From: a virus
Lineage: Duplodnaviria; Heunggongvirae; Uroviricota; Caudoviricetes
IMG/VR virus record: IMGVR_UViG_3300025392_000640
Location: 37,214 to 101,213 of that record
Length of the DNA: 64,000 nt
Reading direction: 5' to 3' (one strand)
This document shows positions 1 through 64,000 of the stretch, one piece after another. A model generated the notes under the pieces. It saw only the letters and a list, made by a program, of their open reading frames with translations, did not search any database and was not told where the DNA came from. The translations under genes were made by a program, and so were the position numbers. Every line of letters begins with the position of its first letter. Position 1 is the first letter of the stretch.

Positions 1-237
1 CGTCTTAGGGGCCTTAGTTACAATTACCATCTCTGGGTACTTCTCCGTTGCTGCATCTTCGATATAGAATTTGCCATGCTTATTTGTATCCACTACTTTT
101 GGGGTTTTAGTTTTCTTAACCGCTGGTTTCTTAGCTACCGCTTTTCTACCGGTTGCCTTAGCTGGTTTAACACTCTTTGCCGTTTTCTTAGTTGCGGACT
201 TCTTTACTACTCCTTTTGTTGCTGTTCTAGCCATATC
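1..237 (-). CDS. Partial CDS (N-terminus in window, continues past position 1): Lys/Ala-rich, histone H1/HU-like putative DNA-binding protein
   Basis: Reverse-strand ATG at 235-237; translation MARTATKGVVKKSATKKTAKSVKPAKATGRKAVAKKPAVKKTKTPK... has KK/AK repeats; open to window edge. Confidence 0.4.
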
Positions 238-251
238 TTAATTAGTTTAAA

Positions 252-500
252 TTACTTACTATCTTTGCCGGTCCATTTGAACCCGTACTTCTTATTCATA
301 TACTTAACCCATTGTAGGTCACTCTTAGATTCCATCCATTCGGGGTAATCACTTCTAAAAAACATTGATTCACCGCCTAACGATTTAATGTACTTTGCTG
401 GGGTAATTTTAGCCCCTACTGATTTACTACTCATATTACTTTGATTTTTATTATTAAATTTGTCCAACTCTAGTCCACTCACCATTCCATTCGTTACCAT
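252..500 (-). CDS. hypothetical protein
   Basis: 82-aa ORF; overlaps the upstream ORF by ~47 nt. Confidence 0.3.
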   Translation of the reverse strand: MVTNGMVSGLELDKFNNKNQSNMSSKSVGAKITPAKYIKSLGGESMFFRSDYPEWMESKSDLQWVKYMNKKYGFKWTGKDSK

Positions 501-753
501 TCAAATACCATTGAAAGTTCTTTTGATAGATTCCTACATTTGGTAAGCCATTCAAACGCTCCTTAGTAGTATTCGATGCCCAGCCGGCGTTACTAATACT
601 TAATATACCTAACTCATCTAATACAGCGATAGTGTTACCATGCAATTTCAACTTAAACGTACCATAATCATTAACTACGGCCATATTGGATTTCTTAAAG
701 GGCTTTCTATCTAAGAATGCCGATACTGATTCTTTTGTGATTTTTCTACTCAT
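454..753 (-). CDS. hypothetical protein
   Basis: 99-aa ORF from track, minus strand, consistent with gene orientation. Confidence 0.4.
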   Translation of the reverse strand: MSRKITKESVSAFLDRKPFKKSNMAVVNDYGTFKLKLHGNTIAVLDELGILSISNAGWASNTTKERLNGLPNVGIYQKNFQWYLNGNEWNGEWTRVGQI

Positions 754-819
754 AATTGGGGTTATATATATTTTTTAATAGCGATGCCATCTTCGTTAAT
801 GTAATAGGTCCAAACCATA

Positions 820-1017
820 CTATTTAGATTTTAAGGTTTGGAAAATAGTTTTAACAAAAGCGTACCCTACGATAAACACCATAGATAATACGATAAATTC
901 CCCTAAACTGATTGTCTGATTCATATCCTTTAATTTTATAACACTAAGATACGGCGATATAACCATATAGCAATGGAATTGGGTAAAAAAGTTTAGAAAT
1001 TGTTTCTTGAGAATCAA
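820..1017 (-). CDS. small membrane protein (hypothetical)
   Basis: 65-aa ORF with hydrophobic segment LSMVFIVGYAFV. Confidence 0.35.
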   Translation of the reverse strand: MILKKQFLNFFTQFHCYMVISPYLSVIKLKDMNQTISLGEFIVLSMVFIVGYAFVKTIFQTLKSK

Positions 1018-1135
1018 CCTGTTACATATTAAGGTTTTTTATATATGTCCAACTGGTTGATAATCAAAGGGTTAATTTTCTAAATAGGCTAGAAAAGGGA
1101 GGAACATATTAAAAAAATTATGTATGTATAACTCA

Positions 1136-1196
1136 TTGATTTTCAACACGTTAGCCGGGCGGTCATCTGGCGTGAGCTAACTAGTTGATACTCAAC
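1136..1196. repeat. Two copies of conserved TTGAnnnTCAACACGTTA palindromic element
   Basis: ttgattttcaacacgttagccgg (1136-1158) and ttgatactcaacacgtta (1179-1196); the same element recurs at about 23938, 23974, 29337, 29379, 34301, 34341, 38128, 38178, 38204, 50058 and 50350. Confidence 0.6.
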
Positions 1197-1360
1197 ACGT
1201 TATGGACCGTAGGGCTCACTCTATAACCCGCCCTCCACTCCCTAAAGTTACAAGCTTTTTTTGGTATTGCAAAACCGCTCATCACATTTAATTTTTTCTA
1301 ATATGAGCCGGCATACATATAGAAAATATCTAATATATTCTCTAATACTTTAAACCATTT

Positions 1361-1684
1361 CTAATAATTGGTATCTTTTGTTCGAACTAAACAATTCTTT
1401 AGCTTCTCTAATTCCTCTGCAGCCCCTGCTATGATTGCTTCTTGTTGGGCTATCTTATGTTCTAATAGATATATAGCCGCTTCCCTCTTTCCCCACTTGG
1501 TTGGAAATTGTAATCTATTCCCCACCGGCAGATATTCACCTCTTATCAGTTTTAGCCCATCCAAAGGTTGAACGATAACGGAAAGCTCTCCCGATTCGGA
1601 CTCTACTATTGAAGCTAAAGAATGTAAGGTACGATTAACTGCCACCTGTTGTGGTATTCCCTTAAACGCTTCCCCTGTACTCAT
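1361..1684 (-). CDS. hypothetical protein
   Basis: 107-aa ORF. Confidence 0.45.
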   Translation of the reverse strand: MSTGEAFKGIPQQVAVNRTLHSLASIVESESGELSVIVQPLDGLKLIRGEYLPVGNRLQFPTKWGKREAAIYLLEHKIAQQEAIIAGAAEELEKLKNCLVRTKDTNY

Positions 1685-1686
1685 AT

Positions 1687-2049
1687 CTATTTTGATTTCT
1701 TATAAGCCCTCTTAACTAACTTCTCATTCTCTCGGGCCTGTATTTCATAGGGATTATTCTTATACCCATATTTCAATTGATAGTGGTTATACCAACGAAA
1801 TGTTTGTTGTGCATGTGTCCATTCGTGCAATAAAGTTTTTTGGACTGATATCATTCGTTTACATTGTGACAAATTAATCCAAATAATTCCTTCCCAATCC
1901 CAATGTCCAGCTGATTCATTATTTATATCCCAATAAAATGCTATCCCAGTGCATTTACTTTCTCCTAATTTTTCGTGAGCCCAATTCCACAATTTATTAC
2001 AATCGAACTTCATACCTCTTTTGTTTGTTACTCTCATAAATATATACAA
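1687..2049 (-). CDS. ImmA/IrrE-like (DUF955, HExxH) small metallopeptidase-domain protein
   Basis: HEWTH motif followed by PYEIQARENE (E-x-E-A-x signature). Confidence 0.55.
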   Translation of the reverse strand: MYIFMRVTNKRGMKFDCNKLWNWAHEKLGESKCTGIAFYWDINNESAGHWDWEGIIWINLSQCKRMISVQKTLLHEWTHAQQTFRWYNHYQLKYGYKNNPYEIQARENEKLVKRAYKKSK

Positions 2050-2063
2050 TTGTTTTTACTATA

Positions 2064-2096
2064 CAAAGATACAAAAAATATCCGAGCTCACCAAAT
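2064..2096 (-). promoter_or_regulatory. Bacteroidetes-type promoter (-7 TAnnTTTG / -33 TTTG) for 1687..2049
   Basis: caaagatacaaaa...accaaat on + strand, i.e. TTTGGT-N-TTTTGTATCTTTG on the coding strand. Confidence 0.55.
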
Positions 2097-2489
2097 CTAA
2101 TCCCCATAAGGGTTGCATCGATTAGAGGATATCTAACGTGGCACACGCTTTCATTGAATATTCTCTAACGTAATGGGGGCTTAGGTTGCATGGCTTCTAA
2201 ATCTATCAAAATATATACAGAAAAATTTTGCCGTCTAACAAAGAATCCTTATATGCCTGCTTTCCTATCTAATATCTTTTGTCCTAAGTCTATCAATATT
2301 AAGAAAGTGTATAAATGTGGTAGAAAGTGTGTAAAAGTGGGAACGTGATGGACATCCATTTTTTAACCTCTATTCCTATCAATATTCACTACCCTATTGG
2401 ACCGGCTTGAATAAGGGGTCTTTTTGGAGTGAATAAACATCCGTGTAAAAATATTGTAAGTGGCTTGTTAGGATACCTCTATAAGGGAT

Positions 2490-2535
2490 TCTAAGGAGCA
2501 TTAAAAAGGAGTGCGGACCGAACCCACACTCCCAT
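2490..2535 (-). terminator. Rho-independent terminator downstream of 2557..2799
   Basis: Minus-strand hairpin GGAGTGTGGGTTCGGTCCGCACTCC followed by TTTTT. Confidence 0.6.
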
Positions 2536-2556
2536 TCATTTCACCATCCCAGCTCC

Positions 2557-2799
2557 TTAAACGGATTGGATTTCTTTTGTATCGAAGTTATAAATCCAAT
2601 GCCCTACGGGTTCGGTTTGTACATCATCCATAATAAAAAACTCGTATTCCGGCTCGGGGTTAAAGATTCCGTTTTGATGATATGAAGGGTATCCCCATTC
2701 TACTAACTTAGGATGTATTGTATTCCTTATAGCATCTACATCTCTAAAATTTGTAGGGAAACTATCTAAGATTCCTTTTAAGTTTTCATTTGTTATCAT
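2557..2799 (-). CDS. hypothetical protein
   Basis: 80-aa ORF. Confidence 0.45.
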   Translation of the reverse strand: MITNENLKGILDSFPTNFRDVDAIRNTIHPKLVEWGYPSYHQNGIFNPEPEYEFFIMDDVQTEPVGHWIYNFDTKEIQSV

Positions 2800-3396
2800 A
2801 TACTTTTATTTTTGTTTTGTGTTATCCTTATCTATCTTATAGTATATCCATACCTTACCCACTATATAAAGTATTAGTACTATACATGCCATTCCAAAAT
2901 CCCATAGTAGGTTAGTCCTTTCCATTGAATCCGTTTTTATTATTCCATTCCTTTTGTATCCTCTTATCCTTTATATATCCTATTAGGTTCTTTACTACCT
3001 TATATACGATAGATAGGCTGAATACTCCCATACATACTATTACTACTATACCTATTCCCTTATACATTTAGCTGATTTTAATTCCTTTTAGTTTTTCTAT
3101 TATCTTTTGTATTATGAGTGTCCAACTTCGTTTTGATTCCGTTGGATGGACTACTTCGGTGAACGATTTGATATATTTTGACATCTTTGTATTCGTTTTA
3201 GAATTACCCTATCATTTTATCTTTTTGTTCCTTTCTTTTTTGTATCCATTCCCTAACCCATATACTAATTGCGTATCCGCTTCCTATAAAAAATATACAA
3301 GCCCATCCCATTGGCTCATTCATAAAAAACGTAGTTACATCCTTCAATTCCATTTTATAAACTATTTCGTTTTGTTGCTTTAGCGTAGAAATGAAA

Positions 3397-3594
3397 TTAT
3401 AGTGAATTTCGTTTCGTTATACTTGCTACCTTATATATCCCCTCTATTTTTCCTAACATAACTCTCCAATCCTCTATTATAACCTCTACATTACCCGATT
3501 GTGTGATATGAGCTTGATGAAATTGTTCTCTTAACTCTTTCACCGTCTTATATTCACCACTTTTAATCAATTCCTTTATTTCCTCTTTATTCAT
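3397..3594 (-). CDS. hypothetical protein
   Basis: 65-aa ORF. Confidence 0.4.
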   Translation of the reverse strand: MNKEEIKELIKSGEYKTVKELREQFHQAHITQSGNVEVIIEDWRVMLGKIEGIYKVASITKRNSL

Positions 3595-3869
3595 ACCAAA
3601 CCTTTTTACTTTAATAGCTGTTTAGGCTGGCTGTAACTCAAGCCACCATTGGATTAGCTCGTTATGAGTGGCTATTTTCTACATAATAAATACTATCAAG
3701 AAAAAATTCCCCTTCGACCCGATTGAACGATTGAGGATATAATACAAGGCTGAGGATATTATTTATATTATTTATTATCTTTGTTGTCCGAGCTTATACC
3801 TATTATAGCCAATATACATATTATTAGGTATATCCACTCGCATACCATTGTTAATACTTTCATACTATA

Positions 3870-5477
3870 TTATTTATATATTTCATCTAAGCTTTCCAAA
3901 ATATTATCTTTATACTTATCCAAAAAATCATCACAATTATCATAATGCCATTCATTCAATTGATATCTTAATATTCTATCATGCAATGCACCATTATCCG
4001 AAAAATCCATCGGCATTAAATTTTTATAGTAATTCAATCTATAAATGTCATCCTCTGTCTCTGCGTATATTTTTGGTATTATGTGTTGTAATGCCCACTT
4101 ACCCTTACCATGCCCATGATTATCCCAAGTCATCCAAGGTTCAAACATACTTTCAATATAATCCCTAAATTCATTCCATTCAATCCCTAATATATCCTTT
4201 GTTCTTTTTGTTTTTGGATTTCCCTTCAATGCCGAATGTACATACGTTTTAACCAATGCGTGCAATTTAACCATTGGATTTGTATGATAATTTAATTTAC
4301 TTTGTATTCTACCTGCTTCGTAATATATATCCCTTCTATATGTTAAAGCACATTCAATACAAATGTATGCACTTCTAAAATCATTCTCATGTTGCTCTGT
4401 CTTACACTTTCTACACCATTTGTGATTTTCTTTTGTTGGATATGGGCATATATTAGCAGACATGTATTCAAAGTAACTTATAGTATCTAATTTTATTTTT
4501 AGCTCTTCTGTCAAATATATACTACCCGGTCCATTTCGTAACCAATTATACTCATATGCCACCGGAGTTCCCGTCCAATTATTATAATTTTTGTAATCAG
4601 TACTTTCAACAAAGTCCGAAACCAATTTTACACGTTTCAACCATAAAGATTCTTTATCTAATTGTTTTTGCTTTTCTATTTTTTTTAATTCTAATTCCTT
4701 TTGTATCTTTTTTTCCGTTTCTAATTTAATATACCTACATTGTGTACACTCTTGCTCTTTTAATAAAGATGCCACCTTTCTTTTTAGTATATGTCCATTC
4801 GTACACTCATACTCTATTTTTAAACAATTTTCAGTATTATAATATTTTCTAATTATTTTTTTAATGTATGGTAGTTTTTCAACATCAATTAATTTTTGAG
4901 TATCCGTTTCAGCTTTTTTGTTTTTAATTGTATTAATATGTTCTTCTAATGATAACATCCAGTTTGGTCTACCACAATATTTTAAAATCCAATGTCTTGT
5001 TTTTTTGTATTGTTTTTTATTCAAATCCAATTTGTATAACTCATCTAAGGATGAAACTTCGTTTATAAGAACTTTATAATATTCAATCATTTCATTATGA
5101 ATTGACTCTTTTATCTTATTTTTATTTGAAATATATTCAGCTCTTTTTACAGCTCTTCTTTTTAATAGGTTTGTATGAGCACATTTATCTGAACAAAATT
5201 GTCTACCTTTTGAATTTGGATTTCCACACTCTTTACAATTTGGATTTTTTCTAGCCTTTGATGATTTTTTTGCTTTATTTAATTCTAATTGTTTTTCATG
5301 TTTACATTTATCACAAAATTTTCTAGTGCCAACAAACGCAGGGTCAGTTATTATTCTACCATTTTCCCATATCAAAGTTGCTGTTAGTTTTTCTTTACAT
5401 CTTTGACATTCTACATAAGCCCTATCCCCTACCTTTAATACGGGATGTGTTATTACTTTGTAACTTTGATTTGTCAT
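3870..5477 (-). CDS. Cysteine-rich multi-zinc-ribbon protein, function unknown (possible nucleic-acid-binding or nuclease-associated)
   Basis: 535-aa ORF with many CxxC pairs (CQRCKEK, CDKCKHE, CKECGNP, CSDKCAH, CTQCRY, CRKCKTE, CIECAL); lies directly upstream of the paralog array. Confidence 0.6.
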   Translation of the reverse strand: MTNQSYKVITHPVLKVGDRAYVECQRCKEKLTATLIWENGRIITDPAFVGTRKFCDKCKHEKQLELNKAKKSSKARKNPNCKECGNPNSKGRQFCSDKCAHTNLLKRRAVKRAEYISNKNKIKESIHNEMIEYYKVLINEVSSLDELYKLDLNKKQYKKTRHWILKYCGRPNWMLSLEEHINTIKNKKAETDTQKLIDVEKLPYIKKIIRKYYNTENCLKIEYECTNGHILKRKVASLLKEQECTQCRYIKLETEKKIQKELELKKIEKQKQLDKESLWLKRVKLVSDFVESTDYKNYNNWTGTPVAYEYNWLRNGPGSIYLTEELKIKLDTISYFEYMSANICPYPTKENHKWCRKCKTEQHENDFRSAYICIECALTYRRDIYYEAGRIQSKLNYHTNPMVKLHALVKTYVHSALKGNPKTKRTKDILGIEWNEFRDYIESMFEPWMTWDNHGHGKGKWALQHIIPKIYAETEDDIYRLNYYKNLMPMDFSDNGALHDRILRYQLNEWHYDNCDDFLDKYKDNILESLDEIYK

Positions 5478-5770
5478 ACAATTACATATTTTTCTTTTAT
5501 ATAAATTAATTGGTCTCTCATTTTATCCAATGTATCAATTGTTTTAATCCTTACAAATTCTGTCATTGCTCCTTTTTTATAACCTATAAACATTCGATAT
5601 AAAGGATACCTATTATGTATATTGTTTACTACCTGCCTATCTAATTCTATATTACTATTGTCCGATAACCAAATTGAATAAGCATCACCTATTTCAGCTA
5701 TTCCAATAACCGTCAGGCCATCCTTTAATACCAATCCTTCCAGCTTCTTATAGTTTTGTATTGTTAGCAT
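5474..5770 (-). CDS. MLTI(K/E)NI-family paralog 1 (hypothetical)
   Basis: N-terminus MLTIQNYKKLEG; ~100 aa; member of tandem array. Confidence 0.6.
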   Translation of the reverse strand: MLTIQNYKKLEGLVLKDGLTVIGIAEIGDAYSIWLSDNSNIELDRQVVNNIHNRYPLYRMFIGYKKGAMTEFVRIKTIDTLDKMRDQLIYIKEKYVIV

Positions 5771-6036
5771 TTCATTAAATATTTTATTCTATCCCTTACA
5801 ATATGTGGCGTTTTCAAATCTTTTAGGGTTAGGTAGTCCGATTTGTTATTTAATTTTAATCGATATTTCCCTTTAGCAGTTCCTATCCTATTCAATTGGG
5901 CTATTATTACATTTGAATTACTTATATTCTTTAAGTGAAAAAAATATACATCAGGTGTACCAATTACAAATTCGACACGATACCGCCTACCAACATATTT
6001 TTTATTAATCTTTTGTATGTTCTCTATTATGAGCAT
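5764..6036 (-). CDS. MLTI(K/E)NI-family paralog 2
   Basis: MLIIENIQKINKK. Confidence 0.55.
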   Translation of the reverse strand: MLIIENIQKINKKYVGRRYRVEFVIGTPDVYFFHLKNISNSNVIIAQLNRIGTAKGKYRLKLNNKSDYLTLKDLKTPHIVRDRIKYLMKC

Positions 6037-6341
6037 ATCATTCCCGTTTGTATATGTAATTCTAATATAAAATTCTTTAATGTCAAATTTGATAACTTTA
6101 CATAAACATCTTGTTGCAGGTTTTCTGATGTCATTACATATCCCCTTCTATTCAATAAAGCCCTATGTAATTTATATACAATAACATCCTTTATACTTGC
6201 CACATTGTTTTCTAATAAAGGAAACACTCCAAATGTATAATGTAAACCTTCATTCTTAGCTATACCAATTATGAATTTTTGTCCACTACTTAATTTGAAC
6301 TCTTGTCCTTCTATATTTGTAAAGTTTTTTATTGTTAGCAT
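6027..6341 (-). CDS. MLTI(K/E)NI-family paralog 3
   Basis: MLTIKNFTNIEGQ. Confidence 0.6.
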   Translation of the reverse strand: MLTIKNFTNIEGQEFKLSSGQKFIIGIAKNEGLHYTFGVFPLLENNVASIKDVIVYKLHRALLNRRGYVMTSENLQQDVYVKLSNLTLKNFILELHIQTGMICS

Positions 6342-6343
6342 AA

Positions 6344-6664
6344 TTATTCAATTGACATTACTCTTTCAATACAATATATAAAAGTGTTCTTATCTTTTAT
6401 TTGCTCATAACTTAATAACATACATTTTCTATCAGTATCCTCATCCCACAATATATACCCATCATAGCCAGATGCAAACCTAGTTTTAAATCTATTCAAT
6501 ACTAATCGAATATCGCTATGTGTTTTATTTACATGTCTTATATGTAAATGATATTGCTCGTTACCCTGTTGAGTCCACATCCATATATTATATACATAAT
6601 AGTTTCCTGTTGGTATTGTTAATCTTTGATTGATTAATGTATGTGTATTTTCTATTGTTAGCAT
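6344..6664 (-). CDS. MLTI(K/E)NI-family paralog 4
   Basis: Track ORF 6344..6676 begins MHYNMLTIEN; start adjusted to the conserved MLTIENTHTLINQ. Confidence 0.55.
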   Translation of the reverse strand: MLTIENTHTLINQRLTIPTGNYYVYNIWMWTQQGNEQYHLHIRHVNKTHSDIRLVLNRFKTRFASGYDGYILWDEDTDRKCMLLSYEQIKDKNTFIYCIERVMSIE

Positions 6665-6665
6665 A

Positions 6666-6977
6666 TTATAGTGCATTTAAGTACATTTGTAATATTTCCA
6701 TAAACTCAATTGGATTTTTCATTGCGGTTTTATATAAAAATGTAGATTTGCTTCCAAATTTTCTTAATTGATATAGTGTAGTTTCAGGTGCTATGTTATC
6801 GAATGGTGCTTTCTTTCTAGTAAGTAAAACTATAATTGGAGCATGTACTGTCCCAATATCTTTAATTACTATTCTATATTCGTTTGGTGATGTCAAAACA
6901 TTCCCTATAACAAAAGTATATCCTTTTATTGTTATAGCTTTATGTATTAGTATTTCTATGTTTTGTATTGTTAGCAT
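6666..6977 (-). CDS. MLTI(K/E)NI-family paralog 5
   Basis: MLTIQNIEILIHK. Confidence 0.6.
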   Translation of the reverse strand: MLTIQNIEILIHKAITIKGYTFVIGNVLTSPNEYRIVIKDIGTVHAPIIVLLTRKKAPFDNIAPETTLYQLRKFGSKSTFLYKTAMKNPIEFMEILQMYLNAL

Positions 6978-7146
6978 ATATTAGTTTTTCCAATCACCAC
7001 TCCTTAATAGGTTTGTTATATAATCCATTGATTGTAGCGTTGTCAAAAATACAGGAGCTGGATATTCCTTGCCTTTGTATATTACTTTTGTTGGCTGCCA
7101 TACTAAACTACCATTATCTAATTCCAATTTATTCATATCATTTGTT

Positions 7147-7449
7147 TTATCCACATACTGCCTCTAACCAATATAAAGTACTACCAATACTCCTTAACTC
7201 TTCTGTGGATACATACCTTGCAGTTTGTGATGTATGTAATTTATAGTAATCTTTGTTTTCTACATTTCCACTATTTTTTGGGGTATCAATAATTCTGTCC
7301 AAATATATTGTTCTAAACATACTTCCGTGTTTTAAATAAAATTGATATTGCTTCCCACCATAATCAGTAGTTCCTATAATTTTCCAATCAAGTCTTTTTA
7401 TAGTTACTACTTGCCCTTCTATATTTTTTATGTTTTCTATTGTTAGCAT
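7147..7449 (-). CDS. MLTI(K/E)NI-family paralog 6
   Basis: MLTIENIKNIEGQ. Confidence 0.6.
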   Translation of the reverse strand: MLTIENIKNIEGQVVTIKRLDWKIIGTTDYGGKQYQFYLKHGSMFRTIYLDRIIDTPKNSGNVENKDYYKLHTSQTARYVSTEELRSIGSTLYWLEAVCG

Positions 7450-7769
7450 CCTTCAATTACTCTTAACATTGGTCCAATTAATGATTTCGGTTCTTTTAAA
7501 TGATTTATGTCTATTAATCTACTCTTATTAGTTATTATGTTTTTCAATTCGTATATGTGCATATCATCCCATTTAGTAGCATGTGTTCTACTCAAATTGA
7601 TTACAGCTTCCCTCAATAATCCGCCGGCAGGATGTGCTTCAATACATCTAAATACAAATTGATACAAATCACTAGCCGTTTGTATATTACTTAATTCCCA
7701 TTTTTCACCAGCTACTCTTAATGATTTTGCTAATGGACTTATATTATTTATGTTTTCTATTGTTAGCAT
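7443..7769 (-). CDS. MLTI(K/E)NI-family paralog 7
   Basis: MLTIENINNISPL. Confidence 0.6.
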   Translation of the reverse strand: MLTIENINNISPLAKSLRVAGEKWELSNIQTASDLYQFVFRCIEAHPAGGLLREAVINLSRTHATKWDDMHIYELKNIITNKSRLIDINHLKEPKSLIGPMLRVIEGC

Positions 7770-7770
7770 A

Positions 7771-8094
7771 TTATTTTTTTATATAACAATTCTCTAATTG
7801 TCCACCTAACATACCAGGAAACATTTTCAAATCTAATAAACCTTTTGTTAGTGTTACATAATTAGTATTTTGGTCATTATACATTCGCCATTCATTTTCT
7901 GTATCAATTGTGTATCTTAATAACTTAAACAATACCCACTTCGGATGCTTTAAAAAAGGTATAAGGCCATAATTATATTTTACTCTAATAATATAATCAT
8001 TCCTTCGTTCCTCTATACCCATAACTACCCATCTTGCTTTCGTAGTGTGTAAGGGCGTTCCGTCTAGCTTTTGTATGTTCTCTATTTTTAACAT
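7771..8094 (-). CDS. MLTI(K/E)NI-family paralog 8
   Basis: MLKIENIQKLDGT. Confidence 0.6.
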   Translation of the reverse strand: MLKIENIQKLDGTPLHTTKARWVVMGIEERRNDYIIRVKYNYGLIPFLKHPKWVLFKLLRYTIDTENEWRMYNDQNTNYVTLTKGLLDLKMFPGMLGGQLENCYIKK

Positions 8095-8408
8095 GGCATT
8101 ATACTTCTTAATGTGTTCAACATTTTATCCCTAGTCTTAATAGACTTTTTATCCAATGTAGCCCTAATCGATGCTGAACCCCTATCACTCATAGAAGTAG
8201 TAGCATACCCATCTTTGTCTATTCTACTCAATTCTATAATTACCCACTCATCATCAAATATACCAAGCTTTCTATTTACTAATATTTGATATGCTGTTTC
8301 AAATTCTTTTACATTTTGTACTGTCCAATGTTTTCGTTCCACTACATTGTTTACATCTGTTACGAATCCCTTACCAATCAATTTATCTATATTCTTTATT
8401 GTTAGCAT
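8088..8408 (-). CDS. MLTI(K/E)NI-family paralog 9
   Basis: MLTIKNIDKLIGKG. Confidence 0.6.
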   Translation of the reverse strand: MLTIKNIDKLIGKGFVTDVNNVVERKHWTVQNVKEFETAYQILVNRKLGIFDDEWVIIELSRIDKDGYATTSMSDRGSASIRATLDKKSIKTRDKMLNTLRSIMPC

Positions 8409-8409
8409 A

Positions 8410-8703
8410 CTATTCGTTTAACATTTTATCAATTAACTCTCCTATCATATAAGGCTCTATTTGATGTAAACTTACCCATCTATTTATTTTACTTTGCTCA
8501 AAATCTTTATACAATCTATAAACAGGTTCGTTTCTACCACTTACATATGTACTCTCTCTATTCAAATAAAATGTTGTAACCATACTGCCTATAAGAACTG
8601 AAAATGCATATAAATATTCTAATTCAGTTACCGCACCTATACGCCAATTGTTAATAGATGAACCTACATTTACTATCGTATCTATATTTTTTATTGTTAG
8701 CAT
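8410..8703 (-). CDS. MLTI(K/E)NI-family paralog 10
   Basis: MLTIKNIDTIVNVG. Confidence 0.6.
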   Translation of the reverse strand: MLTIKNIDTIVNVGSSINNWRIGAVTELEYLYAFSVLIGSMVTTFYLNRESTYVSGRNEPVYRLYKDFEQSKINRWVSLHQIEPYMIGELIDKMLNE

Positions 8704-8704
8704 A

Positions 8705-9028
8705 TTATGTATTTAGCTCTTGTTCGATTACTTCTAATAAGTTTGTAATATCTTTTAACCTTTCAAAATCAAAATATCGGTAGTTATTAGTATTAGTATG
8801 TTTAAAATAATATACATTGTTTCTTCCACTTATACCTTGTAATATTCTACCCAATAAAAATATATTAGTTACATTAACAGCTGAATGTATGGATGGCCTA
8901 CTTACTACAAACATATATTCTGGTATCAGTGCATTATTATTCGTTTCCATAACATTATCAATTTTCCAATTATATACATTGCTATAATTTAATTGTGTTA
9001 TTTTTTCTATGTTCTTTATTGTCAACAT
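8705..9028 (-). CDS. MLTI(K/E)NI-family paralog 11
   Basis: MLTIKNIEKITQL. Confidence 0.6.
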   Translation of the reverse strand: MLTIKNIEKITQLNYSNVYNWKIDNVMETNNNALIPEYMFVVSRPSIHSAVNVTNIFLLGRILQGISGRNNVYYFKHTNTNNYRYFDFERLKDITNLLEVIEQELNT

Positions 9029-9369
9029 TATAATATAAATTCTATTGCGTGGATTAACTTACCCATCGTATCCATTAAACTAATATCCAAATACAAAGTA
9101 CGACCGTGTGTATATGGACTCTGATAGATTTCATATTTACCGTCCATCTGCTCCCTATTCAAAACTATCATTGTAGTTGCGGATACTTTTTTATGTTGAT
9201 TAAATGTCATTGGGTCATAAAGGGTATTAAACTTAGCCAAATTTATTTCATATGCAGCAAATCCTCTTTCATTATTTTCATTAACATCAACGACTTCCCA
9301 GCTACGCTCCCAATGTGGCTGTGTAAATTGATGTCCAATTAATTTATCTATATTCTTTATTGTTAGCAT
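9028..9369 (-). CDS. MLTI(K/E)NI-family paralog 12
   Basis: MLTIKNIDKLIGHQ. Confidence 0.6.
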   Translation of the reverse strand: MLTIKNIDKLIGHQFTQPHWERSWEVVDVNENNERGFAAYEINLAKFNTLYDPMTFNQHKKVSATTMIVLNREQMDGKYEIYQSPYTHGRTLYLDISLMDTMGKLIHAIEFIL

Positions 9370-9372
9370 AAT

Positions 9373-9834
9373 TTATATTTCGTGCATACATTCTATAATT
9401 TCCTCAATACTACTTAATCTATCTTTGCTTATCCACAATGTATTTCCGTTATATTCCATTATATATCTTTTATCAGATGTCTGCCTTCTATGTAAAAGTA
9501 TTGTTTCGATTTGTGACATTTCTTTATTACCTAATGTAAACTCATAATGGGTTTCCCACTCTTTAACTCCAATTACTTTTAACCACTCACTATAATCATG
9601 TCCTTTAATCTTATCAATGTTTTCAATTGTTAAGAACATTTGTTTTCTTTTTTCGTTCTCTTGCTTTATATACTCATCTAATACTCTTTGTGCTTGCTCT
9701 AATGCTATATCTTTTATTTGTTGAGCATCTAACATAGCTTGTGTATATACAGATTGAGGCGTTCCAGCAATATTTTGTATCTTTTGTAACATTTGTTGTG
9801 TTGTCATCGTTGGTGGTGTTGGTATATGTGCCAT
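9373..9834 (-). CDS. MLTI(K/E)NI-family paralog 13 with ~55-aa Gln-rich N-terminal extension
   Basis: Internal FLTIENIDKIKGHDY after an N-terminal Q/A-rich coiled segment. Confidence 0.55.
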   Translation of the reverse strand: MAHIPTPPTMTTQQMLQKIQNIAGTPQSVYTQAMLDAQQIKDIALEQAQRVLDEYIKQENEKRKQMFLTIENIDKIKGHDYSEWLKVIGVKEWETHYEFTLGNKEMSQIETILLHRRQTSDKRYIMEYNGNTLWISKDRLSSIEEIIECMHEI

Positions 9835-9835
9835 A

Positions 9836-10156
9836 TTATAAAAAATATTCTAAATAGTTTGTAAAGACATTAATACTTTGAATGGATGGTTTTACTAAGT
9901 ACATATGTTCAGTACCACATTCTAATTTATATTGAAAGCCCGTTTGATTAGTTTCATAATGTTTGCTCAATACTATTTTTCTATCCCATCCATACTCTGC
10001 TTCCTCTACAAAAATTACATAGTGTCTCAAATGTTCTATGATTGTTGTTACCTTCCATTTAGTTGCTCCTTCAGGTCCAGCACCATACAATTCAGTACCT
10101 ACTAATTTTCTATAATTTATTATTTTTAATCCCATATTAATATTTTGGTAATACAT
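9836..10156 (-). CDS. MLTI(K/E)NI-family paralog 14 (divergent)
   Basis: MGLKIINYRKLVGTE near the N-terminus; the real start may be the internal Met. Confidence 0.5.
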   Translation of the reverse strand: MYYQNINMGLKIINYRKLVGTELYGAGPEGATKWKVTTIIEHLRHYVIFVEEAEYGWDRKIVLSKHYETNQTGFQYKLECGTEHMYLVKPSIQSINVFTNYLEYFL

Positions 10157-10463
10157 TTTCTAATTGTTTAATAAATTTATCAATTGTATCTATATCTTTA
10201 TTATATCCCTGCCATACCGCTTCGGGTGTTGATAATTGATAAGTATGCTGATTCAATCTTAATGTAACTTCCTTTTCAATTGTACGAGTCATATTATAGT
10301 ACTTCTGATTAGGTGAACTCTTAACAGGAGCTTCAGTTCTCATTTTATAAGTGTATGAGATATCATTCCCATACATAGTTAGATTTAAGTCTGTTACATA
10401 CCAAAGGTCACCATTGGACGGTATCCATTGATTCAATAACTTATCAGGGTTTTTTATTATCAT
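10137..10463 (-). CDS. MLTI(K/E)NI-family paralog 15 (divergent)
   Basis: MIIKNPDKLLNQW. Confidence 0.5.
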   Translation of the reverse strand: MIIKNPDKLLNQWIPSNGDLWYVTDLNLTMYGNDISYTYKMRTEAPVKSSPNQKYYNMTRTIEKEVTLRLNQHTYQLSTPEAVWQGYNKDIDTIDKFIKQLENVLPKY

Positions 10464-10629
10464 AAATATTATTGTCTCTTATGTAGTTTATTAATTGCAA
10501 AACACTTCTTGCTTCAATAGATGCTTCACTCAAAGGTCTTTCTCTATTGTTTTGTAGTTTTGCGTTTGCCTGTTTTTCAATTGTATCAATAAATTCTTTT
10601 GATATCAATATGTAGTCTTCGTTATTCAT
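10444..10629 (-). CDS. hypothetical protein
   Basis: 61-aa ORF. Confidence 0.4.
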   Translation of the reverse strand: MNNEDYILISKEFIDTIEKQANAKLQNNRERPLSEASIEARSVLQLINYIRDNNIYDNKKP

Positions 10630-10871
10630 TATTTATTCTTTTTATGTATATCCCACAAATACCAAATGTATGCTAACATAATAACACATACATAAAATAT
10701 AGTTTGCTTAGTGTACATTAATTTTCAATTACAATATATTTTAATCCGTTTACTTCCTCAACTCTACTAACTTTTTTACTTATTTCATCCGCACGATTCA
10801 TATCTTTATGTGCTATCCATAACATAGTTTGAACCATATATACAATTGGTGCCATAGGTTAATTATTTATA

Positions 10872-10903
10872 CAAAGATACGAAATTTATCCGATTTTACC
10901 AAA
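10872..10903 (-). promoter_or_regulatory. Bacteroidetes-type promoter
   Basis: caaagatacgaaatttatccgattttaccaaat. Confidence 0.55.
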
Positions 10904-10905
10904 TA

Positions 10906-10940
10906 AAAAAGGAGCGTTTAACTGCTCCTTTTATTCGATT
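10906..10940. terminator. Bidirectional rho-independent terminator (downstream of 11006..11503)
   Basis: aaaaaaggagcgtttaactgctccttttatt: GC stem flanked by an A-run and a T-run. Confidence 0.6.
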
Positions 10941-11005
10941 TTTCTAAACATATTGCACATATACCATCCTCATTGAGTTTAGTTCCGTGCGTTGGGCAAA
11001 TATCT

Positions 11006-11503
11006 TTATCCTTCTTCAATGTCATCAAAGTTTTGATTGTGATGTAGAATGTGATTTAACATATTAACTGCTATATGCAATCCATGTGATTCACCTTTCT
11101 TAAAGTTACGATATTCAGCCACCTTAGTAGCATCTACGAATCCTGCTTTAAGAGCATCTGCTAATCCGTGCTCAGCTTCGTAATCACACTTCTCAGCCAT
11201 TTCAACTAAGTGTACGATTCCTAATTCAATTTCCTTTTCAGTAATTGTGTTTTGTTGTTCTACAATTGGAGTAGTTAGAACGATTGGTTCATTTACTATC
11301 TTTGTAGGTTTCTTTGCTGCAGAAACTTTGATAGCTTGTTTTGTTTTTGCCATTTCTTTTCTTTTTTTAATTTGATGCAGAATAATATCTAATGCAATTA
11401 TAAATATTGCAATTCCTGCTACGATGTATATAATAGTTTGTTGCATACTAATCCATTTTTTCAAATAGGTCATCGAATAAACCTTCCTCAACTCTTTTAC
11501 CAA
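11006..11503 (-). CDS. membrane-anchored hypothetical protein
   Basis: 165-aa ORF with N-terminal TM helix IIYIVAGIAIFIIALDIIL. Confidence 0.5.
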   Translation of the reverse strand: MVKELRKVYSMTYLKKWISMQQTIIYIVAGIAIFIIALDIILHQIKKRKEMAKTKQAIKVSAAKKPTKIVNEPIVLTTPIVEQQNTITEKEIELGIVHLVEMAEKCDYEAEHGLADALKAGFVDATKVAEYRNFKKGESHGLHIAVNMLNHILHHNQNFDDIEEG

Positions 11504-11699
11504 ATGCTAATCCCAATAATTCAGTTTGAAGTTCTTGAAAATGCTTTTGTCTTTCAACTTCAGCTTTGAATTTATCCGGCGTTAATTCACTCAACTCAAC
11601 AATATCAAAATGCTGTGTTGGTATTGTAAACACTTGGTATCCACTATTTGTTTTACGAATAGTAATTCCATCCTCAATCCATTCTTTAAGATTTTCCAT
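11448..11699 (-). CDS. hypothetical protein
   Basis: 83-aa ORF. Confidence 0.4.
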   Translation of the reverse strand: MENLKEWIEDGITIRKTNSGYQVFTIPTQHFDIVELSELTPDKFKAEVERQKHFQELQTELLGLAFGKRVEEGLFDDLFEKMD

Positions 11700-13173
11700 A
11701 CTTTTGTTTTATTCTTTTTAAGAAATCAATTTCATCAATAAGTTTATCGTGTTTTTCATTTAATACATCTTCCATATTAGAATGCAAATCCAAAATAATA
11801 GAATTATCTTTCATAGAATCATAGGATTTTATAAATAAATTTTCATCTAAAATACCGTTACCATATCCAACGAGTCTCCAACCTGATGTAGAAAATACAC
11901 TTTCTTTTTTTCTATTAAAATTTAAACTTTCTTTTAAACCACTAATAGTACTAATTAGTTTTTTACTCATATATTTTTCATCACGATATCTATTCCAAAA
12001 TTCTGTATCGGTTCTTTTTGTAATGTAGTGATATTGTAAAAAATCAACAATATCATCATTCAGTTCTCCCAATGCCCAATTGTATTGACCCATATTATAA
12101 GGGTCTTTAAAATCAATATCAAATTTAGTTAATACTAATAATCCAATAATTACCATACCAATAGCAGTTGCTTCCAATGGTTCAACAAATCCGGTACTCA
12201 ATCCAACACCAATACAATTATTAATCCAATTGCTTTTATATCTACCAGGTTCAAAAGATATGGTTCGATTGCATTCAATTTCATGTCCTAATAAATTCTC
12301 AACTTCTTTTTTAGCTTCATCCGAATTTATATAATTGTTATCAAACACATAACCACATCCCCATCTACTTTGTAAAGGTATTTGCCATAACCAACCATAT
12401 TTCATAGCTATAGCCTTTGTGTATGTTGCAATATCAGTTTTGGATTGAGGTAATTGAAATGGTAATGCAGAATTAACTGTTAATCTATCTTTATATGATA
12501 TCCATTCTGTATTATATAATTTACCAATAATTAATCTTTTGAATCCGCTACAATCAAATACGAAATGGATATTTTCTACTTTTGTTTCATTTTCTAGCTC
12601 TATTGTTTTAATATCACCAAATCTATTTTGTACAAAATTAGTAATCACCCCTTCAATTCTTTTTACACCTCTACTTTCTGCAATTTTTTTAAAATAACTT
12701 GCTACTAAGTGGGCATCAAAATGAAATGAAAAATTGACCATTTGAGTATTATTTAATGAAATAGCAGATTTATTGTTATATGCCATATATTTAGATGCAA
12801 TCTTATCATTTAAATCATATCCATTTTTCATCAAAAACCCCCAATATTCACTATCACATATAGGTACATTATCTGGATTAGTTGAAAAGAAATCGTGAAT
12901 ATATTTTTTACCGTTACCATCCCAATTTTCAAAACTAACTCCTAATTTATGTGTTGCATTTGTTTCAACCATAAATTCATTATAATCTATTTTAACAAAT
13001 TGTAAAAAGTCCATCAATCTAGGAATACTACCTTCACCAGCACCCAATATACCAATATCTTCACTTTCAATTAAAGTTATATCAGCGCTACCATCATTAT
13101 ATAAATGCTGTGCCCATAATGCTGACATCCATCCAGCTGTTCCACCACCTACTATAACAATTTGTTTTTTCAT
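11686..13173 (-). CDS. Flavin-dependent (tryptophan-type) halogenase family protein
   Basis: N-terminal FAD site IVIVGGGTAGWMSA and the halogenase signature GWLWQIPL (WxWxIP). Confidence 0.8.
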   Translation of the reverse strand: MKKQIVIVGGGTAGWMSALWAQHLYNDGSADITLIESEDIGILGAGEGSIPRLMDFLQFVKIDYNEFMVETNATHKLGVSFENWDGNGKKYIHDFFSTNPDNVPICDSEYWGFLMKNGYDLNDKIASKYMAYNNKSAISLNNTQMVNFSFHFDAHLVASYFKKIAESRGVKRIEGVITNFVQNRFGDIKTIELENETKVENIHFVFDCSGFKRLIIGKLYNTEWISYKDRLTVNSALPFQLPQSKTDIATYTKAIAMKYGWLWQIPLQSRWGCGYVFDNNYINSDEAKKEVENLLGHEIECNRTISFEPGRYKSNWINNCIGVGLSTGFVEPLEATAIGMVIIGLLVLTKFDIDFKDPYNMGQYNWALGELNDDIVDFLQYHYITKRTDTEFWNRYRDEKYMSKKLISTISGLKESLNFNRKKESVFSTSGWRLVGYGNGILDENLFIKSYDSMKDNSIILDLHSNMEDVLNEKHDKLIDEIDFLKRIKQKYGKS

Positions 13174-13607
13174 TAATCTATGATTGTAATTTCATTAATT
13201 GTATCCCCAGCTTTAATAGCATCTAATACATCAAACCCTTCAGTCAATTTACCGAAGCAAGTGTGATTACCATCTAAGTGCTGCGTACCAACTCTATTGT
13301 GGCAAATAAAGAATTGAGAACCACCAGTATTTCGGCCGGCATGTGCCATACTCAATACACCTCTATCGTGATATTGCTTTGGTGCCGATACCTCACATTG
13401 AATTGTATAACCCGGTCCACCCGTACCATTTTTATTAGGGCAGCCACCTTGCACCACAAAATTTGGTATAACTCTATGGAAATTTAATCCATTGTAAAAT
13501 CCCTCACCAATTAATTTTTTAAAGTTATTAACTGTGATTGGCGTTTCGTTATCGTATAGCTCTGCTATCATAACTCCTTTTGCTGTATCTATCTTTACTT
13601 TACTCAT
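13173..13607 (-). CDS. Cyclophilin-type peptidyl-prolyl cis-trans isomerase
   Basis: FHRVIPNFVVQGGCPNKNGTGGPGYTIQCE and MAHAGRNTGGSQFFI cyclophilin motifs. Confidence 0.9.
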   Translation of the reverse strand: MSKVKIDTAKGVMIAELYDNETPITVNNFKKLIGEGFYNGLNFHRVIPNFVVQGGCPNKNGTGGPGYTIQCEVSAPKQYHDRGVLSMAHAGRNTGGSQFFICHNRVGTQHLDGNHTCFGKLTEGFDVLDAIKAGDTINEITIID

Positions 13608-14305
13608 TATACTTTTGGTTTTTTAGTGTACTTTCTTTTTGGTTTTGGTGCTGGGATTTCTCTAACTCCTGCTGCCCAATCCTTTTTAGGTATCATATGT
13701 AATCCAGTACAAAAGCCTGTTTCACTTCTACCACATCCACACTTCTTTTGTTCAGGCTCATTATACAATCCTTTATTAGTAATATCTTTTACAATAGCTG
13801 ATGTATTAATTCCCGTAACAATTGCATTCATTTCATTCAATTCGTTTTCCAAAGTAGTTTTAATTGATTGAGGTAAGTTAGCAGTATTTTCTTCCAACTT
13901 AGAAGCGATATCTTGCTTAGCTATTTCAGCCATCTTTTGTTTACCTTCCTTTGATACTCTACTTAGTGGAATTGATGCCAATGGGTCATTATCGTTTGGA
14001 AAATTCATATCAATCGTACCTATCTTTGTAGTTTTTACATTGATTGATTGGTCAGGTGCCGGAAACTCACTATTCTCAAATTCTTTTTTAAGTTCCTCTA
14101 CAATTTTATCACCTTGAATATTATTCTTAAGTAAAATTTGACGTAACTCATCATTATCAGTTATAGGTTTAATACCTGCTAACTTTTGAAATTCGTCTTT
14201 GTCAAATCCATACATTTGTGTTGGTTTTTGTTTTTTGTTTTTTTGTTTATCGTATATTAGCTTACCAATAAATGCTAATATAGCAATGAATAATAACCAT
14301 TCCAT
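13607..14305 (-). CDS. membrane-anchored hypothetical protein
   Basis: 232 aa with N-terminal TM; Cys cluster CGCGRSETGFC near the C-terminus. Confidence 0.5.
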   Translation of the reverse strand: MEWLLFIAILAFIGKLIYDKQKNKKQKPTQMYGFDKDEFQKLAGIKPITDNDELRQILLKNNIQGDKIVEELKKEFENSEFPAPDQSINVKTTKIGTIDMNFPNDNDPLASIPLSRVSKEGKQKMAEIAKQDIASKLEENTANLPQSIKTTLENELNEMNAIVTGINTSAIVKDITNKGLYNEPEQKKCGCGRSETGFCTGLHMIPKKDWAAGVREIPAPKPKRKYTKKPKV

Positions 14306-14453
14306 ATATATTTGTTTTAGTGTTTAAATAATGCTTTGAATCCTTCGAATATAATACGGAATCCTAATGATAGAACAGCAATTATCATTGATGTAACTAT
14401 TAAGTAAGCCGTAACTTCTACTATTTTATTCCAATTTATTTTTTTCATATAAA

Positions 14454-14780
14454 TTATTTAATAATCATTAATAATTCCTGCTCTCTAAATAAATAATAAT
14501 CATCATCGCCCAACTTTACTTTTTGTGCAGTACCAACTTGAGGCATCATAACCTTATCACCAACTTTTACTTCCATTGGAATTTTTACTCCATCGTTTGT
14601 GTATATACCATTTCCAACTGAAACTACAATACCAATTTTCGTATCCGTTGCCGTAGCTGTTTCAGGAATAATAATACCACCTGCTGTTTTTGCCTGAGCT
14701 ACATCTTCGGATTTAATCAATACTCTATCTGCTAATGGCTTTGCTAATTGAAATCCTTCTGTTTGTTTTACTTTACTCAT
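14454..14780 (-). CDS. groES: Co-chaperonin GroES (Cpn10) homolog
   Basis: LKPLADRVLIK...GGIIIPETA...GDKVMMPQVGTAQKV...DDDYYLF; ~100 aa. Confidence 0.8.
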   Translation of the reverse strand: MSKVKQTEGFQLAKPLADRVLIKSEDVAQAKTAGGIIIPETATATDTKIGIVVSVGNGIYTNDGVKIPMEVKVGDKVMMPQVGTAQKVKLGDDDYYLFREQELLMIIK

Positions 14781-14949
14781 TTAATATCCTTTTTGAATTA
14801 TTATGTTTAGTCTCCATTTTAACCAACCTATTTGTAAACCATACGCAGGAGAAGTAACGCCGGTTTCTAAAAAATAATCTTCCGAATGCCAACATAGTAC
14901 AAATGGTAGTATATAAAACTTACCGAATGTACTACTAAACCATATTTGC

Positions 14950-15585
14950 TTATCCCACTTTTGCATTTGGTTTCTTTTTTGGTTTTGGTTTTGATGTTTT
15001 CTTTTTATTTACATCGGATGCTATTAAAGCAGTTGTGGGTAGTTTTTCTTCGTTTGAAATCCAACACTCATCAAATCTAATAGCTTTACCTTCATCAACT
15101 AACTTAGCGTATTTATCCAAAGCCACTTTCTTAGATAATGTTCTAATCCAACCATTTTTCCAAGTACCAACATTTTCAGTTGAACCGCTCTCCTCACATA
15201 TATCGAATGATTGCTTCTCAGCATCTCTAATCAATTGCCAATTAATCTTAGAAGTACCAGTTACATAAAATCGTAATCCACCCCACTTCTCTTTTAATTG
15301 TGTTACTTTCGTAATCCATGTACCATCAGCTTTATCATTGAATTTAATCTTTAAAATTAATTCATATAATAATTTATACCATCCATCACCAACTCCAAAT
15401 TCATAGTTATATGGATTGGTTTGCTTAATGTATTTAATCTTACGAGTAAACTTTAAATGCTTATGTAAAAATGATAATACATTATTATACATAACTTCAA
15501 TCTTAGTTTGTGGCTGTGCCTTATAAGACCAAGTAAACATTTCTGGATATAACTCTACCAGCTTAGTACTATTTTCCTTTGTCAT
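14950..15585 (-). CDS. hypothetical protein
   Basis: 211-aa ORF with basic C-terminus. Confidence 0.5.
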   Translation of the reverse strand: MTKENSTKLVELYPEMFTWSYKAQPQTKIEVMYNNVLSFLHKHLKFTRKIKYIKQTNPYNYEFGVGDGWYKLLYELILKIKFNDKADGTWITKVTQLKEKWGGLRFYVTGTSKINWQLIRDAEKQSFDICEESGSTENVGTWKNGWIRTLSKKVALDKYAKLVDEGKAIRFDECWISNEEKLPTTALIASDVNKKKTSKPKPKKKPNAKVG

Positions 15586-15829
15586 CTTTTACTTTTTTCC
15601 TTTTACCCTTCAATTGCTTATCGGCAATAGTTTGCTCAGTTAATTGTTCACTAACTTCTGCTACAACTTCTACTTTCACTTCAGGTTTTTTAGTTGCTTT
15701 CCATTCGCTCTTAGGAATGAATTTCCAAGTTCCACTTTTTACTTTCTCATCAGCGTCTTGGTCAGATACTCTACGAATTTCATCTAAATCGTAAGTCTTT
15801 GTTTGTCTAATACATTTGATACACTTCAT
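15569..15829 (-). CDS. hypothetical lysine-rich protein
   Basis: 86-aa ORF. Confidence 0.4.
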   Translation of the reverse strand: MKCIKCIRQTKTYDLDEIRRVSDQDADEKVKSGTWKFIPKSEWKATKKPEVKVEVVAEVSEQLTEQTIADKQLKGKRKKVKDDKGK

Positions 15830-15858
15830 TGGTTAAGCCCTCCATGCTTTTTTAATTG

Positions 15859-16260
15859 TTATTTATTTTGTTTACCTATTGCTTTTGTTAAAGAATCAAT
15901 TACATTTACTAAACGATTGATTTCAGCATCTTTAGCTTGTAATATTGCTGTACTACTATTATTGTTAAGAGCTTCTCTTAATGTTTCAACTTTAGCTTCC
16001 AACTTTGCTAACTCAATACCTAAATCCTCTTTCGTTTGATGGAAAGTATGTTCGTATTGTGCTAACTGTCTATGACATGCTTTTTCAACTTCAATCACTT
16101 CCAATTCTCTACTTAATTTATACTTTTGAATTTCACAATCAACATCTAACATTTTTCTGCTTTTGTATAATGCTAGTTCAGAAGCAATTCTTGATTTTTG
16201 TAATTCAATTTCTTTTTGTTCTTCTTCTGTTGTAAGAACTTTTTTTCCAAATAAACTCAT
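15859..16260 (-). CDS. coiled-coil hypothetical protein
   Basis: 133 aa with heptad-like E/K/L-rich sequence. Confidence 0.45.
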   Translation of the reverse strand: MSLFGKKVLTTEEEQKEIELQKSRIASELALYKSRKMLDVDCEIQKYKLSRELEVIEVEKACHRQLAQYEHTFHQTKEDLGIELAKLEAKVETLREALNNNSSTAILQAKDAEINRLVNVIDSLTKAIGKQNK

Positions 16261-16485
16261 ATTATATTATTTTAAAAAGGGATTGTGTGGTAACTTAATT
16301 AATAAATTAATTAAAAGGTCAAAGAGTTTTGAGGGTATTGACGTTGCTAAACTTTGAACAGTTGAATATTTGAATTTTGATTGATGCTATCGCTACTATC
16401 ATTATCATATATCTTATGAATGCGCCATAATTGTTAAAGTATCAACTAACTCAATAATTTCATTACTCACACTTTCCCAAATATT

Positions 16486-16917
16486 TTATTCCAATTCGGT
16501 TATAGCGTTATGGGTATCCAATTGGTCTTGCAATGCTTCACATTGTGATTCAATTGATTTAACCATATTATCCCTATCCGCAACATTTAATTCAACTTCT
16601 TTGATTATAGATTGTGAACTATATCTTTCGGATACTCTACCCTCATCAACCGGAATAGATTTGATTTGCTTAATTACATTTTTTAATTCCGATAAAGCAA
16701 ATATTTGTGCGTACACTCCAGCATTTGCTTTATGTATTTTTGTTTTTAATTCAACCAACTCATTGGTTAATTCACTAGCTTTTGCTAATGCTTGCATTAC
16801 TGAATAACGGCGTACATTTCCTTGCTCAATTGAGTTATGAGCTTTAGCAATTTCGTATTGCTCTTTGATTTGTCCAACCAATTTGTTTTTTTGTTTTAAT
16901 GCCTGTTTAATGTTCAT
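16486..16917 (-). CDS. coiled-coil hypothetical protein
   Basis: 143-aa ORF. Confidence 0.45.
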   Translation of the reverse strand: MNIKQALKQKNKLVGQIKEQYEIAKAHNSIEQGNVRRYSVMQALAKASELTNELVELKTKIHKANAGVYAQIFALSELKNVIKQIKSIPVDEGRVSERYSSQSIIKEVELNVADRDNMVKSIESQCEALQDQLDTHNAITELE

Positions 16918-16944
16918 ACTTTTATGATTTATGATTTTATTTTA

Positions 16945-16978
16945 ACAAATATACGAATAATTTTTGAATCCACCAAAT
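16945..16978 (-). promoter_or_regulatory. Bacteroidetes-type promoter for 16486..16917
   Basis: acaaatatacgaataatttttgaatccaccaaat. Confidence 0.55.
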
Positions 16979-17173
16979 TTATTCAATATTATTTTCTAAG
17001 TAGTTTATTAGTTCTAGCTCCAATCCCTGATTTTCGATTACTTCCATTCCGTTATCATCAAATATATCGTATTGAATATAACCACTAGCGAAGTCTTCGA
17101 GAATTGTTATGGTGTATCCCTTTCCTTTGTACTTTACTTCGTAAGTTTTTTCCGTTTGTAATAGTGTGACCAT
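16979..17173 (-). CDS. hypothetical protein
   Basis: 64 aa; overlaps the 3' end of the lysin gene out of frame. Confidence 0.3.
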   Translation of the reverse strand: MVTLLQTEKTYEVKYKGKGYTITILEDFASGYIQYDIFDDNGMEVIENQGLELELINYLENNIE

Positions 17174-17678
17174 TCTTTAATGATTTTTTATGTTTATGTG
17201 ATACCTCTTTCCAATCATTAGCTTCGATATGTATTCGTGCTAATATATCTTTTAATTGAGATGAATAACTCCTTCCAACTTCTGAATAAATTCTATCTAA
17301 GTAGTGGTAGTATTCCTCTCTACTATGTGTTGGGTTAATATCTTCTGTAACACTTTGTAATAAATAATAATCCACAATACTCATATGCCAATTAGGATAA
17401 TGTGCGTATCCATTAATAGAGCTATCCGAACAAGTTACTCTTGTGTGTGGATACTTCATACCAAATAGATTGTTATTCACTTTGAAGTTTTTGGATTTGA
17501 ACCATCCACTCTCTAATATAGCCTGTGCTACTACAATATCTTTGTGTTTAAAAGGCAGTGCCCAAACATCCATTTGAATATTATGTAAGGTAACACTATC
17601 TTCGGGTGCTATTGTTGGCTCTTGTGCTTTTGTATTGCACGAAGTAAATAACAATAATGCGATTAATAGTTTTTTCAT
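17085..17678 (-). CDS. Glucosaminidase-domain (FlgJ/mannosyl-glycoprotein endo-beta-N-acetylglucosaminidase-like) cell-wall hydrolase with lipoprotein signal peptide
   Basis: MKKLLIALLLFTSC lipobox; AQAILESGWFKS...NNLFGMKYP glucosaminidase signature. Confidence 0.7.
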   Translation of the reverse strand: MKKLLIALLLFTSCNTKAQEPTIAPEDSVTLHNIQMDVWALPFKHKDIVVAQAILESGWFKSKNFKVNNNLFGMKYPHTRVTCSDSSINGYAHYPNWHMSIVDYYLLQSVTEDINPTHSREEYYHYLDRIYSEVGRSYSSQLKDILARIHIEANDWKEVSHKHKKSLKNGHTITNGKNLRSKVQRKGIHHNNSRRLR

Positions 17679-17688
17679 TTGTTTTATT

Positions 17689-18036
17689 TTAGTTTATTTT
17701 CATTGGATATTTATTCCACTCAACCTCAACCTCATCTTTAATTCCGTTTAAAGGTCTTTGTTGTTTACATTTTTTTAATAGTTCATAGGCTTCATCAAAG
17801 TTATCAAAGTATGGTACATTTTTACTATCGTAACCATCCTCACAAGCAACTCCAGTCCAATATCTAAATCCCAATAGGTTTACTTTTTTCTGAACTATGT
17901 AACTTGAAGTCTTTAACTTACCAACATCATAATAACTTCTTTTTATTATACGATATGGTCTATCCAATTCGTTTGTTGTGTACTTAATTAATCTTTGTAT
18001 CCCTATTAATACAAATACGATTATTAATATTGTCAT
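17689..18036 (-). CDS. membrane-anchored hypothetical protein
   Basis: 115 aa with N-terminal TM. Confidence 0.45.
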   Translation of the reverse strand: MTILIIVFVLIGIQRLIKYTTNELDRPYRIIKRSYYDVGKLKTSSYIVQKKVNLLGFRYWTGVACEDGYDSKNVPYFDNFDEAYELLKKCKQQRPLNGIKDEVEVEWNKYPMKIN

Positions 18037-18046
18037 ATTTTATATT

Positions 18047-19093
18047 TTAGTTATCAATATCTTTTTTAAATGGTTTGCTCCACTTTGGTTTAATCATTTT
18101 CCAAATAGTATCTTCGTATGATTTACCATCCCACATTGAGAACAATATAGAACGATATTCATTATCTTTGATTGCTAATGCAAATTCTTTTTTATCACCA
18201 TTTGATTCACCTTTATAATATTCAAAATCAATAGAGCTTCTGAATTTAATATTTTCAAAATGTGCTTTCAATTCCAATACAGTCATTCTAACCCAATTAT
18301 CAAACTCATCCGGTACTCTATCTAAGAACTCATTTAAGTTTCCATCGGTTCTCAATAATTCCCAAATATCAGTAGTTGAAAAGTTAGTTAATATTCTATG
18401 TAAACGAACATACTCATCACCTTTGATTTTCATTCTCATTCCTCTTTTGAAACGAACAACAAATCCTTCGGCATCATTTGAAATTATTCCTTTTAAAGTT
18501 TTGAAATCAGTTACTCCATCGTATTTTTTAACTACTTCAAATCCTTCACTTTCCATATTTTCAATACTACCTTCAATTCCAATTTCATTATTGTAAACTG
18601 CTAATACAACTAATTTCTCAGCTCCACCATAATCAACAACAATTCTATTTTCAGGGTATATGATTTCAAATAAGTAAGTGTAACCTGGTATCATTCCATA
18701 CTTAGTATTTTCTTTACTCAATAACTCTTTACCTTTGATAGCTTGTTCGGATGTGAAAGAACCACGTGTTGCTATATGCCACTCATCATTATAGAAAAAG
18801 CATATACCCAAGCTACCATCCATTTTTTCAAATACTTCAAATGACTGATTTGGTATTGATTCGGGTGACAATTCCTCATAGTTAAAGAATTTTGGAAATG
18901 GTTTAGCAATTAAATTACCTTCGTTATCTAAAACTAATCCCCTACATTCTAAAGTAATCGGGTCCCACAATTTTTCGTACTGAACACCTCTGCTATAATT
19001 GTATATAGATAAAGGTAAAGTTGGGTGGTCTTGTTTAATCACCCAACCTTTCTCTACATACTGCTTAAGTAATTCAAATTTATCGTATTTCAC
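18047..19093 (-). CDS. RNA ligase (Rnl1/T4 RnlA-like nucleotidyltransferase)
   Basis: Motif I KMDGSL, motif IV EGFVVRF, motif V MKIKG; 348 aa. Confidence 0.75.
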   Translation of the reverse strand: MKYDKFELLKQYVEKGWVIKQDHPTLPLSIYNYSRGVQYEKLWDPITLECRGLVLDNEGNLIAKPFPKFFNYEELSPESIPNQSFEVFEKMDGSLGICFFYNDEWHIATRGSFTSEQAIKGKELLSKENTKYGMIPGYTYLFEIIYPENRIVVDYGGAEKLVVLAVYNNEIGIEGSIENMESEGFEVVKKYDGVTDFKTLKGIISNDAEGFVVRFKRGMRMKIKGDEYVRLHRILTNFSTTDIWELLRTDGNLNEFLDRVPDEFDNWVRMTVLELKAHFENIKFRSSIDFEYYKGESNGDKKEFALAIKDNEYRSILFSMWDGKSYEDTIWKMIKPKWSKPFKKDIDN

Positions 19094-19371
19094 TTCTTTA
19101 TTTTTTTACAATATGTTTTTAATATTTCAATTTCACCATCCATATTTTCTACATGCCAATCATCTCTACCAAGAAATTCTCTTAAGTTTTTATAAGAACT
19201 CAATCCCATTTTTCTATGTGCAGGATGCGAATCTACAAACGCACCATCTAACATATTCCAATGTACTACCGATTTCCATGCAGTACGAGTCTCAATACCA
19301 ATAAACAATTCAACGGTATCGCCGGCATATATTCTATTGCCATACGAATCGTTACATATCATTTTTCTCAT
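19090..19371 (-). CDS. hypothetical protein
   Basis: 93-aa ORF inside the ligase/kinase cassette. Confidence 0.45.
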   Translation of the reverse strand: MRKMICNDSYGNRIYAGDTVELFIGIETRTAWKSVVHWNMLDGAFVDSHPAHRKMGLSSYKNLREFLGRDDWHVENMDGEIEILKTYCKKIKK

Positions 19372-19374
19372 AAC

Positions 19375-19776
19375 TTATAATTTAATTGAGAATCGATTTT
19401 TCATTTCTTCTAACTTATCATCAGGCACTCCATGCTCATTTACACCACCATGTCTATTCTCTACAATTAAACAATAAACTGTATAACCATATGTTTTAGC
19501 TAATGTAAAATAAAAATCCAATTCCCATTCTTGCGTAAATGTATTTGATACTACAATTCTCGGAACAACTTTTTCCATCCAATTCTCAACTACATCGTGA
19601 CACCAATTGTGTGCATGTTTTAATCTACTTGGTTCAAATTTATATTCACCAGTCAATTTATCAACAAAGAACATATCAGCCTCTACATATTGAGGTCCAC
19701 TACCGGATGTTAATGATTTAGCTAATGTGCTTTTACCACTACCAGGTAAACCTCTTAATAAAAATAACTCTTTCAT
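19375..19776 (-). CDS. P-loop NTPase, polynucleotide-kinase-like
   Basis: Walker A LLRGLPGSGKSTLA; 133 aa; flanked by a phosphoesterase and an RNA ligase. Confidence 0.65.
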   Translation of the reverse strand: MKELFLLRGLPGSGKSTLAKSLTSGSGPQYVEADMFFVDKLTGEYKFEPSRLKHAHNWCHDVVENWMEKVVPRIVVSNTFTQEWELDFYFTLAKTYGYTVYCLIVENRHGGVNEHGVPDDKLEEMKNRFSIKL

Positions 19777-19782
19777 AACTTT

Positions 19783-20436
19783 TTATTTATAGTTTTCAAC
19801 AATTTCGTGATGGTCTTTAACGAACAATGATTTTACAGGTCTATTTCTCATTATATGCAACACTTCGCTTAAACCAATTGGATATAACATATTACCATCC
19901 ACACCAACATCCATCATTTTACCTTCTTGTATTCTGATGTTAGAATTGAAGTGAACATGTCCATGCAAATGGATAGCACCTTTAGCCATATTATTCCAAC
20001 TTGCTATTGGAAAGTGCATTAATACAAAGTTAGCTTCACCCATCAATGGAGTTCCAACATTCCACTTTACATTCAATTCAACATATTTGTTTACTGAACT
20101 AAAAAGTGATTGGCAATTATCTCTATTGTTTTCAATGTGATGGTCGTGATTACCAGTTACGATATGTACATTCTTACATATAATTTGGTCTCTAAACTTT
20201 TGTATTTGTTCAAAGCCACCAAACGACCAATCCCCTAAATGAATTAAGATATCATCTTGCTTTACAACTTCATTAATGTTACCAACTAAATGTGAGTTCA
20301 TATACTCTAATGATTTAAACTCCCTAATTGTTGTGGGGTTATTCCATTTTGTTGTTGAACTACAAATGTTAGCATGATTATAATGCGTATCTGATGTGAA
20401 CCATAACTTCTGTCCTTTATTTAATATCAATTTCAT
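19783..20436 (-). CDS. Calcineurin-like metallophosphoesterase (putative 2',3'-phosphatase of repair cassette)
   Basis: DTHYNH, LGDWSFGG, GNHD, HGHVH metallophosphatase motifs. Confidence 0.8.
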   Translation of the reverse strand: MKLILNKGQKLWFTSDTHYNHANICSSTTKWNNPTTIREFKSLEYMNSHLVGNINEVVKQDDILIHLGDWSFGGFEQIQKFRDQIICKNVHIVTGNHDHHIENNRDNCQSLFSSVNKYVELNVKWNVGTPLMGEANFVLMHFPIASWNNMAKGAIHLHGHVHFNSNIRIQEGKMMDVGVDGNMLYPIGLSEVLHIMRNRPVKSLFVKDHHEIVENYK

Positions 20437-21034
20437 TCTCTAAACTTTTAGGGTAATATAATAATGTTGGGTTCTTCTTTTGTAAATCAATTTCAGGAAA
20501 TTGTTCTTCAAATACTTTTGTGTTAAACTTAGTAGTAATCAAATGATAACCATTCTTTGTTGGTAACACTGCTTCAACCTTTGGACCAATAGGTTCAATC
20601 TGTCCTAATGCTCCCATAATCTTAGCCAATTCAAATCCATTGTTAGTATCAATATCAACTATCCAACGCTTCTCATTTGTTTTTAATTGTCCAACAACTG
20701 AATCGAATAAGTTCTTTTGATTATGTTGTCCATCTTTAATTCTTTGTGCTAAAGCCAATAACATATCCAATGATACATCTTTATGCGATTGCTTTTGAAT
20801 ATGAATATAAGCTCTTGCTTTGAATAACTCACACAATTGAATAATCTCATCATATCGTTTTTCCAAATACTCAATACTATCAATAGAATAAGTTTTAATA
20901 GTTCTTACTGATTGATGGTTATCCCTTTCACCTTCGGGCTGGTCCTTCTTTCTTTTAAGGACGTATAACATATAAAAGTCACCATCATCGGTAAAATTTA
21001 ATAATTTTTTAATTTGTGCAATATTGTCAATCAT
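20417..21034 (-). CDS. hypothetical protein
   Basis: 205-aa ORF. Confidence 0.5.
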   Translation of the reverse strand: MIDNIAQIKKLLNFTDDGDFYMLYVLKRKKDQPEGERDNHQSVRTIKTYSIDSIEYLEKRYDEIIQLCELFKARAYIHIQKQSHKDVSLDMLLALAQRIKDGQHNQKNLFDSVVGQLKTNEKRWIVDIDTNNGFELAKIMGALGQIEPIGPKVEAVLPTKNGYHLITTKFNTKVFEEQFPEIDLQKKNPTLLYYPKSLENEIDIK

Positions 21035-21037
21035 ACT

Positions 21038-21421
21038 CTAAGGTATTAAATGTCTAATAATAATTGTTAATGATATACAAATCCATATTGTATTGAAAGC
21101 AATCAATGTAGGTAAGTCCTTTCTCATTGATGCCCAAATTAATAACGAAGATGTAAGTAGTGTTAAGAAATGAAAATACCATAACTCAATACCAAATACT
21201 AAACCAGGAATGATAATGATTGCTTTAGCAAACCATGCAAAAAATTCAATCACATTATAATCTGTCCAATAGTTTTTCACTAAGAACATTTTATATCTTT
21301 TGAATATTTTCTTAACTCCAATTCCTAAATATAAAGCAGTTAGGAATACTGCGTATGTTATTATGTATTTCATTATATATCGTATTCTGTTTCGTAATTT
21401 CCTATTCTGGTTTTTACCCAC
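21038..21421 (-). CDS. multi-pass membrane protein (hypothetical)
   Basis: 127 aa with 3-4 hydrophobic helices. Confidence 0.45.
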   Translation of the reverse strand: MGKNQNRKLRNRIRYIMKYIITYAVFLTALYLGIGVKKIFKRYKMFLVKNYWTDYNVIEFFAWFAKAIIIIPGLVFGIELWYFHFLTLLTSSLLIWASMRKDLPTLIAFNTIWICISLTIIIRHLIP

Positions 21422-21699
21422 TCGGTAAATGAATTAATTGTTTTCATAGTTCCTTTGGCATATATTCCTTTATGTAGTGTATCAATCCAATTAGTACCTT
21501 TACCATTTCCAGCTCTTTTTATTTCATAGGTTTCATTTTCCCAATCTATAATAAATGCTAAAACATAATTGGTATCATCGGGCTGACGGAATACCCACAA
21601 TTCAGGACTTATACCATCCGTTGAAAACTTATATTCATAACCCGATGGGGTTTTGAATCTTTTATCATCTATCTTTCTAAAGTTTTCTGGCTTATTCAT
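21373..21699 (-). CDS. hypothetical protein
   Basis: 108-aa ORF. Confidence 0.45.
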   Translation of the reverse strand: MNKPENFRKIDDKRFKTPSGYEYKFSTDGISPELWVFRQPDDTNYVLAFIIDWENETYEIKRAGNGKGTNWIDTLHKGIYAKGTMKTINSFTEWVKTRIGNYETEYDI

Positions 21700-22855
21700 A
21701 CGAACTGCGGTCTATGTTTATAACAAATGGGAAACGAGGAATACCATCCGGCGTTAAATTAAAATACTTAATCGTTGCTTGCTTACCTATTAGTTTCTTT
21801 TTACTTTTAAGCATCTCAGCCGTTTCTTCCCATGTCCCTTTTACATTTGATTTGAAAGGTTTACCATCTGCTGTTTCAAATACCATATACCCAGCAGTTC
21901 CAGTTCTATTACCCTCACCCTCACAAATATCTTTAATGGTATATTCCTCATCAATGAATGATTTATGTTTCAATAGGGATTTACTTCTCTTATTCTCATA
22001 CTTAGCATCTAATCTTAGTATCTGTCCTTCGTAACCTTCATTCACATACTCACCATATAATTCCATCACCTCATCTTCGTTCTCACAAATTTGAGTTGGA
22101 ACTAATACACAATGCTTTTCAAATGATTCCAACGATTCATCAAACAATTCATCCAATTCAAAACCTCTATGATTAAATGTTTTGTTTGAGCTTGGTAAAT
22201 CATAAATCCAATACTGAATATTCTTTTGTGATTCTAATAAGTCATCTTCGGTTGGTTTAGTTTTCTTCACTAAGGATACAATACTATTGAAATCATTAGC
22301 GAACTTATCAGCATATAACTCACCATCCAATATCAAATCAGGATATGATTCAAACACATCATTCAAACTACGTCTAATATGTGGTGCTGAAATAATTGGT
22401 TTACCATTTCTACTAAACATACCGTCCTTAGTTACGATACAACGAATACCATCTAATTTAGGTTGTGAAAATATTGGGTATTCAATTTTATCTTTATAGT
22501 CTTCCCACTTTGCTGCTAACATTGGTTCAAAGTATTGTTTCTCATCAATGTTATGAATACTCTCAAAGTAGCCACTCTCTAACTTTTTAGTTCTCTTAGC
22601 GATTGCTTCTTTAAGAGCCTGTTCGTTATCAGTAGTACCATTTGCTTTACCACTATTCTTACCGTATACTACAGTCCATGCATTTGTAGTAATCTGGCCA
22701 CCAACTTGTCCACTATGAGTTCGGTATCTATTATCCGATACTTCGATTGTCCACTCTTGGGTTGCCCCTGTCTTTGTTTTTTTGTAAATTGTTTCTAACT
22801 TCATATCTTTATTTTTTAACATTTTTCTAATAATTCTAAACATTCGTTCATCCAT
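21692..22855 (-). CDS. ATP-dependent DNA ligase
   Basis: Motif I KLDGIRC, motif III ILDGELY, motif IV EGQILR, motif V LLKHK. Confidence 0.8.
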   Translation of the reverse strand: MDERMFRIIRKMLKNKDMKLETIYKKTKTGATQEWTIEVSDNRYRTHSGQVGGQITTNAWTVVYGKNSGKANGTTDNEQALKEAIAKRTKKLESGYFESIHNIDEKQYFEPMLAAKWEDYKDKIEYPIFSQPKLDGIRCIVTKDGMFSRNGKPIISAPHIRRSLNDVFESYPDLILDGELYADKFANDFNSIVSLVKKTKPTEDDLLESQKNIQYWIYDLPSSNKTFNHRGFELDELFDESLESFEKHCVLVPTQICENEDEVMELYGEYVNEGYEGQILRLDAKYENKRSKSLLKHKSFIDEEYTIKDICEGEGNRTGTAGYMVFETADGKPFKSNVKGTWEETAEMLKSKKKLIGKQATIKYFNLTPDGIPRFPFVINIDRSSYE

Positions 22856-23124
22856 AATGCTGTGCTTGAAGCGCTAGTCAAATTGGGATAAGAAACAGTA
22901 ACACTGGTAAGTTGTCTCCAACCCATAACAAACATTTCATATCTACCATTTTTTTGTTCTCTAGTTAAGTAAACTTCAACTTTCTTACCTTTGTAATCAT
23001 CTTTGAATACAAATACATAATGATATCCAGATACTATCATATTGTTATGTTGTCTAAATCCAACTATTCTATTACCATTACACATCATTCCAATTATCAC
23101 ACCTATATTATCTATTTTTAACAT
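22816..23124 (-). CDS. hypothetical protein, distant member of MLTI(K/E)NI family
   Basis: N-terminus MLKIDNIGVIIG resembles the paralog-array N-terminus. Confidence 0.4.
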   Translation of the reverse strand: MLKIDNIGVIIGMMCNGNRIVGFRQHNNMIVSGYHYVFVFKDDYKGKKVEVYLTREQKNGRYEMFVMGWRQLTSVTVSYPNLTSASSTALWMNECLELLEKC

Positions 23125-23129
23125 ATTAA

Positions 23130-23480
23130 TTATTTTAATGCCTGATTAACTAAGGTTACTACATAGGTTTTAAAAAATTCAATATTCTTAAAGTGAACTG
23201 AACTCACGTACTTATCCATAAACACAGATGATTGATGACCTCTTTTATATACAGCTGCTATGTTATGCTGGTTCTTATGGTCAGCGAATATAGCTATTTG
23301 GTAAGTATTTTTGAAATAATTGCTATACATATCCAACGAATGTATTTCAAAATAATATAACAATTCAACATCACCATTTGTTTTAATTATATTAGCTTTC
23401 TCAATTGTATATATCCTACCATCCGAAGGATATATTGTTTCACCATATACTTTATCAAAATTTTGTATTTCTTTTATCAT
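23130..23480 (-). CDS. hypothetical protein
   Basis: 116-aa ORF. Confidence 0.45.
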   Translation of the reverse strand: MIKEIQNFDKVYGETIYPSDGRIYTIEKANIIKTNGDVELLYYFEIHSLDMYSNYFKNTYQIAIFADHKNQHNIAAVYKRGHQSSVFMDKYVSSVHFKNIEFFKTYVVTLVNQALK

Positions 23481-23483
23481 AAC

Positions 23484-23861
23484 TTAGTTTTTTATAACTG
23501 GAAAACATTTAGTATATTGTGATGCCAAACCTCTAGCTGCCGTAGCGAACCTACCATAACTTTGTACTGAACTGGAATGTGTACCAATACTATCCCAACT
23601 ACTTTCCCATTTATCAGGCAAAACACCATCTCTAATTTTAATACTACAAATTGCTGTTGGACTAAAACTAATTACATCTTTACGATTCACCTTACGGAAA
23701 ATGTTTTTACGATTTTCTCTATCAACTTCTATAAAGGTAATTGAACGAGCTTTAACACTACATACTTTTAATTCTTTAGCGTTATGCTTACCATTTTTAG
23801 ATACATTAACCTCAACAATTAAACCTCTACAAAACGATTCCGGTAATTGAACTGCTTTCAT
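23484..23861 (-). CDS. hypothetical protein
   Basis: 125-aa ORF. Confidence 0.45.
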   Translation of the reverse strand: MKAVQLPESFCRGLIVEVNVSKNGKHNAKELKVCSVKARSITFIEVDRENRKNIFRKVNRKDVISFSPTAICSIKIRDGVLPDKWESSWDSIGTHSSSVQSYGRFATAARGLASQYTKCFPVIKN

Positions 23862-23884
23862 ATTTTTTAACTTTTATTACATAG

Positions 23885-23917
23885 TAAAGATACGAAAAAC
23901 ACCCGAAACTACCAAAT
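23885..23917 (-). promoter_or_regulatory. Bacteroidetes-type promoter for 23484..23861
   Basis: taaagatacgaaaaacacccgaaactaccaaat; palindromic elements follow at 23938 and 23974. Confidence 0.55.
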
Positions 23918-24003
23918 GTTTTTTTGGTTGTAACGGGTTGATTTTCAACGAGTTATGAGGCTTTTATAAGTGACTGATTATCAATGAGTTATAGCCATTG
24001 ATT

Positions 24004-24969
24004 CTATTGAATTGTATTACGGATTCTTGCTTTATACTGAACAAATGATGATTTTATTTCATCTGTTACACCATTATTAAAGTTATTATCACAATCTAAT
24101 ATTTCAATTACCTGCGAGCGAAATCCCGAAGGTCTTATTTCATCTATCTTATCTCTAATTCTAAAGTTTTCATTCCATATATTTGTACCATCCACTAATC
24201 TACCATTATCAGTAATACGACCGGTATCATGCTCTCTAACATAAGTAAGTATTTTTTTGATTGATGAATGTCTTAATCCCAAATAATCCAAACTTCCAAA
24301 AAATTCCAAATCATCAATGTACTTAGATGTCATTGTAATTTTATCTTTAACTCTCTTAACAGAAGATGTTCTCATTATATATGGATGATATATACACATT
24401 ATGTTTGATTTAGCACAATGTACTAATGATGTCCAATCATGCGGAGTCTTATAAAAATTATCAGTCCAACTCCAAGGGTCTTTCCAAGGATGATTATTGG
24501 GTATTGTATATCCAGTCCATTCGCTTGTAGTTCTACCAGCTTCGTATGGATGCTGAGCTTGGAATATTCTTTTTATTTCATTTTGCTCTCCAAATATTGC
24601 AGCTGAACCATAACTAAATTCCAAATCAGGATTTTTTGTATATAGTGTTGATACAAATTCCAATGCATCTTCTGCTAAAATATCATCATCATCCAATCGT
24701 ATCATCACATCACCTTTCGATAAGTCTGGAGCATATAACCAACTATTTTGAAACATCTCATAGGGCGTTTCAGTTGTAATATACATTACTCTCTTATCTT
24801 TATTTCTTTCCTTAAAGGTTTTATAAATATAAAAATTCTTATTAGAAGCACTATCATCAAATATTAATACTTCCCAATTAGTATGGGTTTGTAATTGAAT
24901 TGATGCCAATGCTTCTTTTAAGAAATCAGGTCTATCGTATGTTCGTACTACTACTGTTACTTTCATCAA
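24004..24969 (-). CDS. Family 2 glycosyltransferase
   Basis: VTVVVRTYDRPDFLKEALASIQLQT...VLIFDDSAS and DDDDIL (GT-A fold DxD). Confidence 0.7.
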   Translation of the reverse strand: MMKVTVVVRTYDRPDFLKEALASIQLQTHTNWEVLIFDDSASNKNFYIYKTFKERNKDKRVMYITTETPYEMFQNSWLYAPDLSKGDVMIRLDDDDILAEDALEFVSTLYTKNPDLEFSYGSAAIFGEQNEIKRIFQAQHPYEAGRTTSEWTGYTIPNNHPWKDPWSWTDNFYKTPHDWTSLVHCAKSNIMCIYHPYIMRTSSVKRVKDKITMTSKYIDDLEFFGSLDYLGLRHSSIKKILTYVREHDTGRITDNGRLVDGTNIWNENFRIRDKIDEIRPSGFRSQVIEILDCDNNFNNGVTDEIKSSFVQYKARIRNTIQ

Positions 24970-25266
24970 TTATTCTTTAATCCAAAACTGCCACCATCTT
25001 TTTGCTGGAGCTGGTACACATTGTGAAAATGGGTTATCACCATAAGATACCGTTGATAGGTATTTTGCAGATAACATATTTAAAAATACTTCGTGGTATT
25101 CCGCTGGTATTGTATCAAAGTCTGCTTCAATTTTAATACTTAATTGATGTGCTCCACCATTAGGTACTACCAATGTTAATGTTTGATTTAATGTAACCAA
25201 CTGCGAGCTTTTCATATTTAAGTTGTTCCCACCACCTAAATACAATTCAGTTTCTTTCTTTGCCAT
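24970..25266 (-). CDS. hypothetical protein
   Basis: 98-aa ORF. Confidence 0.45.
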   Translation of the reverse strand: MAKKETELYLGGGNNLNMKSSQLVTLNQTLTLVVPNGGAHQLSIKIEADFDTIPAEYHEVFLNMLSAKYLSTVSYGDNPFSQCVPAPAKRWWQFWIKE

Positions 25267-25269
25267 AAC

Positions 25270-25734
25270 TTATTTTTTGTATCGTTTTTCTAATCTATCG
25301 TATGCTATTGCAGTTTCGTATGTGTGTGGTATATTAACAGCAGAACAACTCATAGGTTTACCACAATTTTTGTAGTAGTTATTAATATAACCCATCATAT
25401 TAGCTGCTCCAATTGGATTAGCTGAATGTACATAGACTTGTGGTAACTCAATACCCTTATCAATACTTTCATTAACCAACCACTTAGCGCAATCATACCC
25501 AGTTTTTTCACTAATGTTATCATAATCAATTTTATAATTATCTTTAACATTATTAAAATACTCACGCATAGCAGTATCACCTAAATCGTGGTCTAATGAA
25601 ATCACTTCGTAATTTTCTAAACCATTCAATCGGATATGCGATACAAATTCATCATAGTTTTTAACTAACTTCCACCTATCATCATTTGGTATTCTCACAT
25701 CATCCAAATACAACCACAATTTTTTGTTCTCCAT
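25270..25734 (-). CDS. hypothetical protein
   Basis: 154-aa ORF. Confidence 0.5.
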   Translation of the reverse strand: MENKKLWLYLDDVRIPNDDRWKLVKNYDEFVSHIRLNGLENYEVISLDHDLGDTAMREYFNNVKDNYKIDYDNISEKTGYDCAKWLVNESIDKGIELPQVYVHSANPIGAANMMGYINNYYKNCGKPMSCSAVNIPHTYETAIAYDRLEKRYKK

Positions 25735-26525
25735 TATATAAAATTTAATTCTCTAGTTTCAAAATCATAATCAAAGGTTATTGGATTATTAACAGCCTCA
25801 TATCTTAAGTTACAGCTACTACCATTAAAGGTATAGATATCACCCCATTCATCTTTATAAGGTATAGTTCCGTATCCGTATCCTTCGTGGATATGGCCTC
25901 CAAAATGTAAGTGAGGTTTTACTTCATGCAATCTATGATACAAATCTTGACAACCTACATTTTGATTTGTATTTTGTGCTCTATCATTGTAACCATAAAT
26001 CGGAGTATGTGTGATAACGATATCAGTATCCATTGGTATTTTATTCCAACATTCTGCTATATCATGTCCTCTATCTTTATTGTAAGCCCAACCACGACCG
26101 AATGATGGTGAATAGGGCGAACCCCATATCTTTATGTTATCAAACTCAATAGTACTATTCTCTAAATAAAATGTATTGTTATCCAATCCACTTAACATAT
26201 CAGTCAACCATTGTGGTCTACCTTCTGCTAAATCTAATGGGTCATACATCCTACCGTCAAAGTGTGCCAACTTATCAGCTAACATTGTTTCACTTTGAAA
26301 ACTAATGTCGTGATTTCCAGCTATGAATATTTTGTATTGATAATCCTGCTTACTGAACCATTTTATAAATTGCTCTATCTCATGCTTCCTACCCAAAGAT
26401 GAAATATCGCCACTATGGATTAATATATCTCCACCTGGCAATTTACCATTAAGCTGATTGTGTTTATTGTGGGTATCACTTATACCCGTAATCCTAAATT
26501 TCATAACCTTTATTAATTCATTCAC
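25734..26525 (-). CDS. Calcineurin-like metallophosphoesterase
   Basis: GISDTHNKH, IHSGDIS, AGNHD, GGHIHEGYG motifs. Confidence 0.8.
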   Translation of the reverse strand: MNELIKVMKFRITGISDTHNKHNQLNGKLPGGDILIHSGDISSLGRKHEIEQFIKWFSKQDYQYKIFIAGNHDISFQSETMLADKLAHFDGRMYDPLDLAEGRPQWLTDMLSGLDNNTFYLENSTIEFDNIKIWGSPYSPSFGRGWAYNKDRGHDIAECWNKIPMDTDIVITHTPIYGYNDRAQNTNQNVGCQDLYHRLHEVKPHLHFGGHIHEGYGYGTIPYKDEWGDIYTFNGSSCNLRYEAVNNPITFDYDFETRELNFI

Positions 26526-26575
26526 AAATATACGAAAAAACTACGAAAGTACCAAATTAAAGTCTTTCGTAGTTC
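26524..26575 (-). promoter_or_regulatory. Promoter for 25734..26525 overlapping a hairpin terminator
   Basis: acaaatatacgaaaaaactacgaaagtaccaaat; inverted repeat aactacgaaag/ctttcgtagtt followed by a minus-strand T-run. Confidence 0.5.
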
Positions 26576-26699
26576 TCTCCGTATTTATTTTTCATATATT
26601 CGTAATAGCGATGTAGCTTATTACCATTGTAAAGAAAGTATGCGATATGAATATCAAACCACTTCTCTAATTTTACTATAACCTTTTTCATATATTTTT

Positions 26700-26954
26700 T
26701 TAAAAGAATAATGTCACTAAGTTATTATCATCAATCCCAATATTAATTTGATGTCCTAAGTTTAGGATTCTTTGAATAGGTTCTTGGTCTAAATCATTAT
26801 CATTTAAAGTTACACCGTAACTTGCGTTAGATTCACTTACAGTTGTAATTTGAGAAAATGGAAATGTACCATTAGTATCTAATCTTTGTAAGACATAATT
26901 ATGTGGTTCACCTTCTAAACCAGCATTTACAATTTGTGCTAAAATTTGCTCCAT
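26700..26954 (-). CDS. hypothetical protein
   Basis: 84-aa ORF. Confidence 0.4.
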   Translation of the reverse strand: MEQILAQIVNAGLEGEPHNYVLQRLDTNGTFPFSQITTVSESNASYGVTLNDNDLDQEPIQRILNLGHQINIGIDDNNLVTLFF

Positions 26955-26977
26955 AAAATATTGTTTTTAAATAAGTA

Positions 26978-27337
26978 TTAGTTTAGACAAATTCCTTTCA
27001 AAATTTCATCAGCCTCAGCTATCCTTTGCTTCTTCTCTTTAAGTTTATCAACCATACTCTTAGCTACCAATACTTGCTCCAATAAATGTGTTCTAAAATC
27101 GGTGATACCTTTTTTAGCTTCCACTTCCTCACAAAAGTTATCAATTGATTGATTTATTAAGTCAACCAAATGATTATCTTCTGGATTCATACAACTATCT
27201 AACATATTTAATAAAGATGCTGATATAGCTGCTTTTGTTTGATGCTCTACATTAGGAGATTCTAACACATTACAAAGTATTACTAACATAGTAAATCTTT
27301 GTGCATTTAAGTTTTGTATTTTACTTTCGGAACTCAT
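26978..27337 (-). CDS. hypothetical protein
   Basis: 119-aa ORF. Confidence 0.45.
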   Translation of the reverse strand: MSSESKIQNLNAQRFTMLVILCNVLESPNVEHQTKAAISASLLNMLDSCMNPEDNHLVDLINQSIDNFCEEVEAKKGITDFRTHLLEQVLVAKSMVDKLKEKKQRIAEADEILKGICLN

Positions 27338-27338
27338 A

Positions 27339-27542
27339 TTACTTTTGTTTAGGAATTAATAATGATAAAAATGCAATTAAATAAAACTTAGGTACTTCAA
27401 ATTGAGCTCTAACAAATAGATACAATTGAAATCCAGTTTCATATACTTCATCGTTACCTGCTTTCTTCATATTACTATTGACTGTATATACTATTGGAAA
27501 ACTTAATAGTAACCACAACCCTATAAATGTTAATATACTCAT
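27339..27542 (-). CDS. small membrane protein
   Basis: 67 aa with two hydrophobic helices. Confidence 0.4.
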   Translation of the reverse strand: MSILTFIGLWLLLSFPIVYTVNSNMKKAGNDEVYETGFQLYLFVRAQFEVPKFYLIAFLSLLIPKQK

Positions 27543-27557
27543 GTTTATAAATATTGT

Positions 27558-28013
27558 TTACCAAGATGAATTGTAATAAAATCCTTCACCATCATCTTCC
27601 AATGCTTCCTCTAATATTTTAATAGTGTTTTTGATTTGTTCAAAATACCACTCATCATAACCAACACTACCAAAAAAGAAACCACTTGCAGATGGCAATA
27701 AATCCTCAGCCAATGAATTATCCGCATCCACTTTCTTACAAAGTTCTAACAATTCTTTTAACTTATCACCACTAACCCAATAATCACCACAATCATCCTC
27801 ACCATTTTGAACATTGTCTACGAACCAACGATGAATTTGATTAGCCTTTCTCCAATATCCAACTTCTTCTTCGATATACTTTACTCTACTAGCTTTAATA
27901 TTCTCAACAGGCTTTCCACCCTTAGTAATTACTACTTCGGTCCTTTCTTCGGGTTTCATAAAATCCCAATTTTTAACATAGGTTTTCTTACTTAAATACA
28001 TGTCTAATCCCAT
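27558..28013 (-). CDS. hypothetical protein
   Basis: 151-aa ORF. Confidence 0.45.
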   Translation of the reverse strand: MGLDMYLSKKTYVKNWDFMKPEERTEVVITKGGKPVENIKASRVKYIEEEVGYWRKANQIHRWFVDNVQNGEDDCGDYWVSGDKLKELLELCKKVDADNSLAEDLLPSASGFFFGSVGYDEWYFEQIKNTIKILEEALEDDGEGFYYNSSW

Positions 28014-28326
28014 AACTTTAATTTTTATTTTTGTTTATAATTTATTTATCTTTTAATCTTTTGAATACAGCGATAATTTCCGGCTTCTCTAATTTTTTTA
28101 AGAAAGCTTTCAATTTATCATCTAATAATTTTTTTTGTTTTTTAGTCATAACTTAAATTTTAAAGTTCTTCAATTACACCGAAACATTCGGCGATGAAAA
28201 ACAAACATCCACCAATGAATACACTATTGTACATTAATGCTGCACAACCAAACATTCTAATACCTGATTTCAATACACTTATTCTAAAGTGTTTCTTTGA
28301 ATTACTTTCTTTCATTTCCATAATTT

Positions 28327-28668
28327 TTACTTTTTATTTTTTATTTCTATAATATGTTTACAATCACGCCCTCTACCAAAACCATGCGCCGGACAACTAC
28401 AAGTCCACACACCATCATCATTAACTACTTTGTATGAATTACCTTTACTACCTTTCACTTTATACTCTACCTTAGTATTAGTTTTAGCTTCCCAAGGTTT
28501 AGGCATACCATACTCAATTCTATCCCACATACTTTCCAACTCAGTCCATCCATAATATCTATCAACCTCAACCCAACCACTACTATCTTTACCAGTACAC
28601 ACAATCCACTTTTTGCCTGTAATTGGTGATTCAAAACAAAGTGGTGGTAAATGCGATTTTATTCTCAT
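28327..28668 (-). CDS. SWIM-type zinc-finger protein
   Basis: C-terminal WTCSCPAHGFGRGRDCKHI (CxC...CxH). Confidence 0.5.
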   Translation of the reverse strand: MRIKSHLPPLCFESPITGKKWIVCTGKDSSGWVEVDRYYGWTELESMWDRIEYGMPKPWEAKTNTKVEYKVKGSKGNSYKVVNDDGVWTCSCPAHGFGRGRDCKHIIEIKNKK

Positions 28669-28672
28669 TGTA

Positions 28673-28888
28673 TTATCTATATAAAGTTACAAAATGTCCG
28701 AAGTGTTTATCGAACGTGTTTACTAAATGCTCATAATCACCAGCCATCATTTCGGTTTGAATAGCTTTACCATCCAATCCTAATTGTTTAGCTAAATTAC
28801 TAGCCGTACCAATCAATACGAAAGCGTTACCATCAGGTCCCGTCAAATCAATTGAAATTCCTAAACTTTTTTTTTTACTTTTTATCAT
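28673..28888 (-). CDS. hypothetical protein
   Basis: 71-aa ORF. Confidence 0.4.
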   Translation of the reverse strand: MIKSKKKSLGISIDLTGPDGNAFVLIGTASNLAKQLGLDGKAIQTEMMAGDYEHLVNTFDKHFGHFVTLYR

Positions 28889-28900
28889 AACTTAGTTTTA

Positions 28901-29251
28901 TTATTTAATGTAAGAAGGTCCATAAACACCATATTGTGCAGTACCATCCATAATGTTACCTCTAGCGTGCTTAGCCGGAGCTTTCCACGTTGCGGCTTTT
29001 AACAAGTCACCTTTCTTAATAGGTTCACCTTTTAATACATCATCCACTCTACTAATAAAACCCCAACAACTACTACCATGCCAAATACGGATAAATTTAT
29101 TACCAATCTCAACCACCACCGGCTGATATTGATTCGGCATATTTGCTTTCTCATAATAGGCTTTACGCTCACTATCTAATTTCTCAATAAATTTAGCTAC
29201 AATAGGGTTACTTTCTAAGTACTTAATAGCTTTTACATCGGTTGTTCTCAT
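28901..29251 (-). CDS. hypothetical protein
   Basis: 116-aa ORF. Confidence 0.45.
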   Translation of the reverse strand: MRTTDVKAIKYLESNPIVAKFIEKLDSERKAYYEKANMPNQYQPVVVEIGNKFIRIWHGSSCWGFISRVDDVLKGEPIKKGDLLKAATWKAPAKHARGNIMDGTAQYGVYGPSYIK

Positions 29252-29275
29252 AATTCTTAATTTTTATTATACCCA

Positions 29276-29306
29276 AAACTACAACTATTACTTGAAACTA
29301 CCAAAT
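29276..29306 (-). promoter_or_regulatory. Variant Bacteroidetes-type promoter for 28901..29251, with the upstream palindromic element at 29337-29395
   Basis: aaaactacaactattacttgaaactaccaaat; then aaaattctttattgattatcaacacgttagccgg. Confidence 0.5.
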
Positions 29307-29495
29307 TTTAAGGTAAAAATCTTTAAAAATTCTTTATTGATTATCAACACGTTAGCCGGATGTCCCAAAAACCCCACGTAACTCGTTGATAATCAATTTA
29401 ATACATATTAGCCACTTTTTAGCCCTTTTTAGGGGGGTCTAATGGGTTTTAAGGTCAATACCTAACCCAACCCGAAAGGACTTAAAAAAAGGGGT

Positions 29496-29858
29496 CTATT
29501 CGAACCCCTTTCTATCATTCCAAACTTCATTTAGTTTATCCAATATTAGCTTATTATAACCTTCCAATCCAAAATACCCTAACACATATAAAATATCGTT
29601 ATCTGTATATTTTAATTGTAAACTATCATTTATATTTTCGATATCCAATTCCTCTACAAATTCACTAAATTCTTTTGATTTATAATAATCTTCTACCAGC
29701 TTTTCGATATCCTCAATTTCAGCTTCGGTTGGTATATAGTTTTCATCCTCACCATACTTTGCCATTAGCTCAGTATATTCAAATGGGGATATACCAAACA
29801 TATCTTCCATTTCCTGTTCCGATAAATTGTTCAATAGTTTTTCTTTTATCTTACTCAT
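29496..29858 (-). CDS. acidic hypothetical protein
   Basis: 120-aa E/D-rich ORF. Confidence 0.45.
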   Translation of the reverse strand: MSKIKEKLLNNLSEQEMEDMFGISPFEYTELMAKYGEDENYIPTEAEIEDIEKLVEDYYKSKEFSEFVEELDIENINDSLQLKYTDNDILYVLGYFGLEGYNKLILDKLNEVWNDRKGFE

Positions 29859-29859
29859 A

Positions 29860-30471
29860 TTATATGTTTTCTTCTTTATAAAGTTTTTCCAATCTCTTAG
29901 GTAACTTATCGTAATTCATTCTAAAGTTAGCCGGCATTGCTGCTACTATTCTTTTATTAGTGTATGGAGTATTATTAGGTTTGCTCCACTTACGAGTTTG
30001 TTTCATCCAGTTATAGAATTGTAAGTAAGCATTAGCTCTCTTAGTGTATCTTTCAGTATCAATACTCAATCCCCACTCCTTAATCATTTTAACTGAACGC
30101 TTCTCATTATCCAATTCCAACCCAATGGATATTTCAAATGCTCTTTCTAATGTTTGAGGTCTTTTATACTTACCTTCCAACCACTCATCAATAACAGGTA
30201 TTGCTTTACCTGCTACTTTCCATAAATGAAATCCATCTTGCCATTGTGTAAGGTGACAATATTCATGTACTAATATTTCTAATCCATCTTCCTTAGCCAT
30301 TGAACAAGCTAAAATAGGTTGCTCACCATCATCAAAGTATCCACTACATCTAATAGTAGGTGATAACTTTACATACTTTACATTCTTAATATGATTCTTA
30401 ACTCCCAATCTTTTACATTCATCCTTTACGTGTTGAATAAATGCTAAATCATTTTTTGTGTACTTCTTCAT
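29860..30471 (-). CDS. putative HExxH zinc metallopeptidase-like protein
   Basis: ILVHEYCHLTQWQDG. Confidence 0.5.
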   Translation of the reverse strand: MKKYTKNDLAFIQHVKDECKRLGVKNHIKNVKYVKLSPTIRCSGYFDDGEQPILACSMAKEDGLEILVHEYCHLTQWQDGFHLWKVAGKAIPVIDEWLEGKYKRPQTLERAFEISIGLELDNEKRSVKMIKEWGLSIDTERYTKRANAYLQFYNWMKQTRKWSKPNNTPYTNKRIVAAMPANFRMNYDKLPKRLEKLYKEENI

Positions 30472-30492
30472 ACTTAATTTTTTGTTACTTTA

Positions 30493-30525
30493 CAAAGATA
30501 CGAAATTAATTCGAATCCACCAAAT
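30493..30525 (-). promoter_or_regulatory. Bacteroidetes-type promoter for 29860..30471
   Basis: caaagatacgaaattaattcgaatccaccaaat; 20-nt spacer between TTTG and TATCTTTG on the coding strand. Confidence 0.6.
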
Positions 30526-30526
30526 T

Positions 30527-30901
30527 TTATTTAAACTCAACACCATGCCTTTCTTTGAACTTATCCTCTACTAACTTAGCTGCTTTATTGTAACCATTTT
30601 TGATTAACATTAAACGAGCTAATGTATCGGCTTCCCTTTCATCATTCTCATTCTTTTCTTCACTATGTCCTAATTTAAAATGTGCTACCTCATGCGCTTC
30701 AATCCATTTTAGAACATCCTTACTTAGTTTTTGCTCACCATCAATCAATACAATATAATCAGTAGGGACCATAAACCCAAAACCAAATTTATCAAAGATA
30801 GGTTTAACTACATCATATCGGTAATCTTCCTTACCAATTATATTGACCAACACATCATCATCAAACTCACTTCTAAATTGTTTAGTTTTCATATTGTTCA
30901 A
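30527..30901 (-). CDS. ImmA/IrrE-family (DUF955) metallopeptidase-domain protein
   Basis: HEVAHFKLGH followed by EREADTLARLML. Confidence 0.6.
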   Translation of the reverse strand: MNNMKTKQFRSEFDDDVLVNIIGKEDYRYDVVKPIFDKFGFGFMVPTDYIVLIDGEQKLSKDVLKWIEAHEVAHFKLGHSEEKNENDEREADTLARLMLIKNGYNKAAKLVEDKFKERHGVEFK

Positions 30902-31601
30902 ATATCTTTTTATATTGTTTATTTAATGCTTTACAAACTCTTTTACTAACTCCTTTATTGAATCTACTATATTCCCAATTGGTACTTAAGTAAGCTTGTA
31001 TCTCATCAGGTATCACAGCGGCTGTATAACCCATATCCAATAAGTTACCTTCAAACTTTAAGTAATCCTGCCATTCAATAGTTTCAGTAATCTCATCCAC
31101 CAATGCTTTATACTCTTTGTTAGTTGCGTATAAACCATGACAAACTTCGTGGTCAAAAGTAGTATCTTCCAATGATGGTGCTCCAATAATGTAAGCGTTC
31201 ATATTTCGTTTATTCTTTTTATTGAACATTTTACTTTCAATATTCCAAATAATATTCTTCATCACTTCATCATAAGGACTCTTCCAATTATCAGGCATTG
31301 AACGAACTCCATCATACATTTTCTTTGTATTCTTCTCACTACCTTCGTAGCACTCCCAAGCAGTTTTTAAAGGTATATTAAATCCACCCCAATCGTATGT
31401 ATAAGTAAACACATCACCATGCTCTCTACTATACCATTCAATATAGTCCCAAACATTAAAGTGCTTACCTCTAAAATCTTCGTTAGGTGATTCATAGAAC
31501 TCCTGTACTCTCATAAATAACATTGCTCTATGATAATGGTCTTTCACTATCACAGCGAATACATTCGGTCTAACTTCCTCTATCTTATAATCTACTTTCA
31601 T
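30882..31601 (-). CDS. hypothetical protein with HExxH motif
   Basis: FDHEVCHGLYATN; 239 aa. Confidence 0.45.
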   Translation of the reverse strand: MKVDYKIEEVRPNVFAVIVKDHYHRAMLFMRVQEFYESPNEDFRGKHFNVWDYIEWYSREHGDVFTYTYDWGGFNIPLKTAWECYEGSEKNTKKMYDGVRSMPDNWKSPYDEVMKNIIWNIESKMFNKKNKRNMNAYIIGAPSLEDTTFDHEVCHGLYATNKEYKALVDEITETIEWQDYLKFEGNLLDMGYTAAVIPDEIQAYLSTNWEYSRFNKGVSKRVCKALNKQYKKIFEQYEN

Positions 31602-31606
31602 TTGTT

Positions 31607-31822
31607 TTAATTTAAATATTCTTTTACTTCACGTATTAATACTACTATCATAATCCATATCCAAAATACAAATATCCCAATAATTGATATAGGTGGTATT
31701 AAAAATATAATTCTTGCCAATTTAGTATTAATCCAATACCAATCAGCGTCATCAAATAATGATTTCATACCCAATGCACAAATTGTGTTGAATATAAATG
31801 CGATTAAAAATATTCCTATCAT
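31607..31822 (-). CDS. small membrane protein
   Basis: 71 aa with two TM helices. Confidence 0.4.
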   Translation of the reverse strand: MIGIFLIAFIFNTICALGMKSLFDDADWYWINTKLARIIFLIPPISIIGIFVFWIWIMIVVLIREVKEYLN

Positions 31823-31833
31823 ATACTTTATTT

Positions 31834-32208
31834 TTAATACACAATGTGTATAGGTTCTTTAATCTTTACACGTCCACCATTCTTTTTACCCCAACCCTGA
31901 TTAGGGTCATCCTCACTTCGGGTTGTTGGTATATTGCCCTCAAAGTACTTCTCTAAGATAACAGCGATACCATTACTATCATCGTTATCAAACATAAGGT
32001 CACATACATCGTACCAATCCATTTTCCATTCAAAAGAATTTTCAAATGTAGAATCGGTGAACACTCTACCATATGAATTATAATGACCTCTCATTTCCTC
32101 AATTACTTTACCATTCTTTAATAGATATAATCTACATGCATCGCCATCAAACGAAGATGATGCAACTGGTAATCCACTCTCTTTACAAATAAAACTGAAA
32201 CATCCCAT
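31834..32208 (-). CDS. hypothetical protein
   Basis: 124-aa ORF. Confidence 0.45.
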   Translation of the reverse strand: MGCFSFICKESGLPVASSSFDGDACRLYLLKNGKVIEEMRGHYNSYGRVFTDSTFENSFEWKMDWYDVCDLMFDNDDSNGIAVILEKYFEGNIPTTRSEDDPNQGWGKKNGGRVKIKEPIHIVY

Positions 32209-32382
32209 AATTTTTTATTTTAATTTTTTGATTAATTCGTTTGCTGTTTTTGCTGATAAATAAATTGATTCATCACGTTTTCCACCAAAGAACGCAACTT
32301 GAGTATTTCTATCAATAGCGTACCATAACTTTTGGTATTCATTATACCATAACACATAATTTGTTAGCATGTTTTTTATTTT

Positions 32383-32619
32383 TTAATTTGTTACAAAATC
32401 ATATAAATCGTTTACTGAATAGATACCATCCTTACTACTCATAGTATCTATATCAGAAATTGTTTCAACATTACAACCTTCGTTTATCTCATCGTAGGTA
32501 CAATTGATATTACAACTACCTTCAACACAATACCAGCGTTTACCACTACGTGTTTCATATACTAAAATAGTACCTCTATTTCGAGTACCGTAAAATCCAT
32601 TTACTTCATACAAATTCAT
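32383..32619 (-). CDS. hypothetical Cys-containing small protein
   Basis: 78-aa ORF. Confidence 0.4.
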   Translation of the reverse strand: MNLYEVNGFYGTRNRGTILVYETRSGKRWYCVEGSCNINCTYDEINEGCNVETISDIDTMSSKDGIYSVNDLYDFVTN

Positions 32620-32640
32620 ATTCTTATTTTTTATTGTTTA

Positions 32641-33084
32641 TTAAATACCTTGCTCTCTACGAAGGTCATATTCTTCCTTATCGTATTCCGAATACTCAAC
32701 CACTTTCAAGTAAGGTTTGAAATCAGTTTCATAATAACCATTGAGGTTAGCTAAGTTAATCATTGAATTGATAAACGATTGACGAGCAAAAGTCATATCA
32801 GATGAACCAAACCCCTGGTCTTCCGGCCAATCAGAATAATCTTCTCTTAATTCATCCAATGCCTCATATACGGCATCTAAATAAGTTATCACTCTACCAG
32901 TGTACTTACCCACAACTGGAAAAGCATTTTTAATAACATCGTAGCCCTCAATCAATGGAGCGGTTTCAAATACCCTAATTGGGTCAAACGGTAAACTCAT
33001 ATACTTAATTTTTATTTTTTTATTACAATTATTTATCACCCCATAATTTTTTACGAGCTTCTTCACTACGCAATTTTGCTTCAA
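32641..33084 (-). CDS. hypothetical protein
   Basis: 147-aa ORF. Confidence 0.45.
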   Translation of the reverse strand: MKQNCVVKKLVKNYGVINNCNKKIKIKYMSLPFDPIRVFETAPLIEGYDVIKNAFPVVGKYTGRVITYLDAVYEALDELREDYSDWPEDQGFGSSDMTFARQSFINSMINLANLNGYYETDFKPYLKVVEYSEYDKEEYDLRREQGI

Positions 33085-33742
33085 TTTCTTCAGCTTCCGA
33101 ATCTTTAACTACGCAATTAGATGGATTAGCTACTTTAATTACATACTTAGCATTTGAATAATCTTTACCTTCTTTAGCTAAGTACCTTTGTGTTTTACGA
33201 TTCTTATAAGGTATTCTCAAATTCTTTAAAATATGTGAGAAACTATTTGAACCCGTAATACTTCTATAATAAGATTGTATTTCACTATAACTTGCCGCAC
33301 CTTTCTTATCAACAAAATCTAAGATAGCTTGAGAAGCATAGCCTGGCGTTTTTAACTTTCTTAAGTGGATACGATAATCATCAATAACAGAAGTTTCGTT
33401 TTGTTTCAATGTACAATAATCATCAAACTTTTTTAATTCTTCCGATGCTTTTATTACCCCAATACCATAATTCATAGCATCTTCATCAGCTTCTTCGTTA
33501 CTTACATAATGCGAACTAACTTCTATTTCCTCATCAATAGCTTCTAAACCAATTCTATAATTCAATTCACACTGCAACTTATCTAACAAAGATACATTCA
33601 ATTCCTTATCACACATCATACCTTTAGAGGCGGTAATACCTAACGAATAAATGAGTTCGTTAATCTCTTTAATACTTAAATTCATATTCTTAATTTTTAT
33701 TTTAAATGTTATACCATAATTTATGTACATACTCATAACCAA
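33029..33742 (-). CDS. hypothetical protein
   Basis: 237-aa ORF. Confidence 0.45.
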   Translation of the reverse strand: MVMSMYINYGITFKIKIKNMNLSIKEINELIYSLGITASKGMMCDKELNVSLLDKLQCELNYRIGLEAIDEEIEVSSHYVSNEEADEDAMNYGIGVIKASEELKKFDDYCTLKQNETSVIDDYRIHLRKLKTPGYASQAILDFVDKKGAASYSEIQSYYRSITGSNSFSHILKNLRIPYKNRKTQRYLAKEGKDYSNAKYVIKVANPSNCVVKDSEAEEIEAKLRSEEARKKLWGDK

Positions 33743-34064
33743 ATCCTAACTCATCAGCCAATTTTTGAAACAGGCGCTCTCTTATTATACTATCATACAC
33801 ATAAAGGTATTCATATACATCCCTACCAACAAACAATTCATTCAATAAACCTACAAATGTAGCTTTTGGGTTAATACCTTCACCCATATCATCGGTTGGG
33901 TAATTACTAATGTACCATTCTTTAACAGTTATCATATTACTTATTTTTATTTTTATTGTAAACAAATTGAAACACTTCAGCGAATCCACCACAACCACAC
34001 CAATCATATTTATAAAAAGTCTTAGTACCAAAAGTAGGTGATGAAATTGTTTCGGCGTTTCCAC
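33702..34064 (-). CDS. hypothetical protein
   Basis: 120 aa; overlaps neighbours, start uncertain. Confidence 0.35.
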   Translation of the reverse strand: METPKQFHHLLLVLRLFINMIGVVVVDSLKCFNLFTIKIKISNMITVKEWYISNYPTDDMGEGINPKATFVGLLNELFVGRDVYEYLYVYDSIIRERLFQKLADELGFGYEYVHKLWYNI

Positions 34065-34230
34065 CTAACTTAGATTCATTCATATCTTTTACCTTAAGGA
34101 AATTCTTATAGGCTGATAACATAGTTTTACATTTATACTTACTAGTCAACATTAAGTAAGCGATAGATGGATACTTTTTAAGGAAATTGGTACAATTTTC
34201 CTCATTCACCGAAAACACTAATTTATTCAT
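33937..34230 (-). CDS. hypothetical protein
   Basis: 97 aa; overlaps 33702..34064 in another frame, only one likely real over the overlap. Confidence 0.35.
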   Translation of the reverse strand: MNKLVFSVNEENCTNFLKKYPSIAYLMLTSKYKCKTMLSAYKNFLKVKDMNESKLGGNAETISSPTFGTKTFYKYDWCGCGGFAEVFQFVYNKNKNK

Positions 34231-34249
34231 ATTTCTTAATTTTATATAG

Positions 34250-34281
34250 TAAAACTACGAATAATCCCCGAAACTGCCAAA
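34250..34281 (-). promoter_or_regulatory. Variant promoter with upstream palindromic elements at 34301-34320 and 34341-34365
   Basis: aaaactacgaataatccccgaaactgccaaat, then aaaattctttattgagaatcaatgagttac. Confidence 0.5.
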
Positions 34282-34475
34282 TTTGGCACAAAAATTCTTT
34301 ATTGAGAATCAATGAGTTACATATATGTTTTTTTATAATATCCTAACGTGTTGATTATCAATAAAGAATTTTATCCATTTTAAGGGTATTTTTAACCGAT
34401 TTTAGGGTGTCTACCTTATTTTGGGGTAAATACCCATTTTAGGGATAAAAAGGGGTAAAATACCCCTTATTTTCA

Positions 34476-34802
34476 CTAATCAAACCATTGAGAACGATTA
34501 GTCTTAACATGCTTTACATATAGTTCGGGTTCTTTTACCTTAATACCTTTGGCAGCCTCCTTAATCTTTTGAGCTTTAGTAATTTCACCTTCCTTACCCA
34601 GCTTTTTGGCATCCCTCAATTGTTTAGTAGTCAGTTTACCACCATTGGCAACTGATGCGAATTTCTTAACGTGATATTGGTCTAATGGAACTGCTCCTTT
34701 CTTTAGGTATTCAGCTTTACTATCCAAATACTCAAAGAACTCATCTTCCGATAATCCTTTTAATTGTTCATCCGTTAATTCGTTTTGTGGATTATATTTC
34801 AT
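34476..34802 (-). CDS. hypothetical protein
   Basis: 108-aa ORF. Confidence 0.45.
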   Translation of the reverse strand: MKYNPQNELTDEQLKGLSEDEFFEYLDSKAEYLKKGAVPLDQYHVKKFASVANGGKLTTKQLRDAKKLGKEGEITKAQKIKEAAKGIKVKEPELYVKHVKTNRSQWFD

Positions 34803-34804
34803 AT

Positions 34805-35029
34805 CTATTCATTTACAATTTCTGCTTCAGGTATTTCTATTACTAAATAGTGTGTATCTTCAGGTCCTCTTAATAACTTCTCACAATGATAAAAGTCACA
34901 TAAGTCCTGCGCTGATACTTTATTTGAGAATAGGGCTTGAACTACTGAACTATCAGCTTTGAACTTTCGTTTCACTATCCAAACCGAACCATTAGCGTTA
35001 ATAACTTCTATTTGCATACTTTTTTCCAA
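34805..35029 (-). CDS. hypothetical protein
   Basis: 74-aa ORF. Confidence 0.4.
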   Translation of the reverse strand: MEKSMQIEVINANGSVWIVKRKFKADSSVVQALFSNKVSAQDLCDFYHCEKLLRGPEDTHYLVIEIPEAEIVNE

Positions 35030-35397
35030 TTTTGTTCCTCTACTTCATAAGCTTCTATTTCGTAGGGATGTGTTTTATATGTGTGTCCCATATCATAATA
35101 TCTCTGCATCCAAGCGGGCGATTGTAAATAGTGAGAGTATTCATGCACTATTGTTCGGGCTAAATCTTCTTTACCTTTAATATTTTTAGTATAAATAATA
35201 ATTTCGTTTTCTGCAAAATCATACTCACCTCTCCACAGGTTATCATAGCCTGTGGATTCGGGTGAATACTCTATTGATAGGTAAGGGGTGTGCTTCTGAT
35301 ACTTACTCTCTCCTAATAACTCTATAGTCTTCTCTAAAAATTGATATGCCTGTTTCTCTATTCTATCTCTAATCATTTTTTTATTTTTTTCTTTCAT
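35008..35397 (-). CDS. ImmA/IrrE-like (HExxH...ExEA) metallopeptidase-domain protein
   Basis: IVHEYSHYLQ and PYEIEAYEVEE. Confidence 0.55.
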   Translation of the reverse strand: MKEKNKKMIRDRIEKQAYQFLEKTIELLGESKYQKHTPYLSIEYSPESTGYDNLWRGEYDFAENEIIIYTKNIKGKEDLARTIVHEYSHYLQSPAWMQRYYDMGHTYKTHPYEIEAYEVEEQNWKKVCK

Positions 35398-35875
35398 TTA
35401 AAGTCATTGCAAAACTTACATCGTATCTAAATTCTCCCTTATAAAAAGAATTTCCTTTTGTATGATGGTCCATAATTCTTACTAATTTATCTCTCATAGA
35501 ATCAACATCTTTTGTTTGTATTGGATATGCCTCATACATACCTTTAAATTTATTCCAATCTCTACCATCATAACTACTTTCATCATATAAAGATTTATGA
35601 TAGCCACGTAATTCTCTAAGTAATTTGTCTTCCAAATTAGCTCCCTTTGAATCAGCTTTCCAAACAGAACTAAATTCCCAATGAATAACATCACTTACAA
35701 ATTTATACAATGGACATTGAATATTATTTCTATTCGTTTCAAATAAAGACCATGCTATCTCTCTATTTCGCATCCAAGGATTTGCTGACATTCCTACTTT
35801 GAATATGTGATGTCCACCTACATAAAAATCTAATAGATAAATTGCATGATTACCACCTTCAAAATTATTTGCCAT
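35381..35875 (-). CDS. hypothetical protein
   Basis: 164-aa ORF. Confidence 0.45.
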   Translation of the reverse strand: MANNFEGGNHAIYLLDFYVGGHHIFKVGMSANPWMRNREIAWSLFETNRNNIQCPLYKFVSDVIHWEFSSVWKADSKGANLEDKLLRELRGYHKSLYDESSYDGRDWNKFKGMYEAYPIQTKDVDSMRDKLVRIMDHHTKGNSFYKGEFRYDVSFAMTLNERKK

Positions 35876-35877
35876 TA

Positions 35878-36081
35878 CTAGTCTTTTTTAATATTAACAT
35901 TTGATTTAAATAATATACCACTTAAGATATTAATACCCACAGCTTCATATAAACTGATTTGTGGCGTACCAAATAAATGTGGTAATAAGGCATTCCATAA
36001 TAACATTGTAGGAATTGCCAAAATCAATGCGGATAATATTAATAACCCAACTACTAATAGTAATGCTTCTATACTTTTCAC
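35878..36081 (-). CDS. small membrane protein
   Basis: 67 aa, hydrophobic. Confidence 0.4.
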   Translation of the reverse strand: MKSIEALLLVVGLLILSALILAIPTMLLWNALLPHLFGTPQISLYEAVGINILSGILFKSNVNIKKD

Positions 36082-36326
36082 TATGCTATAATTTTGTTTG
36101 TGATTTTTAAAATTGTTTCTTCTTCCTCTTTAGTTAATCTCCAACTATTACCAACTAACTTTAATACTTCCGTATCAAAATCCGTTTCAGGTTCTTTCGA
36201 TGGAATAGCATGTTCAAGTTGTGTTGGTGCATAACCAGCTTCATAAAGTTCATCTGCTAATTCCTGTTTTTCATATCCCATCATACTATTTAGGATATCA
36301 TCAATATCAAATTCAATACTTGCCAT
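36081..36326 (-). CDS. acidic hypothetical protein
   Basis: 81-aa ORF. Confidence 0.4.
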   Translation of the reverse strand: MASIEFDIDDILNSMMGYEKQELADELYEAGYAPTQLEHAIPSKEPETDFDTEVLKLVGNSWRLTKEEEETILKITNKIIA

Positions 36327-36347
36327 AATTTTTATTTTTTTTATTTT

Positions 36348-36617
36348 TTAAAATTCATACTCATTACAAAAACAATTTGCCTTACACATTACCAACAAAT
36401 AAATGTTGTTTCTACAATCCATATCTGCTCTACTAAGTGCAAGATATAAGTTATTATCAACTACGGCCTGAACGAATCCACCACCTGCGTAAGAACTCTT
36501 ATCTCTTGTACACATAATAGAAACCATAACATCCAAAATATGTTCACTTACATTTGTGAATCCATACTCAATAGCGAATTTAGTAGCTCGCTCTCTACAT
36601 TTTTCTCTAATATCCAT
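36348..36617 (-). CDS. hypothetical Cys-rich protein
   Basis: 89-aa ORF. Confidence 0.4.
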   Translation of the reverse strand: MDIREKCRERATKFAIEYGFTNVSEHILDVMVSIMCTRDKSSYAGGGFVQAVVDNNLYLALSRADMDCRNNIYLLVMCKANCFCNEYEF

Positions 36618-36628
36618 ATACTTTAATT

Positions 36629-36943
36629 TTAATTGTGTTTCATTCCTCTACATACCCCATAACCACTTCGTTGTGATAATCTATACAAACGAGCGGCATC
36701 TTCAGCGGGCATAATTTGAATCTCATTACCTGTTTTATGGTTAGCGATAGCTACTCCACCTACTTTAGCTACCGTACTACAACTTACACAATTCGTATAA
36801 CCATACTTTGTATATCGTAACTCCGGCATATCACCACCACATTTTTTACAACTTATCATTTTTAACTTCATAAAATTTGTTTTACTATTAATAAAAGAAA
36901 CTATTCCATGCAATCCAATTAGGTATTTTGTATCTAACACCAA
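36629..36943 (-). CDS. C4 zinc-ribbon protein (TraR/DksA-like spacing)
   Basis: CKKCGG-x17-CVSC. Confidence 0.4.
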   Translation of the reverse strand: MVLDTKYLIGLHGIVSFINSKTNFMKLKMISCKKCGGDMPELRYTKYGYTNCVSCSTVAKVGGVAIANHKTGNEIQIMPAEDAARLYRLSQRSGYGVCRGMKHN

Positions 36944-37139
36944 CTAACTCCTTCTTAGGAAATTTATCGTATGGTGATACTACTGATTCAAATATACTAT
37001 TTGATTTACCTACACTTACCAATCTTGCTCTACAAGTTGGTGATTGATTTTGAGAAACTTCTTTCCCAATTACTGATTTTAAATCTGATACTAAATTCAT
37101 ATTCTTAATTTTAAAGTTTGTGATAAATTGTTTCACCAT
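36888..37139 (-). CDS. hypothetical protein
   Basis: 83-aa ORF. Confidence 0.35.
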   Translation of the reverse strand: MVKQFITNFKIKNMNLVSDLKSVIGKEVSQNQSPTCRARLVSVGKSNSIFESVVSPYDKFPKKELVGVRYKIPNWIAWNSFFY

Positions 37140-37644
37140 TTGAAAATACAGCCGTTACTCCGTATTTTTCTGAATAGTCATCGTAAAGAGCTTCTAACTT
37201 CTCTACAATTTCATTCTTAAGTTTCTCAGCTTTCTTCTCAGCCAACTTAGCGTACTTAGTAGCTGCTGATTTTGATAACTTACCATACCAAGCGATATCT
37301 TCAATATAGAAATCATTGTTATCATATTGAGCATCACCATTGATACTATAATCAACATTCCAATCTAAGTTTACACCTTCATAGTAACCACTACGAATTA
37401 CAGGCGTTACACATACTTCTACATAGAAGTCTTTGTATTGGTGATACTTTCTGATTGAACCTAATGTACGAGATGGAAAACTTCTTAATTCATGTTTATC
37501 CGTTTTACCATAATCTACATAATCAGGGTTATTACTTAATTCTGATTTTAAGTTATCTACTAAATCTTCATAATCATATTCATTTTCTAAACGAACTGCG
37601 AAAATTGCCGAAGCATTTTCATTGTGGAAATTTGATGTTGCCAT
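37111..37644 (-). CDS. hypothetical protein
   Basis: 177-aa ORF. Confidence 0.45.
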   Translation of the reverse strand: MATSNFHNENASAIFAVRLENEYDYEDLVDNLKSELSNNPDYVDYGKTDKHELRSFPSRTLGSIRKYHQYKDFYVEVCVTPVIRSGYYEGVNLDWNVDYSINGDAQYDNNDFYIEDIAWYGKLSKSAATKYAKLAEKKAEKLKNEIVEKLEALYDDYSEKYGVTAVFSNGETIYHKL

Positions 37645-37798
37645 ATTCTTAATTTTTATTTTTTATTATTTTTTACGAGCCCACTCTTTCTGAGCTTTTT
37701 TCTTTTTGTTTGGGATAACCTTAGCTTTGAACCTACCATCAAACAAACCGGCTTCTTTCTGCTCAGTTCGTTTTAAGGTTCGTTGATAATCCACTTTG

Positions 37799-38044
37799 TT
37801 ACTTTGTTTCATAGTTAGTACCTTTTACATAGGGAGCGCCCCATTTACCATTATCTAATTCAATCCATAACCAATTCAAATAGTCATCAGTTACACTACT
37901 TTGTAAATTCTCATTAAAGAATGTTAAAGCCTTAATAAACTTCATTCTTTGTTTAGCCAATTGAGGATTAATACTTACTTCAATCATAGCATCGTTTAAG
38001 TGTGAACCAACTACAATACCTAAATGTCTTTCAAAACTACTCAT
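37799..38044 (-). CDS. hypothetical protein
   Basis: 81-aa ORF. Confidence 0.4.
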   Translation of the reverse strand: MSSFERHLGIVVGSHLNDAMIEVSINPQLAKQRMKFIKALTFFNENLQSSVTDDYLNWLWIELDNGKWGAPYVKGTNYETK

Positions 38045-38066
38045 ATTTTTAATTTTTGTTACGATG

Positions 38067-38223
38067 TAAAGATACGAACATTTTTCATACTAACAAGCTT
38101 TTTTTCAATTATTTTTAAAAATTCTTTATTGAAAATCAACACGTTACGGGAGTGATTTTGGGGCAAAAAATAACCCATTGAAAATCAATGAGTTATGAAT
38201 GTGTTGAAAATCAATGAGTTACG
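38067..38223 (-). promoter_or_regulatory. Promoter (38067-38100) plus three tandem copies of the TTGAAAATCAAYRMGTTA element (38128, 38178, 38204)
   Basis: taaagatacgaaca...; ttgaaaatcaacacgttacgg, ttgaaaatcaatgagttatg, ttgaaaatcaatgagttacg. Confidence 0.55.
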
Positions 38224-38228
38224 TCATA

Positions 38229-38534
38229 TTAATAATTTTCGTAATACCAAGCCCTTATTTTAGCCCCTAATTCCATATCATTAGGATATTGTTTAACCCA
38301 ATTCTTAGGAATAGTTATATGCTCTCTACTTTCAGCACTCCCTTTTATGTAACAATCCCTACATAATTGTCCAGCTCCTTCAATATATCCAGTTCTGAAA
38401 TCAACGTGTGTAGTTTTTAATGTGGTAGTTTTACAACCACAAAGGATACAATCCTCATAAATGTCATCGTTATTTCCTACAGATGTAACTAATCCGTTTT
38501 CATCTATATTAAGTGGTACGTGTTGGCTTCCCAT
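38229..38534 (-). CDS. Cys-rich hypothetical protein
   Basis: 101 aa with CILCGC...CRDC. Confidence 0.45.
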   Translation of the reverse strand: MGSQHVPLNIDENGLVTSVGNNDDIYEDCILCGCKTTTLKTTHVDFRTGYIEGAGQLCRDCYIKGSAESREHITIPKNWVKQYPNDMELGAKIRAWYYENY

Positions 38535-38555
38535 AAGTTTAATGTTTTATTTATA

Positions 38556-38589
38556 CAAATATACGAAATTATTTTGAATCCACCAAATT
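38556..38589 (-). promoter_or_regulatory. Bacteroidetes-type promoter for 38229..38534
   Basis: acaaatatacgaaattattttgaatccaccaaat. Confidence 0.55.
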
Positions 38590-39003
38590 TATGTTTTCTG
38601 TGTACCATTCCAATATCTCCTCACCAGCTTTTATATCCCTTAAAGCAAATCCTCTATCACTTAAATTTTGTCTTTCTCTATCAGGCCATGCAGAATTACA
38701 AAAACTAAATCCGTGGAATAGAAAATTTAATCCTTTATATAATCGTATTACTTTGAATCCACATTCATCATTAATAAAGTAGGCATCTAATAATTCGAAT
38801 ACTTCCTTTGGTATTAAATGTAATTTATCATTTGGTATAAGATATATCCCACTATCATATTCCCACGCTGGAAACACTCTATCACCTTTGGGTATATCTT
38901 TAATAGCAAATACACCAACGCCATTAATAGGTGAAACGCCAATCTTAGTTTTTATATTCTTACTTAAATGATATAGTACTTCTTCGGTTATATCCGTTTC
39001 CAT
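38569..39003 (-). CDS. SET-domain-like protein (putative protein lysine methyltransferase)
   Basis: GVGVFAIKDIPKGDRVFPAWEY at the N-terminus and ALRDIKAGEEILEWY at the C-terminus. Confidence 0.5.
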   Translation of the reverse strand: METDITEEVLYHLSKNIKTKIGVSPINGVGVFAIKDIPKGDRVFPAWEYDSGIYLIPNDKLHLIPKEVFELLDAYFINDECGFKVIRLYKGLNFLFHGFSFCNSAWPDRERQNLSDRGFALRDIKAGEEILEWYTENINLVDSK

Positions 39004-40514
39004 TATTCTTTAATATATTTAAAAAATTCTTCGTTAGTCATATATTCTTTATGTATCTTACCATATTCCTTTTCCATTAGTTTAGAAAAATAATAAGCTT
39101 TATCCAATTTATCGGCGGTTATTAATTCACGTTCAATCATTTTTTTATCTTTGAGTAAACCTGCCATTTCTAATATATGACACCATATTCCCCACCCACT
39201 CATACCATGCCCATCTTTAAAATCCAACATATTTAATAATCTATGTTTTGATATTTCAATAAGTTCTTTATTATAATCAGTTATTACCATTTCATTTTTA
39301 ATAAATTTCCAAAATGTAGTATCATTTCTACCAGACAAATAGTGCATTTGTAAAAGGTCTCTGGTATCATCAATCATCTTATTTACACCTTCATTATATT
39401 TTCTTTTGCTAATTTCGCATTTTATAGATTCATTTGATTTTAAATAATGATTTATAAAATTAGTAATTCCTATTAAGGATATATGAATAGATGTAGCTTG
39501 TAATGGTTCTAAAAAATGAGAAGCTAATCCAAATGATACAACATTATTATACCAAGTATTTTCATATCTACCAGCTTCAAATTTAATTTCTCTAATTGAA
39601 TCTATTTCTTGTCCTAGTTTTCTTTCTACCTCATCTATTGCTTTGCTTTTTGTTTGAAATCCATCACAATAAACATATCCATTTCCATATCTTTCCTGCA
39701 AAGGTATTTTCCACATCCAACCGGCATTCATTGTTTCTGCTAAAGTTTCAAATCTAACATTCTTAGATGTTATTTCAGTTGAAAATGGTATAGCTGTATT
39801 TACAGGTAAATTTTCTTTATAAGAAATCCATTTATTTTTTGTCTTACCTATTAATATTCTATTAAATCCACTACAATCAAACCACATATCAGCAGAAAGA
39901 TTTTGACCATTTGATAATTTAATATTTTTTACATATTCATTTTCATCAAAGTTTACATCAGTAATTTCACTATCTATTACTTTAACTCCAAACTTTAAAC
40001 AAATATCCTTAAAATATTTACCAACTTCATGTCCGTCAAAATGATATGAATATGTATTATGTCCTAATGTAAGTGCACCAGTTTCTCCTCTTTTTGTTTT
40101 TTTAGAAAATGGTGTAATTTTATTTTCTAATAAATGATATTGTAAAGAAGCCATATCACCTCTACCATTTTTTAATATAGAACCAAAGAATGCTATATCA
40201 ATATGATTGTGGGATGTCATTGATGCATTTATGGGCGAGTATGTATATTTACCATCACCTTTCCAATTTTTTAATTTAATTCCCAATTTAATAGTTCCCT
40301 TAGTTTTTTTAAGCATATCAACTTCATCAACTAAATTTTCAGGCCATTCTTGATTTATAAACCAAGGGAAAGAACCTGTTGAACCTTCACCCGCTCCAAT
40401 GATACCATATTTAGAACTTTCAATAACTGTCACTTCATGCCCTACAGTTTCTTTTATCAAAGTTGCTGCAGCTATCCAACCTGCCGTTCCACCACCTACT
40501 ATAACAATTTTCAT
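39003..40514 (-). CDS. Flavin-dependent (tryptophan-type) halogenase family protein, second copy
   Basis: KIVIVGGGTAGWIAA FAD motif and AGWMWKIPL (WxWxIP). Confidence 0.8.
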   Translation of the reverse strand: MKIVIVGGGTAGWIAAATLIKETVGHEVTVIESSKYGIIGAGEGSTGSFPWFINQEWPENLVDEVDMLKKTKGTIKLGIKLKNWKGDGKYTYSPINASMTSHNHIDIAFFGSILKNGRGDMASLQYHLLENKITPFSKKTKRGETGALTLGHNTYSYHFDGHEVGKYFKDICLKFGVKVIDSEITDVNFDENEYVKNIKLSNGQNLSADMWFDCSGFNRILIGKTKNKWISYKENLPVNTAIPFSTEITSKNVRFETLAETMNAGWMWKIPLQERYGNGYVYCDGFQTKSKAIDEVERKLGQEIDSIREIKFEAGRYENTWYNNVVSFGLASHFLEPLQATSIHISLIGITNFINHYLKSNESIKCEISKRKYNEGVNKMIDDTRDLLQMHYLSGRNDTTFWKFIKNEMVITDYNKELIEISKHRLLNMLDFKDGHGMSGWGIWCHILEMAGLLKDKKMIERELITADKLDKAYYFSKLMEKEYGKIHKEYMTNEEFFKYIKE

Positions 40515-40520
40515 ATTGTA

Positions 40521-41201
40521 TTATTTTATTTGTTCTAATTGAAATACACCACCTTCTCCAGTTGCTTTATCATATCCATTATGATTTTTTGTATAGCTAA
40601 AATTATAAAATGGTTTGATTACTATTTCATTTTCTTCTAACCATTTTTTTAATGCCATTTCATTACCTTCGGATTCAAAAGGTCTGAATTTAATTGGATT
40701 ACTATAATAACCTTCCACAAATTCACTAATAACTTTTATTACATTCTTATCACAAATAAAAAATTGGTCATTAATCCTATCAGTACCTATCCAATCCTGT
40801 CCATCAAAGTATTTATCGGGGCAATGAAATGTATTTGGTTCTAATTGAGATAAAAAATATTCAGATATACTTTCATTATTAAAATTTAAATCACATCTAC
40901 TTTTTATATACCAAGCATAATCTTCTTCAATAGATTCTATTACACTTTTTAAATTCCAAAATTGCCAAAAACCAGATTGACCTGCTTCATTCTTTCTATG
41001 CTCATACCACTTTGTAGTTGTAATATCTATTGGTGGTGTTGTATATATTTTTTTGATTTTCCATTTACTATTTAACCAATCTGGTTTGTAATGTGTAAAA
41101 CAAGAAACATAGGTATCATAATCTCCTATGTTTTTTAAATGATTTGTTTTTATCTCATCATTACCTCTATATGGGCCGGCCAATAATATTGCTACTTTCA
41201 T
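40521..41201 (-). CDS. hypothetical protein in halogenase operon
   Basis: 226 aa; 6-nt gap to the upstream gene. Confidence 0.5.
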   Translation of the reverse strand: MKVAILLAGPYRGNDEIKTNHLKNIGDYDTYVSCFTHYKPDWLNSKWKIKKIYTTPPIDITTTKWYEHRKNEAGQSGFWQFWNLKSVIESIEEDYAWYIKSRCDLNFNNESISEYFLSQLEPNTFHCPDKYFDGQDWIGTDRINDQFFICDKNVIKVISEFVEGYYSNPIKFRPFESEGNEMALKKWLEENEIVIKPFYNFSYTKNHNGYDKATGEGGVFQLEQIK

Positions 41202-41917
41202 TACATTTTAGTTATACATCCACAATTATCAAAATAGTTTTCAATATATTTTCTATCACCACTACCTGCTTCTTTATAACTAGAAATAAATGGAGATAAT
41301 TCATTCACATCAATTACATCAAACCATTTTTGAAGATATGGATTTGATATCATTTTATCACATATAGAAAACATTTCAGCATTTGAAAGATTTTCTTTTT
41401 GTTGTACATACCCCCACCCCAATAAAACTTCAGGTGTATTCATTGGTCTAACATCGTTTAATAAATTTGAAAATGTTTTATTAAACATATCTTTTAAATT
41501 ATCAGTAGTACCAGCAATTATATGGTCTCCAATATGAAATGGATAATGATAATCAATTGGTCTAAAATACATAGAACTGCATATTAGTTTACTATCATCC
41601 AATTTTACTTTACCCAAATCACTCCAATATTCATCACCTCGTACTTTAATACTATATTTAGTTTCTACTAAATTCAATCCAGCCAATGAAGAAATTATTT
41701 GATATTCTAAATTTTGCATCCCATTTTTTCCAACAAAATCAGGAATTTCATTTTGATTTGATTTAACAATTTTCCAATTGGATGGAACTTCAAATGGTAT
41801 AACATATTCTTCCCAAGTTGAAATTATAACATTCCAATCGGAATAATTACTTAACCACATTTGTAGTTTATCATCTTCACATCTACCCTGTATAACAATT
41901 GTTAAATCAGAAATCAT
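41201..41917 (-). CDS. hypothetical protein in halogenase operon
   Basis: 238 aa; start and stop codons overlap its neighbours. Confidence 0.5.
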   Translation of the reverse strand: MISDLTIVIQGRCEDDKLQMWLSNYSDWNVIISTWEEYVIPFEVPSNWKIVKSNQNEIPDFVGKNGMQNLEYQIISSLAGLNLVETKYSIKVRGDEYWSDLGKVKLDDSKLICSSMYFRPIDYHYPFHIGDHIIAGTTDNLKDMFNKTFSNLLNDVRPMNTPEVLLGWGYVQQKENLSNAEMFSICDKMISNPYLQKWFDVIDVNELSPFISSYKEAGSGDRKYIENYFDNCGCITKM

Positions 41918-41918
41918 T

Positions 41919-42542
41919 TTATTTGTTTACAATCCAGAATCTTCTACTCCATTGATTGAATACTTTATTACCGGTATCAGTCCAATCGTAATGATGTTGA
42001 TATGCGTTTAACGAACCATCGGTAAACTTTTCATATTTAATTGGAAATTGCTTAAATATATCTTCAACGTGAGAAGTTGATGGAGTACCACCAATATCAG
42101 ATAAAGATTGGTCAACACCACTTTCATGTCTAAAATATATTTCAGAATCGTTACTATCATAAACCACAGTTTCAAAAAACATTAAATCACAATTATTAAT
42201 ACAATTAATTAAATGCTCTTTGTGAAAGTTTTCCAAATGATAATACAATCCAAAATTAATTATAATATCCCAATGTCCCCAATTCCAATCTGAAGAATCT
42301 AAGTTAAAACACTCAGCTGTTACTTGTGGATAGTTTTCTTTTATACCATTTACATTTTCTTGTCTACCCTCAACGCAATGTACCGTTGCACCTAATTCCG
42401 CAAAGTATGCAGCAATGTATCCGTTAAATCCACCCAATTCTAATATACGTTTTCCTTTGAAAAATTCAGCTGGGTATTTGGAAAGTATAAAATTTATCCT
42501 GTTCACTTGCCAATCAGGATGATAGGTTGTTTCTTTTATCAT
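41919..42542 (-). CDS. Class I SAM-dependent methyltransferase
   Basis: RILELGGFNGYIAAYFAELGATVHCVE (motif I). Confidence 0.7.
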   Translation of the reverse strand: MIKETTYHPDWQVNRINFILSKYPAEFFKGKRILELGGFNGYIAAYFAELGATVHCVEGRQENVNGIKENYPQVTAECFNLDSSDWNWGHWDIIINFGLYYHLENFHKEHLINCINNCDLMFFETVVYDSNDSEIYFRHESGVDQSLSDIGGTPSTSHVEDIFKQFPIKYEKFTDGSLNAYQHHYDWTDTGNKVFNQWSRRFWIVNK

Positions 42543-42569
42543 AAATTGTTTTTTAATAAGTATTTAGTA

Positions 42570-43112
42570 TTATATTTTTACTATCCAGCTACCATCTTTA
42601 AATGTAGCATCAACTTTGTCATCAAATATAATTCCTAAGTTGTGTCTAATATTACCCCAACCATAATCATGCCCACATACAAATCCACCGGGTTTAATTA
42701 TAGTTTTATAATGAGTCATATCATAGTGGACTCCTTCTAATGTATGAGAACCATCTATATAAACAACATCCCATTGTTGCTCTTTCAAAATAGAAAAGGC
42801 GTTTTGGGATGTATCTCTTATTGATTTTATATTAGGAATTGATAGTGTATTCTTTAGGAATTGCTGATACACTTTATCGAATGGTGCATATGAACAAGCT
42901 AAATCATTCGGGTCATAATCATTTACATATGGGTCTATCGATATCACTTCTTTAAAGTTATCCGCAAACATTAATGTACTTTCACCAACATAGCTTCCAA
43001 TTTCAATCATACTCATTTCCGAAGTTGGACGGATATTATTAATCCATTCAATCATTTGTTCTAAACCTTCTCTTTGTTCAGAACCACGCATTTCATAAAA
43101 TTGGTCTTTCAT
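42570..43112 (-). CDS. Class I SAM-dependent methyltransferase (TylF/O-MT-like)
   Basis: MIEIGSYVGESTLMFA and DGSHTLEGV. Confidence 0.7.
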   Translation of the reverse strand: MKDQFYEMRGSEQREGLEQMIEWINNIRPTSEMSMIEIGSYVGESTLMFADNFKEVISIDPYVNDYDPNDLACSYAPFDKVYQQFLKNTLSIPNIKSIRDTSQNAFSILKEQQWDVVYIDGSHTLEGVHYDMTHYKTIIKPGGFVCGHDYGWGNIRHNLGIIFDDKVDATFKDGSWIVKI

Positions 43113-43113
43113 A

Positions 43114-43602
43114 CTATAACTTAACTAAATGGTCAGCCGCATAAGTTGCGATTGGACCTAATGATTTATATCTTACTTCATATCCCATACCTTCTACCAA
43201 ACCAACTGCTTGCCTAAACACTTCATTTGATTTATACTTTGGGTCTGGATTAATATCAATATCAATCCATCTTGGTTTTGGAATACCAGCTTCTTTTAAA
43301 AATTCTGCGGTTTCAATAGCGTACCATATTTCATTTAATAAACGAACTGAACGAGTGTATTCTCTTTCGGTTTTCCATCTTCTATATAAAACATGCGCAC
43401 CTTTCCCCTTACGATACAAAGCAACTACTACCGCATAGGTTGTTTTATCCGAATGATTTTGCGAATCACATCCAATTAGGATTTCAACATTGTGGTTTTC
43501 ATTTTCTTCCATGTACTTTTGGACATAAGGAACTAATTCTAATTCCTCTTTGTCATACAATCTTTTGTATTTCATAATAAGGGTTTTGTTGTTGTACCCC
43601 AA
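43114..43602 (-). CDS. YkuK/DUF458-like RNase H-fold protein
   Basis: ILIGCDSQNHSDKTTYAVVVALYRKGKGAH resembles the YkuK family core. Confidence 0.45.
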   Translation of the reverse strand: MGYNNKTLIMKYKRLYDKEELELVPYVQKYMEENENHNVEILIGCDSQNHSDKTTYAVVVALYRKGKGAHVLYRRWKTEREYTRSVRLLNEIWYAIETAEFLKEAGIPKPRWIDIDINPDPKYKSNEVFRQAVGLVEGMGYEVRYKSLGPIATYAADHLVKL

Positions 43603-43675
43603 AAGAGACTCGAACTCTTACATCTTACGATACCGGCTTCTAAGACCGGTGTGGCTACCATTACACCATCGGGGC
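43595..43675 (-). tRNA. tRNA-Leu (anticodon UAG)
   Basis: Hand-folded: acceptor GCCCCGA/TTGGGGT, anticodon loop CTTAGAA, long variable arm, T-loop GTTCGAGTC. Confidence 0.7.
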
Positions 43676-43690
43676 TATTTAAAAGAACTA

Positions 43691-43770
43691 CTGCTGTTAG
43701 AGCAGGATTCGAACCATGCAAAGGGAGATTCGGAAAGTAACACAATGCTTGCAAGCTGGTGGTCAACCCC
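43691..43770 (-). ncRNA. tRNA-like element with canonical GGTTCGAATCC T-loop motif but no foldable cloverleaf (pseudo-tRNA?)
   Basis: ggattcgaacc at 43706-43716; 3' hairpin CTGCTCTAACAGCAG plus U-rich tail; no acceptor pairing found. Confidence 0.3.
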
Positions 43771-43844
43771 ATATTACTTTTCTATTTCTTAATCCCTGCC
43801 CACGAGACGAGTGGGTGTGTTTGCCGAAGTCATAACTGAGATGA

Positions 43845-44069
43845 CTAATTTTCACCATCTAACAATTTATTATCTTTATTAATGTTAAATGTTGCATTAT
43901 GAAAGATTCTGATTTGGTCACTACGATAGTGCCTAACTATACCACCTTCACACAATACAACACACCAAATATCATTTTCCAACATCCCACTATCGGTAAC
44001 ATAAATAGCGTAACCATCTTTGTTACCCTCAACTACAACGGGTATTGGCTTTTGAAATTCTAACATCAT
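43845..44069 (-). CDS. hypothetical protein embedded in tRNA region
   Basis: 74-aa ORF. Confidence 0.4.
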   Translation of the reverse strand: MMLEFQKPIPVVVEGNKDGYAIYVTDSGMLENDIWCVVLCEGGIVRHYRSDQIRIFHNATFNINKDNKLLDGEN

Positions 44070-44082
44070 AATAGATAATTTG

Positions 44083-44170
44083 CGGAGAGTCAGGGATTCG
44101 AACCCCAGATACCGTTTCCAGTATGACGGTTTTCAAGACCGTTCCATTCAACCACTCTGGCAACTCTCCG
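44083..44170 (-). tRNA. tRNA-Ser (UGA)
   Basis: Acceptor GGAGAGT/ACTCTCC, anticodon loop CTTGAAA, long variable arm, T-loop GGTTCGAATCC. Confidence 0.8.
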
Positions 44171-44178
44171 TTTTTATA

Positions 44179-44436
44179 CTAATAGATATTATCTTCCTTA
44201 GAAATCCTAAAATCTATACTACTTTGCCTTCTTCTAGCTTCTTCTGCTTCTTTAACCCATCTAATCCAAGTTAAAGCAACATCAATAGGTGCTAAAATCC
44301 AAGCCATAACAATAACCATAATAGTATCTAACTCTGGTGATTGTGAAGTTACACTACCATCATATCTTTTATTCAAATTTTTAAATAGCTGATAAAAACA
44401 ATAGATAACACAAATAATGTAATAACCAATAAACAT
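44179..44436 (-). CDS. small membrane protein
   Basis: Track ORF 44179..44460 trimmed to the internal Met so the start lies downstream of the promoter. Confidence 0.4.
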   Translation of the reverse strand: MFIGYYIICVIYCFYQLFKNLNKRYDGSVTSQSPELDTIMVIVMAWILAPIDVALTWIRWVKEAEEARRRQSSIDFRISKEDNIY

Positions 44437-44456
44437 AACTTTCTTTTTTAATTTTA

Positions 44457-44490
44457 TCAAAGATACGATAATATTTTCACATTACCAAAT
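44457..44490 (-). promoter_or_regulatory. Bacteroidetes-type promoter
   Basis: caaagatacgataatattttcacattaccaaat. Confidence 0.55.
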
Positions 44491-44497
44491 CTTTTTG

Positions 44498-44568
44498 TTC
44501 CCCCTCAAGGATTCGAACCTCAACTATATGGACCAAAACCACATGTACTACCGTTATACTAAAGGGGA
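44498..44568 (-). tRNA. tRNA-Gln (UUG)
   Basis: U1-A72 acceptor TCCCCTT/AGGGGGA, anticodon loop TTTTGGT. Confidence 0.8.
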
Positions 44569-44709
44569 GTGTCTCAAGCATTCTACTTCCCGCAGTGCGA
44601 AATTGTATCTTACTTAGCCCATCGCTAGCGGTATGGGTACTTGAGTGTGTGAATGAAAAACATCTATTCTTCTTGCGGCCTGTTCACAATGGCCCACTTA
44701 TCTTTATCG

Positions 44710-44782
44710 AGCAGCGAAAGAGATTCGAACTCTCTCGTCCAGCTTGGAAGGCTGGCGTGCTACCATTGAACACCACCGCTGC
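44710..44782 (-). tRNA. tRNA-Gly (UCC)
   Basis: Acceptor GCAGCGG/TCGCTGC, anticodon loop CTTCCAA. Confidence 0.8.
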
Positions 44783-44890
44783 TTTTGTGTAGGTTTTTCT
44801 TTCACATTTAGCCCAAACACCAGTGAATCAATGTTTGGATTTTGAACCGAGTGCCCAATAAGGGGCTTTACAACCTACAAACTCTGTCAG

Positions 44891-44963
44891 AGCGGAAGAC
44901 CAGGCTCGAACTGGCCACCTATGCCTTGGCAAGGCATCGCTCTACCGAATGAGCTACTTCCGC
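44891..44963 (-). tRNA. tRNA-Gly (GCC)
   Basis: Acceptor GCGGAAG/CTTCCGC, anticodon loop TTGCCAA. Confidence 0.85.
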
Positions 44964-44971
44964 AATTTTTG

Positions 44972-45045
44972 TGGGAAAGACTGGGTTCGAACCAGTGACC
45001 TCAAAATTATGAGTTTTTTGCTCTAACCAACTGAGCTACATTCCC
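44972..45045 (-). tRNA. tRNA with CAU anticodon (elongator Met or Ile2/lysidine)
   Basis: Acceptor GGGAATG/CTTTCCC with one U-U mismatch, anticodon loop CTCATAA, all-AU anticodon stem. Confidence 0.7.
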
Positions 45046-45162
45046 AATAAAGATTATATTCATTCTGCCGTTAGTAGTCTATTTACCATTAACTACCACG
45101 TGTATCTAGTCAGACTTCTTTGGGGTTGGTATCGTTCCCTTCATATAATCTTTAAATAAGGT

Positions 45163-45252
45163 GCCGGTGGTGAGATTGGTTACTCACACGAAGTCCCTTT
45201 CGGATGAATCGCCCTTTCTAGTTCGGATGCGTCTAAATTCCGCCACACCGGC
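45163..45252 (-). ncRNA. tRNA-like structured element (perfect 7-bp terminal helix GCCGGTG/CACCGGC, non-canonical T-loop TAACCAAT)
   Basis: Hand fold: terminal helix, D-like hairpin GCG-GAATTTAGA-CGC, hairpin CGAAAGGGACTTCG, T-like stem GTGAG/CTCAC; no standard anticodon arm. Confidence 0.3.
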
Positions 45253-45269
45253 ATATATCTTTTAATCTT

Positions 45270-45569
45270 TTAATCTTTTAATTCATTAATAAGACTATCT
45301 ATCATATCATCACCTAAAGAAATTTGATGTAGGTTTTTTATTTTTAAATAGTTTTCTAAATACATTGATGCGGTTACTAACTTGTCACCTTTTTGTATCT
45401 CTATTTTAATAATACCGCTTGTGTTTGTTGTTTCGGATGGTGTGATTTTTTTAGTCAAACTTTCAATTTTTTCGGCTATCGTATCCAAATCATTTTTATC
45501 TATTTCAACAGTATTAACATCATCTCCATATCCATAATCTATGAGTATGTTTTTAATTTTTTCTTTCAT
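45270..45569 (-). CDS. hypothetical protein
   Basis: Track ORF 45270..45608 overlaps tRNA-Ala; start moved to the internal Met (MKEKIKN). Confidence 0.4.
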   Translation of the reverse strand: MKEKIKNILIDYGYGDDVNTVEIDKNDLDTIAEKIESLTKKITPSETTNTSGIIKIEIQKGDKLVTASMYLENYLKIKNLHQISLGDDMIDSLINELKD

Positions 45570-45584
45570 AACTTTTTGTTTAGT

Positions 45585-45657
45585 GGAGAATGAGGGAGTC
45601 GAACCCACGACCTTCTGAATGCAAATCAGACGCTCTAGCCAACTGAGCTAATTCCCC
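45585..45657 (-). tRNA. tRNA-Ala (UGC)
   Basis: Acceptor GGGGAAT (G3-U70 wobble present), anticodon loop TTTGCAT. Confidence 0.8.
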
Positions 45658-45667
45658 ATATTTATCG

Positions 45668-45753
45668 TGCCTCAAGTGGGAGTCGAACCCACACGAACTT
45701 TTCGGTTCACAGGATTTTAAGTCCTGCGTGGCTACCAATTACACCATCGAGGC
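45668..45753 (-). tRNA. tRNA-Leu (UAA)
   Basis: Acceptor GCCTCGA/TTGAGGC, anticodon loop CTTAAAA, long variable arm. Confidence 0.8.
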
Positions 45754-45759
45754 AGTTTG

Positions 45760-45831
45760 TAGTCCGGCGTGGAATCGAACCACGAACCAAATCTTAGAAG
45801 GATTTTGTTATATCCATTTAACTACCAGACC
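45760..45831 (-). tRNA. tRNA-Arg (UCU)
   Basis: Anticodon loop CTTCTAA, T-arm CGTGG-TTCGATT-CCACG. Confidence 0.8.
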
Positions 45832-46027
45832 AAAAAATAGATGAGAGGGTTATTACGTCTAATAACTCCAAAGTTTCTACCGGCCGTTTATGGAATATGC
45901 GCACTGACCATAAACTAAGCTTTCGTCTGCATCTCATCTCAAAAAACATCAAATGGGATTCCAACCCATACTTTCGGGCAATTACTCCCGATGTGCTAAC
46001 GTCAGTTACACTATTGATATTTTTATG

Positions 46028-46101
46028 CGGAACGTAGGGAACTCGAATCCCTGACCTCTACAGTGACAGTGTAGCATTCTAACCAACTGAACTAACGCTC
46101 C
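46028..46101 (-). tRNA. tRNA-Asp (GUC)
   Basis: Acceptor GGAGCGT/ACGTTCC, anticodon loop CTGTCAC. Confidence 0.8.
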
Positions 46102-46176
46102 GTAATTACTAATTCATCTTTATTTGCACCACCACGTCATGCGTAGGTTGACATATACCTCAATGAATTAGTTCTG

Positions 46177-46250
46177 AGCCTAAGGTGAGATTCGAACTCA
46201 CGACTCCGAAATTACAAATTTCGTACTCTGGCCAACTGAGTTACTCAGGC
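46177..46250 (-). tRNA. tRNA-Thr (UGU)
   Basis: Acceptor GCCTGAG/CTTAGGC, anticodon loop TTTGTAA. Confidence 0.8.
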
Positions 46251-46258
46251 TTATATTG

Positions 46259-46330
46259 TAGTCCCGAGCGGAATCGAACCGCCCTTTTCAGGATGAAAAC
46301 CTAACGTCCTAACCGATAGACGACGGGACC
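46259..46330 (-). tRNA. tRNA-Glu (UUC)
   Basis: Anticodon loop TTTTCAT, T-arm GGCGG-TTCGATT-CCGCT. Confidence 0.8.
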
Positions 46331-46350
46331 ATATTATTTAAAAGAACATT

Positions 46351-46384
46351 ACAAATATACGATAATTTTTTCAAACTACCAAAT
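46351..46384 (-). promoter_or_regulatory. Bacteroidetes-type promoter immediately upstream of tRNA-Glu and the downstream tRNA block
   Basis: acaaatatacgataattttttcaaactaccaaat. Confidence 0.55.
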
Positions 46385-46393
46385 TTGTTTTTG

Positions 46394-46482
46394 CGGAGAG
46401 CGGAGTATTCGAAACTCGCCCAACTTAATGGGTTCTCGTTTAGCAAACGAGCGGGGAACACCTTTGCCCTCCTTCACTCTCC
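46394..46482 (-). tRNA. tRNA-Ser (GCU)
   Basis: Acceptor GGAGAGT/GCTCTCC, anticodon loop TTGCTAA, long variable arm. Confidence 0.75.
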
Positions 46483-46484
46483 AA

Positions 46485-46559
46485 TGGTGTGACCGAAGAG
46501 AATCGAACTCTTACATAAAGTGCCACAAACTTTCGCCCTACCATTAGGCTACGGCCACC
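46485..46559 (-). tRNA. tRNA-His (GUG) with encoded G-1 and 3' CCA
   Basis: GGTGGCCG... 5' end (extra G-1), anticodon loop TTGTGGC, 3' ...CGGTCACACCA. Confidence 0.8.
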
Positions 46560-46565
46560 ATGTTG

Positions 46566-46640
46566 TAGCGTGAACAAGATTCGAACTTGTGTCTGAGCCT
46601 TATGAGAGCTCCGTAAGAAAACCAACTCTACCATCACGCT
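46566..46640 (-). tRNA. tRNA with CAU anticodon (Met/Ile2), second copy
   Basis: A1-U72 acceptor AGCGTGA/TCACGCT, anticodon loop CTCATAA. Confidence 0.75.
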
Positions 46641-46707
46641 ATTTGTGGAATTGAACCACCTTCCCAGCTTAATGCCGGGCGATACATCCAGTATCCTTCA
46701 CCGGTTG
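46641..46707 (-). ncRNA. Truncated tRNA-like fragment (T-arm plus anticodon-like hairpin, no 3' acceptor strand)
   Basis: GGTGGTTCAATTCCAC T-arm abuts the 5' end of the adjacent tRNA; hairpin CCCGG-CATTAAG-CTGGG. Confidence 0.3.
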
Positions 46708-46778
46708 AGGCGTGTATTGGAATCGAACCAATCTAAAAGGATTTGCAGTCCTCCACCTAGCCACTCGGACAACTCGCC
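46708..46778 (-). tRNA. tRNA-Cys (GCA)
   Basis: Acceptor GGCGAGT (one A-A mismatch), anticodon arm GAGGA-CTGCAAA-TCCTT, T-arm ATTGG-TTCGATT-CCAAT; overall similar to bacterial tRNA-Cys. Confidence 0.65.
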
Positions 46779-47321
46779 TTATCGGTTTAGTTTATTAATA
46801 CATTCATCTATCTTATCTCTCAATCTTCCGCCACGTCCAAAATCACCATCAACTTGTACATGCCTCCACATTGGAATACGATGTTTCATCCATTTGAACT
46901 CTGCACTCAATTTCATATCATCAATTGCAATCCAGTTACTAATCTTATTATCCTTAACCCATTTTACAATCTGATGTGCTCTCTCAAACTCTAAGGATGG
47001 ATTACTCATCTTATTCCAAATTCCCAGCTTTCTACTACTCATATGTGTTGTGATATCAATCAATGGAGCATGAATACCAAACTCAATAAATGTATCACTC
47101 ATTTGCCTAAGAGTAAAGTGCAACTTCCAATCTGATGATAATACTAATTCTGCATTAGTCTTGTCACAAATTTCTTGCAATGCTTCACAATCCTCTTTTA
47201 CTAATGGGTAAGGTATTGTAAACTCATTCATAGTATTTTCGTTTATCTTCACTTTACCATCATCCCATGTTGCCCAAGCTAATGGCCCATCAACATCAAT
47301 AAAAATAATTTTCTTTCTCAT
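46779..47321 (-). CDS. HAD-superfamily phosphatase-like protein (embedded in tRNA cluster)
   Basis: N-terminal IIFIDVDGPL (HAD motif I) and WIAIDD (motif IV-like). Confidence 0.55.
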   Translation of the reverse strand: MRKKIIFIDVDGPLAWATWDDGKVKINENTMNEFTIPYPLVKEDCEALQEICDKTNAELVLSSDWKLHFTLRQMSDTFIEFGIHAPLIDITTHMSSRKLGIWNKMSNPSLEFERAHQIVKWVKDNKISNWIAIDDMKLSAEFKWMKHRIPMWRHVQVDGDFGRGGRLRDKIDECINKLNR

Positions 47322-47347
47322 AACTTTAATTTTTAATTTTTTAATTG

Positions 47348-47421
47348 TACTCTCTAAGAGACTCGAACTCCTAACCCCTTCGTCCGTAGCGAAGTGCTCT
47401 AATCCATTGAGCTAAGAGAGC
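47348..47421 (-). tRNA. tRNA-Arg (ACG)
   Basis: Anticodon arm CTTCG-CTACGGA-CGAAG. Confidence 0.8.
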
Positions 47422-47427
47422 TATTTG

Positions 47428-47496
47428 CACGCAGTGAAGGAATCGAACCCTCTCGTAAAGATTTGGAGTCTTTTTAGCTACCATAGCCTACCACGT
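47428..47496 (-). tRNA. tRNA-Trp (CCA)
   Basis: A1-U72 acceptor ACGTGGT, anticodon arm AAAGA-CTCCAAA-TCTTT; short D region. Confidence 0.65.
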
Positions 47497-47503
47497 ATGT
47501 TTG

Positions 47504-47577
47504 TTGGAATAGCGAGATTCGAACTTGCCACCTTCTCGGTATCAGCGAGATGCTCTAACCAAATGAGCTATATTCCA
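47504..47577 (-). tRNA. tRNA-Ile (GAU)
   Basis: Acceptor TGGAATA/TATTCCA, anticodon loop CTGATAC. Confidence 0.75.
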
Positions 47578-47587
47578 ATTTTTAAAG

Positions 47588-47662
47588 TAGGGTAAAGAGG
47601 ACTCGAACCTCCACGATGTCTTGCTCCCAAAGCAAGCGGCCTAGCCATTGGCCCATTACCCT
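47588..47662 (-). tRNA. tRNA-Pro (UGG)
   Basis: Acceptor AGGGTAA/TTACCCT, anticodon loop TTTGGGA. Confidence 0.8.
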
Positions 47663-47668
47663 ATATTG

Positions 47669-47742
47669 TTCCCCCGGTAGGATTCGAACCTACAACCCAC
47701 CGGGTAAAAGCCGGTTACTCTAGCCAATTGAGCTACAAGGGA
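47669..47742 (-). tRNA. tRNA-Lys (UUU)
   Basis: Anticodon arm ACCGG-CTTTTAC-CCGGT, T-arm GTAGG-TTCGAAT-CCTAC. Confidence 0.8.
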
Positions 47743-47792
47743 TTCTTTTGTCACTCTTGTCACTTTCCATAATCATTGTTTTTAATTGTTAG

Positions 47793-47864
47793 TGGTAATG
47801 AGTGGAATCGAACCACTGCTACTAAGTCTTCAGCCTAGCGCTCTACCAACTGAGCTACATCACC
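47793..47864 (-). tRNA. tRNA-Phe (GAA)
   Basis: Acceptor GGTGATG/CATTACC, anticodon loop CTGAAGA. Confidence 0.85.
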
Positions 47865-47928
47865 TTGCCTTTTTTAGCGTTTTTGAATAGAACGCAAGGA
47901 CAGTACGACCTGAAAACTATTAGGGTTG

Positions 47929-48009
47929 TGGGAGTAAGAAGACTCGAACTTCTGAAGCCGATGGCGTTTGATTTACAGTCAAATGTGATTGCCGCTACAC
48001 GATACTCCC
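47929..48009 (-). tRNA. tRNA-Tyr (GUA)
   Basis: Acceptor GGGAGTA/TACTCCC, anticodon loop CTGTAAA, long variable arm. Confidence 0.8.
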
Positions 48010-48014
48010 AATTG

Positions 48015-48086
48015 TAGAAGTGGAGAATTATGATATCCCGTCCTCTTGGATGTAAGCCAAGCGCTCTCCCTCTGAGCTACACTTCT
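48015..48086 (-). tRNA. tRNA-Val (UAC) with non-canonical T-loop
   Basis: Perfect acceptor AGAAGTG/CACTTCT, D-arm GCTC-AGAGGGA-GAGC, anticodon loop CTTACAT; T-loop ATCATAA lacks TTC. Confidence 0.6.
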
Positions 48087-48114
48087 ATTTTCCACAATGT
48101 CAAAGAACCAAATG

Positions 48115-48187
48115 CGTTAGTGATAGGATTCGAACCTATGGCCACTTGATTAACAGTCAAGAGCTCTACCAGCTGAGCTACACCAAC
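48115..48187 (-). tRNA. tRNA-Asn (GUU)
   Basis: Acceptor GTTGGTG/CACTAAC, anticodon loop CTGTTAA. Confidence 0.85.
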
Positions 48188-48199
48188 ATTTATTTACAA

Positions 48200-48247
48200 A
48201 CATCCCAAAAACAAAAAACCTCTAACTTTTTTATCGGTTAGAGGTCT
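48200..48247 (-). terminator. Rho-independent terminator (minus strand) just upstream of the tRNA cluster
   Basis: Hairpin cctctaac/gttagagg; minus strand has stem followed by TTTTTTGTTTTTGGG. Confidence 0.55.
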
Positions 48248-48261
48248 TTCAATATTGTTAT

Positions 48262-48430
48262 AAAATTTTACACTTTATCCCCAATTATCATCCTCTAACT
48301 TCGTACTAATATAATCCACTTTGCCTAAATTTGCTTGTGCCGGATTACTTATCGTACTAAACATACGAATCCCACACCATTCATTTCTCAATGTAGGTTG
48401 CGAACAATTTGTATGTAGTGTTAAAGTTTT
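48262..48430 (-). CDS. small hypothetical protein (below track threshold)
   Basis: ~55-codon minus ORF MKTLTLHTNCSQPTLRNEW... ending before the terminator. Confidence 0.3.
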
Positions 48431-48574
48431 CATCTTTGTTATGTTAATAAGTATATAATAATTTTATTTTCAGTTTTTTTAATTCTTATAAGCCTAAATC
48501 GGGAAGTATATTGCTATACTCCCCTCTCTAAGTTGTAATAAAAATTAAGATATGAAACGAACAACCTTTCAGTT

Positions 48575-48665
48575 GTTAGTAGAGCGGGACCAATGATTCG
48601 AACATCATCCTCTCACCTGGTCGGTAAGTGTGCTACCATTACACCAATTCCGCTTATGTGGAAAG
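48575..48665 (-). ncRNA. tRNA-like/pseudo-tRNA (T-arm TGATG-TTCGAAT-CATTG, acceptor with mismatch, aberrant anticodon loop)
   Basis: Hand fold; a degenerate partial copy of its 5' half (gtgtgctac.attacac) recurs at 48915-48950. Confidence 0.3.
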
Positions 48666-49902
48666 TTTTTCGAGTTGGAGAGGAACTTTCCGAGCGCTGC
48701 CGAAACCCCATAATACATTTTCGTATTGATTACTTTGCTTTAAGCCTTTTACAGCTTTGGCGAAATCCAATCTAAACCACATTAGGCTTCCTACTTTTAA
48801 GTTTCTAGTTTAAGTCCCAAACCAACTTGCTCTCACTAATGCGAACACAATGTTAAACAGACTACGATGAGCGGTTAAAGGTTCTGCCCCCCTCCTCTCC
48901 ACTGGAATGTGAAGTGTGCTACTATTACACTAAAACCGCTTATAAATGGATGAGAATACTCCAATGGGTGATTCAGCTTTAGAAGGATTATTGAGTTCCC
49001 TTCGTTTCCACTTCCTTTTGAGAAGTACCAAATCAATGCAGGTCATTATAGATAACCACTCTTAAAGTTGTAACTTACTCACCTATTACTCCCCTTATTC
49101 AATCCTGCCGAACTGATTCAACCTTGCGGGTCTATAAGCTTTTCGTAGATATCACATCCGCCTTGCGAGCGTTTGTGGCTGGGAACAACTCCCAACTATG
49201 TATGCACCTTTCGGTTACAACTGATGAACACTTTTGCTTTATGTTTATTTATAGTTTTTTACGCCGAAGTAAAAATAAAGTTTTGGTTCGTAGATTGATT
49301 CAGGTAGCGGTTCATCACCAGCTCTGTCCCCTTTTGAAGAACAGAATACTATACTACCCAATGCGTTATCTCAACGCCATACTTCAAGTCATCTTCATCA
49401 ATAGGGATTGGTGTCCCACATTGAAGGATAGTAACGGCACCACCCGTACACAGTCTTACCTTACGTCTTTTCAGATAGCTTGGTGTTAAGACCACTTTGG
49501 TATTGAATCACGCAATAGTAAAAAGGGATTAGCTTTTTATATCTTACATAAATCCTATGAGTTATTCTTATTGCTGTTCCCAGCTCAACTAAGGAATCTA
49601 CAGTTCCCTAGTCATCCCAACTCGTCAATGATAGTGTTACCCCCACCTACAAAGCCAGAATGATATCTCACTTGCCTACTCAAGCTCATAAGTCCACAGA
49701 CCTATAAACCGCAGAATGTTTAACCAAACATCCCACTTTATCCTACTTTCGTAGTTTATTTAACGACCATAGGCGGCCGTTTGTTCACTATATAACACAA
49801 GGTTATTATGTGAAGTATTTTTAATAATTTAAAGAACTAATTTGATTCTCAATTTTGTTTTCTGGTCAAACCAATCAACTACTTTATTTTTGAATCTTAG
49901 TA

Positions 49903-50337
49903 AAGATACGAAGAATATTTTATTCCACCAAATCTTTTTTTATTTTTGTTGAAACATTTTCGGCTGTGTTTACTTACACCATTTATACTTCCTACTTCTG
50001 AATCAACTTAGTAAAGATACGATAAATTTTTCAATCTACCAAATCTTTTTTTAACTTATTGATAATCAACAAGTTAGTTAAGATATCCGGCTTTCTTCCC
50101 TATTGGATAGGTCACTCAATCGGTTTTATTATTGATGGCTTCAACCTTAACTTTGTTAAAGATACGATAAATATTTCAATCTACCAAATCTTTTTTTGTT
50201 GCGGGGGATGGATTCGAACCACCGACCTAAAGGTTATGAGCCTTCCGAGCTACCTCTGCTCTACCCCACGATATATAAAGAACTTTTATCTCTTTTGATT
50301 TAATCAAAGATACGAATAAATTCCGAATCTACCAAAT
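49903..50337 (-). promoter_or_regulatory. Array of four tandem promoter copies (49903-49933, 50013-50044, 50157-50189, 50305-50337) interleaved with palindromic elements and a tRNA
   Basis: taaagatacgaagaat...ccaccaaat; taaagatacgataaat...ctaccaaat (twice); caaagatacgaataaa...ctaccaaat. Confidence 0.55.
50199..50270 (-). tRNA. Initiator-type tRNA-fMet (CAU)
   Basis: C1-A72 mismatch; CGTGGGGTAGAGCAG...CTCATAA...GGTCGGTGGTTCGAATCCATCCCCCGCAA closely parallels bacterial tRNA-fMet. Confidence 0.75.
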
Positions 50338-50431
50338 CTTTTTTAAGTCATTGAAAATCAATGAGTTATAAACATAGGATTTATAAGTATATGTAAATAT
50401 ACAAAAAGTATCCGAATTTACAAAATTTATT

Positions 50432-51133
50432 TTACTTATTTTTTGAAAGCATTGCTACCAATGATGTAGCTGCTTTTTTAACAGGACTTTTATCATCATA
50501 TTTCAAAGCGGATGTCACTTTGATATCTTTACCTGTAATTGGATTTCTAACTGTTTTGTTAGCTATATCCTTTGGTAACGATGATGCTAATTTAGCCATA
50601 TCAGGTTGTTTTGCTTTTTGCCCAACACCTCTCTTAAATGTAAATGTACTCTTAGGTCCACTTTTCATTTTAGAATAAGCCTGTTGAATTGTATCAGGAT
50701 GCATTTTACCCATATTTTCGGTATGGCCATCTCTATATAATAAGAAAGCGTTTCCCTTTGTTTGTTCACCAGCATATAATACTGAATCTTGTCCGTATTT
50801 ATTACCAAGTTCATGTGCATCTTTAATACTGATATTAGGAACAAAGAAAGATTCTTCGATACTATCTTTTAATTTTTCTTCAGGACATTGTGCATAATTC
50901 ATATTAGAATCCGTACATTCTCTCCATCTTCCTTCAACTTTAAAGAAACCAAGTCCTTTACCTCTAAGGTCAGATTCCAATTTCTTATTAAGTTCTCTAT
51001 TTTCCTTTGGAGTGTTCAAATATCTAAATGCAGTCATCATCGCCCAACTTGTAGTATTCTTTTGCTGTTGTACGTGTTGATATACTCTACTTAAAGAGGC
51101 TTCATCTAAATTATGTATTTTACAATTTCCCAT
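50432..51133 (-). CDS. hypothetical protein
   Basis: 233-aa ORF. Confidence 0.5.
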   Translation of the reverse strand: MGNCKIHNLDEASLSRVYQHVQQQKNTTSWAMMTAFRYLNTPKENRELNKKLESDLRGKGLGFFKVEGRWRECTDSNMNYAQCPEEKLKDSIEESFFVPNISIKDAHELGNKYGQDSVLYAGEQTKGNAFLLYRDGHTENMGKMHPDTIQQAYSKMKSGPKSTFTFKRGVGQKAKQPDMAKLASSLPKDIANKTVRNPITGKDIKVTSALKYDDKSPVKKAATSLVAMLSKNK

Positions 51134-51341
51134 CTATTATCTGATATAAATATAAAGTTTCTTGAGTTTCGATAATACTTCTTATTTTTTGTAATCTATC
51201 CTTTATTCCATTGATTCTTTCCATAGTAGACCACATACCCATATTATTCACTGGTTTATAGCTTTCCCAATACTCTAATGCTTCCATTAGTTCGGATTCT
51301 TCTATTTCCAGTTGTTGTATGTAAAATTCTTTAGGATTCAT
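51120..51341 (-). CDS. hypothetical protein
   Basis: 73-aa ORF. Confidence 0.45.
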   Translation of the reverse strand: MNPKEFYIQQLEIEESELMEALEYWESYKPVNNMGMWSTMERINGIKDRLQKIRSIIETQETLYLYQIIDGKL

Positions 51342-51345
51342 CTAT

Positions 51346-51379
51346 ACAAATATACGAAAAATATAGGAATTTACCAAAT
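51346..51379 (-). promoter_or_regulatory. Bacteroidetes-type promoter for 51120..51341
   Basis: acaaatatacgaaaaatataggaatttaccaaat. Confidence 0.55.
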
Positions 51380-51646
51380 CTAATCCCCAATCAGATTGTT
51401 TTCCTCTTTTTGGATTTTATTTAAACGCTTCGTAAGTAAAAAGTAAGATATAAAAAAAGATGCCGAGATAGAATAGAATACGATATCTGCTATCCAATAC
51501 GAACCTGTTAGATTCATTATTAGTTTGAATAGGGCATCGTAGCCAAACGGCAGAAAGAACATCGCCAACATCAGTGATGTATCTTTGAATAACATTAATC
51601 GGGTCTCCTTCGTCTGGAGTTGCTTGAATTTCTTTTGTACTATCAC
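51380..51646 (-). CDS. small membrane protein (alternative overlapping frame 51417..51656 exists)
   Basis: 88-aa hydrophobic ORF. Confidence 0.35.
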   Translation of the reverse strand: MIVQKKFKQLQTKETRLMLFKDTSLMLAMFFLPFGYDALFKLIMNLTGSYWIADIVFYSISASFFISYFLLTKRLNKIQKEENNLIGD

Positions 51647-51702
51647 CTTCGCTCATGTGTGGTTTGGTTTCGTGAAACTTATAACTTATTTTGTTATAAG
51701 TA

Positions 51703-52029
51703 TTAATTTAATGATTTTTGTAACTTTTGTATCTCCGCACATTTTTCATATGCTTCAATCTCAATCATATATTCCATCAACCTATCTAAAGTTTGGTCTA
51801 TATCTTCTTTTGAAATACTAAAATCAACAATCAATCCCGGTTGTACATCTTTTAACTTTGCTGGTTCTTTTGGTTTAGTAACTAACTTAAGAATTATTTT
51901 ATTTTTTGATTTACTTTCAATAAAATCAAAAACATTATCATAGATACTATCCATTATAATACCTCTATTCTCCTCTGCCCAATCTCTAATCGGAGTACCT
52001 GGTTCTATGTATATCTTTTTAGCTGCCAA
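51703..52029 (-). CDS. hypothetical protein
   Basis: 108-aa ORF. Confidence 0.45.
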   Translation of the reverse strand: MAAKKIYIEPGTPIRDWAEENRGIIMDSIYDNVFDFIESKSKNKIILKLVTKPKEPAKLKDVQPGLIVDFSISKEDIDQTLDRLMEYMIEIEAYEKCAEIQKLQKSLN

Positions 52030-52612
52030 TTTTTTGCTTATTGATTCGTTTTTCTAGTTCTCTTTTTATACTAGCTTCTCTCATTTTAAGCTTTGTTTCT
52101 TCTGAGAATGGTTTTCTTTTTTTACCTAGTTTAGATAATGATATATTCAGTTTGTGTTCTTCTGTATATTTTTTGCCTAATTTAGATTTTGTTAATTTTT
52201 CTAAATGTTCTGGTGATAATTTATATTCTCTATTTTTATTGGAAAAGCGAATTGCTTCTTTATTAGCTTCGCTCATTATTTTACCTTTATGTATTTTAGA
52301 TAGTTTTAATCTAGTTTCTAATGAAGGATTGAGATGTCCATCACCACCATCGGTTTTATTCACTAATGTACCAGTTTCTAAATCAATTCTTCCGTATTCT
52401 AATATTAATTGAACTTCCTTTTTACATGCAGTTTCCCAATCTAGCCCATCTTCTATAATTTCAACTATATATCCAACTTTATTAACAACTTTCTGCCAAT
52501 GGTTATTTCTTCCTCTTTTACTATAAGCTCTTTGATATTTAGAATCACTACCAATACCAATATAAAATACTTCGTTGCTATCTTTTCTTATATGTTTATA
52601 GATATATGCCAT
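52019..52612 (-). CDS. GIY-YIG homing endonuclease with NUMOD3-like repeats
   Basis: AYIYKHIRKDSNEVFYIGIGSD (GIY-YIG) and C-terminal repeated SPEHLEKLTKSKLGKKY / TEEHKLNISLSKLGKK / SEETKLKMREA modules. Confidence 0.8.
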   Translation of the reverse strand: MAYIYKHIRKDSNEVFYIGIGSDSKYQRAYSKRGRNNHWQKVVNKVGYIVEIIEDGLDWETACKKEVQLILEYGRIDLETGTLVNKTDGGDGHLNPSLETRLKLSKIHKGKIMSEANKEAIRFSNKNREYKLSPEHLEKLTKSKLGKKYTEEHKLNISLSKLGKKRKPFSEETKLKMREASIKRELEKRINKQKIGS

Positions 52613-52627
52613 ATTCTAGCATAAATA

Positions 52628-53254
52628 TTATATTTTGGGGAATAAAATGTTTTCCATAAAGTACTTAGCCTTATCTTCTCCAATTAAAGCTTTTAATGCT
52701 GAGAATGTTCTTGGATTAGTGGCCTGTATTGTACAATATTGATTTTGTTTCTCTATAATAGCTTCTTCATCGCCTTTCCTTTCCAACCAAAGTAAAGAAT
52801 TTAGATACCATTCGTATTTTTCCAACACCCATTTTTTAAATTCCAAAAATTCTTCCACACTTTCAGGTGCCATCATTATAAATCTATCACTAAATACAGT
52901 TGCCCATTGTGGTATAGGTTTGCGATTACCAATATTCATTCCATCATCAAATGGGTATTGATTAATACCGGGGCTTAAATCCATATATGCCCCAGTAATT
53001 TTTTTACCAGTGGTTATCACATCAAACCCAAAGATAGGTTCAGGAGACCACTTATGCGGAAAGGTAGTAAAGTGTAATACCTCTATCTTAGAATCCGAAT
53101 ATCTTTCAACATGCGCCATTCTGAATAAATCGGATGAAAATCTATGATTAGTCCAACCATAGTTTTCAGTTTCCATAGGTTCTAAACCCGGCGCTGTTGT
53201 AACTAAATCTAATAGCTCTTGTGCTATTGTATCTAACATTACTTTATTGTCCAT
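52628..53254 (-). CDS. Ferredoxin-dependent bilin reductase family protein (PcyA/PebA-like)
   Basis: FRMAHVE, VLHFTTFP, PIFGFDVI and AYMDLSP align with the conserved PcyA core motifs FRKMHLE, ILHCVMFP, PLFGCDIV and AIADLSP. Confidence 0.75.
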   Translation of the reverse strand: MDNKVMLDTIAQELLDLVTTAPGLEPMETENYGWTNHRFSSDLFRMAHVERYSDSKIEVLHFTTFPHKWSPEPIFGFDVITTGKKITGAYMDLSPGINQYPFDDGMNIGNRKPIPQWATVFSDRFIMMAPESVEEFLEFKKWVLEKYEWYLNSLLWLERKGDEEAIIEKQNQYCTIQATNPRTFSALKALIGEDKAKYFMENILFPKI

Positions 53255-53783
53255 CTATAATTGTTTGTAATTCATCAAAAATAGCCATATTAAAATCCAA
53301 TCCTTTATTAGCCTCATCAGCCCATTCATCTTTTTGGATTGCTCTAATAGTTCCAGCTACTTCTCTCATATCACCATCAAAGGTATATAATCTTCCACTA
53401 CCAGGCACATTCTTCTTCATCATTTGTCCACCAAACATAATAGCTAAGTAGTTCAAATAAATGTGAGGAAGTATATCTTCATCTGAAAGTCCTTTAAGGT
53501 AATCGCAATATGATTGTGTTGATTCTAATAATTGAATCTCTAATACCTGCCCTTCTTCTGCTTCAAATAATTCTTTAATATCTTCGTAAACCGCATCTAC
53601 TCTATTTAGTGATGGATGTGGTAGGGTTCTACTTTTTTCAATTGCATCAAATATTCCTAATTGTTGGCAAAGATGCGCAATATATTCTTCTTTAGTTAAT
53701 TCACCTTTAAACATTCTTTGGTTAAAAGGCTTTTGTTCAGCTTCTCTATGCTTATCGGCAATTGCTTCTTTAAGTGGTAACAT
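53244..53783 (-). CDS. ho1: Heme oxygenase
   Basis: LPLKEAIADKHREAEQKPFNQRMFKGELTKEEYIAHL and HIYLNYLAIMFGGQMMKK match the HO-1 family helices. Confidence 0.8.
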   Translation of the reverse strand: MLPLKEAIADKHREAEQKPFNQRMFKGELTKEEYIAHLCQQLGIFDAIEKSRTLPHPSLNRVDAVYEDIKELFEAEEGQVLEIQLLESTQSYCDYLKGLSDEDILPHIYLNYLAIMFGGQMMKKNVPGSGRLYTFDGDMREVAGTIRAIQKDEWADEANKGLDFNMAIFDELQTIIDGQ

Positions 53784-53863
53784 ATTTTTATAATTTAATT
53801 TTTAGATAATACTCTGCCTAGCCATACTAAATATAGCCCTAATAATAGAAAAATTTAGTTAAA

Positions 53864-54058
53864 CTAAAATTCTCCTTCTGTATGTACTGTGTTGTCATCC
53901 CAGCCATCTCTACCTGCCATTTTAGTTAAATCCTCCTCACTAAACAAATCTTCTCCTTTGTAATCAGGATGTTTTTCGTTCATGTAATCAAACCCTCTAA
54001 CCCATGCCCAGCTTAGTAACGCCATTGAAGCAACAACAAAAATAATAGCCACGACCAT
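53864..54058 (-). CDS. small membrane protein
   Basis: 64 aa with N-terminal TM. Confidence 0.4.
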   Translation of the reverse strand: MVVAIIFVVASMALLSWAWVRGFDYMNEKHPDYKGEDLFSEEDLTKMAGRDGWDDNTVHTEGEF

Positions 54059-54274
54059 TGTATATATTTTGTTTGTTTGTCTACTTCTTTTCGGACTTCT
54101 AGTCCCACTAACCTAACGCTTTTTCTTAAATAAATCTGATAATTTTTTACCTTCCTTTATTATATTTCCGTTATCATCCATTGTTGGTGCAATATACATA
54201 TGATATGCGATGAACAATCCACAAGCAATAAAACAAAGACCGATAATTGTAAATGTACCCATAACTATTAAATT

Positions 54275-54616
54275 TTAATTTTTCCAAATAACTTGTATTC
54301 CAACTATGCAAGCTGCCAATCCAATACAAATCAAAGTTTTTAATGTAAATGGTTCTTTAAACATTACCCAACTCATTGTACTGAAAGTAATAATACCAAT
54401 TCCAAATCCAATCAATCGGGATGGCCATAATTCACCACCATAATAATCAACTATATTAGTTACTGATTGAATGAACAACCACAATCCTAACATAGCAGTT
54501 AGATATACCAACCAAGGATATTGTTTATTCCATCCATATTTTACACTACCTTGCAATTGTAGGAAAGATAATATCTGTCCAGCCAAACCCCATAACATTC
54601 CGTATATTAATTTCAT
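54275..54616 (-). CDS. multi-pass membrane protein
   Basis: Track ORF 54275..54652 trimmed to the internal Met downstream of the promoter; 3-4 TM helices. Confidence 0.45.
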   Translation of the reverse strand: MKLIYGMLWGLAGQILSFLQLQGSVKYGWNKQYPWLVYLTAMLGLWLFIQSVTNIVDYYGGELWPSRLIGFGIGIITFSTMSWVMFKEPFTLKTLICIGLAACIVGIQVIWKN

Positions 54617-54621
54617 AGATA

Positions 54622-54653
54622 CAAAGATACGAAAAATATCTGATATTACCAAA
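54622..54653 (-). promoter_or_regulatory. Bacteroidetes-type promoter (variant -33)
   Basis: caaagatacgaaaaatatctgatattaccaaag. Confidence 0.5.
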
Positions 54654-55248
54654 GTTTATTTCCACCAAATCCACTACTTCCACTAATACCAGGTCCCGGC
54701 GAATATCCAGTTGGTTTAGAATAATGGGATGGACGTCTAACAATATCTTGCATTCTACTAATAAAGGATAGAATATCTCTTGTTACCGAATCACTACTTA
54801 AACCATTAGCTATTGTTTGTATAAAAATAGATGGATTAGATAAATGATTTTTAGTTATCGTAGTATTCAAATCATATGGTGTCATTTTATCATCATACTT
54901 TGGTGGTGGGAGTATCTTAATGTGCATATCCATATCATCGGTAAATAGGGTAACTCTTGAAAAAGGTTCTTTATCATCAATAGGGTGTACCCAAGCCGTA
55001 TATACATTACCTTCATCAATGTAATCAACATGAGTATGCATTATGATAAAACTAGCTCCCATCACATCAAATTTAGTACCAACTAATTTATCCCAATTTG
55101 ATATCTCTACAGTTTTTTTCTCATTCATATTTTTTTCTTTACCAATAGCATCGGCAAGTACACATGCTAAATGATTACCACCTATTAGGTACTCAATATC
55201 TACATCATATGTATCCTTACCGCAATATGTACAAATTACTTCTTTCAT
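54646..55248 (-). CDS. hypothetical protein
   Basis: 200-aa ORF. Confidence 0.45.
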   Translation of the reverse strand: MKEVICTYCGKDTYDVDIEYLIGGNHLACVLADAIGKEKNMNEKKTVEISNWDKLVGTKFDVMGASFIIMHTHVDYIDEGNVYTAWVHPIDDKEPFSRVTLFTDDMDMHIKILPPPKYDDKMTPYDLNTTITKNHLSNPSIFIQTIANGLSSDSVTRDILSFISRMQDIVRRPSHYSKPTGYSPGPGISGSSGFGGNKLW

Positions 55249-55607
55249 TACTTTATAATTCCATGTGGTATTGGTTTACCATCCTCATCAATTGATACAA
55301 ATACTATCTTATCTATTTTGATAATTGTTTTCTTTGTATCTTTATTTCTCACTTCACAAGCTATCGTTATTGATGTCCTTCCAAATTGAACTAACTCACA
55401 ACCTATCTCTATTATATCACCTAATTTAGCAGATGATACAAAGTTCACCTCACTCATTGCTTTAGTAACTATACTTCTAGTATTTAATTGACATATACAA
55501 AAGATAGCTGCTTCTTCATCAATCCATTTTAGTACTTGTCCGCCAAAGAGCGTTCCTCTTGCGTTTAAATCTTCGTACTTAATTAATTTTCGGGTTCTAA
55601 AGTTCAT
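55248..55607 (-). CDS. Hotdog-fold acyl-CoA thioesterase
   Basis: DLNARGTLFGGQVLKWIDEEAAI signature. Confidence 0.7.
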   Translation of the reverse strand: MNFRTRKLIKYEDLNARGTLFGGQVLKWIDEEAAIFCICQLNTRSIVTKAMSEVNFVSSAKLGDIIEIGCELVQFGRTSITIACEVRNKDTKKTIIKIDKIVFVSIDEDGKPIPHGIIK

Positions 55608-55842
55608 CGTTTAATCTTTTAATATCTACACAATCATCTTTACCAATATCATCAAATGATTTCCATTGAGTAAATTTCTTACCTACTCTTGGTAGGCTAT
55701 GGTGCTCTCTATGTCCACACCATTTACATTCTTTAACTACTACTCTAACAACATCCCTACCTAATGGATGTCCTTTACATTCATGCTTTTCCTTACGGTA
55801 TTCCCAGTTGTGGCAACCGATATAGCAAAAGGGGTTTATCAT
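55597..55842 (-). CDS. Cys/His-rich small protein
   Basis: 81 aa with CYIGCHNWEY...HECKGH...CKWCGHREHH. Confidence 0.4.
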   Translation of the reverse strand: MINPFCYIGCHNWEYRKEKHECKGHPLGRDVVRVVVKECKWCGHREHHSLPRVGKKFTQWKSFDDIGKDDCVDIKRLNDEL

Positions 55843-55852
55843 AATTTATATT

Positions 55853-57109
55853 TTAGTATCTATTGAATCCAATTGTTGGTCTACCTTTATCTTCACTCTT
55901 ATACTCAACCTCAGCCAAGTTATATATCTCCGTTAGGGTCATTGGTTTTGTAACTGTGTACTCATAACCCAAATGATTAACTAATGCTTGAGAATCTTCT
56001 ATTGGTAACGCCTCAAACTTATGTTCTGCAATCAATCTTCCTTTTCTTAGGAGGGCCTCATCAATCTTAGCTTTATCCATATTGAATGTTGCTACAATCT
56101 GAATGTTTAAGATATCACTTAAGATACCATCCGTAATGTTAAGGATATTTGATACTCCGTTACCACCACCATTTTGTCTATCCGTAATTACTCTTTCCGC
56201 ATCTTCAATGAATAGTACCGAACCTGCGTTTTGAATTAAGAATGGTGTCATCTCAGGCGATGTGATGAAATCTGCTAAGAATGGTGGAATGAATAGTACT
56301 CTTTTATTCTTAATCTTAGATGCTAAGTACTTTAAGTAGTGAGTCTTTCCAGTGCCAGGCGTTCCGTGCAATAGTACTAACCCTTTACTCTTAGGTTCAT
56401 TTAACTTATGTATAATCTTTTCGTGAATTGGTTTGAATGATTTACCATATCCCAATTCAATATCCAACTTCTGCTTTGGTAACTCAAAGGTTGTTGTATC
56501 ATAACCTCTATTTGTTTGTATTACTAAGGCAATATTGTTTTCTTTCTCTCTACGTTTTTTAGCCAACCCAGAGAATTGTTCTGTTACTTCATTAAAATCT
56601 TTTGGTGATGCATTTCCAGATAAACTAACATTAATACCTCTATCACTTCTATATGATTTCGTAACTGATGCTCCCCACTTCTTAGCAATACTATCTACCA
56701 TTAATAAGATAATACCATCCTTACATACTTTCTCAAATACTTTGTTTTGGAAATGACCGGAAGTCATATACATTTCCTTATTGAATATCTCAACAAATCC
56801 CAACTTAGGAATAAGTTCTAATGTAGGTTCTTGCTTAACTTGAAACTCATCTGAAATTCTAAAGTATGAAGATGCTGCTCTACCTGTTTTATTAGTTATG
56901 TACATACCAATTGGAAAATCATCGTAATCTGATGGCTTGTATGGTTGACCTGTTGTTACATTTGAGTTACCATCCGATGTCGAATCATTCATAATACTTT
57001 CTCTGATTGCTAACTTAACCTCATGCGGAAGGACTTCCAAATCATCCAATTCTAATAATGTTTCCAATTCCGATTCCGTCAATTTTCTAGGTGTTATTGG
57101 TTTCCCCAT
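55853..57109 (-). CDS. AAA+ ATPase
   Basis: Walker A LLHGTPGTGKTHYL and Walker B VLFIEDAE; ~200-aa N-terminal domain of unknown function. Confidence 0.75.
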   Translation of the reverse strand: MGKPITPRKLTESELETLLELDDLEVLPHEVKLAIRESIMNDSTSDGNSNVTTGQPYKPSDYDDFPIGMYITNKTGRAASSYFRISDEFQVKQEPTLELIPKLGFVEIFNKEMYMTSGHFQNKVFEKVCKDGIILLMVDSIAKKWGASVTKSYRSDRGINVSLSGNASPKDFNEVTEQFSGLAKKRREKENNIALVIQTNRGYDTTTFELPKQKLDIELGYGKSFKPIHEKIIHKLNEPKSKGLVLLHGTPGTGKTHYLKYLASKIKNKRVLFIPPFLADFITSPEMTPFLIQNAGSVLFIEDAERVITDRQNGGGNGVSNILNITDGILSDILNIQIVATFNMDKAKIDEALLRKGRLIAEHKFEALPIEDSQALVNHLGYEYTVTKPMTLTEIYNLAEVEYKSEDKGRPTIGFNRY

Positions 57110-57127
57110 TTTCTTTTATTTTGTTGA

Positions 57128-57160
57128 TTACAAATATACGATTAATTTCCAATTCCACCA
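57128..57160 (-). promoter_or_regulatory. Bacteroidetes-type promoter for the AAA+ gene; hairpin terminator at about 57163-57200
   Basis: acaaatatacgattaatttccaattccaccaaat. Confidence 0.55.
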
Positions 57161-57264
57161 AATAAAAAACTCCCTAATTTTATTATTAGAGAGTCTTTTT
57201 TTAAGTGTGTTTTAGATGTATTCCTTTTTTCTGATTTTGTTTTCTTGTAGCTTTAGCCATTCGA

Positions 57265-57486
57265 TTACGATTGTGTTTTTTGGATTCTTTCTTTGTCATT
57301 GTTACGAAGTTTTTTATTAAACCTATAACCCCTTACCAATTCACCAATCGATAATTTTAGAATAACATATATGTACCAAATCGTTACTATTGGTAACATA
57401 AATATAAGTATGCCTCCCAATATTATATGTGCTAAAACCTTTATTCCCATTTCTATTAAAGTGCAAATGATTCTCCACATCCACAT
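57265..57486 (-). CDS. small membrane protein
   Basis: 73-aa hydrophobic ORF. Confidence 0.35.
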   Translation of the reverse strand: MWMWRIICTLIEMGIKVLAHIILGGILIFMLPIVTIWYIYVILKLSIGELVRGYRFNKKLRNNDKERIQKTQS

Positions 57487-57788
57487 GTCCTACTAGCGTT
57501 TGGATTTTCCCATTGAAACCCTCTACCATTTAATCCATCCGAATAGGTAAGCTCAGTACCATATAAGTAAAGTACCGATTTTCTATCTATAACTACCTTC
57601 AATCCACCATCTACTTCTACAACTTCATCTGTAGGTTCTATCTTATCATCAAAATCCATTGTGTAAGATAATCCACTACAACCACCACCCTTAACACCCA
57701 CTCTTAGGTGATGTGTATCTGGCGTTATACCACCTTCCATCATAAGGGCTATAACATGGTTAAGTGCCTTTTCTGATAGAGTTACCAT
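57456..57788 (-). CDS. iscA: A-type Fe-S cluster carrier (IscA/HesB/SufA family)
   Basis: VGVKGGGCSGLSY and C-terminal CGCGESF. Confidence 0.85.
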   Translation of the reverse strand: MVTLSEKALNHVIALMMEGGITPDTHHLRVGVKGGGCSGLSYTMDFDDKIEPTDEVVEVDGGLKVVIDRKSVLYLYGTELTYSDGLNGRGFQWENPNASRTCGCGESFAL

Positions 57789-57789
57789 A

Positions 57790-58098
57790 TTACTCAGTTT
57801 CGTGATTCATATAATCTTCGAACTCTTTAGCTCCTTTAGGATTCACTTCCTTTAAATGCTCTAAAGATAATTCGTATCTACCATTCACCGATTGTAAGTT
57901 AAAGATTTCATCGTTAAGTGAATCAACTGCAGATTGCATATTCTCACCACTAAACTCAACTTCCTTACCATCTTCGGCTTTAATCTCAATCTTATCTCCA
58001 GCCTTATATTTCTTAATCACTTCGTTCTGCTTCCAAATTGTAAATAATAACAACCCACTGGCTGCTAATTGTAATAAACCATTGATGTACTTTTTCAT
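57790..58098 (-). CDS. membrane-anchored hypothetical protein
   Basis: 102 aa with N-terminal TM. Confidence 0.45.
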   Translation of the reverse strand: MKKYINGLLQLAASGLLLFTIWKQNEVIKKYKAGDKIEIKAEDGKEVEFSGENMQSAVDSLNDEIFNLQSVNGRYELSLEHLKEVNPKGAKEFEDYMNHETE

Positions 58099-58108
58099 CC
58101 GTTTCGTT

Positions 58109-58297
58109 TTATTTGTTATTAAACTTTTGTTCCTTATAAATTGCGTTAAGTACTTCCTTTCTTCTCTTTACAGAAGGTTTGGTAAATACTTGCCTATCTC
58201 TTAATTCTCTAACTACCCCTATCTTATTGTGTTTGTTTTTATACACCTTAAGGGCTTGTTCTATTGAGTTAAACTTTGTTGTATCTACTATTATCAT
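58109..58297 (-). CDS. hypothetical protein
   Basis: 62-aa ORF. Confidence 0.35.
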   Translation of the reverse strand: MIIVDTTKFNSIEQALKVYKNKHNKIGVVRELRDRQVFTKPSVKRRKEVLNAIYKEQKFNNK

Positions 58298-58704
58298 ACG
58301 TGCTTATCTTCAAATGTTAAAGGTTCTAATCCGTTCTTAGTTCTATAATCATTGATTGCTGCTTTGATAGCATCCTCAGCAAGTACCGAACAATGAATCT
58401 TAACGGGAGGTAAACATAACTCCTCAACTAAATCCATATTATCAATAGTTACGGCTTCATCTAAACTCTTTCCTTTCAACCATTCAGTTGCTAAAGAACT
58501 AGCTGCGATTGCCGAACCACATCCAAAGGTTTTGAACTTAGCATCCGTAATGATGTTATCCTCAACTTGGATTTGTAATCTCATCACATCACCACATTCA
58601 GGTGCTCCTACTAAGCCCGTACCTACATTTGGTTTACTTTTATCCAATGTTCCTACATTCTTAGGATTCTCATAATGTCCAATTACTTTTTCACTATACG
58701 CCAT
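58294..58704 (-). CDS. iscU: Fe-S cluster assembly scaffold IscU/NifU-like
   Basis: GAPECGDVMRL, FKTFGCGSAIAASS and PPVKIHCSVLAEDAI. Confidence 0.9.
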   Translation of the reverse strand: MAYSEKVIGHYENPKNVGTLDKSKPNVGTGLVGAPECGDVMRLQIQVEDNIITDAKFKTFGCGSAIAASSLATEWLKGKSLDEAVTIDNMDLVEELCLPPVKIHCSVLAEDAIKAAINDYRTKNGLEPLTFEDKHV

Positions 58705-58854
58705 AGTTTATTGTTTTTGATTTTTATAATATTCATATATTCCAATTCCCATTGTTAGTATGATGGCTTGTATTTTTAATAGTAGTAGTTTCATACCTAT
58801 AATTATTACTATCAAAAATTTTTAACCTACGACTCCCCCAAAGGGGTTCGTTCA

Positions 58855-59049
58855 CTAATCTCCGAATAGGTTTATACTAGCTAAACTCACTCCACCCTTA
58901 CCATCATCTGCGAATAGTTGTAATTCACCTGTTTGGGGATTAAACATTTTACGCTGAAGTAACTTTTTATCGGTTTCATCCAACGATTGAGATACTAATG
59001 CTCTATTTAGTTTTTCGAGTTCTTCTAACTGCTTTGGGTCTAATATCAT
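58855..59049 (-). CDS. hypothetical protein
   Basis: 64-aa ORF. Confidence 0.35.
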   Translation of the reverse strand: MILDPKQLEELEKLNRALVSQSLDETDKKLLQRKMFNPQTGELQLFADDGKGGVSLASINLFGD

Positions 59050-59380
59050 CTTTTGGTTTTTCTGAATATTCTTTAAGTAACTTAATACGATGTGCTAATT
59101 CGTATTCTTCTGTCTCTACTGCCCATTCCATCATCATATCTAAACTTTCAACTAAATCATCTTTCCTAATTTTAGTGTTTAAGATAGTTCTTCCAACTTT
59201 CTCTTTAACTACTATTTTGAAAGCATCAAGTTCCTCCAATCTTTTATAAACAAGCTCCTCAGATGCTGCCACAATCTCTCCCATTAGCATAGGTTTGTTT
59301 GTTTCCATCCAATCGGAAAGATTGGTAGCATCGACTTTAAACTCTAATATCTCTCTTTCTCCTTCCATTATTATTTCCAA
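59003..59380 (-). CDS. hypothetical protein
   Basis: 125-aa ORF. Confidence 0.45.
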   Translation of the reverse strand: MEIIMEGEREILEFKVDATNLSDWMETNKPMLMGEIVAASEELVYKRLEELDAFKIVVKEKVGRTILNTKIRKDDLVESLDMMMEWAVETEEYELAHRIKLLKEYSEKPKDDIRPKAVRRTRKTK

Positions 59381-59748
59381 ATAGGTTCGATGTATAAATT
59401 AACCTCATAAAGGTCTTTATATCCACTTTCCATTGGCTCGATACCATCGATTCTCCACTGCATCTTCTCAAAGAAGATTTTACCGCCCAATGTGTAACAA
59501 GGGCCACCTTCAAAATCAAACAAGGTGATATCACCATGCTTATTTGTAGATTTACGGATGAATTGTGATTCACCTAATACTCTTACTTTATTCAAATGAA
59601 TCCTTTCAATTGAACGCTCTAATCCATAACGGCTTTTTACGATTTCCATAATTAGCTTTTGTTGTTTTTGTTGTTTATAATTGTGTTTACTAATTCCTTT
59701 TCTTCCAATGATAAATGCTGATAAAATTCGGTATCTAAAGTTACCCAA
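59371..59748 (-). CDS. hypothetical protein
   Basis: 125-aa ORF. Confidence 0.45.
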   Translation of the reverse strand: MGNFRYRILSAFIIGRKGISKHNYKQQKQQKLIMEIVKSRYGLERSIERIHLNKVRVLGESQFIRKSTNKHGDITLFDFEGGPCYTLGGKIFFEKMQWRIDGIEPMESGYKDLYEVNLYIEPIWK

Positions 59749-59861
59749 CTTCTACTTTCTTCCATTATTGGTAATCCACTATCATCACAAGGCATTACTC
59801 CCAATGGACCTGCCCAGCAGTTAATAGATTCCAATTTAATAAATTTTTCCATACTCTATGT

Positions 59862-60380
59862 TTACAGTAAATATTCCAAACCTTTAGTATTTGGTTTTTT
59901 TAACTGTATATCTATTATTGATTGTGGCGTTTTTACTTTACTATTCTTTTGATACCACCAATATAAGTCCTCTAAAGTCCCCTTTCCTCTCTGTCTTTCC
60001 ATAGCTTTATCCCACAAATCTTGTCCGAACTCCTTCTTTAGTTCCATTTGTAGTTTAAATAGGGTTATATACTCTTCCCGGCCTGCTTCTAACTCCAATT
60101 TAATAGCCTTTAACCTTTTCATCCTACCAGCTTCTAATGCCACTTGTTTCCTATTAGATTCATCCGTACCACCATAGTTCTTATAGGTTATATTATATTC
60201 ATGCTTAGCGGCCTCTCTCATTTGAACAGCCTCATTAAACATATATGAATAATCAAAGTCACCATTACGAATTTTTAGTAATAGTGGTGCGTCTGCTTTT
60301 AGTGGTTTGTTTGGTCTTCCTTTTGTCCACCATCTGAATTTGTTGTAGCTCATTTCTATTAGCTTTAATAGCCTTAACAA
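59862..60380 (-). CDS. hypothetical protein
   Basis: 172-aa ORF. Confidence 0.5.
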   Translation of the reverse strand: MLRLLKLIEMSYNKFRWWTKGRPNKPLKADAPLLLKIRNGDFDYSYMFNEAVQMREAAKHEYNITYKNYGGTDESNRKQVALEAGRMKRLKAIKLELEAGREEYITLFKLQMELKKEFGQDLWDKAMERQRGKGTLEDLYWWYQKNSKVKTPQSIIDIQLKKPNTKGLEYLL

Positions 60381-60407
60381 TGGCTGTTATTAAATAATGA
60401 TTCATAA

Positions 60408-60440
60408 CAAAGATACTATTAATTTCTCAATCTACCAAAT
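60408..60440 (-). promoter_or_regulatory. Bacteroidetes-type promoter for 59862..60380
   Basis: caaagatactattaatttctcaatctaccaaat. Confidence 0.5.
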
Positions 60441-60441
60441 T

Positions 60442-60918
60442 TTAATCCCTTAACCAACTTACAATTACTATAAACAATACAAATACGAATAGTATAAGTG
60501 CGAATACTGCAAACCCATAAGAACCCGTATTATCATCTTCGTTCCATTCTCCATTTGCTTTCTGAACTTTATGTTGTAGTTCTTCTTCACTATTTGCTCT
60601 AATGGTATCGTATCTATGTGTATTGTTATTTAATACAATCAAATACCATAACATCATATTATTATTGTAATAACTAACAGGATGGTAATTATATTCATGC
60701 ACATAATAAGTGTGATTAATACTACCACTACTCAATCTACCAGCAGTATATGAACGAGTTGGAGATGAATAACTACGAGCCGATGAACTATAACTACTTC
60801 TTACACCCGATGATGTACTCATTCTAGCTCCACCACCCATACTAATACCCCCACCACCTCTAGCATTAACACATAATGTCCATAATAAAATACCTAATAC
60901 TAATAATAACTTTTTCAT
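60442..60918 (-). CDS. secreted/membrane Gly-Ser-rich protein
   Basis: Signal peptide MKKLLLVLGILLWTLCVNA, GGGG/SS-rich region, C-terminal TM. Confidence 0.5.
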   Translation of the reverse strand: MKKLLLVLGILLWTLCVNARGGGGISMGGGARMSTSSGVRSSYSSSARSYSSPTRSYTAGRLSSGSINHTYYVHEYNYHPVSYYNNNMMLWYLIVLNNNTHRYDTIRANSEEELQHKVQKANGEWNEDDNTGSYGFAVFALILFVFVLFIVIVSWLRD

Positions 60919-60979
60919 TTTTAAATCTATTGATTAGAAGATAGTAGGGGAATCGAACCCCTACCCGTTCCAAACTATC

Positions 60980-61831
60980 TTATTGTTTTAATTGTAAAAT
61001 CATTCCACCCCCACCACCAACTACGGATGGTTGAACTCCATTCCATCTACTTGCTTTGATATACTCAACATAAGTAGGTGTTAATACTTGCTGAATTTTC
61101 TTAACTGCCTCAGCTTCACCCATTGCGTTAATTACTTTCGTTGCACTATCACCTCTTGCTTTAGCAATTTGTTTGTTAGCCTCAGCGATTGAACTTTGTA
61201 ACTGCATCTTAGAAGTCTCAGCGTCTTGCTTTGCTCTAATCTTAGCGTTAATGGCATCTGATAAACTCTTATCGGTTGGAACAGGTTGTTTTAAGATACT
61301 AAAGTTATCTACAATGAAACCATCTTTCTCAAATCGTTCAGTTACATTCTTACGAACTGCCGATTCAAAGCCAGGCAAATTGTTTAAGATACTATCAACA
61401 GTTAATAAACCACTCACATCCTGCATTGAACCTCTAACTACATTTCTTAAATAAGTGTTAGTAATACTCTCTAAATCATCCGTCTTATACTTTAAATAAA
61501 TCTTAGATGCTTTGGTTGGATTAACACGATAGTTTAAACCGATATCCATTTTGAAACCGGCACCACCATTACAACTAACTACAATTGCTTCATCAACTGC
61601 TTTACCTTCGTTAGCATCTTCTGTCCAAGCTACGTGTTGTTGTGTTGTTGGGATTGTTACGATATATGTAAAACCCGGAGTGTAAAATTGAAACCCTGTT
61701 AATAAAGGTAAACTATCTATACCTCTATAATCACCACTATTGTCAATCTTAAAACCTACTTCGGTTGGACTGATGCGTGTACAGCTACTTAATATTAATA
61801 CTGCTGCCACAAAAGATAATACTCTTTTCAT
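60980..61831 (-). CDS. SPFH/band-7 domain lipoprotein
   Basis: Lipobox LILSSC; coiled C-terminal AKIRAKQDAETSKMQLQSSIAEANKQIAKARG typical of HflK/C and stomatin-like proteins. Confidence 0.6.
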   Translation of the reverse strand: MKRVLSFVAAVLILSSCTRISPTEVGFKIDNSGDYRGIDSLPLLTGFQFYTPGFTYIVTIPTTQQHVAWTEDANEGKAVDEAIVVSCNGGAGFKMDIGLNYRVNPTKASKIYLKYKTDDLESITNTYLRNVVRGSMQDVSGLLTVDSILNNLPGFESAVRKNVTERFEKDGFIVDNFSILKQPVPTDKSLSDAINAKIRAKQDAETSKMQLQSSIAEANKQIAKARGDSATKVINAMGEAEAVKKIQQVLTPTYVEYIKASRWNGVQPSVVGGGGGMILQLKQ

Positions 61832-61832
61832 A

Positions 61833-62054
61833 CTATTTTGTTTTGTTTTTGTTTAAAATTTTAAATGCGATTTTGTAAAAGATAATAAATGGAATAATTA
61901 AAAGCCATAGTAAAGTTCCTAAAATACACAATAATATGTATTTCACATGCCAATCACCATATCTATCCATATAAGTTTCATCACCTTCTTTTGTTTTCAT
62001 AAATGCTATAAATGTAGCACAATATAAAACACTAATGAATATATAACCTATCAT
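61833..62054 (-). CDS. small membrane protein
   Basis: 73 aa with 2 TM. Confidence 0.4.
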   Translation of the reverse strand: MIGYIFISVLYCATFIAFMKTKEGDETYMDRYGDWHVKYILLCILGTLLWLLIIPFIIFYKIAFKILNKNKTK

Positions 62055-62055
62055 A

Positions 62056-62253
62056 CTAATCTTTGTTTAATGATTTAATAATTTCTTTAATTTCATAAAA
62101 TGTAAATGTACATATTGCAACTAACAATAAGAAACCCACACCATTCCATAATGTAGATGCTAAGTTCATTAATCTAAATGCCATTTTAATCCCACATAAA
62201 ATCACTAATACGATTCCAGCGATTAACACTGCGTTTATAATTCCGTTCTTCAT
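62056..62253 (-). CDS. small membrane protein
   Basis: 65 aa with 2 TM. Confidence 0.4.
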   Translation of the reverse strand: MKNGIINAVLIAGIVLVILCGIKMAFRLMNLASTLWNGVGFLLLVAICTFTFYEIKEIIKSLNKD

Positions 62254-62393
62254 ATTACTTTTTGTTTAAAATAATTTTTAATTGAGATTCCTTTAGAATT
62301 TTTTTAGGTTCAACCTTCTCTTTAGGTTTATCCTCTGGTAGTTTATAATTCTTAACCAGCTTTTCCATCCATTCGTTTTGTTTATTATTCATA

Positions 62394-62636
62394 CTATCCG
62401 ATTTTTTTACCTTTTAATACTTCCTCTCTTAAGTGTTCGTTTATTTCTTCTAAATTAACTTGTCTACCACTATTAAATTCAACAGATAACCAACCAAATA
62501 GAAATCCTAAACTCACCTCAACAGTCCTTACTAAAACAGGATGTCCTTCATCGTTTCTTTTAAGATAACCACTATGGCCAATTTCAAATCCGATGAATGA
62601 CCTTAACTTGCTAAGTATGTTTAACTTTACTTTCAT
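62394..62636 (-). CDS. hypothetical protein
   Basis: 80-aa ORF. Confidence 0.4.
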   Translation of the reverse strand: MKVKLNILSKLRSFIGFEIGHSGYLKRNDEGHPVLVRTVEVSLGFLFGWLSVEFNSGRQVNLEEINEHLREEVLKGKKIG

Positions 62637-62640
62637 TTTA

Positions 62641-63267
62641 TTATTTTAAATTGTTCATTTTAATTGCATGTAAAAATTCCTGTCTTACTAAGTTATCCTT
62701 CTCTACAAATGCTCCACTAAATTTATTAGTAGTCATCATACTATCAGGATGTTGTACACCCCTCATACCACAACAAAGATGATGTCCACTAATTGATACT
62801 GCTACATCTTCACACTGCAATTTTTCACTAAGGAATTTATGTATCTGAGCCGTTAGGGATTCCTGCATTTGAGGTCTCCTACTAAACCACTCAACTACTC
62901 TATTCAATTTACTCAATCCAATAACATTCTCTTTAGGTATGTAAGCCACAGCTGCATATCCGTAGAAAGGTAAGTTATGATGCGCACACATTGAATTAAC
63001 TTTGATACCAGTCTGAATAACTACACCATTATAACCTTCTTCATTTGGAAACACAGTGATATCAGGTTCCTTTGTTATACTACCTTTAATCAAATCATCC
63101 AACCAAGCTTTAGCTACTCTCTTAGGAGTATCTATTGTTTGAGGGTCAGCTTCATAATCAAAACCTAATGATTCTAAAAACTTACCATAGTACTTAGCTG
63201 CCTCATCCAATCGTTTACTCTTTTCGAACTTATCAATTACTTCGTTTCCGTTTGCTTTATTTAACAT
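62641..63267 (-). CDS. folE: GTP cyclohydrolase I
   Basis: SMCAHHNLPFYG, QESLTAQI and HHLCCGMRGVQ. Confidence 0.85.
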   Translation of the reverse strand: MLNKANGNEVIDKFEKSKRLDEAAKYYGKFLESLGFDYEADPQTIDTPKRVAKAWLDDLIKGSITKEPDITVFPNEEGYNGVVIQTGIKVNSMCAHHNLPFYGYAAVAYIPKENVIGLSKLNRVVEWFSRRPQMQESLTAQIHKFLSEKLQCEDVAVSISGHHLCCGMRGVQHPDSMMTTNKFSGAFVEKDNLVRQEFLHAIKMNNLK

Positions 63268-63271
63268 ATTT

Positions 63272-63502
63272 TTAATTTCTATCTATCAAAGAATCAACTA
63301 ATACATAACCAAAGAACATAATACCAATAGGTAAATTTACAGAGTACCAAAGTGCTACTGCAATTCCTAATCCAATAACTGTCTTTATGGCTTTTAAACC
63401 ATCTTTAATTAATCTCTTATACCAATACTGAAAATAATTATCTTTCATATTATTTGTTTTAATTTTCGTAAGCTTTAACGGATGGTAATCCACTATACTC
63501 AC
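63272..63502 (-). CDS. small membrane protein
   Basis: 76 aa with 2 TM. Confidence 0.4.
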   Translation of the reverse strand: MSIVDYHPLKLTKIKTNNMKDNYFQYWYKRLIKDGLKAIKTVIGLGIAVALWYSVNLPIGIMFFGYVLVDSLIDRN

Positions 63503-63686
63503 AATATAATTCTTCTCTTTGCTTTTCTAATTGTTCTTTAATTTGTTCTGAAAAATATATTCCATCAATTTCCATGTCAGCCAATATAATTGTTTCGTTC
63601 ATATTATTCATACTTAATTGTTTATTTTGTAATCTATAAATGCTACCATTGCAATCATTATACAAAGCAGTGAAACTATTGCCCAT
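63459..63686 (-). CDS. hypothetical protein
   Basis: 75-aa ORF. Confidence 0.35.
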   Translation of the reverse strand: MGNSFTALYNDCNGSIYRLQNKQLSMNNMNETIILADMEIDGIYFSEQIKEQLEKQREELYCEYSGLPSVKAYEN

Positions 63687-63799
63687 TGTGTATCTAAATT
63701 ATGTATTATAGCAGTTAGCGAAACTCCAAATGTTATTCCACTCAATACTATCAATCCTGCTCGTCCTATTGATTTTAATACTTTAATCACTTTATTCAT
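63614..63799 (-). CDS. small membrane protein
   Basis: 61 aa, hydrophobic. Confidence 0.35.
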   Translation of the reverse strand: MNKVIKVLKSIGRAGLIVLSGITFGVSLTAIIHNLDTQWAIVSLLCIMIAMVAFIDYKINN

Positions 63800-64000
63800 A
63801 CTTAATATGTTTGTTTAATAACTCAATCATTTTTCTTTTATCTGAAAATGTTGGTCTTTCGTTTACAAATGTATCCATCTCATCATCACTCATTACCTCA
63901 CATAGATAATCGTATTCATCATCATTGATACGATACAGGCCTTTAATGTGGTTATCAAATACATCTAACATACCACCTTTAGATTTTATACCCTTATCTT
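63793..64000 (-). CDS. Partial CDS (C-terminal part; continues beyond window end)
   Basis: Minus-strand frame open from the window edge to the stop at about 63793. Confidence 0.35.

Follow-up and report, generated by a model that had tools for sequence, protein, structure and literature searches.

A 64-kb window of phage DNA (the whole stretch analysed here) carries on its minus strand, between 43594 and 50270, what is likely a tRNA array ('RNA island') belonging to a large phage, with a probable role in tRNA replacement. It holds 26 tRNAs serving all 20 amino acids, together with further RNAs built on tRNA scaffolds (Table 1). An earlier note had described these 26 tRNAs as a near-complete decoding set on the minus strand, and ARAGORN and Rfam together recover all of them with the same anticodons.

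Table 1. Features of the island and of the repair genes, in order of transcription; all lie on the minus strand.
Feature	Position	Evidence
Bacteroidota-type promoter, upstream of initiator tRNA	50305..50336	regex scan
tRNA CAU #1, initiator-type	50198..50270	ARAGORN; Rfam 59.2 bits
GOLLD RNA, conserved 3' domain	48947..49361	RF02032 304.8 bits, E 2.8e-86
pseudo-tRNA tl1, directly 3' of GOLLD	48870..48939	Rfam tRNA 22 bits, sub-threshold
pseudo-tRNA, ARAGORN call Gly(ACC)	48582..48653	ARAGORN default
52-aa ORF	48275..48433	ORF list; region 77-83% conserved in three relatives
tRNA-Asn(GUU)	48114..48187	ARAGORN; Rfam 73.9 bits
tRNA-Val(UAC), degenerate T arm	48015..48086	Rfam only, 51.9 bits
tRNA-Tyr(GUA)	47928..48009	ARAGORN; Rfam 56.5 bits
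tRNA-Phe(GAA)	47792..47864	ARAGORN; Rfam 71.7 bits
tRNA-Lys(UUU)	47668..47742	ARAGORN; Rfam 65.1 bits
tRNA-Pro(UGG)	47587..47662	ARAGORN; Rfam 59.3 bits
tRNA-Ile(GAU)	47503..47577	ARAGORN; Rfam 64.3 bits
tRNA-Trp(CCA), 3-bp D stem	47427..47496	ARAGORN; Rfam 32.7 bits, lowest of the set
tRNA-Arg(ACG)	47347..47421	ARAGORN; Rfam 60.4 bits
HAD-family phosphatase, HAD_SAK_2	46779..47321	Pfam 9.6e-20
tRNA-Cys(GCA)	46707..46778	ARAGORN; Rfam 46.8 bits
acceptor-less tRNA-like RNA G	46641..46706	fold; conserved
tRNA CAU #2, elongator-type (A1-U72), Met or Ile2	46565..46640	ARAGORN; Rfam 55.4 bits
tRNA-His(GUG)	46485..46558	ARAGORN; Rfam 66.2 bits
tRNA-Ser(GCU), atypical	46393..46482	ARAGORN relaxed threshold (-ps80) only
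Bacteroidota-type promoter TTTGGTAG-N16-GTATATTTG, upstream of tRNA-Glu	46352..46383	regex scan
tRNA-Glu(UUC)	46258..46330	ARAGORN; Rfam 54.1 bits
tRNA-Thr(UGU)	46176..46250	ARAGORN; Rfam 63.6 bits
hairpin RNA F, 74 nt, Asp-Thr interval	46102..46175	fold; 77-96% conserved, 6 loci
tRNA-Asp(GUC), canonical	46027..46101	ARAGORN; Rfam 64.6 bits
Asp-Arg(UCU) spacer	45832..46026	ARAGORN -ps80; fold
tRNA-Arg(UCU)	45759..45831	ARAGORN; Rfam 59.3 bits
tRNA-Leu(UAA)	45667..45753	ARAGORN; Rfam 55.5 bits
tRNA-Ala(UGC)	45583..45657	ARAGORN; Rfam 68.6 bits
99-aa ORF	45270..45569	ORF list
small RNA D	45155..45255	fold; conservation
tRNA CAU #3, elongator-type (G1-C72), Met or Ile2	44971..45045	ARAGORN; Rfam 67.2 bits
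tRNA-Gly(GCC)	44890..44963	ARAGORN; Rfam 63.4 bits
tRNA-Gly(UCC)	44709..44782	ARAGORN; Rfam 45.1 bits
small RNA B	44572..44681	fold; present in 10 loci
tRNA-Gln(UUG)	44497..44568	ARAGORN; Rfam 55.4 bits
Bacteroidota-type promoter, upstream of 93-aa ORF	44458..44489	regex scan
93-aa ORF	44179..44460	ORF list
tRNA-Ser(UGA)	44082..44169	ARAGORN; Rfam 51.8 bits
74-aa ORF	43845..44069	ORF list; kept in subset of relatives
giant tRNA-Asp-like RNA, 173 nt	43692..43864	alignments A1 + A2, covariation, CM
tRNA-Leu(UAG), final tRNA of island	43594..43675	ARAGORN; Rfam 50.9 bits
RNase H-like protein (PF04308), directly downstream of island	43114..43602	Pfam 7e-23
second metallophosphoesterase, after cREC_REC gene	25734-26525	PF00149 1.3e-10
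cREC_REC 'cyclic-phosphate processing receiver' protein	25270-25734	PF20274 5.7e-23
metallophosphoesterase	19783-20436	PF00149
AAA_33 P-loop kinase	19375-19776	PF13671 1e-12
Rnl1-family RNA ligase	18047-19093	PF09511 3.8e-16

The tRNA set

With default settings, ARAGORN finds 25 tRNA genes in the window, all on the minus strand within 43594-50270, and Rfam finds 25 matches to RF00005 in the same interval at the gathering threshold; neither calls a tRNA outside this 6.7-kb island, in the other 57 kb of the window. Combined, they give the 26 tRNAs, 24 of them called by both tools; the covariance-model scan (25 matches) recovers every listed locus except Ser(GCU). The set is minimal: each codon box or half-box is served by a single tRNA. 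Besides an initiator, it comprises 23 elongator anticodons and an additional CAU tRNA of elongator type. The first anticodon position is U34 in 12 tRNAs, G34 in nine, C34 in four and A34 in one; U34, which had been said to account for most anticodons, is thus a plurality and not a majority, and the bias towards U34 and G34 suits the AT-rich genome, much as had been proposed for U34. The tight packing also described earlier is evident in the main block, where 11 of the 24 gaps are at most 9 nt, and the HAD gene and the 74-aa ORF are indeed embedded in the cluster.

Nearly all tRNAs other than tRNA-His end in N73-C74 followed by A-rich sequence, in line with the reported lack of an encoded CCA in most of them. 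tRNA-His is the only one with an encoded CCA and, again as reported, has a templated G at -1 (46559); this G faces A73 here, whereas most relatives have the canonical G-1:C73, and its retention is uncertain because the opposite base is not C73. CAU #1, placed by the earlier note at 50199, has the C1xA72 and A11:U24 of an initiator, but only two of the three G:C pairs typical of an initiator anticodon stem; an initiator-class CAU tRNA lies upstream of GOLLD in relatives also.

All 26 had been called canonical, which holds for 24, the exceptions being Val(UAC) and Ser(GCU). The T arm of tRNA-Val is GGGAT-ATCATAA-TTCTC, without GTTCRA, and ARAGORN does not call this tRNA at either the default or the relaxed threshold; its aberrant T-loop, already pointed out, is seen again, and relatives have a canonical tRNA-Val at the same position. 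tRNA-Ser(GCU) has no Rfam match even at E<=1; it keeps the TTGCTAA loop, the long variable arm and G73, but its T stem has 4 bp and its D arm is odd; at this position, relatives have a canonical tRNA, Ser(GCU) or Ser(ACU). Structurally degraded as they are here, both may be weak or dead, in which case the host would have to supply the tRNAs for GUN and AGY.

Codon usage and decoding capacity

Across 108 minus-strand ORFs (16,019 codons), the third position is T in 39%, A in 39%, G in 14% and C in 8%. In each box read by a U34 tRNA, the codon ending in A is the most frequent; Gly is the exception, with GGT in first place and a GCC tRNA present too. By strict wobble, 48 of the 61 sense codons are readable (89.8% of usage), by cmo5U-type reading 54 (98.5%), and by four-way U34 reading with one CAU tRNA as lysidine tRNA-Ile2, 60 (99.99%); the sole orphan is then CGG, used twice. 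ATA accounts for 521 codons, so that a decoder is needed; one of the CAU tRNAs may act as Ile2. The anticodon set fits the phage's own preference for codons ending in A or T. It is not autonomous, because the host must provide TilS, the CCA-adding enzyme, the modification of U34 and every synthetase; its completeness also hinges on host RNase P and RNase Z.

Non-decoding RNAs of the island

The RF02032 match of the GOLLD RNA (gathering score 150) covers the full Rfam model, 1-416, and by conservation in relatives the RNA extends 5'-wards to about 49838; 49838-48948 is 82% identical to one of them by blastn. Two pseudo-tRNAs follow it. The first, tl1, derives from tRNA-Gly(UCC) and has a 6-bp anticodon stem, which covaries in two relatives, and a 6-nt loop, AUUCCA. 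The second is ARAGORN's 25th call, Gly(ACC), missing from the earlier list; it is rejected as a decoder for its G33, its A5xC68 mismatch and its anticodon arm, a 6-bp stem closed by a 5-nt loop. It has no Rfam match at E<=1, and its homologues have 4-6-nt loops. Both pseudo-tRNA-Gly are probably processing signals for the GOLLD 3' end. The 52-aa ORF is followed by a hairpin and T-run (about 48215-48250) that looks terminator-like by eye and was not listed by the terminator scan.

The 173-nt RNA near the end of the island resembles a giant tRNA-Asp. It has a 7-bp acceptor stem (UGUnnnn/nnnnACA) followed by G73-C74, a D arm with an inserted hairpin, an anticodon-like arm with the loop YNGUCYC, a branched variable arm of ~86 nt and a canonical T arm. 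This structure is carried by at least 98 distinct copies with 24 acceptor versions. RNAalifold gives 45 pairs, 30 of them compensatory, and 98.6% of alignment cells are paired, against 40-52% in slid controls. In a deletion test, 62 of 64 were called tRNA-Asp(GTC). Its covariance model scores 157 bits and finds a single copy in the window; the RNA matches no Rfam family, and no description of it was found in the literature. The final codons of the 74-aa ORF overlap its 5' acceptor strand, and a homologue of the 93-aa ORF, whose hydrophobic stretches, read by eye, suggest a small membrane protein, ends at most 600 nt upstream of it in 31 of 37 loci.

Several smaller elements are conserved as well. 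RNA G folds into three hairpins, one of which is a T arm (GTGG-TTCAATT-CCAC), and covaries in five loci. The Asp-Arg(UCU) spacer contains a tRNA-like fold with a 6/8-nt anticodon loop (45944-46021), unique to this window, and a structured piece, E2 (45832-45940), with homologues in three relatives. RNA D is conserved in its 3' ~75 nt, its tRNA-like acceptor pairing being confined to this window and one relative; RNA B is 95.6% identical to two relatives, above the conservation of neighbouring protein genes. The 99-aa ORF has no family match. The earlier note mentions neither GOLLD nor the tRNA-like RNAs of the island that do not decode, nor the two pseudo-tRNA-Gly, the conserved small RNAs and the 173-nt RNA.

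Promoters, relatives and host

The motif TTTGGTR-N16-GTATMTTTG occurs 14 times on the coding strand versus once on the other, three copies lying inside the island; three further copies, ending TTTA, precede GOLLD (element K; about 50157-50197, 50010-50054 and 49900-49946). Sigma-70-type sites are not enriched (29 observed, 23.5 +/- 4.3 expected). Five IMG/VR contigs, with 26-27 tRNAs, agree with the window in both gene order and anticodon set, and about 25 more loci conserve the array in part, on contigs of up to 410 kb; what the array contains, and in which order, is thus preserved throughout a clade of phage contigs in IMG/VR. The RNase H-like gene lies downstream of the array here, but inside it in most relatives (loci L026-L058). 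The phage is large and uncultivated and most probably has a Bacteroidota host, because the giant RNA's matches in the genome collection (five of five) are on contigs of Bacteroidota MAGs; the host is probably a freshwater one.

RNA-repair genes

The Pfam title of HAD_SAK_2 is 'HAD domain in Swiss Army Knife RNA repair proteins'. The DxD motif of the HAD protein (D9/D11) is invariant, and its 399 homologues all belong to PF18143; its AF2 model (pLDDT 88) gives weak Foldseek matches to MDP-1, Scp1 and T4 PNKP, the last with E about 0.03 and TM about 0.45. The gene also lies inside tRNA arrays in ten other loci, in one of which, an otherwise dissimilar phage contig, the ~730-bp Arg(ACG)-HAD cassette is 92-94% identical by blastn. 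Outside the island, an RNA-repair cassette (18047..20436, minus strand) matches phrog_562 (2e-72) and phrog_547 (5e-41). The link between repair genes and array is one of domain names and mostly of co-occurrence in the same genome, not of adjacency.

Proposed role and comparison with known arrays

Transcription of the island would start at phage promoters of Bacteroidota type (-33/-7) and run in the direction of the flanking protein genes, and host RNase P and a 3' nuclease would release the individual tRNAs from the transcripts. CCA would be added post-transcriptionally, since only tRNA-His encodes it, and host enzymes would modify and charge the tRNAs. We infer these steps, except for the promoter motifs and the missing CCA, which are read directly. 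The array could sustain phage translation if the host tRNA pool fits poorly, or if it is depleted or cleaved in the course of infection; a role against host anticodon nucleases has been proposed for phage tRNAs (PMC10264068). Replacement may be paired with repair, by the Rnl1-type ligase, P-loop kinase, phosphoesterases, cyclic-phosphate-processing module and the HAD phosphatase in the array. The island also holds non-decoding RNAs on tRNA scaffolds, namely the two pseudo-tRNA-Gly and the giant tRNA-Asp-like RNA.

GOLLD RNA has been described as encoded by phages or prophages, 'often near tRNA islands'; in one case it is located downstream of a Met-tRNA (PMC12286853). The present array belongs to this known kind, in which phage tRNA genes accompany a GOLLD RNA, and it contains in addition the widespread tRNA-Asp-like RNA with the giant extra arm.

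A near-complete tRNA set in a single array

With ARAGORN, the window yields 25 tRNA genes, each of them on the minus strand within the array interval (see table), and no call in the other ~57 kb; the Rfam tRNA model (RF00005, gathering threshold 29 bits) finds 25 loci at 32.7-73.9 bits in the same interval. Together the two recover all 26 tRNAs that an earlier note had folded by hand, 24 being called by both; most loci withstand the covariance-model scan, and their anticodons are as claimed. The array thus comprises 26 tRNAs for 20 amino acids in 6.7 kb, packed as closely as had been described, with many inter-tRNA spacers of 2-9 nt. The anticodons had also been called mostly U34, which is an overstatement: 12 carry U34, 9 G34, 1 A34 and 4 C34.

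The description of all 26 as canonical holds for 24, whose anticodon loop is 7 nt long and has U33 and a purine in position 37, whose T loop is GTTCRA and whose acceptor stem has 7 bp, and which score 45-74 bits (Trp excepted, at 32.7). It fails for Val(UAC) and Ser(GCU). The first, called by Rfam only (51.9 bits), has the aberrant T loop attributed to it (T arm GGGAT-ATCATAA-TTCTC, without the GTTCRA consensus); relatives have a canonical tRNA-Val at the same position. In the second the T stem is 4 bp long and the D arm is odd; ARAGORN sees it at lowered threshold only, and Rfam gives no match even at E<=1. It retains G73, the TTGCTAA loop and the long variable arm, and in relatives its place is taken by a canonical tRNA-Ser with the anticodon GCU or ACU. 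The Ser tRNA after tRNA-His has the ACU anticodon instead of GCU in six related loci (L029, L036, L038, L043, L045, L046); A34 is unusual in bacteria outside tRNA-Arg(ACG), and AGU is the commonest Ser codon of the window. Relaxed ARAGORN settings (-ps80) gave further calls, which we take to be spurious: an Ile(tat) within the ORF of the RNase H-like protein, an Arg(tcg) on the strand opposite Ser, a Thr(tgt) that overlaps Glu and a promoter, and an antisense '??(tt)'.

tRNA-His has, as proposed, a G at position -1 and an encoded CCA, the only one in the set. Its G-1 lies opposite A73, as also in the related loci L038, L045, L050 and one copy in L039; most relatives have the canonical G-1:C73, with CCA encoded in some copies and not in others. 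The initiator-like character claimed for the first CAU tRNA is borne out at its 5' C mismatched with A72 and in its D stem GAGC/GCTC (A11:U24). It is incomplete in the anticodon stem, where G30-C40 and G31-C39 are G:C pairs but 29-41 is A-U, leaving two of the three initiator-type pairs; several relatives have all three (29-31 with 39-41).

The same array recurs in the same order in about 25 of 58 IMG/VR loci, collected by searches with the HAD and RNase H-like proteins on contigs of up to 410 kb. Complete loci carry 26-27 tRNAs with the same anticodons, in the order Met, GOLLD, Asn, Val, Tyr, Phe, Lys, Pro, Ile, Trp, Arg, Cys, Met, His, followed by Ser, (Leu), Glu, Thr, Asp, Arg, Leu, Ala, Met, Gly, Gly, Gln, Ser, Leu. 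Both the order and the anticodons are kept across many diverged contigs, whose protein genes are only 65-80% identical in DNA. Megablast of the array against 50,697 GenBank phage records gave no named relative, only single-tRNA matches to Lak and Rhizobium phages.

Features of the tRNA array and of the surrounding window (window coordinates unless a locus handle is given; L numbers are handles of related IMG/VR phage loci)
Feature	Position	Strand	Remarks
tRNA array	43594-50270	-	
Initiator-like tRNA (CAU)	50198-50270	-	
tRNA-Val(UAC)	48015-48086	-	
tRNA-His	46485-46559	-	
tRNA-Ser(GCU)	46393-46482	-	
tRNA-Asp	46027-46101	-	
Elongator-type CAU tRNAs	44971-45045, 46565-46640	-	
GOLLD RNA, 3' domain	48947-49361	-	RF02032, 304.8 bits, model 1-416 of 416 (gathering threshold 150)
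Pseudo-tRNA tl1	48870-48939	-	Derived from tRNA-Gly(UCC); 22 bits in Rfam tRNA model (threshold 29)
Gly(ACC)-like pseudo-tRNA	48582-48653	-	Derived from tRNA-Gly(UCC)
Giant tRNA-Asp-like RNA	43692-43864	-	173 nt, one copy in window, covariance model 157 bits
Giant RNA, example copies in relatives	L008:18698-18856, L027:7241-7413		
Intermediate-score tRNA-like sequences in related arrays	L053-L055:11720-11827, L012:9283-9406, L039:6340-6471, L029:1298-1411, L006:955-1057		
Element G	46641-46706	-	tRNA-like, no acceptor stem
Element F	46102-46175	-	Conserved hairpin
Element E2	45832-45940	-	Conserved structured piece
Element D	45155-45255	-	Conserved structured piece
Element B	44572-44681	-	Conserved structured piece
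Element C	44783-44889		
HAD gene	46779-47321	-	Pfam HAD_SAK_2 (PF18143), 71.8 bits (cut-off 27.5)
tRNA-Arg(ACG) + HAD segment	46720-47452	-	Matches L001:9872-10604
Rnl1-family RNA ligase	18047-19093	-	PF09511 3.8e-16, phrog_562 2e-72
AAA_33 P-loop kinase	19375-19776	-	Adjoins ligase; putative RNA-repair role
Metallophosphoesterase	19783-20436	-	Adjoins ligase and kinase; putative RNA-repair role
cREC_REC 'cyclic-phosphate processing' protein and second metallophosphoesterase	25270-26525	-	
Homing endonuclease	52019-52612		
GTP cyclohydrolase I	62641-63267	-	
Heme oxygenase	53244-53783	-	
Ferredoxin-dependent bilin reductase	52628-53254	-	
NifU-like protein	58294-58704	-	
Tryptophan-halogenase-like proteins	39003-40514, 11686-13173	-	
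SET-domain protein	38569-39003	-	
SAM lyase-family protein	50432-51133	-	
Promoter-like motif, 14 copies	60408-60439, 57131-57162, 54622-54653, 51347-51378, 50305-50336, 46352-46383, 44458-44489, 38556-38587, 30493-30524, 29274-29305, 26525-26556, 16946-16977, 10872-10903, 2064-2095	-	
Motif copies ending TTTA, three	about 50197-49900		

The giant tRNA-Asp-like RNA

At its downstream edge the array carries a giant tRNA-like RNA, of which a pattern scan of IMG/VR returned at least 120 stretches; at least 98 distinct copies, 150-180 nt long, occur there, among them loci related to the window (L001-L183). Its acceptor stem of 7 bp always reads UGUnnnn/nnnnACA and is followed by G73-C74. The further parts are U8-G9; a D stem of 3 bp with a GG-containing loop that may hold an inserted hairpin; an anticodon-like arm of a 5-bp stem and the 7-nt loop YNGUCYC; a branched variable arm of ~86 nt with five helices and invariant internal loops; and a canonical T arm, GGTTCGAnTCC. 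The acceptor stem occurs in 24 versions, all of them paired. In an RNAalifold consensus of 64 diverse copies, 30 of the 45 pairs show compensatory changes; 98.6% of cells are paired (40-52% with slid partners), and the covariation score is 0.52 (0.06-0.11 with slid partners), a value reached in 0 of 500 shuffles. The family covariance model gives true members 107-167 bits and ordinary tRNAs at most 49 bits. This is a real, widespread and strongly covarying RNA.

Its relation to tRNA-Asp emerges when the variable arm is replaced in silico by 5 nt and the D-loop insert removed: ARAGORN then calls tRNA-Asp(GTC) in 62 of the 64 copies, as against none of the 64 native sequences. AspRS of E. coli recognizes its tRNA by G73, G2:C71, G34, U35, C36 and C38; in the giant RNA G2, C71, G73 and G34-U35-C36 are invariant, and C38 is present in 62 of 64 copies. 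The loop is nevertheless not one of a decoder with a short variable loop, since U33 is not conserved (C and A also occur there), 63 of 64 copies have a pyrimidine, U or C, in position 37, and the variable arm is the ~86-nt one; the array also holds a normal tRNA-Asp. There is always one giant RNA per locus, usually at the downstream edge of the array and often right after tRNA-Ser. Only the 93-aa ORF is a frequent neighbor, with a homologue upstream of the giant RNA in 31 of 37 loci; no fixed linkage to the HAD or RNase H-like gene was found across loci.

The giant RNA has no match to an Rfam 15 family at E<=1, and ARAGORN finds no tmRNA. As a tmRNA it would lack the G3:U70 alanine pair, its acceptor stem being invariably U1-A72, G2-C71, U3-A70; nor is it permuted like YrlA, for its ends lie in the acceptor stem. 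No matching description was found in the literature searched; a 2023 screen of IMG/VR has a candidate, 'DNAVirus_1850', that overlaps a tRNA-Asp call at 1 of 27 sites and could be the same RNA. Its anatomy is compatible with three candidate functions: it would be charged with aspartate for use off the ribosome; it would act as a decoy for proteins that read the G34-U35 loop, such as colicin-E5-type nucleases or tRNA-guanine transglycosylase; or its variable arm would dock a protein or GOLLD.

The family model also finds tRNA-like sequences of 100-130 nt, at 22-49 bits, in related arrays (see table), which suggests that these are other expanded tRNA-like RNAs.

GOLLD, pseudo-tRNAs and other conserved spacers

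GOLLD RNA separates the initiator tRNA from the main tRNA block, and its conservation in relatives reaches to about 49838. Directly 3' of it follow two pseudo-tRNAs derived from tRNA-Gly(UCC), both with a 6-bp anticodon stem that covaries among relatives and a loop reduced to 4-6 nt; neither can decode. The Gly(ACC)-like one, which has G33 and the lengthened stem and no Rfam match at E<=1, is called Gly(ACC) by ARAGORN, a call that we discard as a decoder given the stems and loops of its homologues. The two probably serve as RNase P/Z handles that set the 3' end of GOLLD.

Several spacers between the tRNAs are better conserved than neighboring protein genes, at up to 96% identity among relatives. 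Elements B, D, E2, F and G of this kind have predicted or covarying hairpins; element C has no usable homologues. Element D resembles a class II tRNA but is not taken for one, as relatives conserve only its 3' 75 nt, without acceptor pairing. In an Rfam search at E<=1 over 43300-50500 the conserved spacers remain unmatched, weak matches to YrlA and plastid UTRs being echoes of tRNAs.

Beyond the supply of tRNAs, the phages of this clade may have turned tRNA scaffolds into non-decoding RNAs, with the tRNA-Asp-derived giant RNA as the clearest case, an undescribed class of tRNA mimic, and the pseudo-tRNAs at the GOLLD 3' end as processing handles; we hold this proposition to be evenly poised between right and wrong.

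Expression of the array and its likely benefit

The window's genes all lie on one strand and share one repeated promoter type, TTTGGTR-N16-GTATMTTTG. The coding strand has 14 copies of this motif and the opposite strand one; it agrees with the Bacteroidota consensus -33 TTTG / -7 TAnnTTTG. Sigma-70-type promoters are not enriched in the window. Three copies fall in the array, ahead of the initiator tRNA, tRNA-Glu and the 93-aa ORF, and three more, which end in TTTA, follow one another in the stretch from the initiator tRNA to GOLLD, with ~50-100 nt of partly conserved sequence behind each.

The tRNA genes have the same strand and promoters as the protein genes on either side. Their transcripts would be cut by host RNase P and a 3' nuclease; host enzymes would add CCA and the modifications (TilS, U34 enzymes), and host synthetases would charge the products. 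The likely benefit is that phage translation could continue if the host tRNA pool is unfit, depleted or cleaved.

RNA-repair genes and a possible role in counter-defence

The HAD gene is found inside tRNA arrays in several subclades. Its Pfam family is named 'HAD domain in Swiss Army Knife RNA repair proteins', and the aspartates D9 and D11 of its DxD motif (FIDVDGPL) are invariant across 35 homologues. The predicted fold weakly resembles capless HAD phosphatases, with T4 PNKP (2ia5), MDP-1 and Scp1 among the top Foldseek matches (for 2ia5, E about 0.03-0.3 and TM about 0.41-0.46); neither the HAD nor the RNase H-like protein has a PDB sequence match or an NCBIfam match. The ~730-bp segment with tRNA-Arg(ACG) and the HAD gene is 92-94% identical to one in L001, a phage contig otherwise without megablast-level similarity to the window and with a different tRNA order; this indicates that a cassette of tRNA and HAD gene recently passed between phage lineages.

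Elsewhere the window encodes an Rnl1-family RNA ligase with an adjoining kinase and metallophosphoesterase, both putatively of RNA repair, and a cREC_REC protein with a second metallophosphoesterase. Together these proteins would form the toolkit that heals tRNAs cut by anticodon nucleases, as Pnkp and Rnl1 do in T4. A HAD_SAK_2 phosphatase in the array and repair genes elsewhere shift the likely benefit toward cleaved host tRNAs. Carried to its end, this argument would make the phage tRNAs solely nuclease-resistant substitutes for host tRNAs cut by anticodon nucleases, their codon fit being incidental. That phage tRNAs act against such nucleases is a published hypothesis for other phages (PMC10264068), and tRNA-cleaving defences are described in the literature. 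However, the known anticodon nucleases hit few isoacceptors, whereas the set in the window replaces all, and nothing unusual is apparent in the anticodon loops of the canonical tRNAs; as the sole purpose of the array, counter-defence is a tenable reading that we rate below an even chance.

Codon coverage

The earlier note had read the array as a near-complete decoding set that suits an AT-rich genome, and this is supported, with caveats. Over 108 non-overlapping minus-strand ORFs (16,019 codons), third positions are 39% T, 39% A, 14% G and 8% C, in a genome of ~30% GC that uses the standard code, as long ORFs span 48.7 kb of one strand. U34 is present in every tRNA able to carry U34 or C34, and boxes read by a U34 tRNA use the A-ending codon most, with the one exception of Gly, which prefers GGT and has a GCC tRNA as well. 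With strict wobble, the set reads 48 of the 61 codons (89.8% of usage); with cmo5U-type reading, 54 (98.5%); and with four-way U34 reading and one CAU tRNA as lysidine tRNA-Ile2, 60 (99.99%), the sole orphan being CGG, used 2 times.

A decoder of AUA is needed, as ATA accounts for 521 of the 16,019 codons. Besides the initiator there are two elongator-type CAU tRNAs, which comparison of their classes across relatives did not split into Met and Ile2. In E. coli, C4-G69 and C5-G68 are determinants for TilS, and also for IleRS on tRNA-Ile2. The CAU class after tRNA-Ala has these pairs in most relatives (acceptor GGACC); the window's copy has GGGAATG instead (A4-U69, A5-U68).

These figures would also suit pure codon compensation, with tRNAs supplied only for A/U-ending codons that the host reads poorly and with no part in defence or host shut-off: the use of U34, the prevalence of A-ending codons and the low GC content all agree with it. 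But the set is complete and not selective, with Met, Trp, the initiator and tRNAs for codons that any host reads well; the Bacteroidota tied to such phages are often of low GC themselves, so that the mismatch may be small; and the ligase, kinase and phosphoesterase genes are left unexplained. In this pure form we think it unlikely. The array members are real tRNA genes, conserved in the clade and fitting the codon usage of the phage; codon compensation and counter-defence are not mutually exclusive, and ranking them depends on the host.

Integrity of the array and phage identity

Could the array be a horizontally moving hitch-hiker, many of its genes being pseudogenes on the way out? The degraded Val and Ser(GCU) with canonical counterparts in relatives, the several pseudo-tRNAs, the presumably recent transfer of the tRNA-Arg and HAD segment and the nearby homing endonuclease gene would be expected of such a cassette. 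Against this, 24 genes score as good tRNAs, order and anticodons are conserved over diverged contigs, and the pseudo-tRNAs themselves retain covarying stems, which makes decay a quite improbable account of this decoding set.

The signature RNA of the array, the giant tRNA-Asp-like RNA, has matches in only five short contigs among 185,579 species genomes, all from Bacteroidota MAGs (two Flectobacillus, Algoriphagus, Bacteroidia and 'uncultured Bacteroidetes'), which makes a Bacteroidota host likely. That the window is a bacterial chromosome or plasmid array is hardly credible, even though GOLLD-holding tRNA arrays occur in mycobacterial chromosomes (PMC6582537) and no capsid or terminase gene was recognized among the ~57 ORFs scanned in the window: besides the scarcity of the signature RNA in these genomes and the one-strand organization with one recurring promoter type, the close relatives are without exception viral contigs of IMG/VR (130-410 kb), and the window's genes are phage-like (T4 Rnl1-type RNA ligase, endolysin-like, endonuclease VII-like, homing endonuclease and SAM lyase-family proteins). 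The window carries further auxiliary genes (see table), from a heme oxygenase to a NifU-like protein. One of them encodes GTP cyclohydrolase I, the first step of 7-deazaguanine/queuosine synthesis.

The locus is a clean and comparatively rich case for the question, more than 50 years old, of why phages carry tRNAs: a complete minimal decoding set, its order kept over dozens of diverged contigs, has GOLLD, RNA-repair enzymes and several tRNA-derived non-decoders in physical linkage with it. Variation within the clade, namely the decaying Val and Ser, the change of Ser(GCU) to Ser(ACU), C73 or A73 in tRNA-His and the presence or absence of the CAU class, could test supply against defence.

Relation to known systems

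GOLLD-associated tRNA arrays of phages and mycobacteria are reportedly also described by Weinberg 2009 and Morgado & Vicente 2018/2020. GOLLD is encoded by phages and prophages, 'often near tRNA islands', one studied GOLLD lying downstream of a Met-tRNA and tRNAs lying at times in the GOLLD linker (Kretsch 2025, PMC12286853); mycobacterial arrays combine GOLLD with a pseudo-tRNA and an HNH endonuclease (PMC6582537). Our array shares with these (PMC12286853, PMC6582537) the dense one-strand organization with more than 20 tRNAs for about 20 amino acids, the GOLLD directly downstream of a Met-type tRNA and beside a pseudo-tRNA, and a homing endonuclease nearby; it is thus a GOLLD-associated phage tRNA array, of a type already known, and the newest content of the interval is its tRNA-derived non-decoders, above all the giant RNA. 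It differs in its host, probably Bacteroidota instead of Lactobacillales or Mycobacterium, in its strictly minimal set with one tRNA per box, in the additional conserved RNAs interleaved with the tRNAs, the giant RNA included, and in the HAD_SAK_2 and RNase H-like genes that belong to the array.

Among huge and jumbo phages, tRNA complements are also carried by KVP40, T5 and the Lak phages. Huge phages have up to 67 tRNAs together with genes for tRNA ligation, and resemble the phages of the present clade in their large genomes, in tens of tRNAs that differ from the host's, and in genes for tRNA repair and modification (Al-Shayeb 2020, PMC7162821). Within the 64-kb window, by comparison, no synthetase, translation factor or suppressor tRNA was seen.

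In the tRNA cluster of T4, tRNA genes are co-transcribed with stable RNAs ('species 1/2') that are not tRNAs but have tRNA-like ends, an arrangement that the array would share. T4 also has an Rnl1-family ligase together with kinase and phosphatase, activities that in the window are putative; it has one Pnkp, where the window has separate kinase and phosphatase proteins (AAA_33, metallophosphoesterase, HAD), and 8 tRNAs, where the window has 26.

If new, the giant RNA would be a widespread addition to the few known natural tRNA mimics, and its small size makes it amenable to direct biochemistry. When set beside tmRNA, YrlA, class II tRNAs and allo-tRNAs (PMC5389517), it keeps the acceptor stem, the T arm, a GG-containing D arm and an anticodon-like arm of 5 bp and 7 nt. 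What it has in addition is placed in the variable region, like the long arm of class II tRNAs; in the latter, however, the arm has 10-25 nt, whereas that of the giant RNA has ~86 nt and branches into five helices.

Follow-up and report, generated by a model that had tools for sequence, protein, structure and literature searches.

The locus lies in a window of 64,000 nt, the whole stretch of phage DNA that was analysed, and all its features are read leftwards, on the minus strand. The order begins with an initiator-type tRNA-Met and a small structured RNA (called X here) and continues with a GOLLD RNA gene, two apparently decayed copies of tRNA-Gly and a gene for a 52-aa protein with a terminator, after which ∼24 further tRNA genes follow. 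The features and the means by which they were defined are, from right to left:

50394..50424, minus: weaker promoter-like sequence P5 (TTTGTAAATTCGGATACTTTTTGTATATTTA), directly after a SAM-lyase-like gene (repeat family and motif scan, as for P1 to P4)
50346..50368, minus: palindrome/hairpin AACTCATTGATTTTCAATGACTT, upstream of P4 (palindrome search)
50305..50336, minus: promoter P4, with tRNA-Met 35 nt downstream
50199..50270, minus: initiator-type tRNA-Met(CAU) (ARAGORN; Rfam tRNA, 59.2 bits; sequence inspection)
50157..50188, minus: promoter P3, ahead of RNA X
50158..50069, minus: small structured RNA X (covariance model R1)
50053..50075, minus: palindrome/hairpin AACTTGTTGATTATCAATAAGTT, on the 3′ side of X, shortly before P2 (fold)
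50012..50043, minus: promoter P2
49901..49932, minus: promoter P1 (TTTGGTGGAATAAAATATTCTTCGTATCTTTA)
49780..49900, minus: GOLLD leader (pairwise alignment, BLAST, fold)
49779..48947, minus: GOLLD RNA gene, full-length, 833 nt (RF02032 match and env-38 alignment)
49779..49362, minus: GOLLD 5′ domain (alignment to env-38 residues ∼1–420)
49361..48947, minus: GOLLD 3′ domain (Rfam RF02032 and env-38 alignment)
∼49285..49240, minus: AU-rich variable linker of GOLLD, after the first hairpin of the 3′ domain (RF02032 alignment, comparison with L048)
48870..48939, minus: tRNA-like element 1, which begins 7 nt past the 3′ end of GOLLD (Rfam tRNA, fold)
48654..48869, minus: spacer of 216 nt between the tRNA-like elements (alignment with L048)
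48582..48653, minus: tRNA-like element 2, called tRNA-Gly ‘ACC’ by ARAGORN (ARAGORN, BLAST, fold)
48440..48581, minus: structured stretch, containing two hairpins and preceding the 52-aa gene (fold, alignment with L048)
48433..48275, minus: gene for a small conserved protein of 52 aa (MKTLTLHTNCSQ...) (tblastn)
48247..48205, minus: intrinsic terminator with a 9-bp stem (ACCTCTAAC/GTTAGAGGT), a 10-nt loop and then TTTTTTGTTTTT (read directly)

The core of this ORF-poor segment is a complete GOLLD RNA gene with a conserved fold in both domains. An Rfam scan, a check suggested in an earlier note on this DNA, settles the assignment: RF02032, a model of the conserved 3′ domain that includes the long-range helix, is matched over positions 1–416 of 416 with 304.8 bits (E ∼1e-87), the curated cut-off being 150 bits. 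The GOLLD RNA of env-38 aligns with the window copy from the first to the last base, over both domains, at ∼72% identity, with a query recovered from a PDF supplement (813 of 831 nt, with small errors and one stretch that conflicts with the alignment file of the paper). The 5′ domain, which in GOLLD comprises helices P1–P13 and brings the RNA to ∼800 nt, has a consensus fold of 108 pairs, derived from 15 sequences, and 71 of the pairs show compensatory changes. Core helices reach 97% identity per 100-column block to locus L048, the closest relative; the block that diverges most from L048 is the linker, which falls on an A-rich, poorly conserved part of the RF02032 model. The setting is that of a phage, with phage-type gene content and 25 tRNAs predicted by ARAGORN on the same strand, and the DNA comes from a metagenome contig of 209 kb. 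When compared with phage GenBank, the whole region gave only weak matches, to GOLLD and tRNA-Met, so that no deposited phage corresponds to the window.

From the letters alone, the earlier note had described an ORF-free segment with a local rise in GC content and had listed a highly expressed non-coding RNA among the candidates. The rise is present (0.40–0.43 over 48600–49650, against 0.27–0.33 in the flanks and 0.32 in the whole window). Neither strand contains a long ORF between ∼48440 and 49900, and to this extent the description holds; it fails farther left, over the conserved 52-aa gene. The candidate was right in kind, as the Rfam scan identifies the RNA gene as GOLLD, the level of its expression being a prediction.

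Of the consensus promoters ahead of GOLLD, P1 is the nearest (∼120 nt from the GOLLD 5′ end) and the only one that reads directly into it. In the alignment, L048 has an additional promoter nearer GOLLD, absent in the window. In the intervening leader, 53 nt (49895..49843) are identical in L048, and a hairpin region (∼49838..49785) is conserved in both L048 and locus L057, as seen in the fold and in a BLAST match to L057 that starts at 49838. A sigma-70-like sequence (TTCACA-16-TATAGT) that ends 7 nt 5′ of GOLLD probably occurs by chance, with 10 such sequences found and 8.9 expected in shuffles.

The two tRNA-like elements downstream of GOLLD share a 32-nt repeat of 88% identity. In element 1, the cloverleaf (MFE –22.9 kcal/mol, z –2.4) keeps a 7-bp acceptor stem and has a 6-nt anticodon loop, of which UUCCA is the remnant, and a T-loop that is degenerate and lacks GTTCRA; its Rfam tRNA score is 22 bits (E 0.18), below the cut-off of 29, and it aligns with the tRNA-Gly(UCC) of L057. 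Element 2 is 82% identical to the same tRNA and has an intact T-arm, a degenerate anticodon loop (CGACCAG, with G33) and an acceptor-stem mismatch; it has no Rfam match at E≤1. A functional tRNA-Gly would be expected to score above the Rfam cut-off, to have U33 in an anticodon loop of 7 nt and to show a canonical T-loop, a combination seen in neither element. As judged from these sequences, both are decayed copies of tRNA-Gly(UCC). A pseudo-tRNA had been noticed before, along with a presumed duplicate of its 5′ half; the first corresponds to element 2, while the second turns out to be a whole degenerate tRNA copy, element 1.

These elements raise the question of whether the entire segment is a functionless, decayed piece of the tRNA array, made of pseudo-tRNAs and junk. 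The intervening spacer fits such a reading, being absent from L048, lacking excess fold stability (z –0.13) and having no match in any fetched locus. Decay, however, would account for 48582–48939 only. The adjoining 833 nt constitute a complete GOLLD with a high score, which covaries across distant relatives and, in core helices, reaches the identity with L048 given above; an intact tRNA lies 6–7 nt after GOLLD in some relatives, an offset that recurs in independent lineages. Decay of the whole segment is thus very improbable.

The recurrent position suggests a role in 3′-end formation. Among 74 unique GOLLD loci, 13 have a tRNA or tRNA-like element that begins 6–15 nt after GOLLD, and the other 61 have no detectable adjacent tRNA. 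In L057, promoter, GOLLD, tRNA-Gly and terminator form a single unit. In the window, GOLLD would be transcribed from P1 with a leader of ∼115 nt, and cleavage by RNase P at the 5′ end of element 1, 7 nt downstream, would release its 3′ end; the anatomy of the locus is what this route is drawn from. The tRNA-like elements may have been kept as processing handles after losing their decoding ability, and a tRNA or tRNA-like element 6–7 nt after GOLLD may represent a general RNase P-dependent route to the GOLLD 3′ end. Such a handle is not required for GOLLD, because L048 keeps a mere 48-nt tRNA remnant after it and because of the 61 loci without an adjacent tRNA. A parallel exists in MALAT1, whose 3′ end is formed via a downstream tRNA-like structure, mascRNA. 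In both cases, a tRNA-like cloverleaf that RNase P could cut begins only a few nucleotides after the end of a long structured RNA. MALAT1/mascRNA, however, is eukaryotic, nuclear and unrelated in sequence, whereas in GOLLD the cleavage is a prediction and the element is probably a decayed phage tRNA-Gly.

The left end of the unit is also conserved. The structured stretch after element 2 (MFE –33.3 kcal/mol, z –4.7) is ∼81–97% identical to L048, and its second hairpin shows compensatory changes. According to tblastn, the 52-aa protein encoded next to it occurs in 13 related phage loci with 51–94% identity and in-frame indels, at the same place between GOLLD and tRNA-Asn; it has no Pfam or PHROG match. 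This conserved ORF had been missed before, as had the small RNA X between the promoters. The terminator, already placed at the left edge of the segment by the earlier note, is a minus-strand hairpin followed by a T-run and is conserved in L048; with its loop of 10 nt, it was missed by a consensus-based terminator scan. It separates the GOLLD unit from the remaining tRNA array, and no consensus promoter follows it.

The right part of the locus is dominated by promoters. Four copies had been recognized as a leftward array aimed at the ORF-free region. The copies are real, far above chance (0 matches expected in shuffles for the 37-mer), and the weaker P5 brings them to five direct repeats within ∼530 bp, all directed leftwards. 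They do not form one local array. The motif, TTTG-N20-TAnnTTTG, occurs throughout the window, with 19 instances of the full form (TTTGG-N19-TAnnTTT[AG]) on the minus strand; the plus strand has 22 loose matches, none of them of this extended form. Its spacing is 20 nt in all copies, and several sites lie 19–28 nt before an ATG or 22–35 nt before a tRNA 5′ end. TTTG and TAnnTTTG, at –33/–7, ∼19–21 nt apart and shortly upstream of genes, constitute the Bacteroidota sigma-A type promoter consensus. P1 to P5 are hence copies of the general host-type consensus promoter of the phage, dense here because each heads a short RNA gene (tRNA-Met, X or GOLLD). P2 is followed by a 79-nt stretch (50011..49933) without a recognised product and with a weak fold (–10 kcal/mol, z –2.5). 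Promoter use, RNA ends and RNA abundance are here predictions from the DNA. The two palindromic elements reported among the promoters are genuine hairpins. The one at 50053..50075 belongs to a palindrome family that recurs upstream of five promoters in the window, and the same element as at 50346..50368 is also found upstream of the promoters at 34250, 29274 and 23885.

Repeats and palindromes in an AT-rich setting could be the iterons, or the transcriptional activators, of a replication origin or packaging site, as the earlier note had considered. This is highly improbable: most of the 19 full-form motifs across the window stand ahead of genes, the only iterated elements being these window-wide promoters; cumulative GC skew falls steadily, with no inflection at the locus; an identifiable RNA gene or conserved element occupies every interval between repeats; and ∼50 phages share this arrangement as a conserved island of RNA genes.

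A mobile intron or a ribozyme remnant had also been envisaged; it could be a group I or II intron or the remnant of a self-cleaving ribozyme, possibly interrupting a tRNA gene. The tRNA-like copies do flank a 216-nt insert, and a homing-endonuclease-like gene is located ∼2 kb away (52019–52612), but over 48190–50450 Rfam yields no match at E≤1 to group I/II introns, RNase P, 6S, tmRNA or ribozymes, both copies are complete cloverleaves instead of halves, and the spacer lacks excess structure; an intron or ribozyme origin is hardly credible. The probability of protein coding on the plus strand, or under another genetic code, is negligible: ORFs of 121 and 60 aa do exist there but, as the earlier note had judged, are unconvincing, with a best Pfam hit (E 0.041) that falls short of the cut-off, the former being antisense to GOLLD, whose substitutions preserve base pairs, and the latter overlying element 2 and the spacer, while every other gene in the window is on the minus strand.

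The tRNA gene at the head of the island had been described as initiator-like, and two features agree with this. It has a C1×A72 mismatch, a non-standard pair in the Rfam alignment that is also found in the homologues of L048, L014 and L024, and an A11:U24 pair in a D stem of GAGC/GCTC. In the anticodon stem, where bacterial initiator tRNAs have three G–C pairs in a row (29–41, 30–40 and 31–39), it has G30–C40 and G31–C39, with an A–U pair at 29–41, in the window as in L048. The same tRNA-Met lies upstream of X and GOLLD in most related loci.

X, located between this tRNA and GOLLD, is a small RNA family supported by covariation and without an Rfam match. Its layout consists of stem P1, UUGAAGCCA, a P2 hairpin with loop UAAUAAAACCGA, GUGA, a variable P3 hairpin, AAAGCCGGAUAUC and P1′. 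Covariance model R1 has 73 matches, corresponding to 60 distinct sequences, and the window copy scores 79.7 bits (E 2e-22). In the family, 87.3% of pair cells are paired, against 32–43% when the partners are slid, and the covariation score was reached by 0 of 500 shuffles. Against Rfam 15, neither the window nor 13 further loci that carry X gave a match to it at E≤1, or at E≤10 for the isolated element, and a literature search with its core sequences returned only unrelated primer matches. The motif has 36 matches in bacterial genomes; 34 of them belong to a look-alike that codes for protein and lacks the 3′ AAAGCCGG motif, and only two are genuine members, on small contigs binned as Bacteroidetes. 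Members of the family are almost always found just upstream of GOLLD, and X is absent from the huge phages LR745206 and LR756502, both of which carry GOLLD. A search by eye for base pairing between X and GOLLD gave nothing beyond a match of 6 nt within a GOLLD helix, which was dropped as not significant.

Invariant junction sequences, a covarying three-stem fold, a promoter of its own and a constant place between initiator tRNA and GOLLD in ∼50 independent phage contigs make it tempting to propose, with odds somewhat short of even, that X is an undescribed structured RNA family that accompanies GOLLD as a dedicated partner in large phages of Bacteroidota. The closest analogues are species 1 and 2 (rnaC/rnaD), small stable RNAs of the T4 tRNA gene cluster. 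Like X, they are small structured RNAs amid phage tRNA genes and are probably co-processed with them; X differs by its own conserved three-stem fold and its tight link with GOLLD, and kinship in sequence or structure is not expected. If X works with a GOLLD cage, whether as its cargo, as a regulator or as a cofactor in assembly, or else with the initiator tRNA or tmRNA, it would offer a first genetic handle on the purpose of the cage.

Collectively, the segment is best read as the centre of an RNA island in an uncultivated phage of ∼209 kb, with a GOLLD gene, ordinary promoters, a putative RNA cage and a putative RNase P handle, a reading to which we give a probability of ∼0.9. The cage is proposed by homology. 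The RNA of env-38 (JCVI_SCAF_1096627009515/1239-410) forms a 14-mer nanocage of D7 symmetry in cryo-EM (PDB 9MEE; Kretsch et al. 2025, PMC12286853), and the number of subunits in GOLLD oligomers is set by helices that env-38-type RNAs possess (PMC12990946); the S. agalactiae GOLLD, which lacks P9, P11a-c and P21b, forms 12-mers (PMC12990946). The window copy has the same length as env-38 (833 nt), the same helices and only small indels, and both lie downstream of a tRNA-Met, env-38 also coming from an aquatic metagenome. The two RNAs differ mostly at helix tips and in the internal linker. The 14-mer was seen for env-38, whereas the window copy is known as a sequence; conversely, its genomic context is visible, which the short env-38 scaffold does not offer. 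On this homology, the 833-nt transcript would fold alone and assemble as a closed 14-mer, with the AU-rich linker facing inwards. As a best guess, such a cage would be linked to the translation RNAs of the phage (tRNAs, initiator tRNA and, in relatives, tmRNA), for example by holding or shielding them during infection.

Other GOLLD RNAs (RF02032) are known from Lactobacillales prophages, Mycobacterium tRNA arrays and Caulobacter phages (PMC12990946, PMC6582537). They share with the window copy the conserved 3′ domain and a phage or prophage setting near tRNA clusters, but their 5′ domains are shorter or different. Some known GOLLDs contain a tRNA inside the linker; the window copy has none there, its tRNA-like elements being located after the 3′ end. 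A 2009 study by Weinberg and colleagues is said to have deleted GOLLD in L. brevis without any phenotype.

Since GOLLD is already a family in Rfam, with solved structures, the copy itself opens no new category. Its value resides in the context, namely the stable order of tmRNA, initiator tRNA, X, GOLLD and tRNA array, a synteny kept in ∼50 contigs of large, aquatic and apparently Bacteroidota phages, with each gene of the island predicted to sit behind a strong host-type promoter. X and the putative tRNA handle that recurs after GOLLD provide concrete, testable leads on GOLLD function. As to the host, an SD-like core precedes only 2 of 72 ORFs, and positions –12 to –10 are A-rich; together with the promoters, these SD-less genes point to Bacteroidota as the probable host, and X itself is found in contigs binned as Bacteroidetes.

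The non-coding segment singled out in the earlier note holds up, and at its core lies a new copy of an RNA family already known. An Rfam scan, proposed there, recovered the large phage RNA GOLLD (RF02032) in this core, as an end-to-end minus-strand match at 49361..48947 (304.8 bits; gathering score 150; E ~1e-87). The RF02032 model covers the conserved 3′ domain of GOLLD. The marine RNA env-38, an 833-nt GOLLD whose cage is a D7 14-mer (cryo-EM, PMC12286853), aligns from first to last base with the window, 5′ and 3′ domains included, at ~72% identity, a slight underestimate because the env-38 copy used has small errors. Aligning the 5′ domain of the window with those of env-38 and 13 phage loci gave a consensus fold of 108 pairs. 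Compensatory changes affect 71 of these, and the fold suits the window sequence throughout. Together, the family match, the env-38 alignment and the 5′-domain fold define the full gene. The rise in GC content reported for the segment is borne out (0.40-0.43 across 48600-49650 versus 0.27-0.33 in the flanks). The claim that it is free of ORFs stands in part: long ORFs are absent from ~48440-49900, but a conserved small ORF lies just beyond. The elements of the locus, in minus-strand order, are as follows.

Features of the GOLLD locus
50305, minus strand: promoter P4, leading to tRNA-Met
50199-50270, minus strand: tRNA-Met
50157, minus strand: promoter P3, leading to small RNA X
50158..50069, minus strand: small RNA X, the stretch after promoter P3
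50012, minus strand: promoter P2, leading to a 79-nt stretch whose product is not recognised
49901, minus strand: promoter P1, leading to a leader and then GOLLD
49779..48947, minus strand: full GOLLD gene, 833 nt
48939..48870, minus strand: tRNA-like element 1, a cloverleaf of 22 bits (below the tRNA cut-off)
216 nt: spacer between the tRNA-like elements
48653..48582, minus strand: tRNA-like element 2, a cloverleaf with a good T-arm and a ruined anticodon loop
48581..48440, minus strand: conserved two-hairpin stretch (z -4.7; compensatory changes relative to L048, the closest relative)
48433..48275, minus strand: 52-aa ORF (MKTLTLHTNCSQPTLRNEW...), conserved as protein in relatives
48247..48205, minus strand: terminator

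The most divergent part of GOLLD relative to L048 is an A/U-rich internal linker (~49285..49240), in keeping with the ‘variable linker’ of env-38, which faces the cage interior (PMC12286853). Given close kinship to env-38, the one GOLLD with a full cage structure solved, it is reasonable to infer that the window RNA would form a cage. GOLLD also occurs in two published genomes of huge uncultured phages, LR756502.1 (at ~434.7-435.2 kb) and LR745206.1, with scores of 275 and 287 bits; the genomes measure 642 and 635 kb and the records are unannotated. In LR756502, a tRNA begins 9 nt past GOLLD.

Decayed tRNA material would account for 48582-48939, and for that part only. Element 1 starts seven nt past the GOLLD 3′ end and keeps a UUCCA anticodon-loop remnant with a ruined T-loop; what had been described as a duplicated fragment of a pseudo-tRNA is in fact a second tRNA-like copy, complete but degenerate. 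Both elements resemble the intact tRNA-Gly(UCC) of the comparison locus L057, which begins 6 nt after GOLLD in a promoter-GOLLD-tRNA-Gly-terminator unit. Among 74 unique GOLLD loci, an ARAGORN tRNA or tRNA-like call begins 6-15 nt past GOLLD in 13, mostly at 6-7 nt; L048 retains a 48-nt T-arm remnant only. A tRNA directly 3′ of GOLLD thus seems to be a long-standing arrangement, decaying in some lineages. Where such a tRNA is present, RNase P would cut its 5′ end and thereby set the GOLLD 3′ end; this handle cannot be essential. As for coding on the plus strand, Pfam gives the ORFs no significant match, and the 121-aa one runs antisense to an RNA in which base pairs are preserved through substitution. 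For an intron or ribozyme there is neither a family match nor a split tRNA, and an origin or packaging site in the region is not supported. Beyond the GOLLD copy itself, the locus is of value for its conserved RNA island, for a putative tRNA handle at the 3′ end of GOLLD and for small RNA X.

Downstream of the tRNA-like elements, the two-hairpin stretch sits upstream of the 52-aa ORF and could be a leader or processing element. The ORF itself is a real small gene, with a protein in 13 related phages (51-94% identity, in-frame indels), located between GOLLD and tRNA-Asn in every case found and without a match in Pfam or PHROG. The unit is closed by the terminator, a 9-bp hairpin followed by TTTTTTGTTTTT on the minus strand, which bears out the one placed here in the earlier note. 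No consensus promoter was found between it and tRNA-Asn (48188-48204, minus strand), so that transcription of the tRNAs Asn to His would require read-through of the terminator or a promoter that escaped recognition.

Small RNA X represents a structured RNA family in which junction motifs are invariant and stems covary. It has a layout of stem P1 (7-13 bp), UUGAAGCCA, stem P2 (4 bp with a 12-13-nt loop), GUGA, a variable and sometimes absent P3 hairpin, AAAGCCGGAYAYC and P1′. Its first 50 nt are 95% conserved in L048; in L057 it is present with a different outer stem. An IMG/VR search for GGTTGAAGCC-N4-12-ATAAAACCGA returned 70 contigs, and the nearly invariant AAAGCCGGAYAYC, downstream and outside the search pattern, occurs in all but one of them. 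A covariance model gives 73 matches of 55-92 bits, the window scoring 79.7 bits and the other 72 lying in loci L048, L057-L126, L135 and L156. In the model's alignment, pair cells are paired at 87.3% versus 32-43% with partners slid, and the covariation score is 0.686 versus 0.09-0.19, a value reached by none of 500 shuffles; these numbers lean towards the modelled structure because the alignment was fitted to it, yet stems P1 and P2 change completely in sequence between lineages. In bacterial genomes, X is real only in two small contigs binned as Bacteroidetes, the other 34 matches to the motif being coding look-alikes.

The syntenic order on one strand is tmRNA, tRNA-Met, X, GOLLD and then the tRNA array (Asn-Val-Tyr-Phe-Lys-Pro-Ile-Trp-Arg-Cys-His and more). 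In about 50 phage contigs, X is flanked by the initiator tRNA-Met on one side and GOLLD on the other, and the GOLLD 3′ domain begins 600-1400 nt past X in syntenic contigs. X is present in only 4 of 59 sources picked by a GOLLD motif (58 loci and the window) and is absent from the GOLLD-bearing huge phages LR745206 and LR756502. This distribution indicates that X marks one phage group, in which it nearly always neighbours GOLLD. With no Rfam 15 family at E≤1 in 14 loci, nor at E≤10 for X alone, and no mention of its core in the literature searched, X deserves follow-up.

The tRNA-Met announced in the earlier note is confirmed (59 bits). Like bacterial initiators, it has a C1xA72 mismatch and an A11:U24 pair, but only two of the three G-C pairs of the anticodon stem. 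The four promoter copies noted around it are likewise confirmed, and a fifth, weaker one lies at 50394, but they are not peculiar to this place. Each reads AAAAAGATTTGGTAGATTGAAA...TCGTATCTTTG/A on the minus strand, i.e. TTTG, 20 nt, TAnnTTTG, which matches the Bacteroidota housekeeping promoter consensus. In full form the motif is present at 19 minus-strand sites in the window, and those that precede a listed ATG ORF typically lie 19-28 nt from it; a loose pattern also has 22 plus-strand matches, all of which lack the extended consensus, as judged by inspection. Since the motif recurs across the window, the local cluster represents the strong promoter ordinarily found in this phage, with copies standing close together here because the driven units are short; the ‘array’ is ordinary. 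Promoter number differs among relatives, L048 having one extra copy nearer GOLLD. A 53-nt stretch of the GOLLD leader (49843-49895, minus strand) is identical at L048 ~6895-6947, where it sits between two promoters, and its flanks differ. A sigma-70-like TTCACA-16-TATAGT (49787-49814, minus strand), conserved in L048, stops 7 nt short of the GOLLD 5′ end; it may be due to chance or form part of a conserved leader hairpin. The two palindromes of the earlier note belong to a family, AACTCRTTGA(w3)TCAAYRAGTT, that lies 10-25 nt upstream of five consensus promoters on the minus strand, the three distant copies being just upstream of promoters at 34250, 29274 and 23885; they may be a regulator binding site or 3′ hairpins of the preceding RNA.

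Palindrome copies, all on the minus strand
50346-50368
50053-50075
~34290-34315
~29330-29345
~23935-23955

The gene content of the window, AT-rich (31.9% GC) and with every long ORF on the minus strand, is phage-like; an ATP-dependent DNA ligase is also encoded. One window protein recurs unchanged on a 209-kb ENA metagenome contig. Compared with deposited phage genomes, the region has no match beyond weak GOLLD and tRNA-Met similarity.

Auxiliary genes of the window
11686-13173 and 39003-40514: two tryptophan-halogenase-like proteins
18047-19093: T4-type RNA ligase
46779-47321: HAD domain of RNA-repair proteins, within the tRNA array
50432-51133: SAM-lyase-like protein
52019-52612: homing-endonuclease-like gene
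52628-53254: ferredoxin-dependent bilin reductase

A Shine-Dalgarno-like core precedes only 2 of 72 window ORFs; instead, A is strongly enriched at positions -12 to -10. Combined with the TTTG/TAnnTTTG promoters, this suggests a Bacteroidota host. The minus strand carries 25 tRNA genes by ARAGORN (43594-50270), which misses an Rfam tRNA of 51.9 bits at 48015-48086 (minus strand), whose anticodon loop reads UAC and whose syntenic L048 gene is tRNA-Val(UAC). The window thus has 24 tRNA genes above the Rfam cut-off; the 25th ARAGORN call (48582-48653) corresponds to tRNA-like element 2, one of the two degenerate copies. GC-rich gaps in the array (46400-46480, 46640-46710, 45170-45260, 44580-44710 and 43700-43830, minus strand) harbour tRNA-like remnants, T-arm-like motifs among them; for instance, a tRNA-Ser(GCU) of L048 sits where the window has the degenerate stretch at ~46400-46480.
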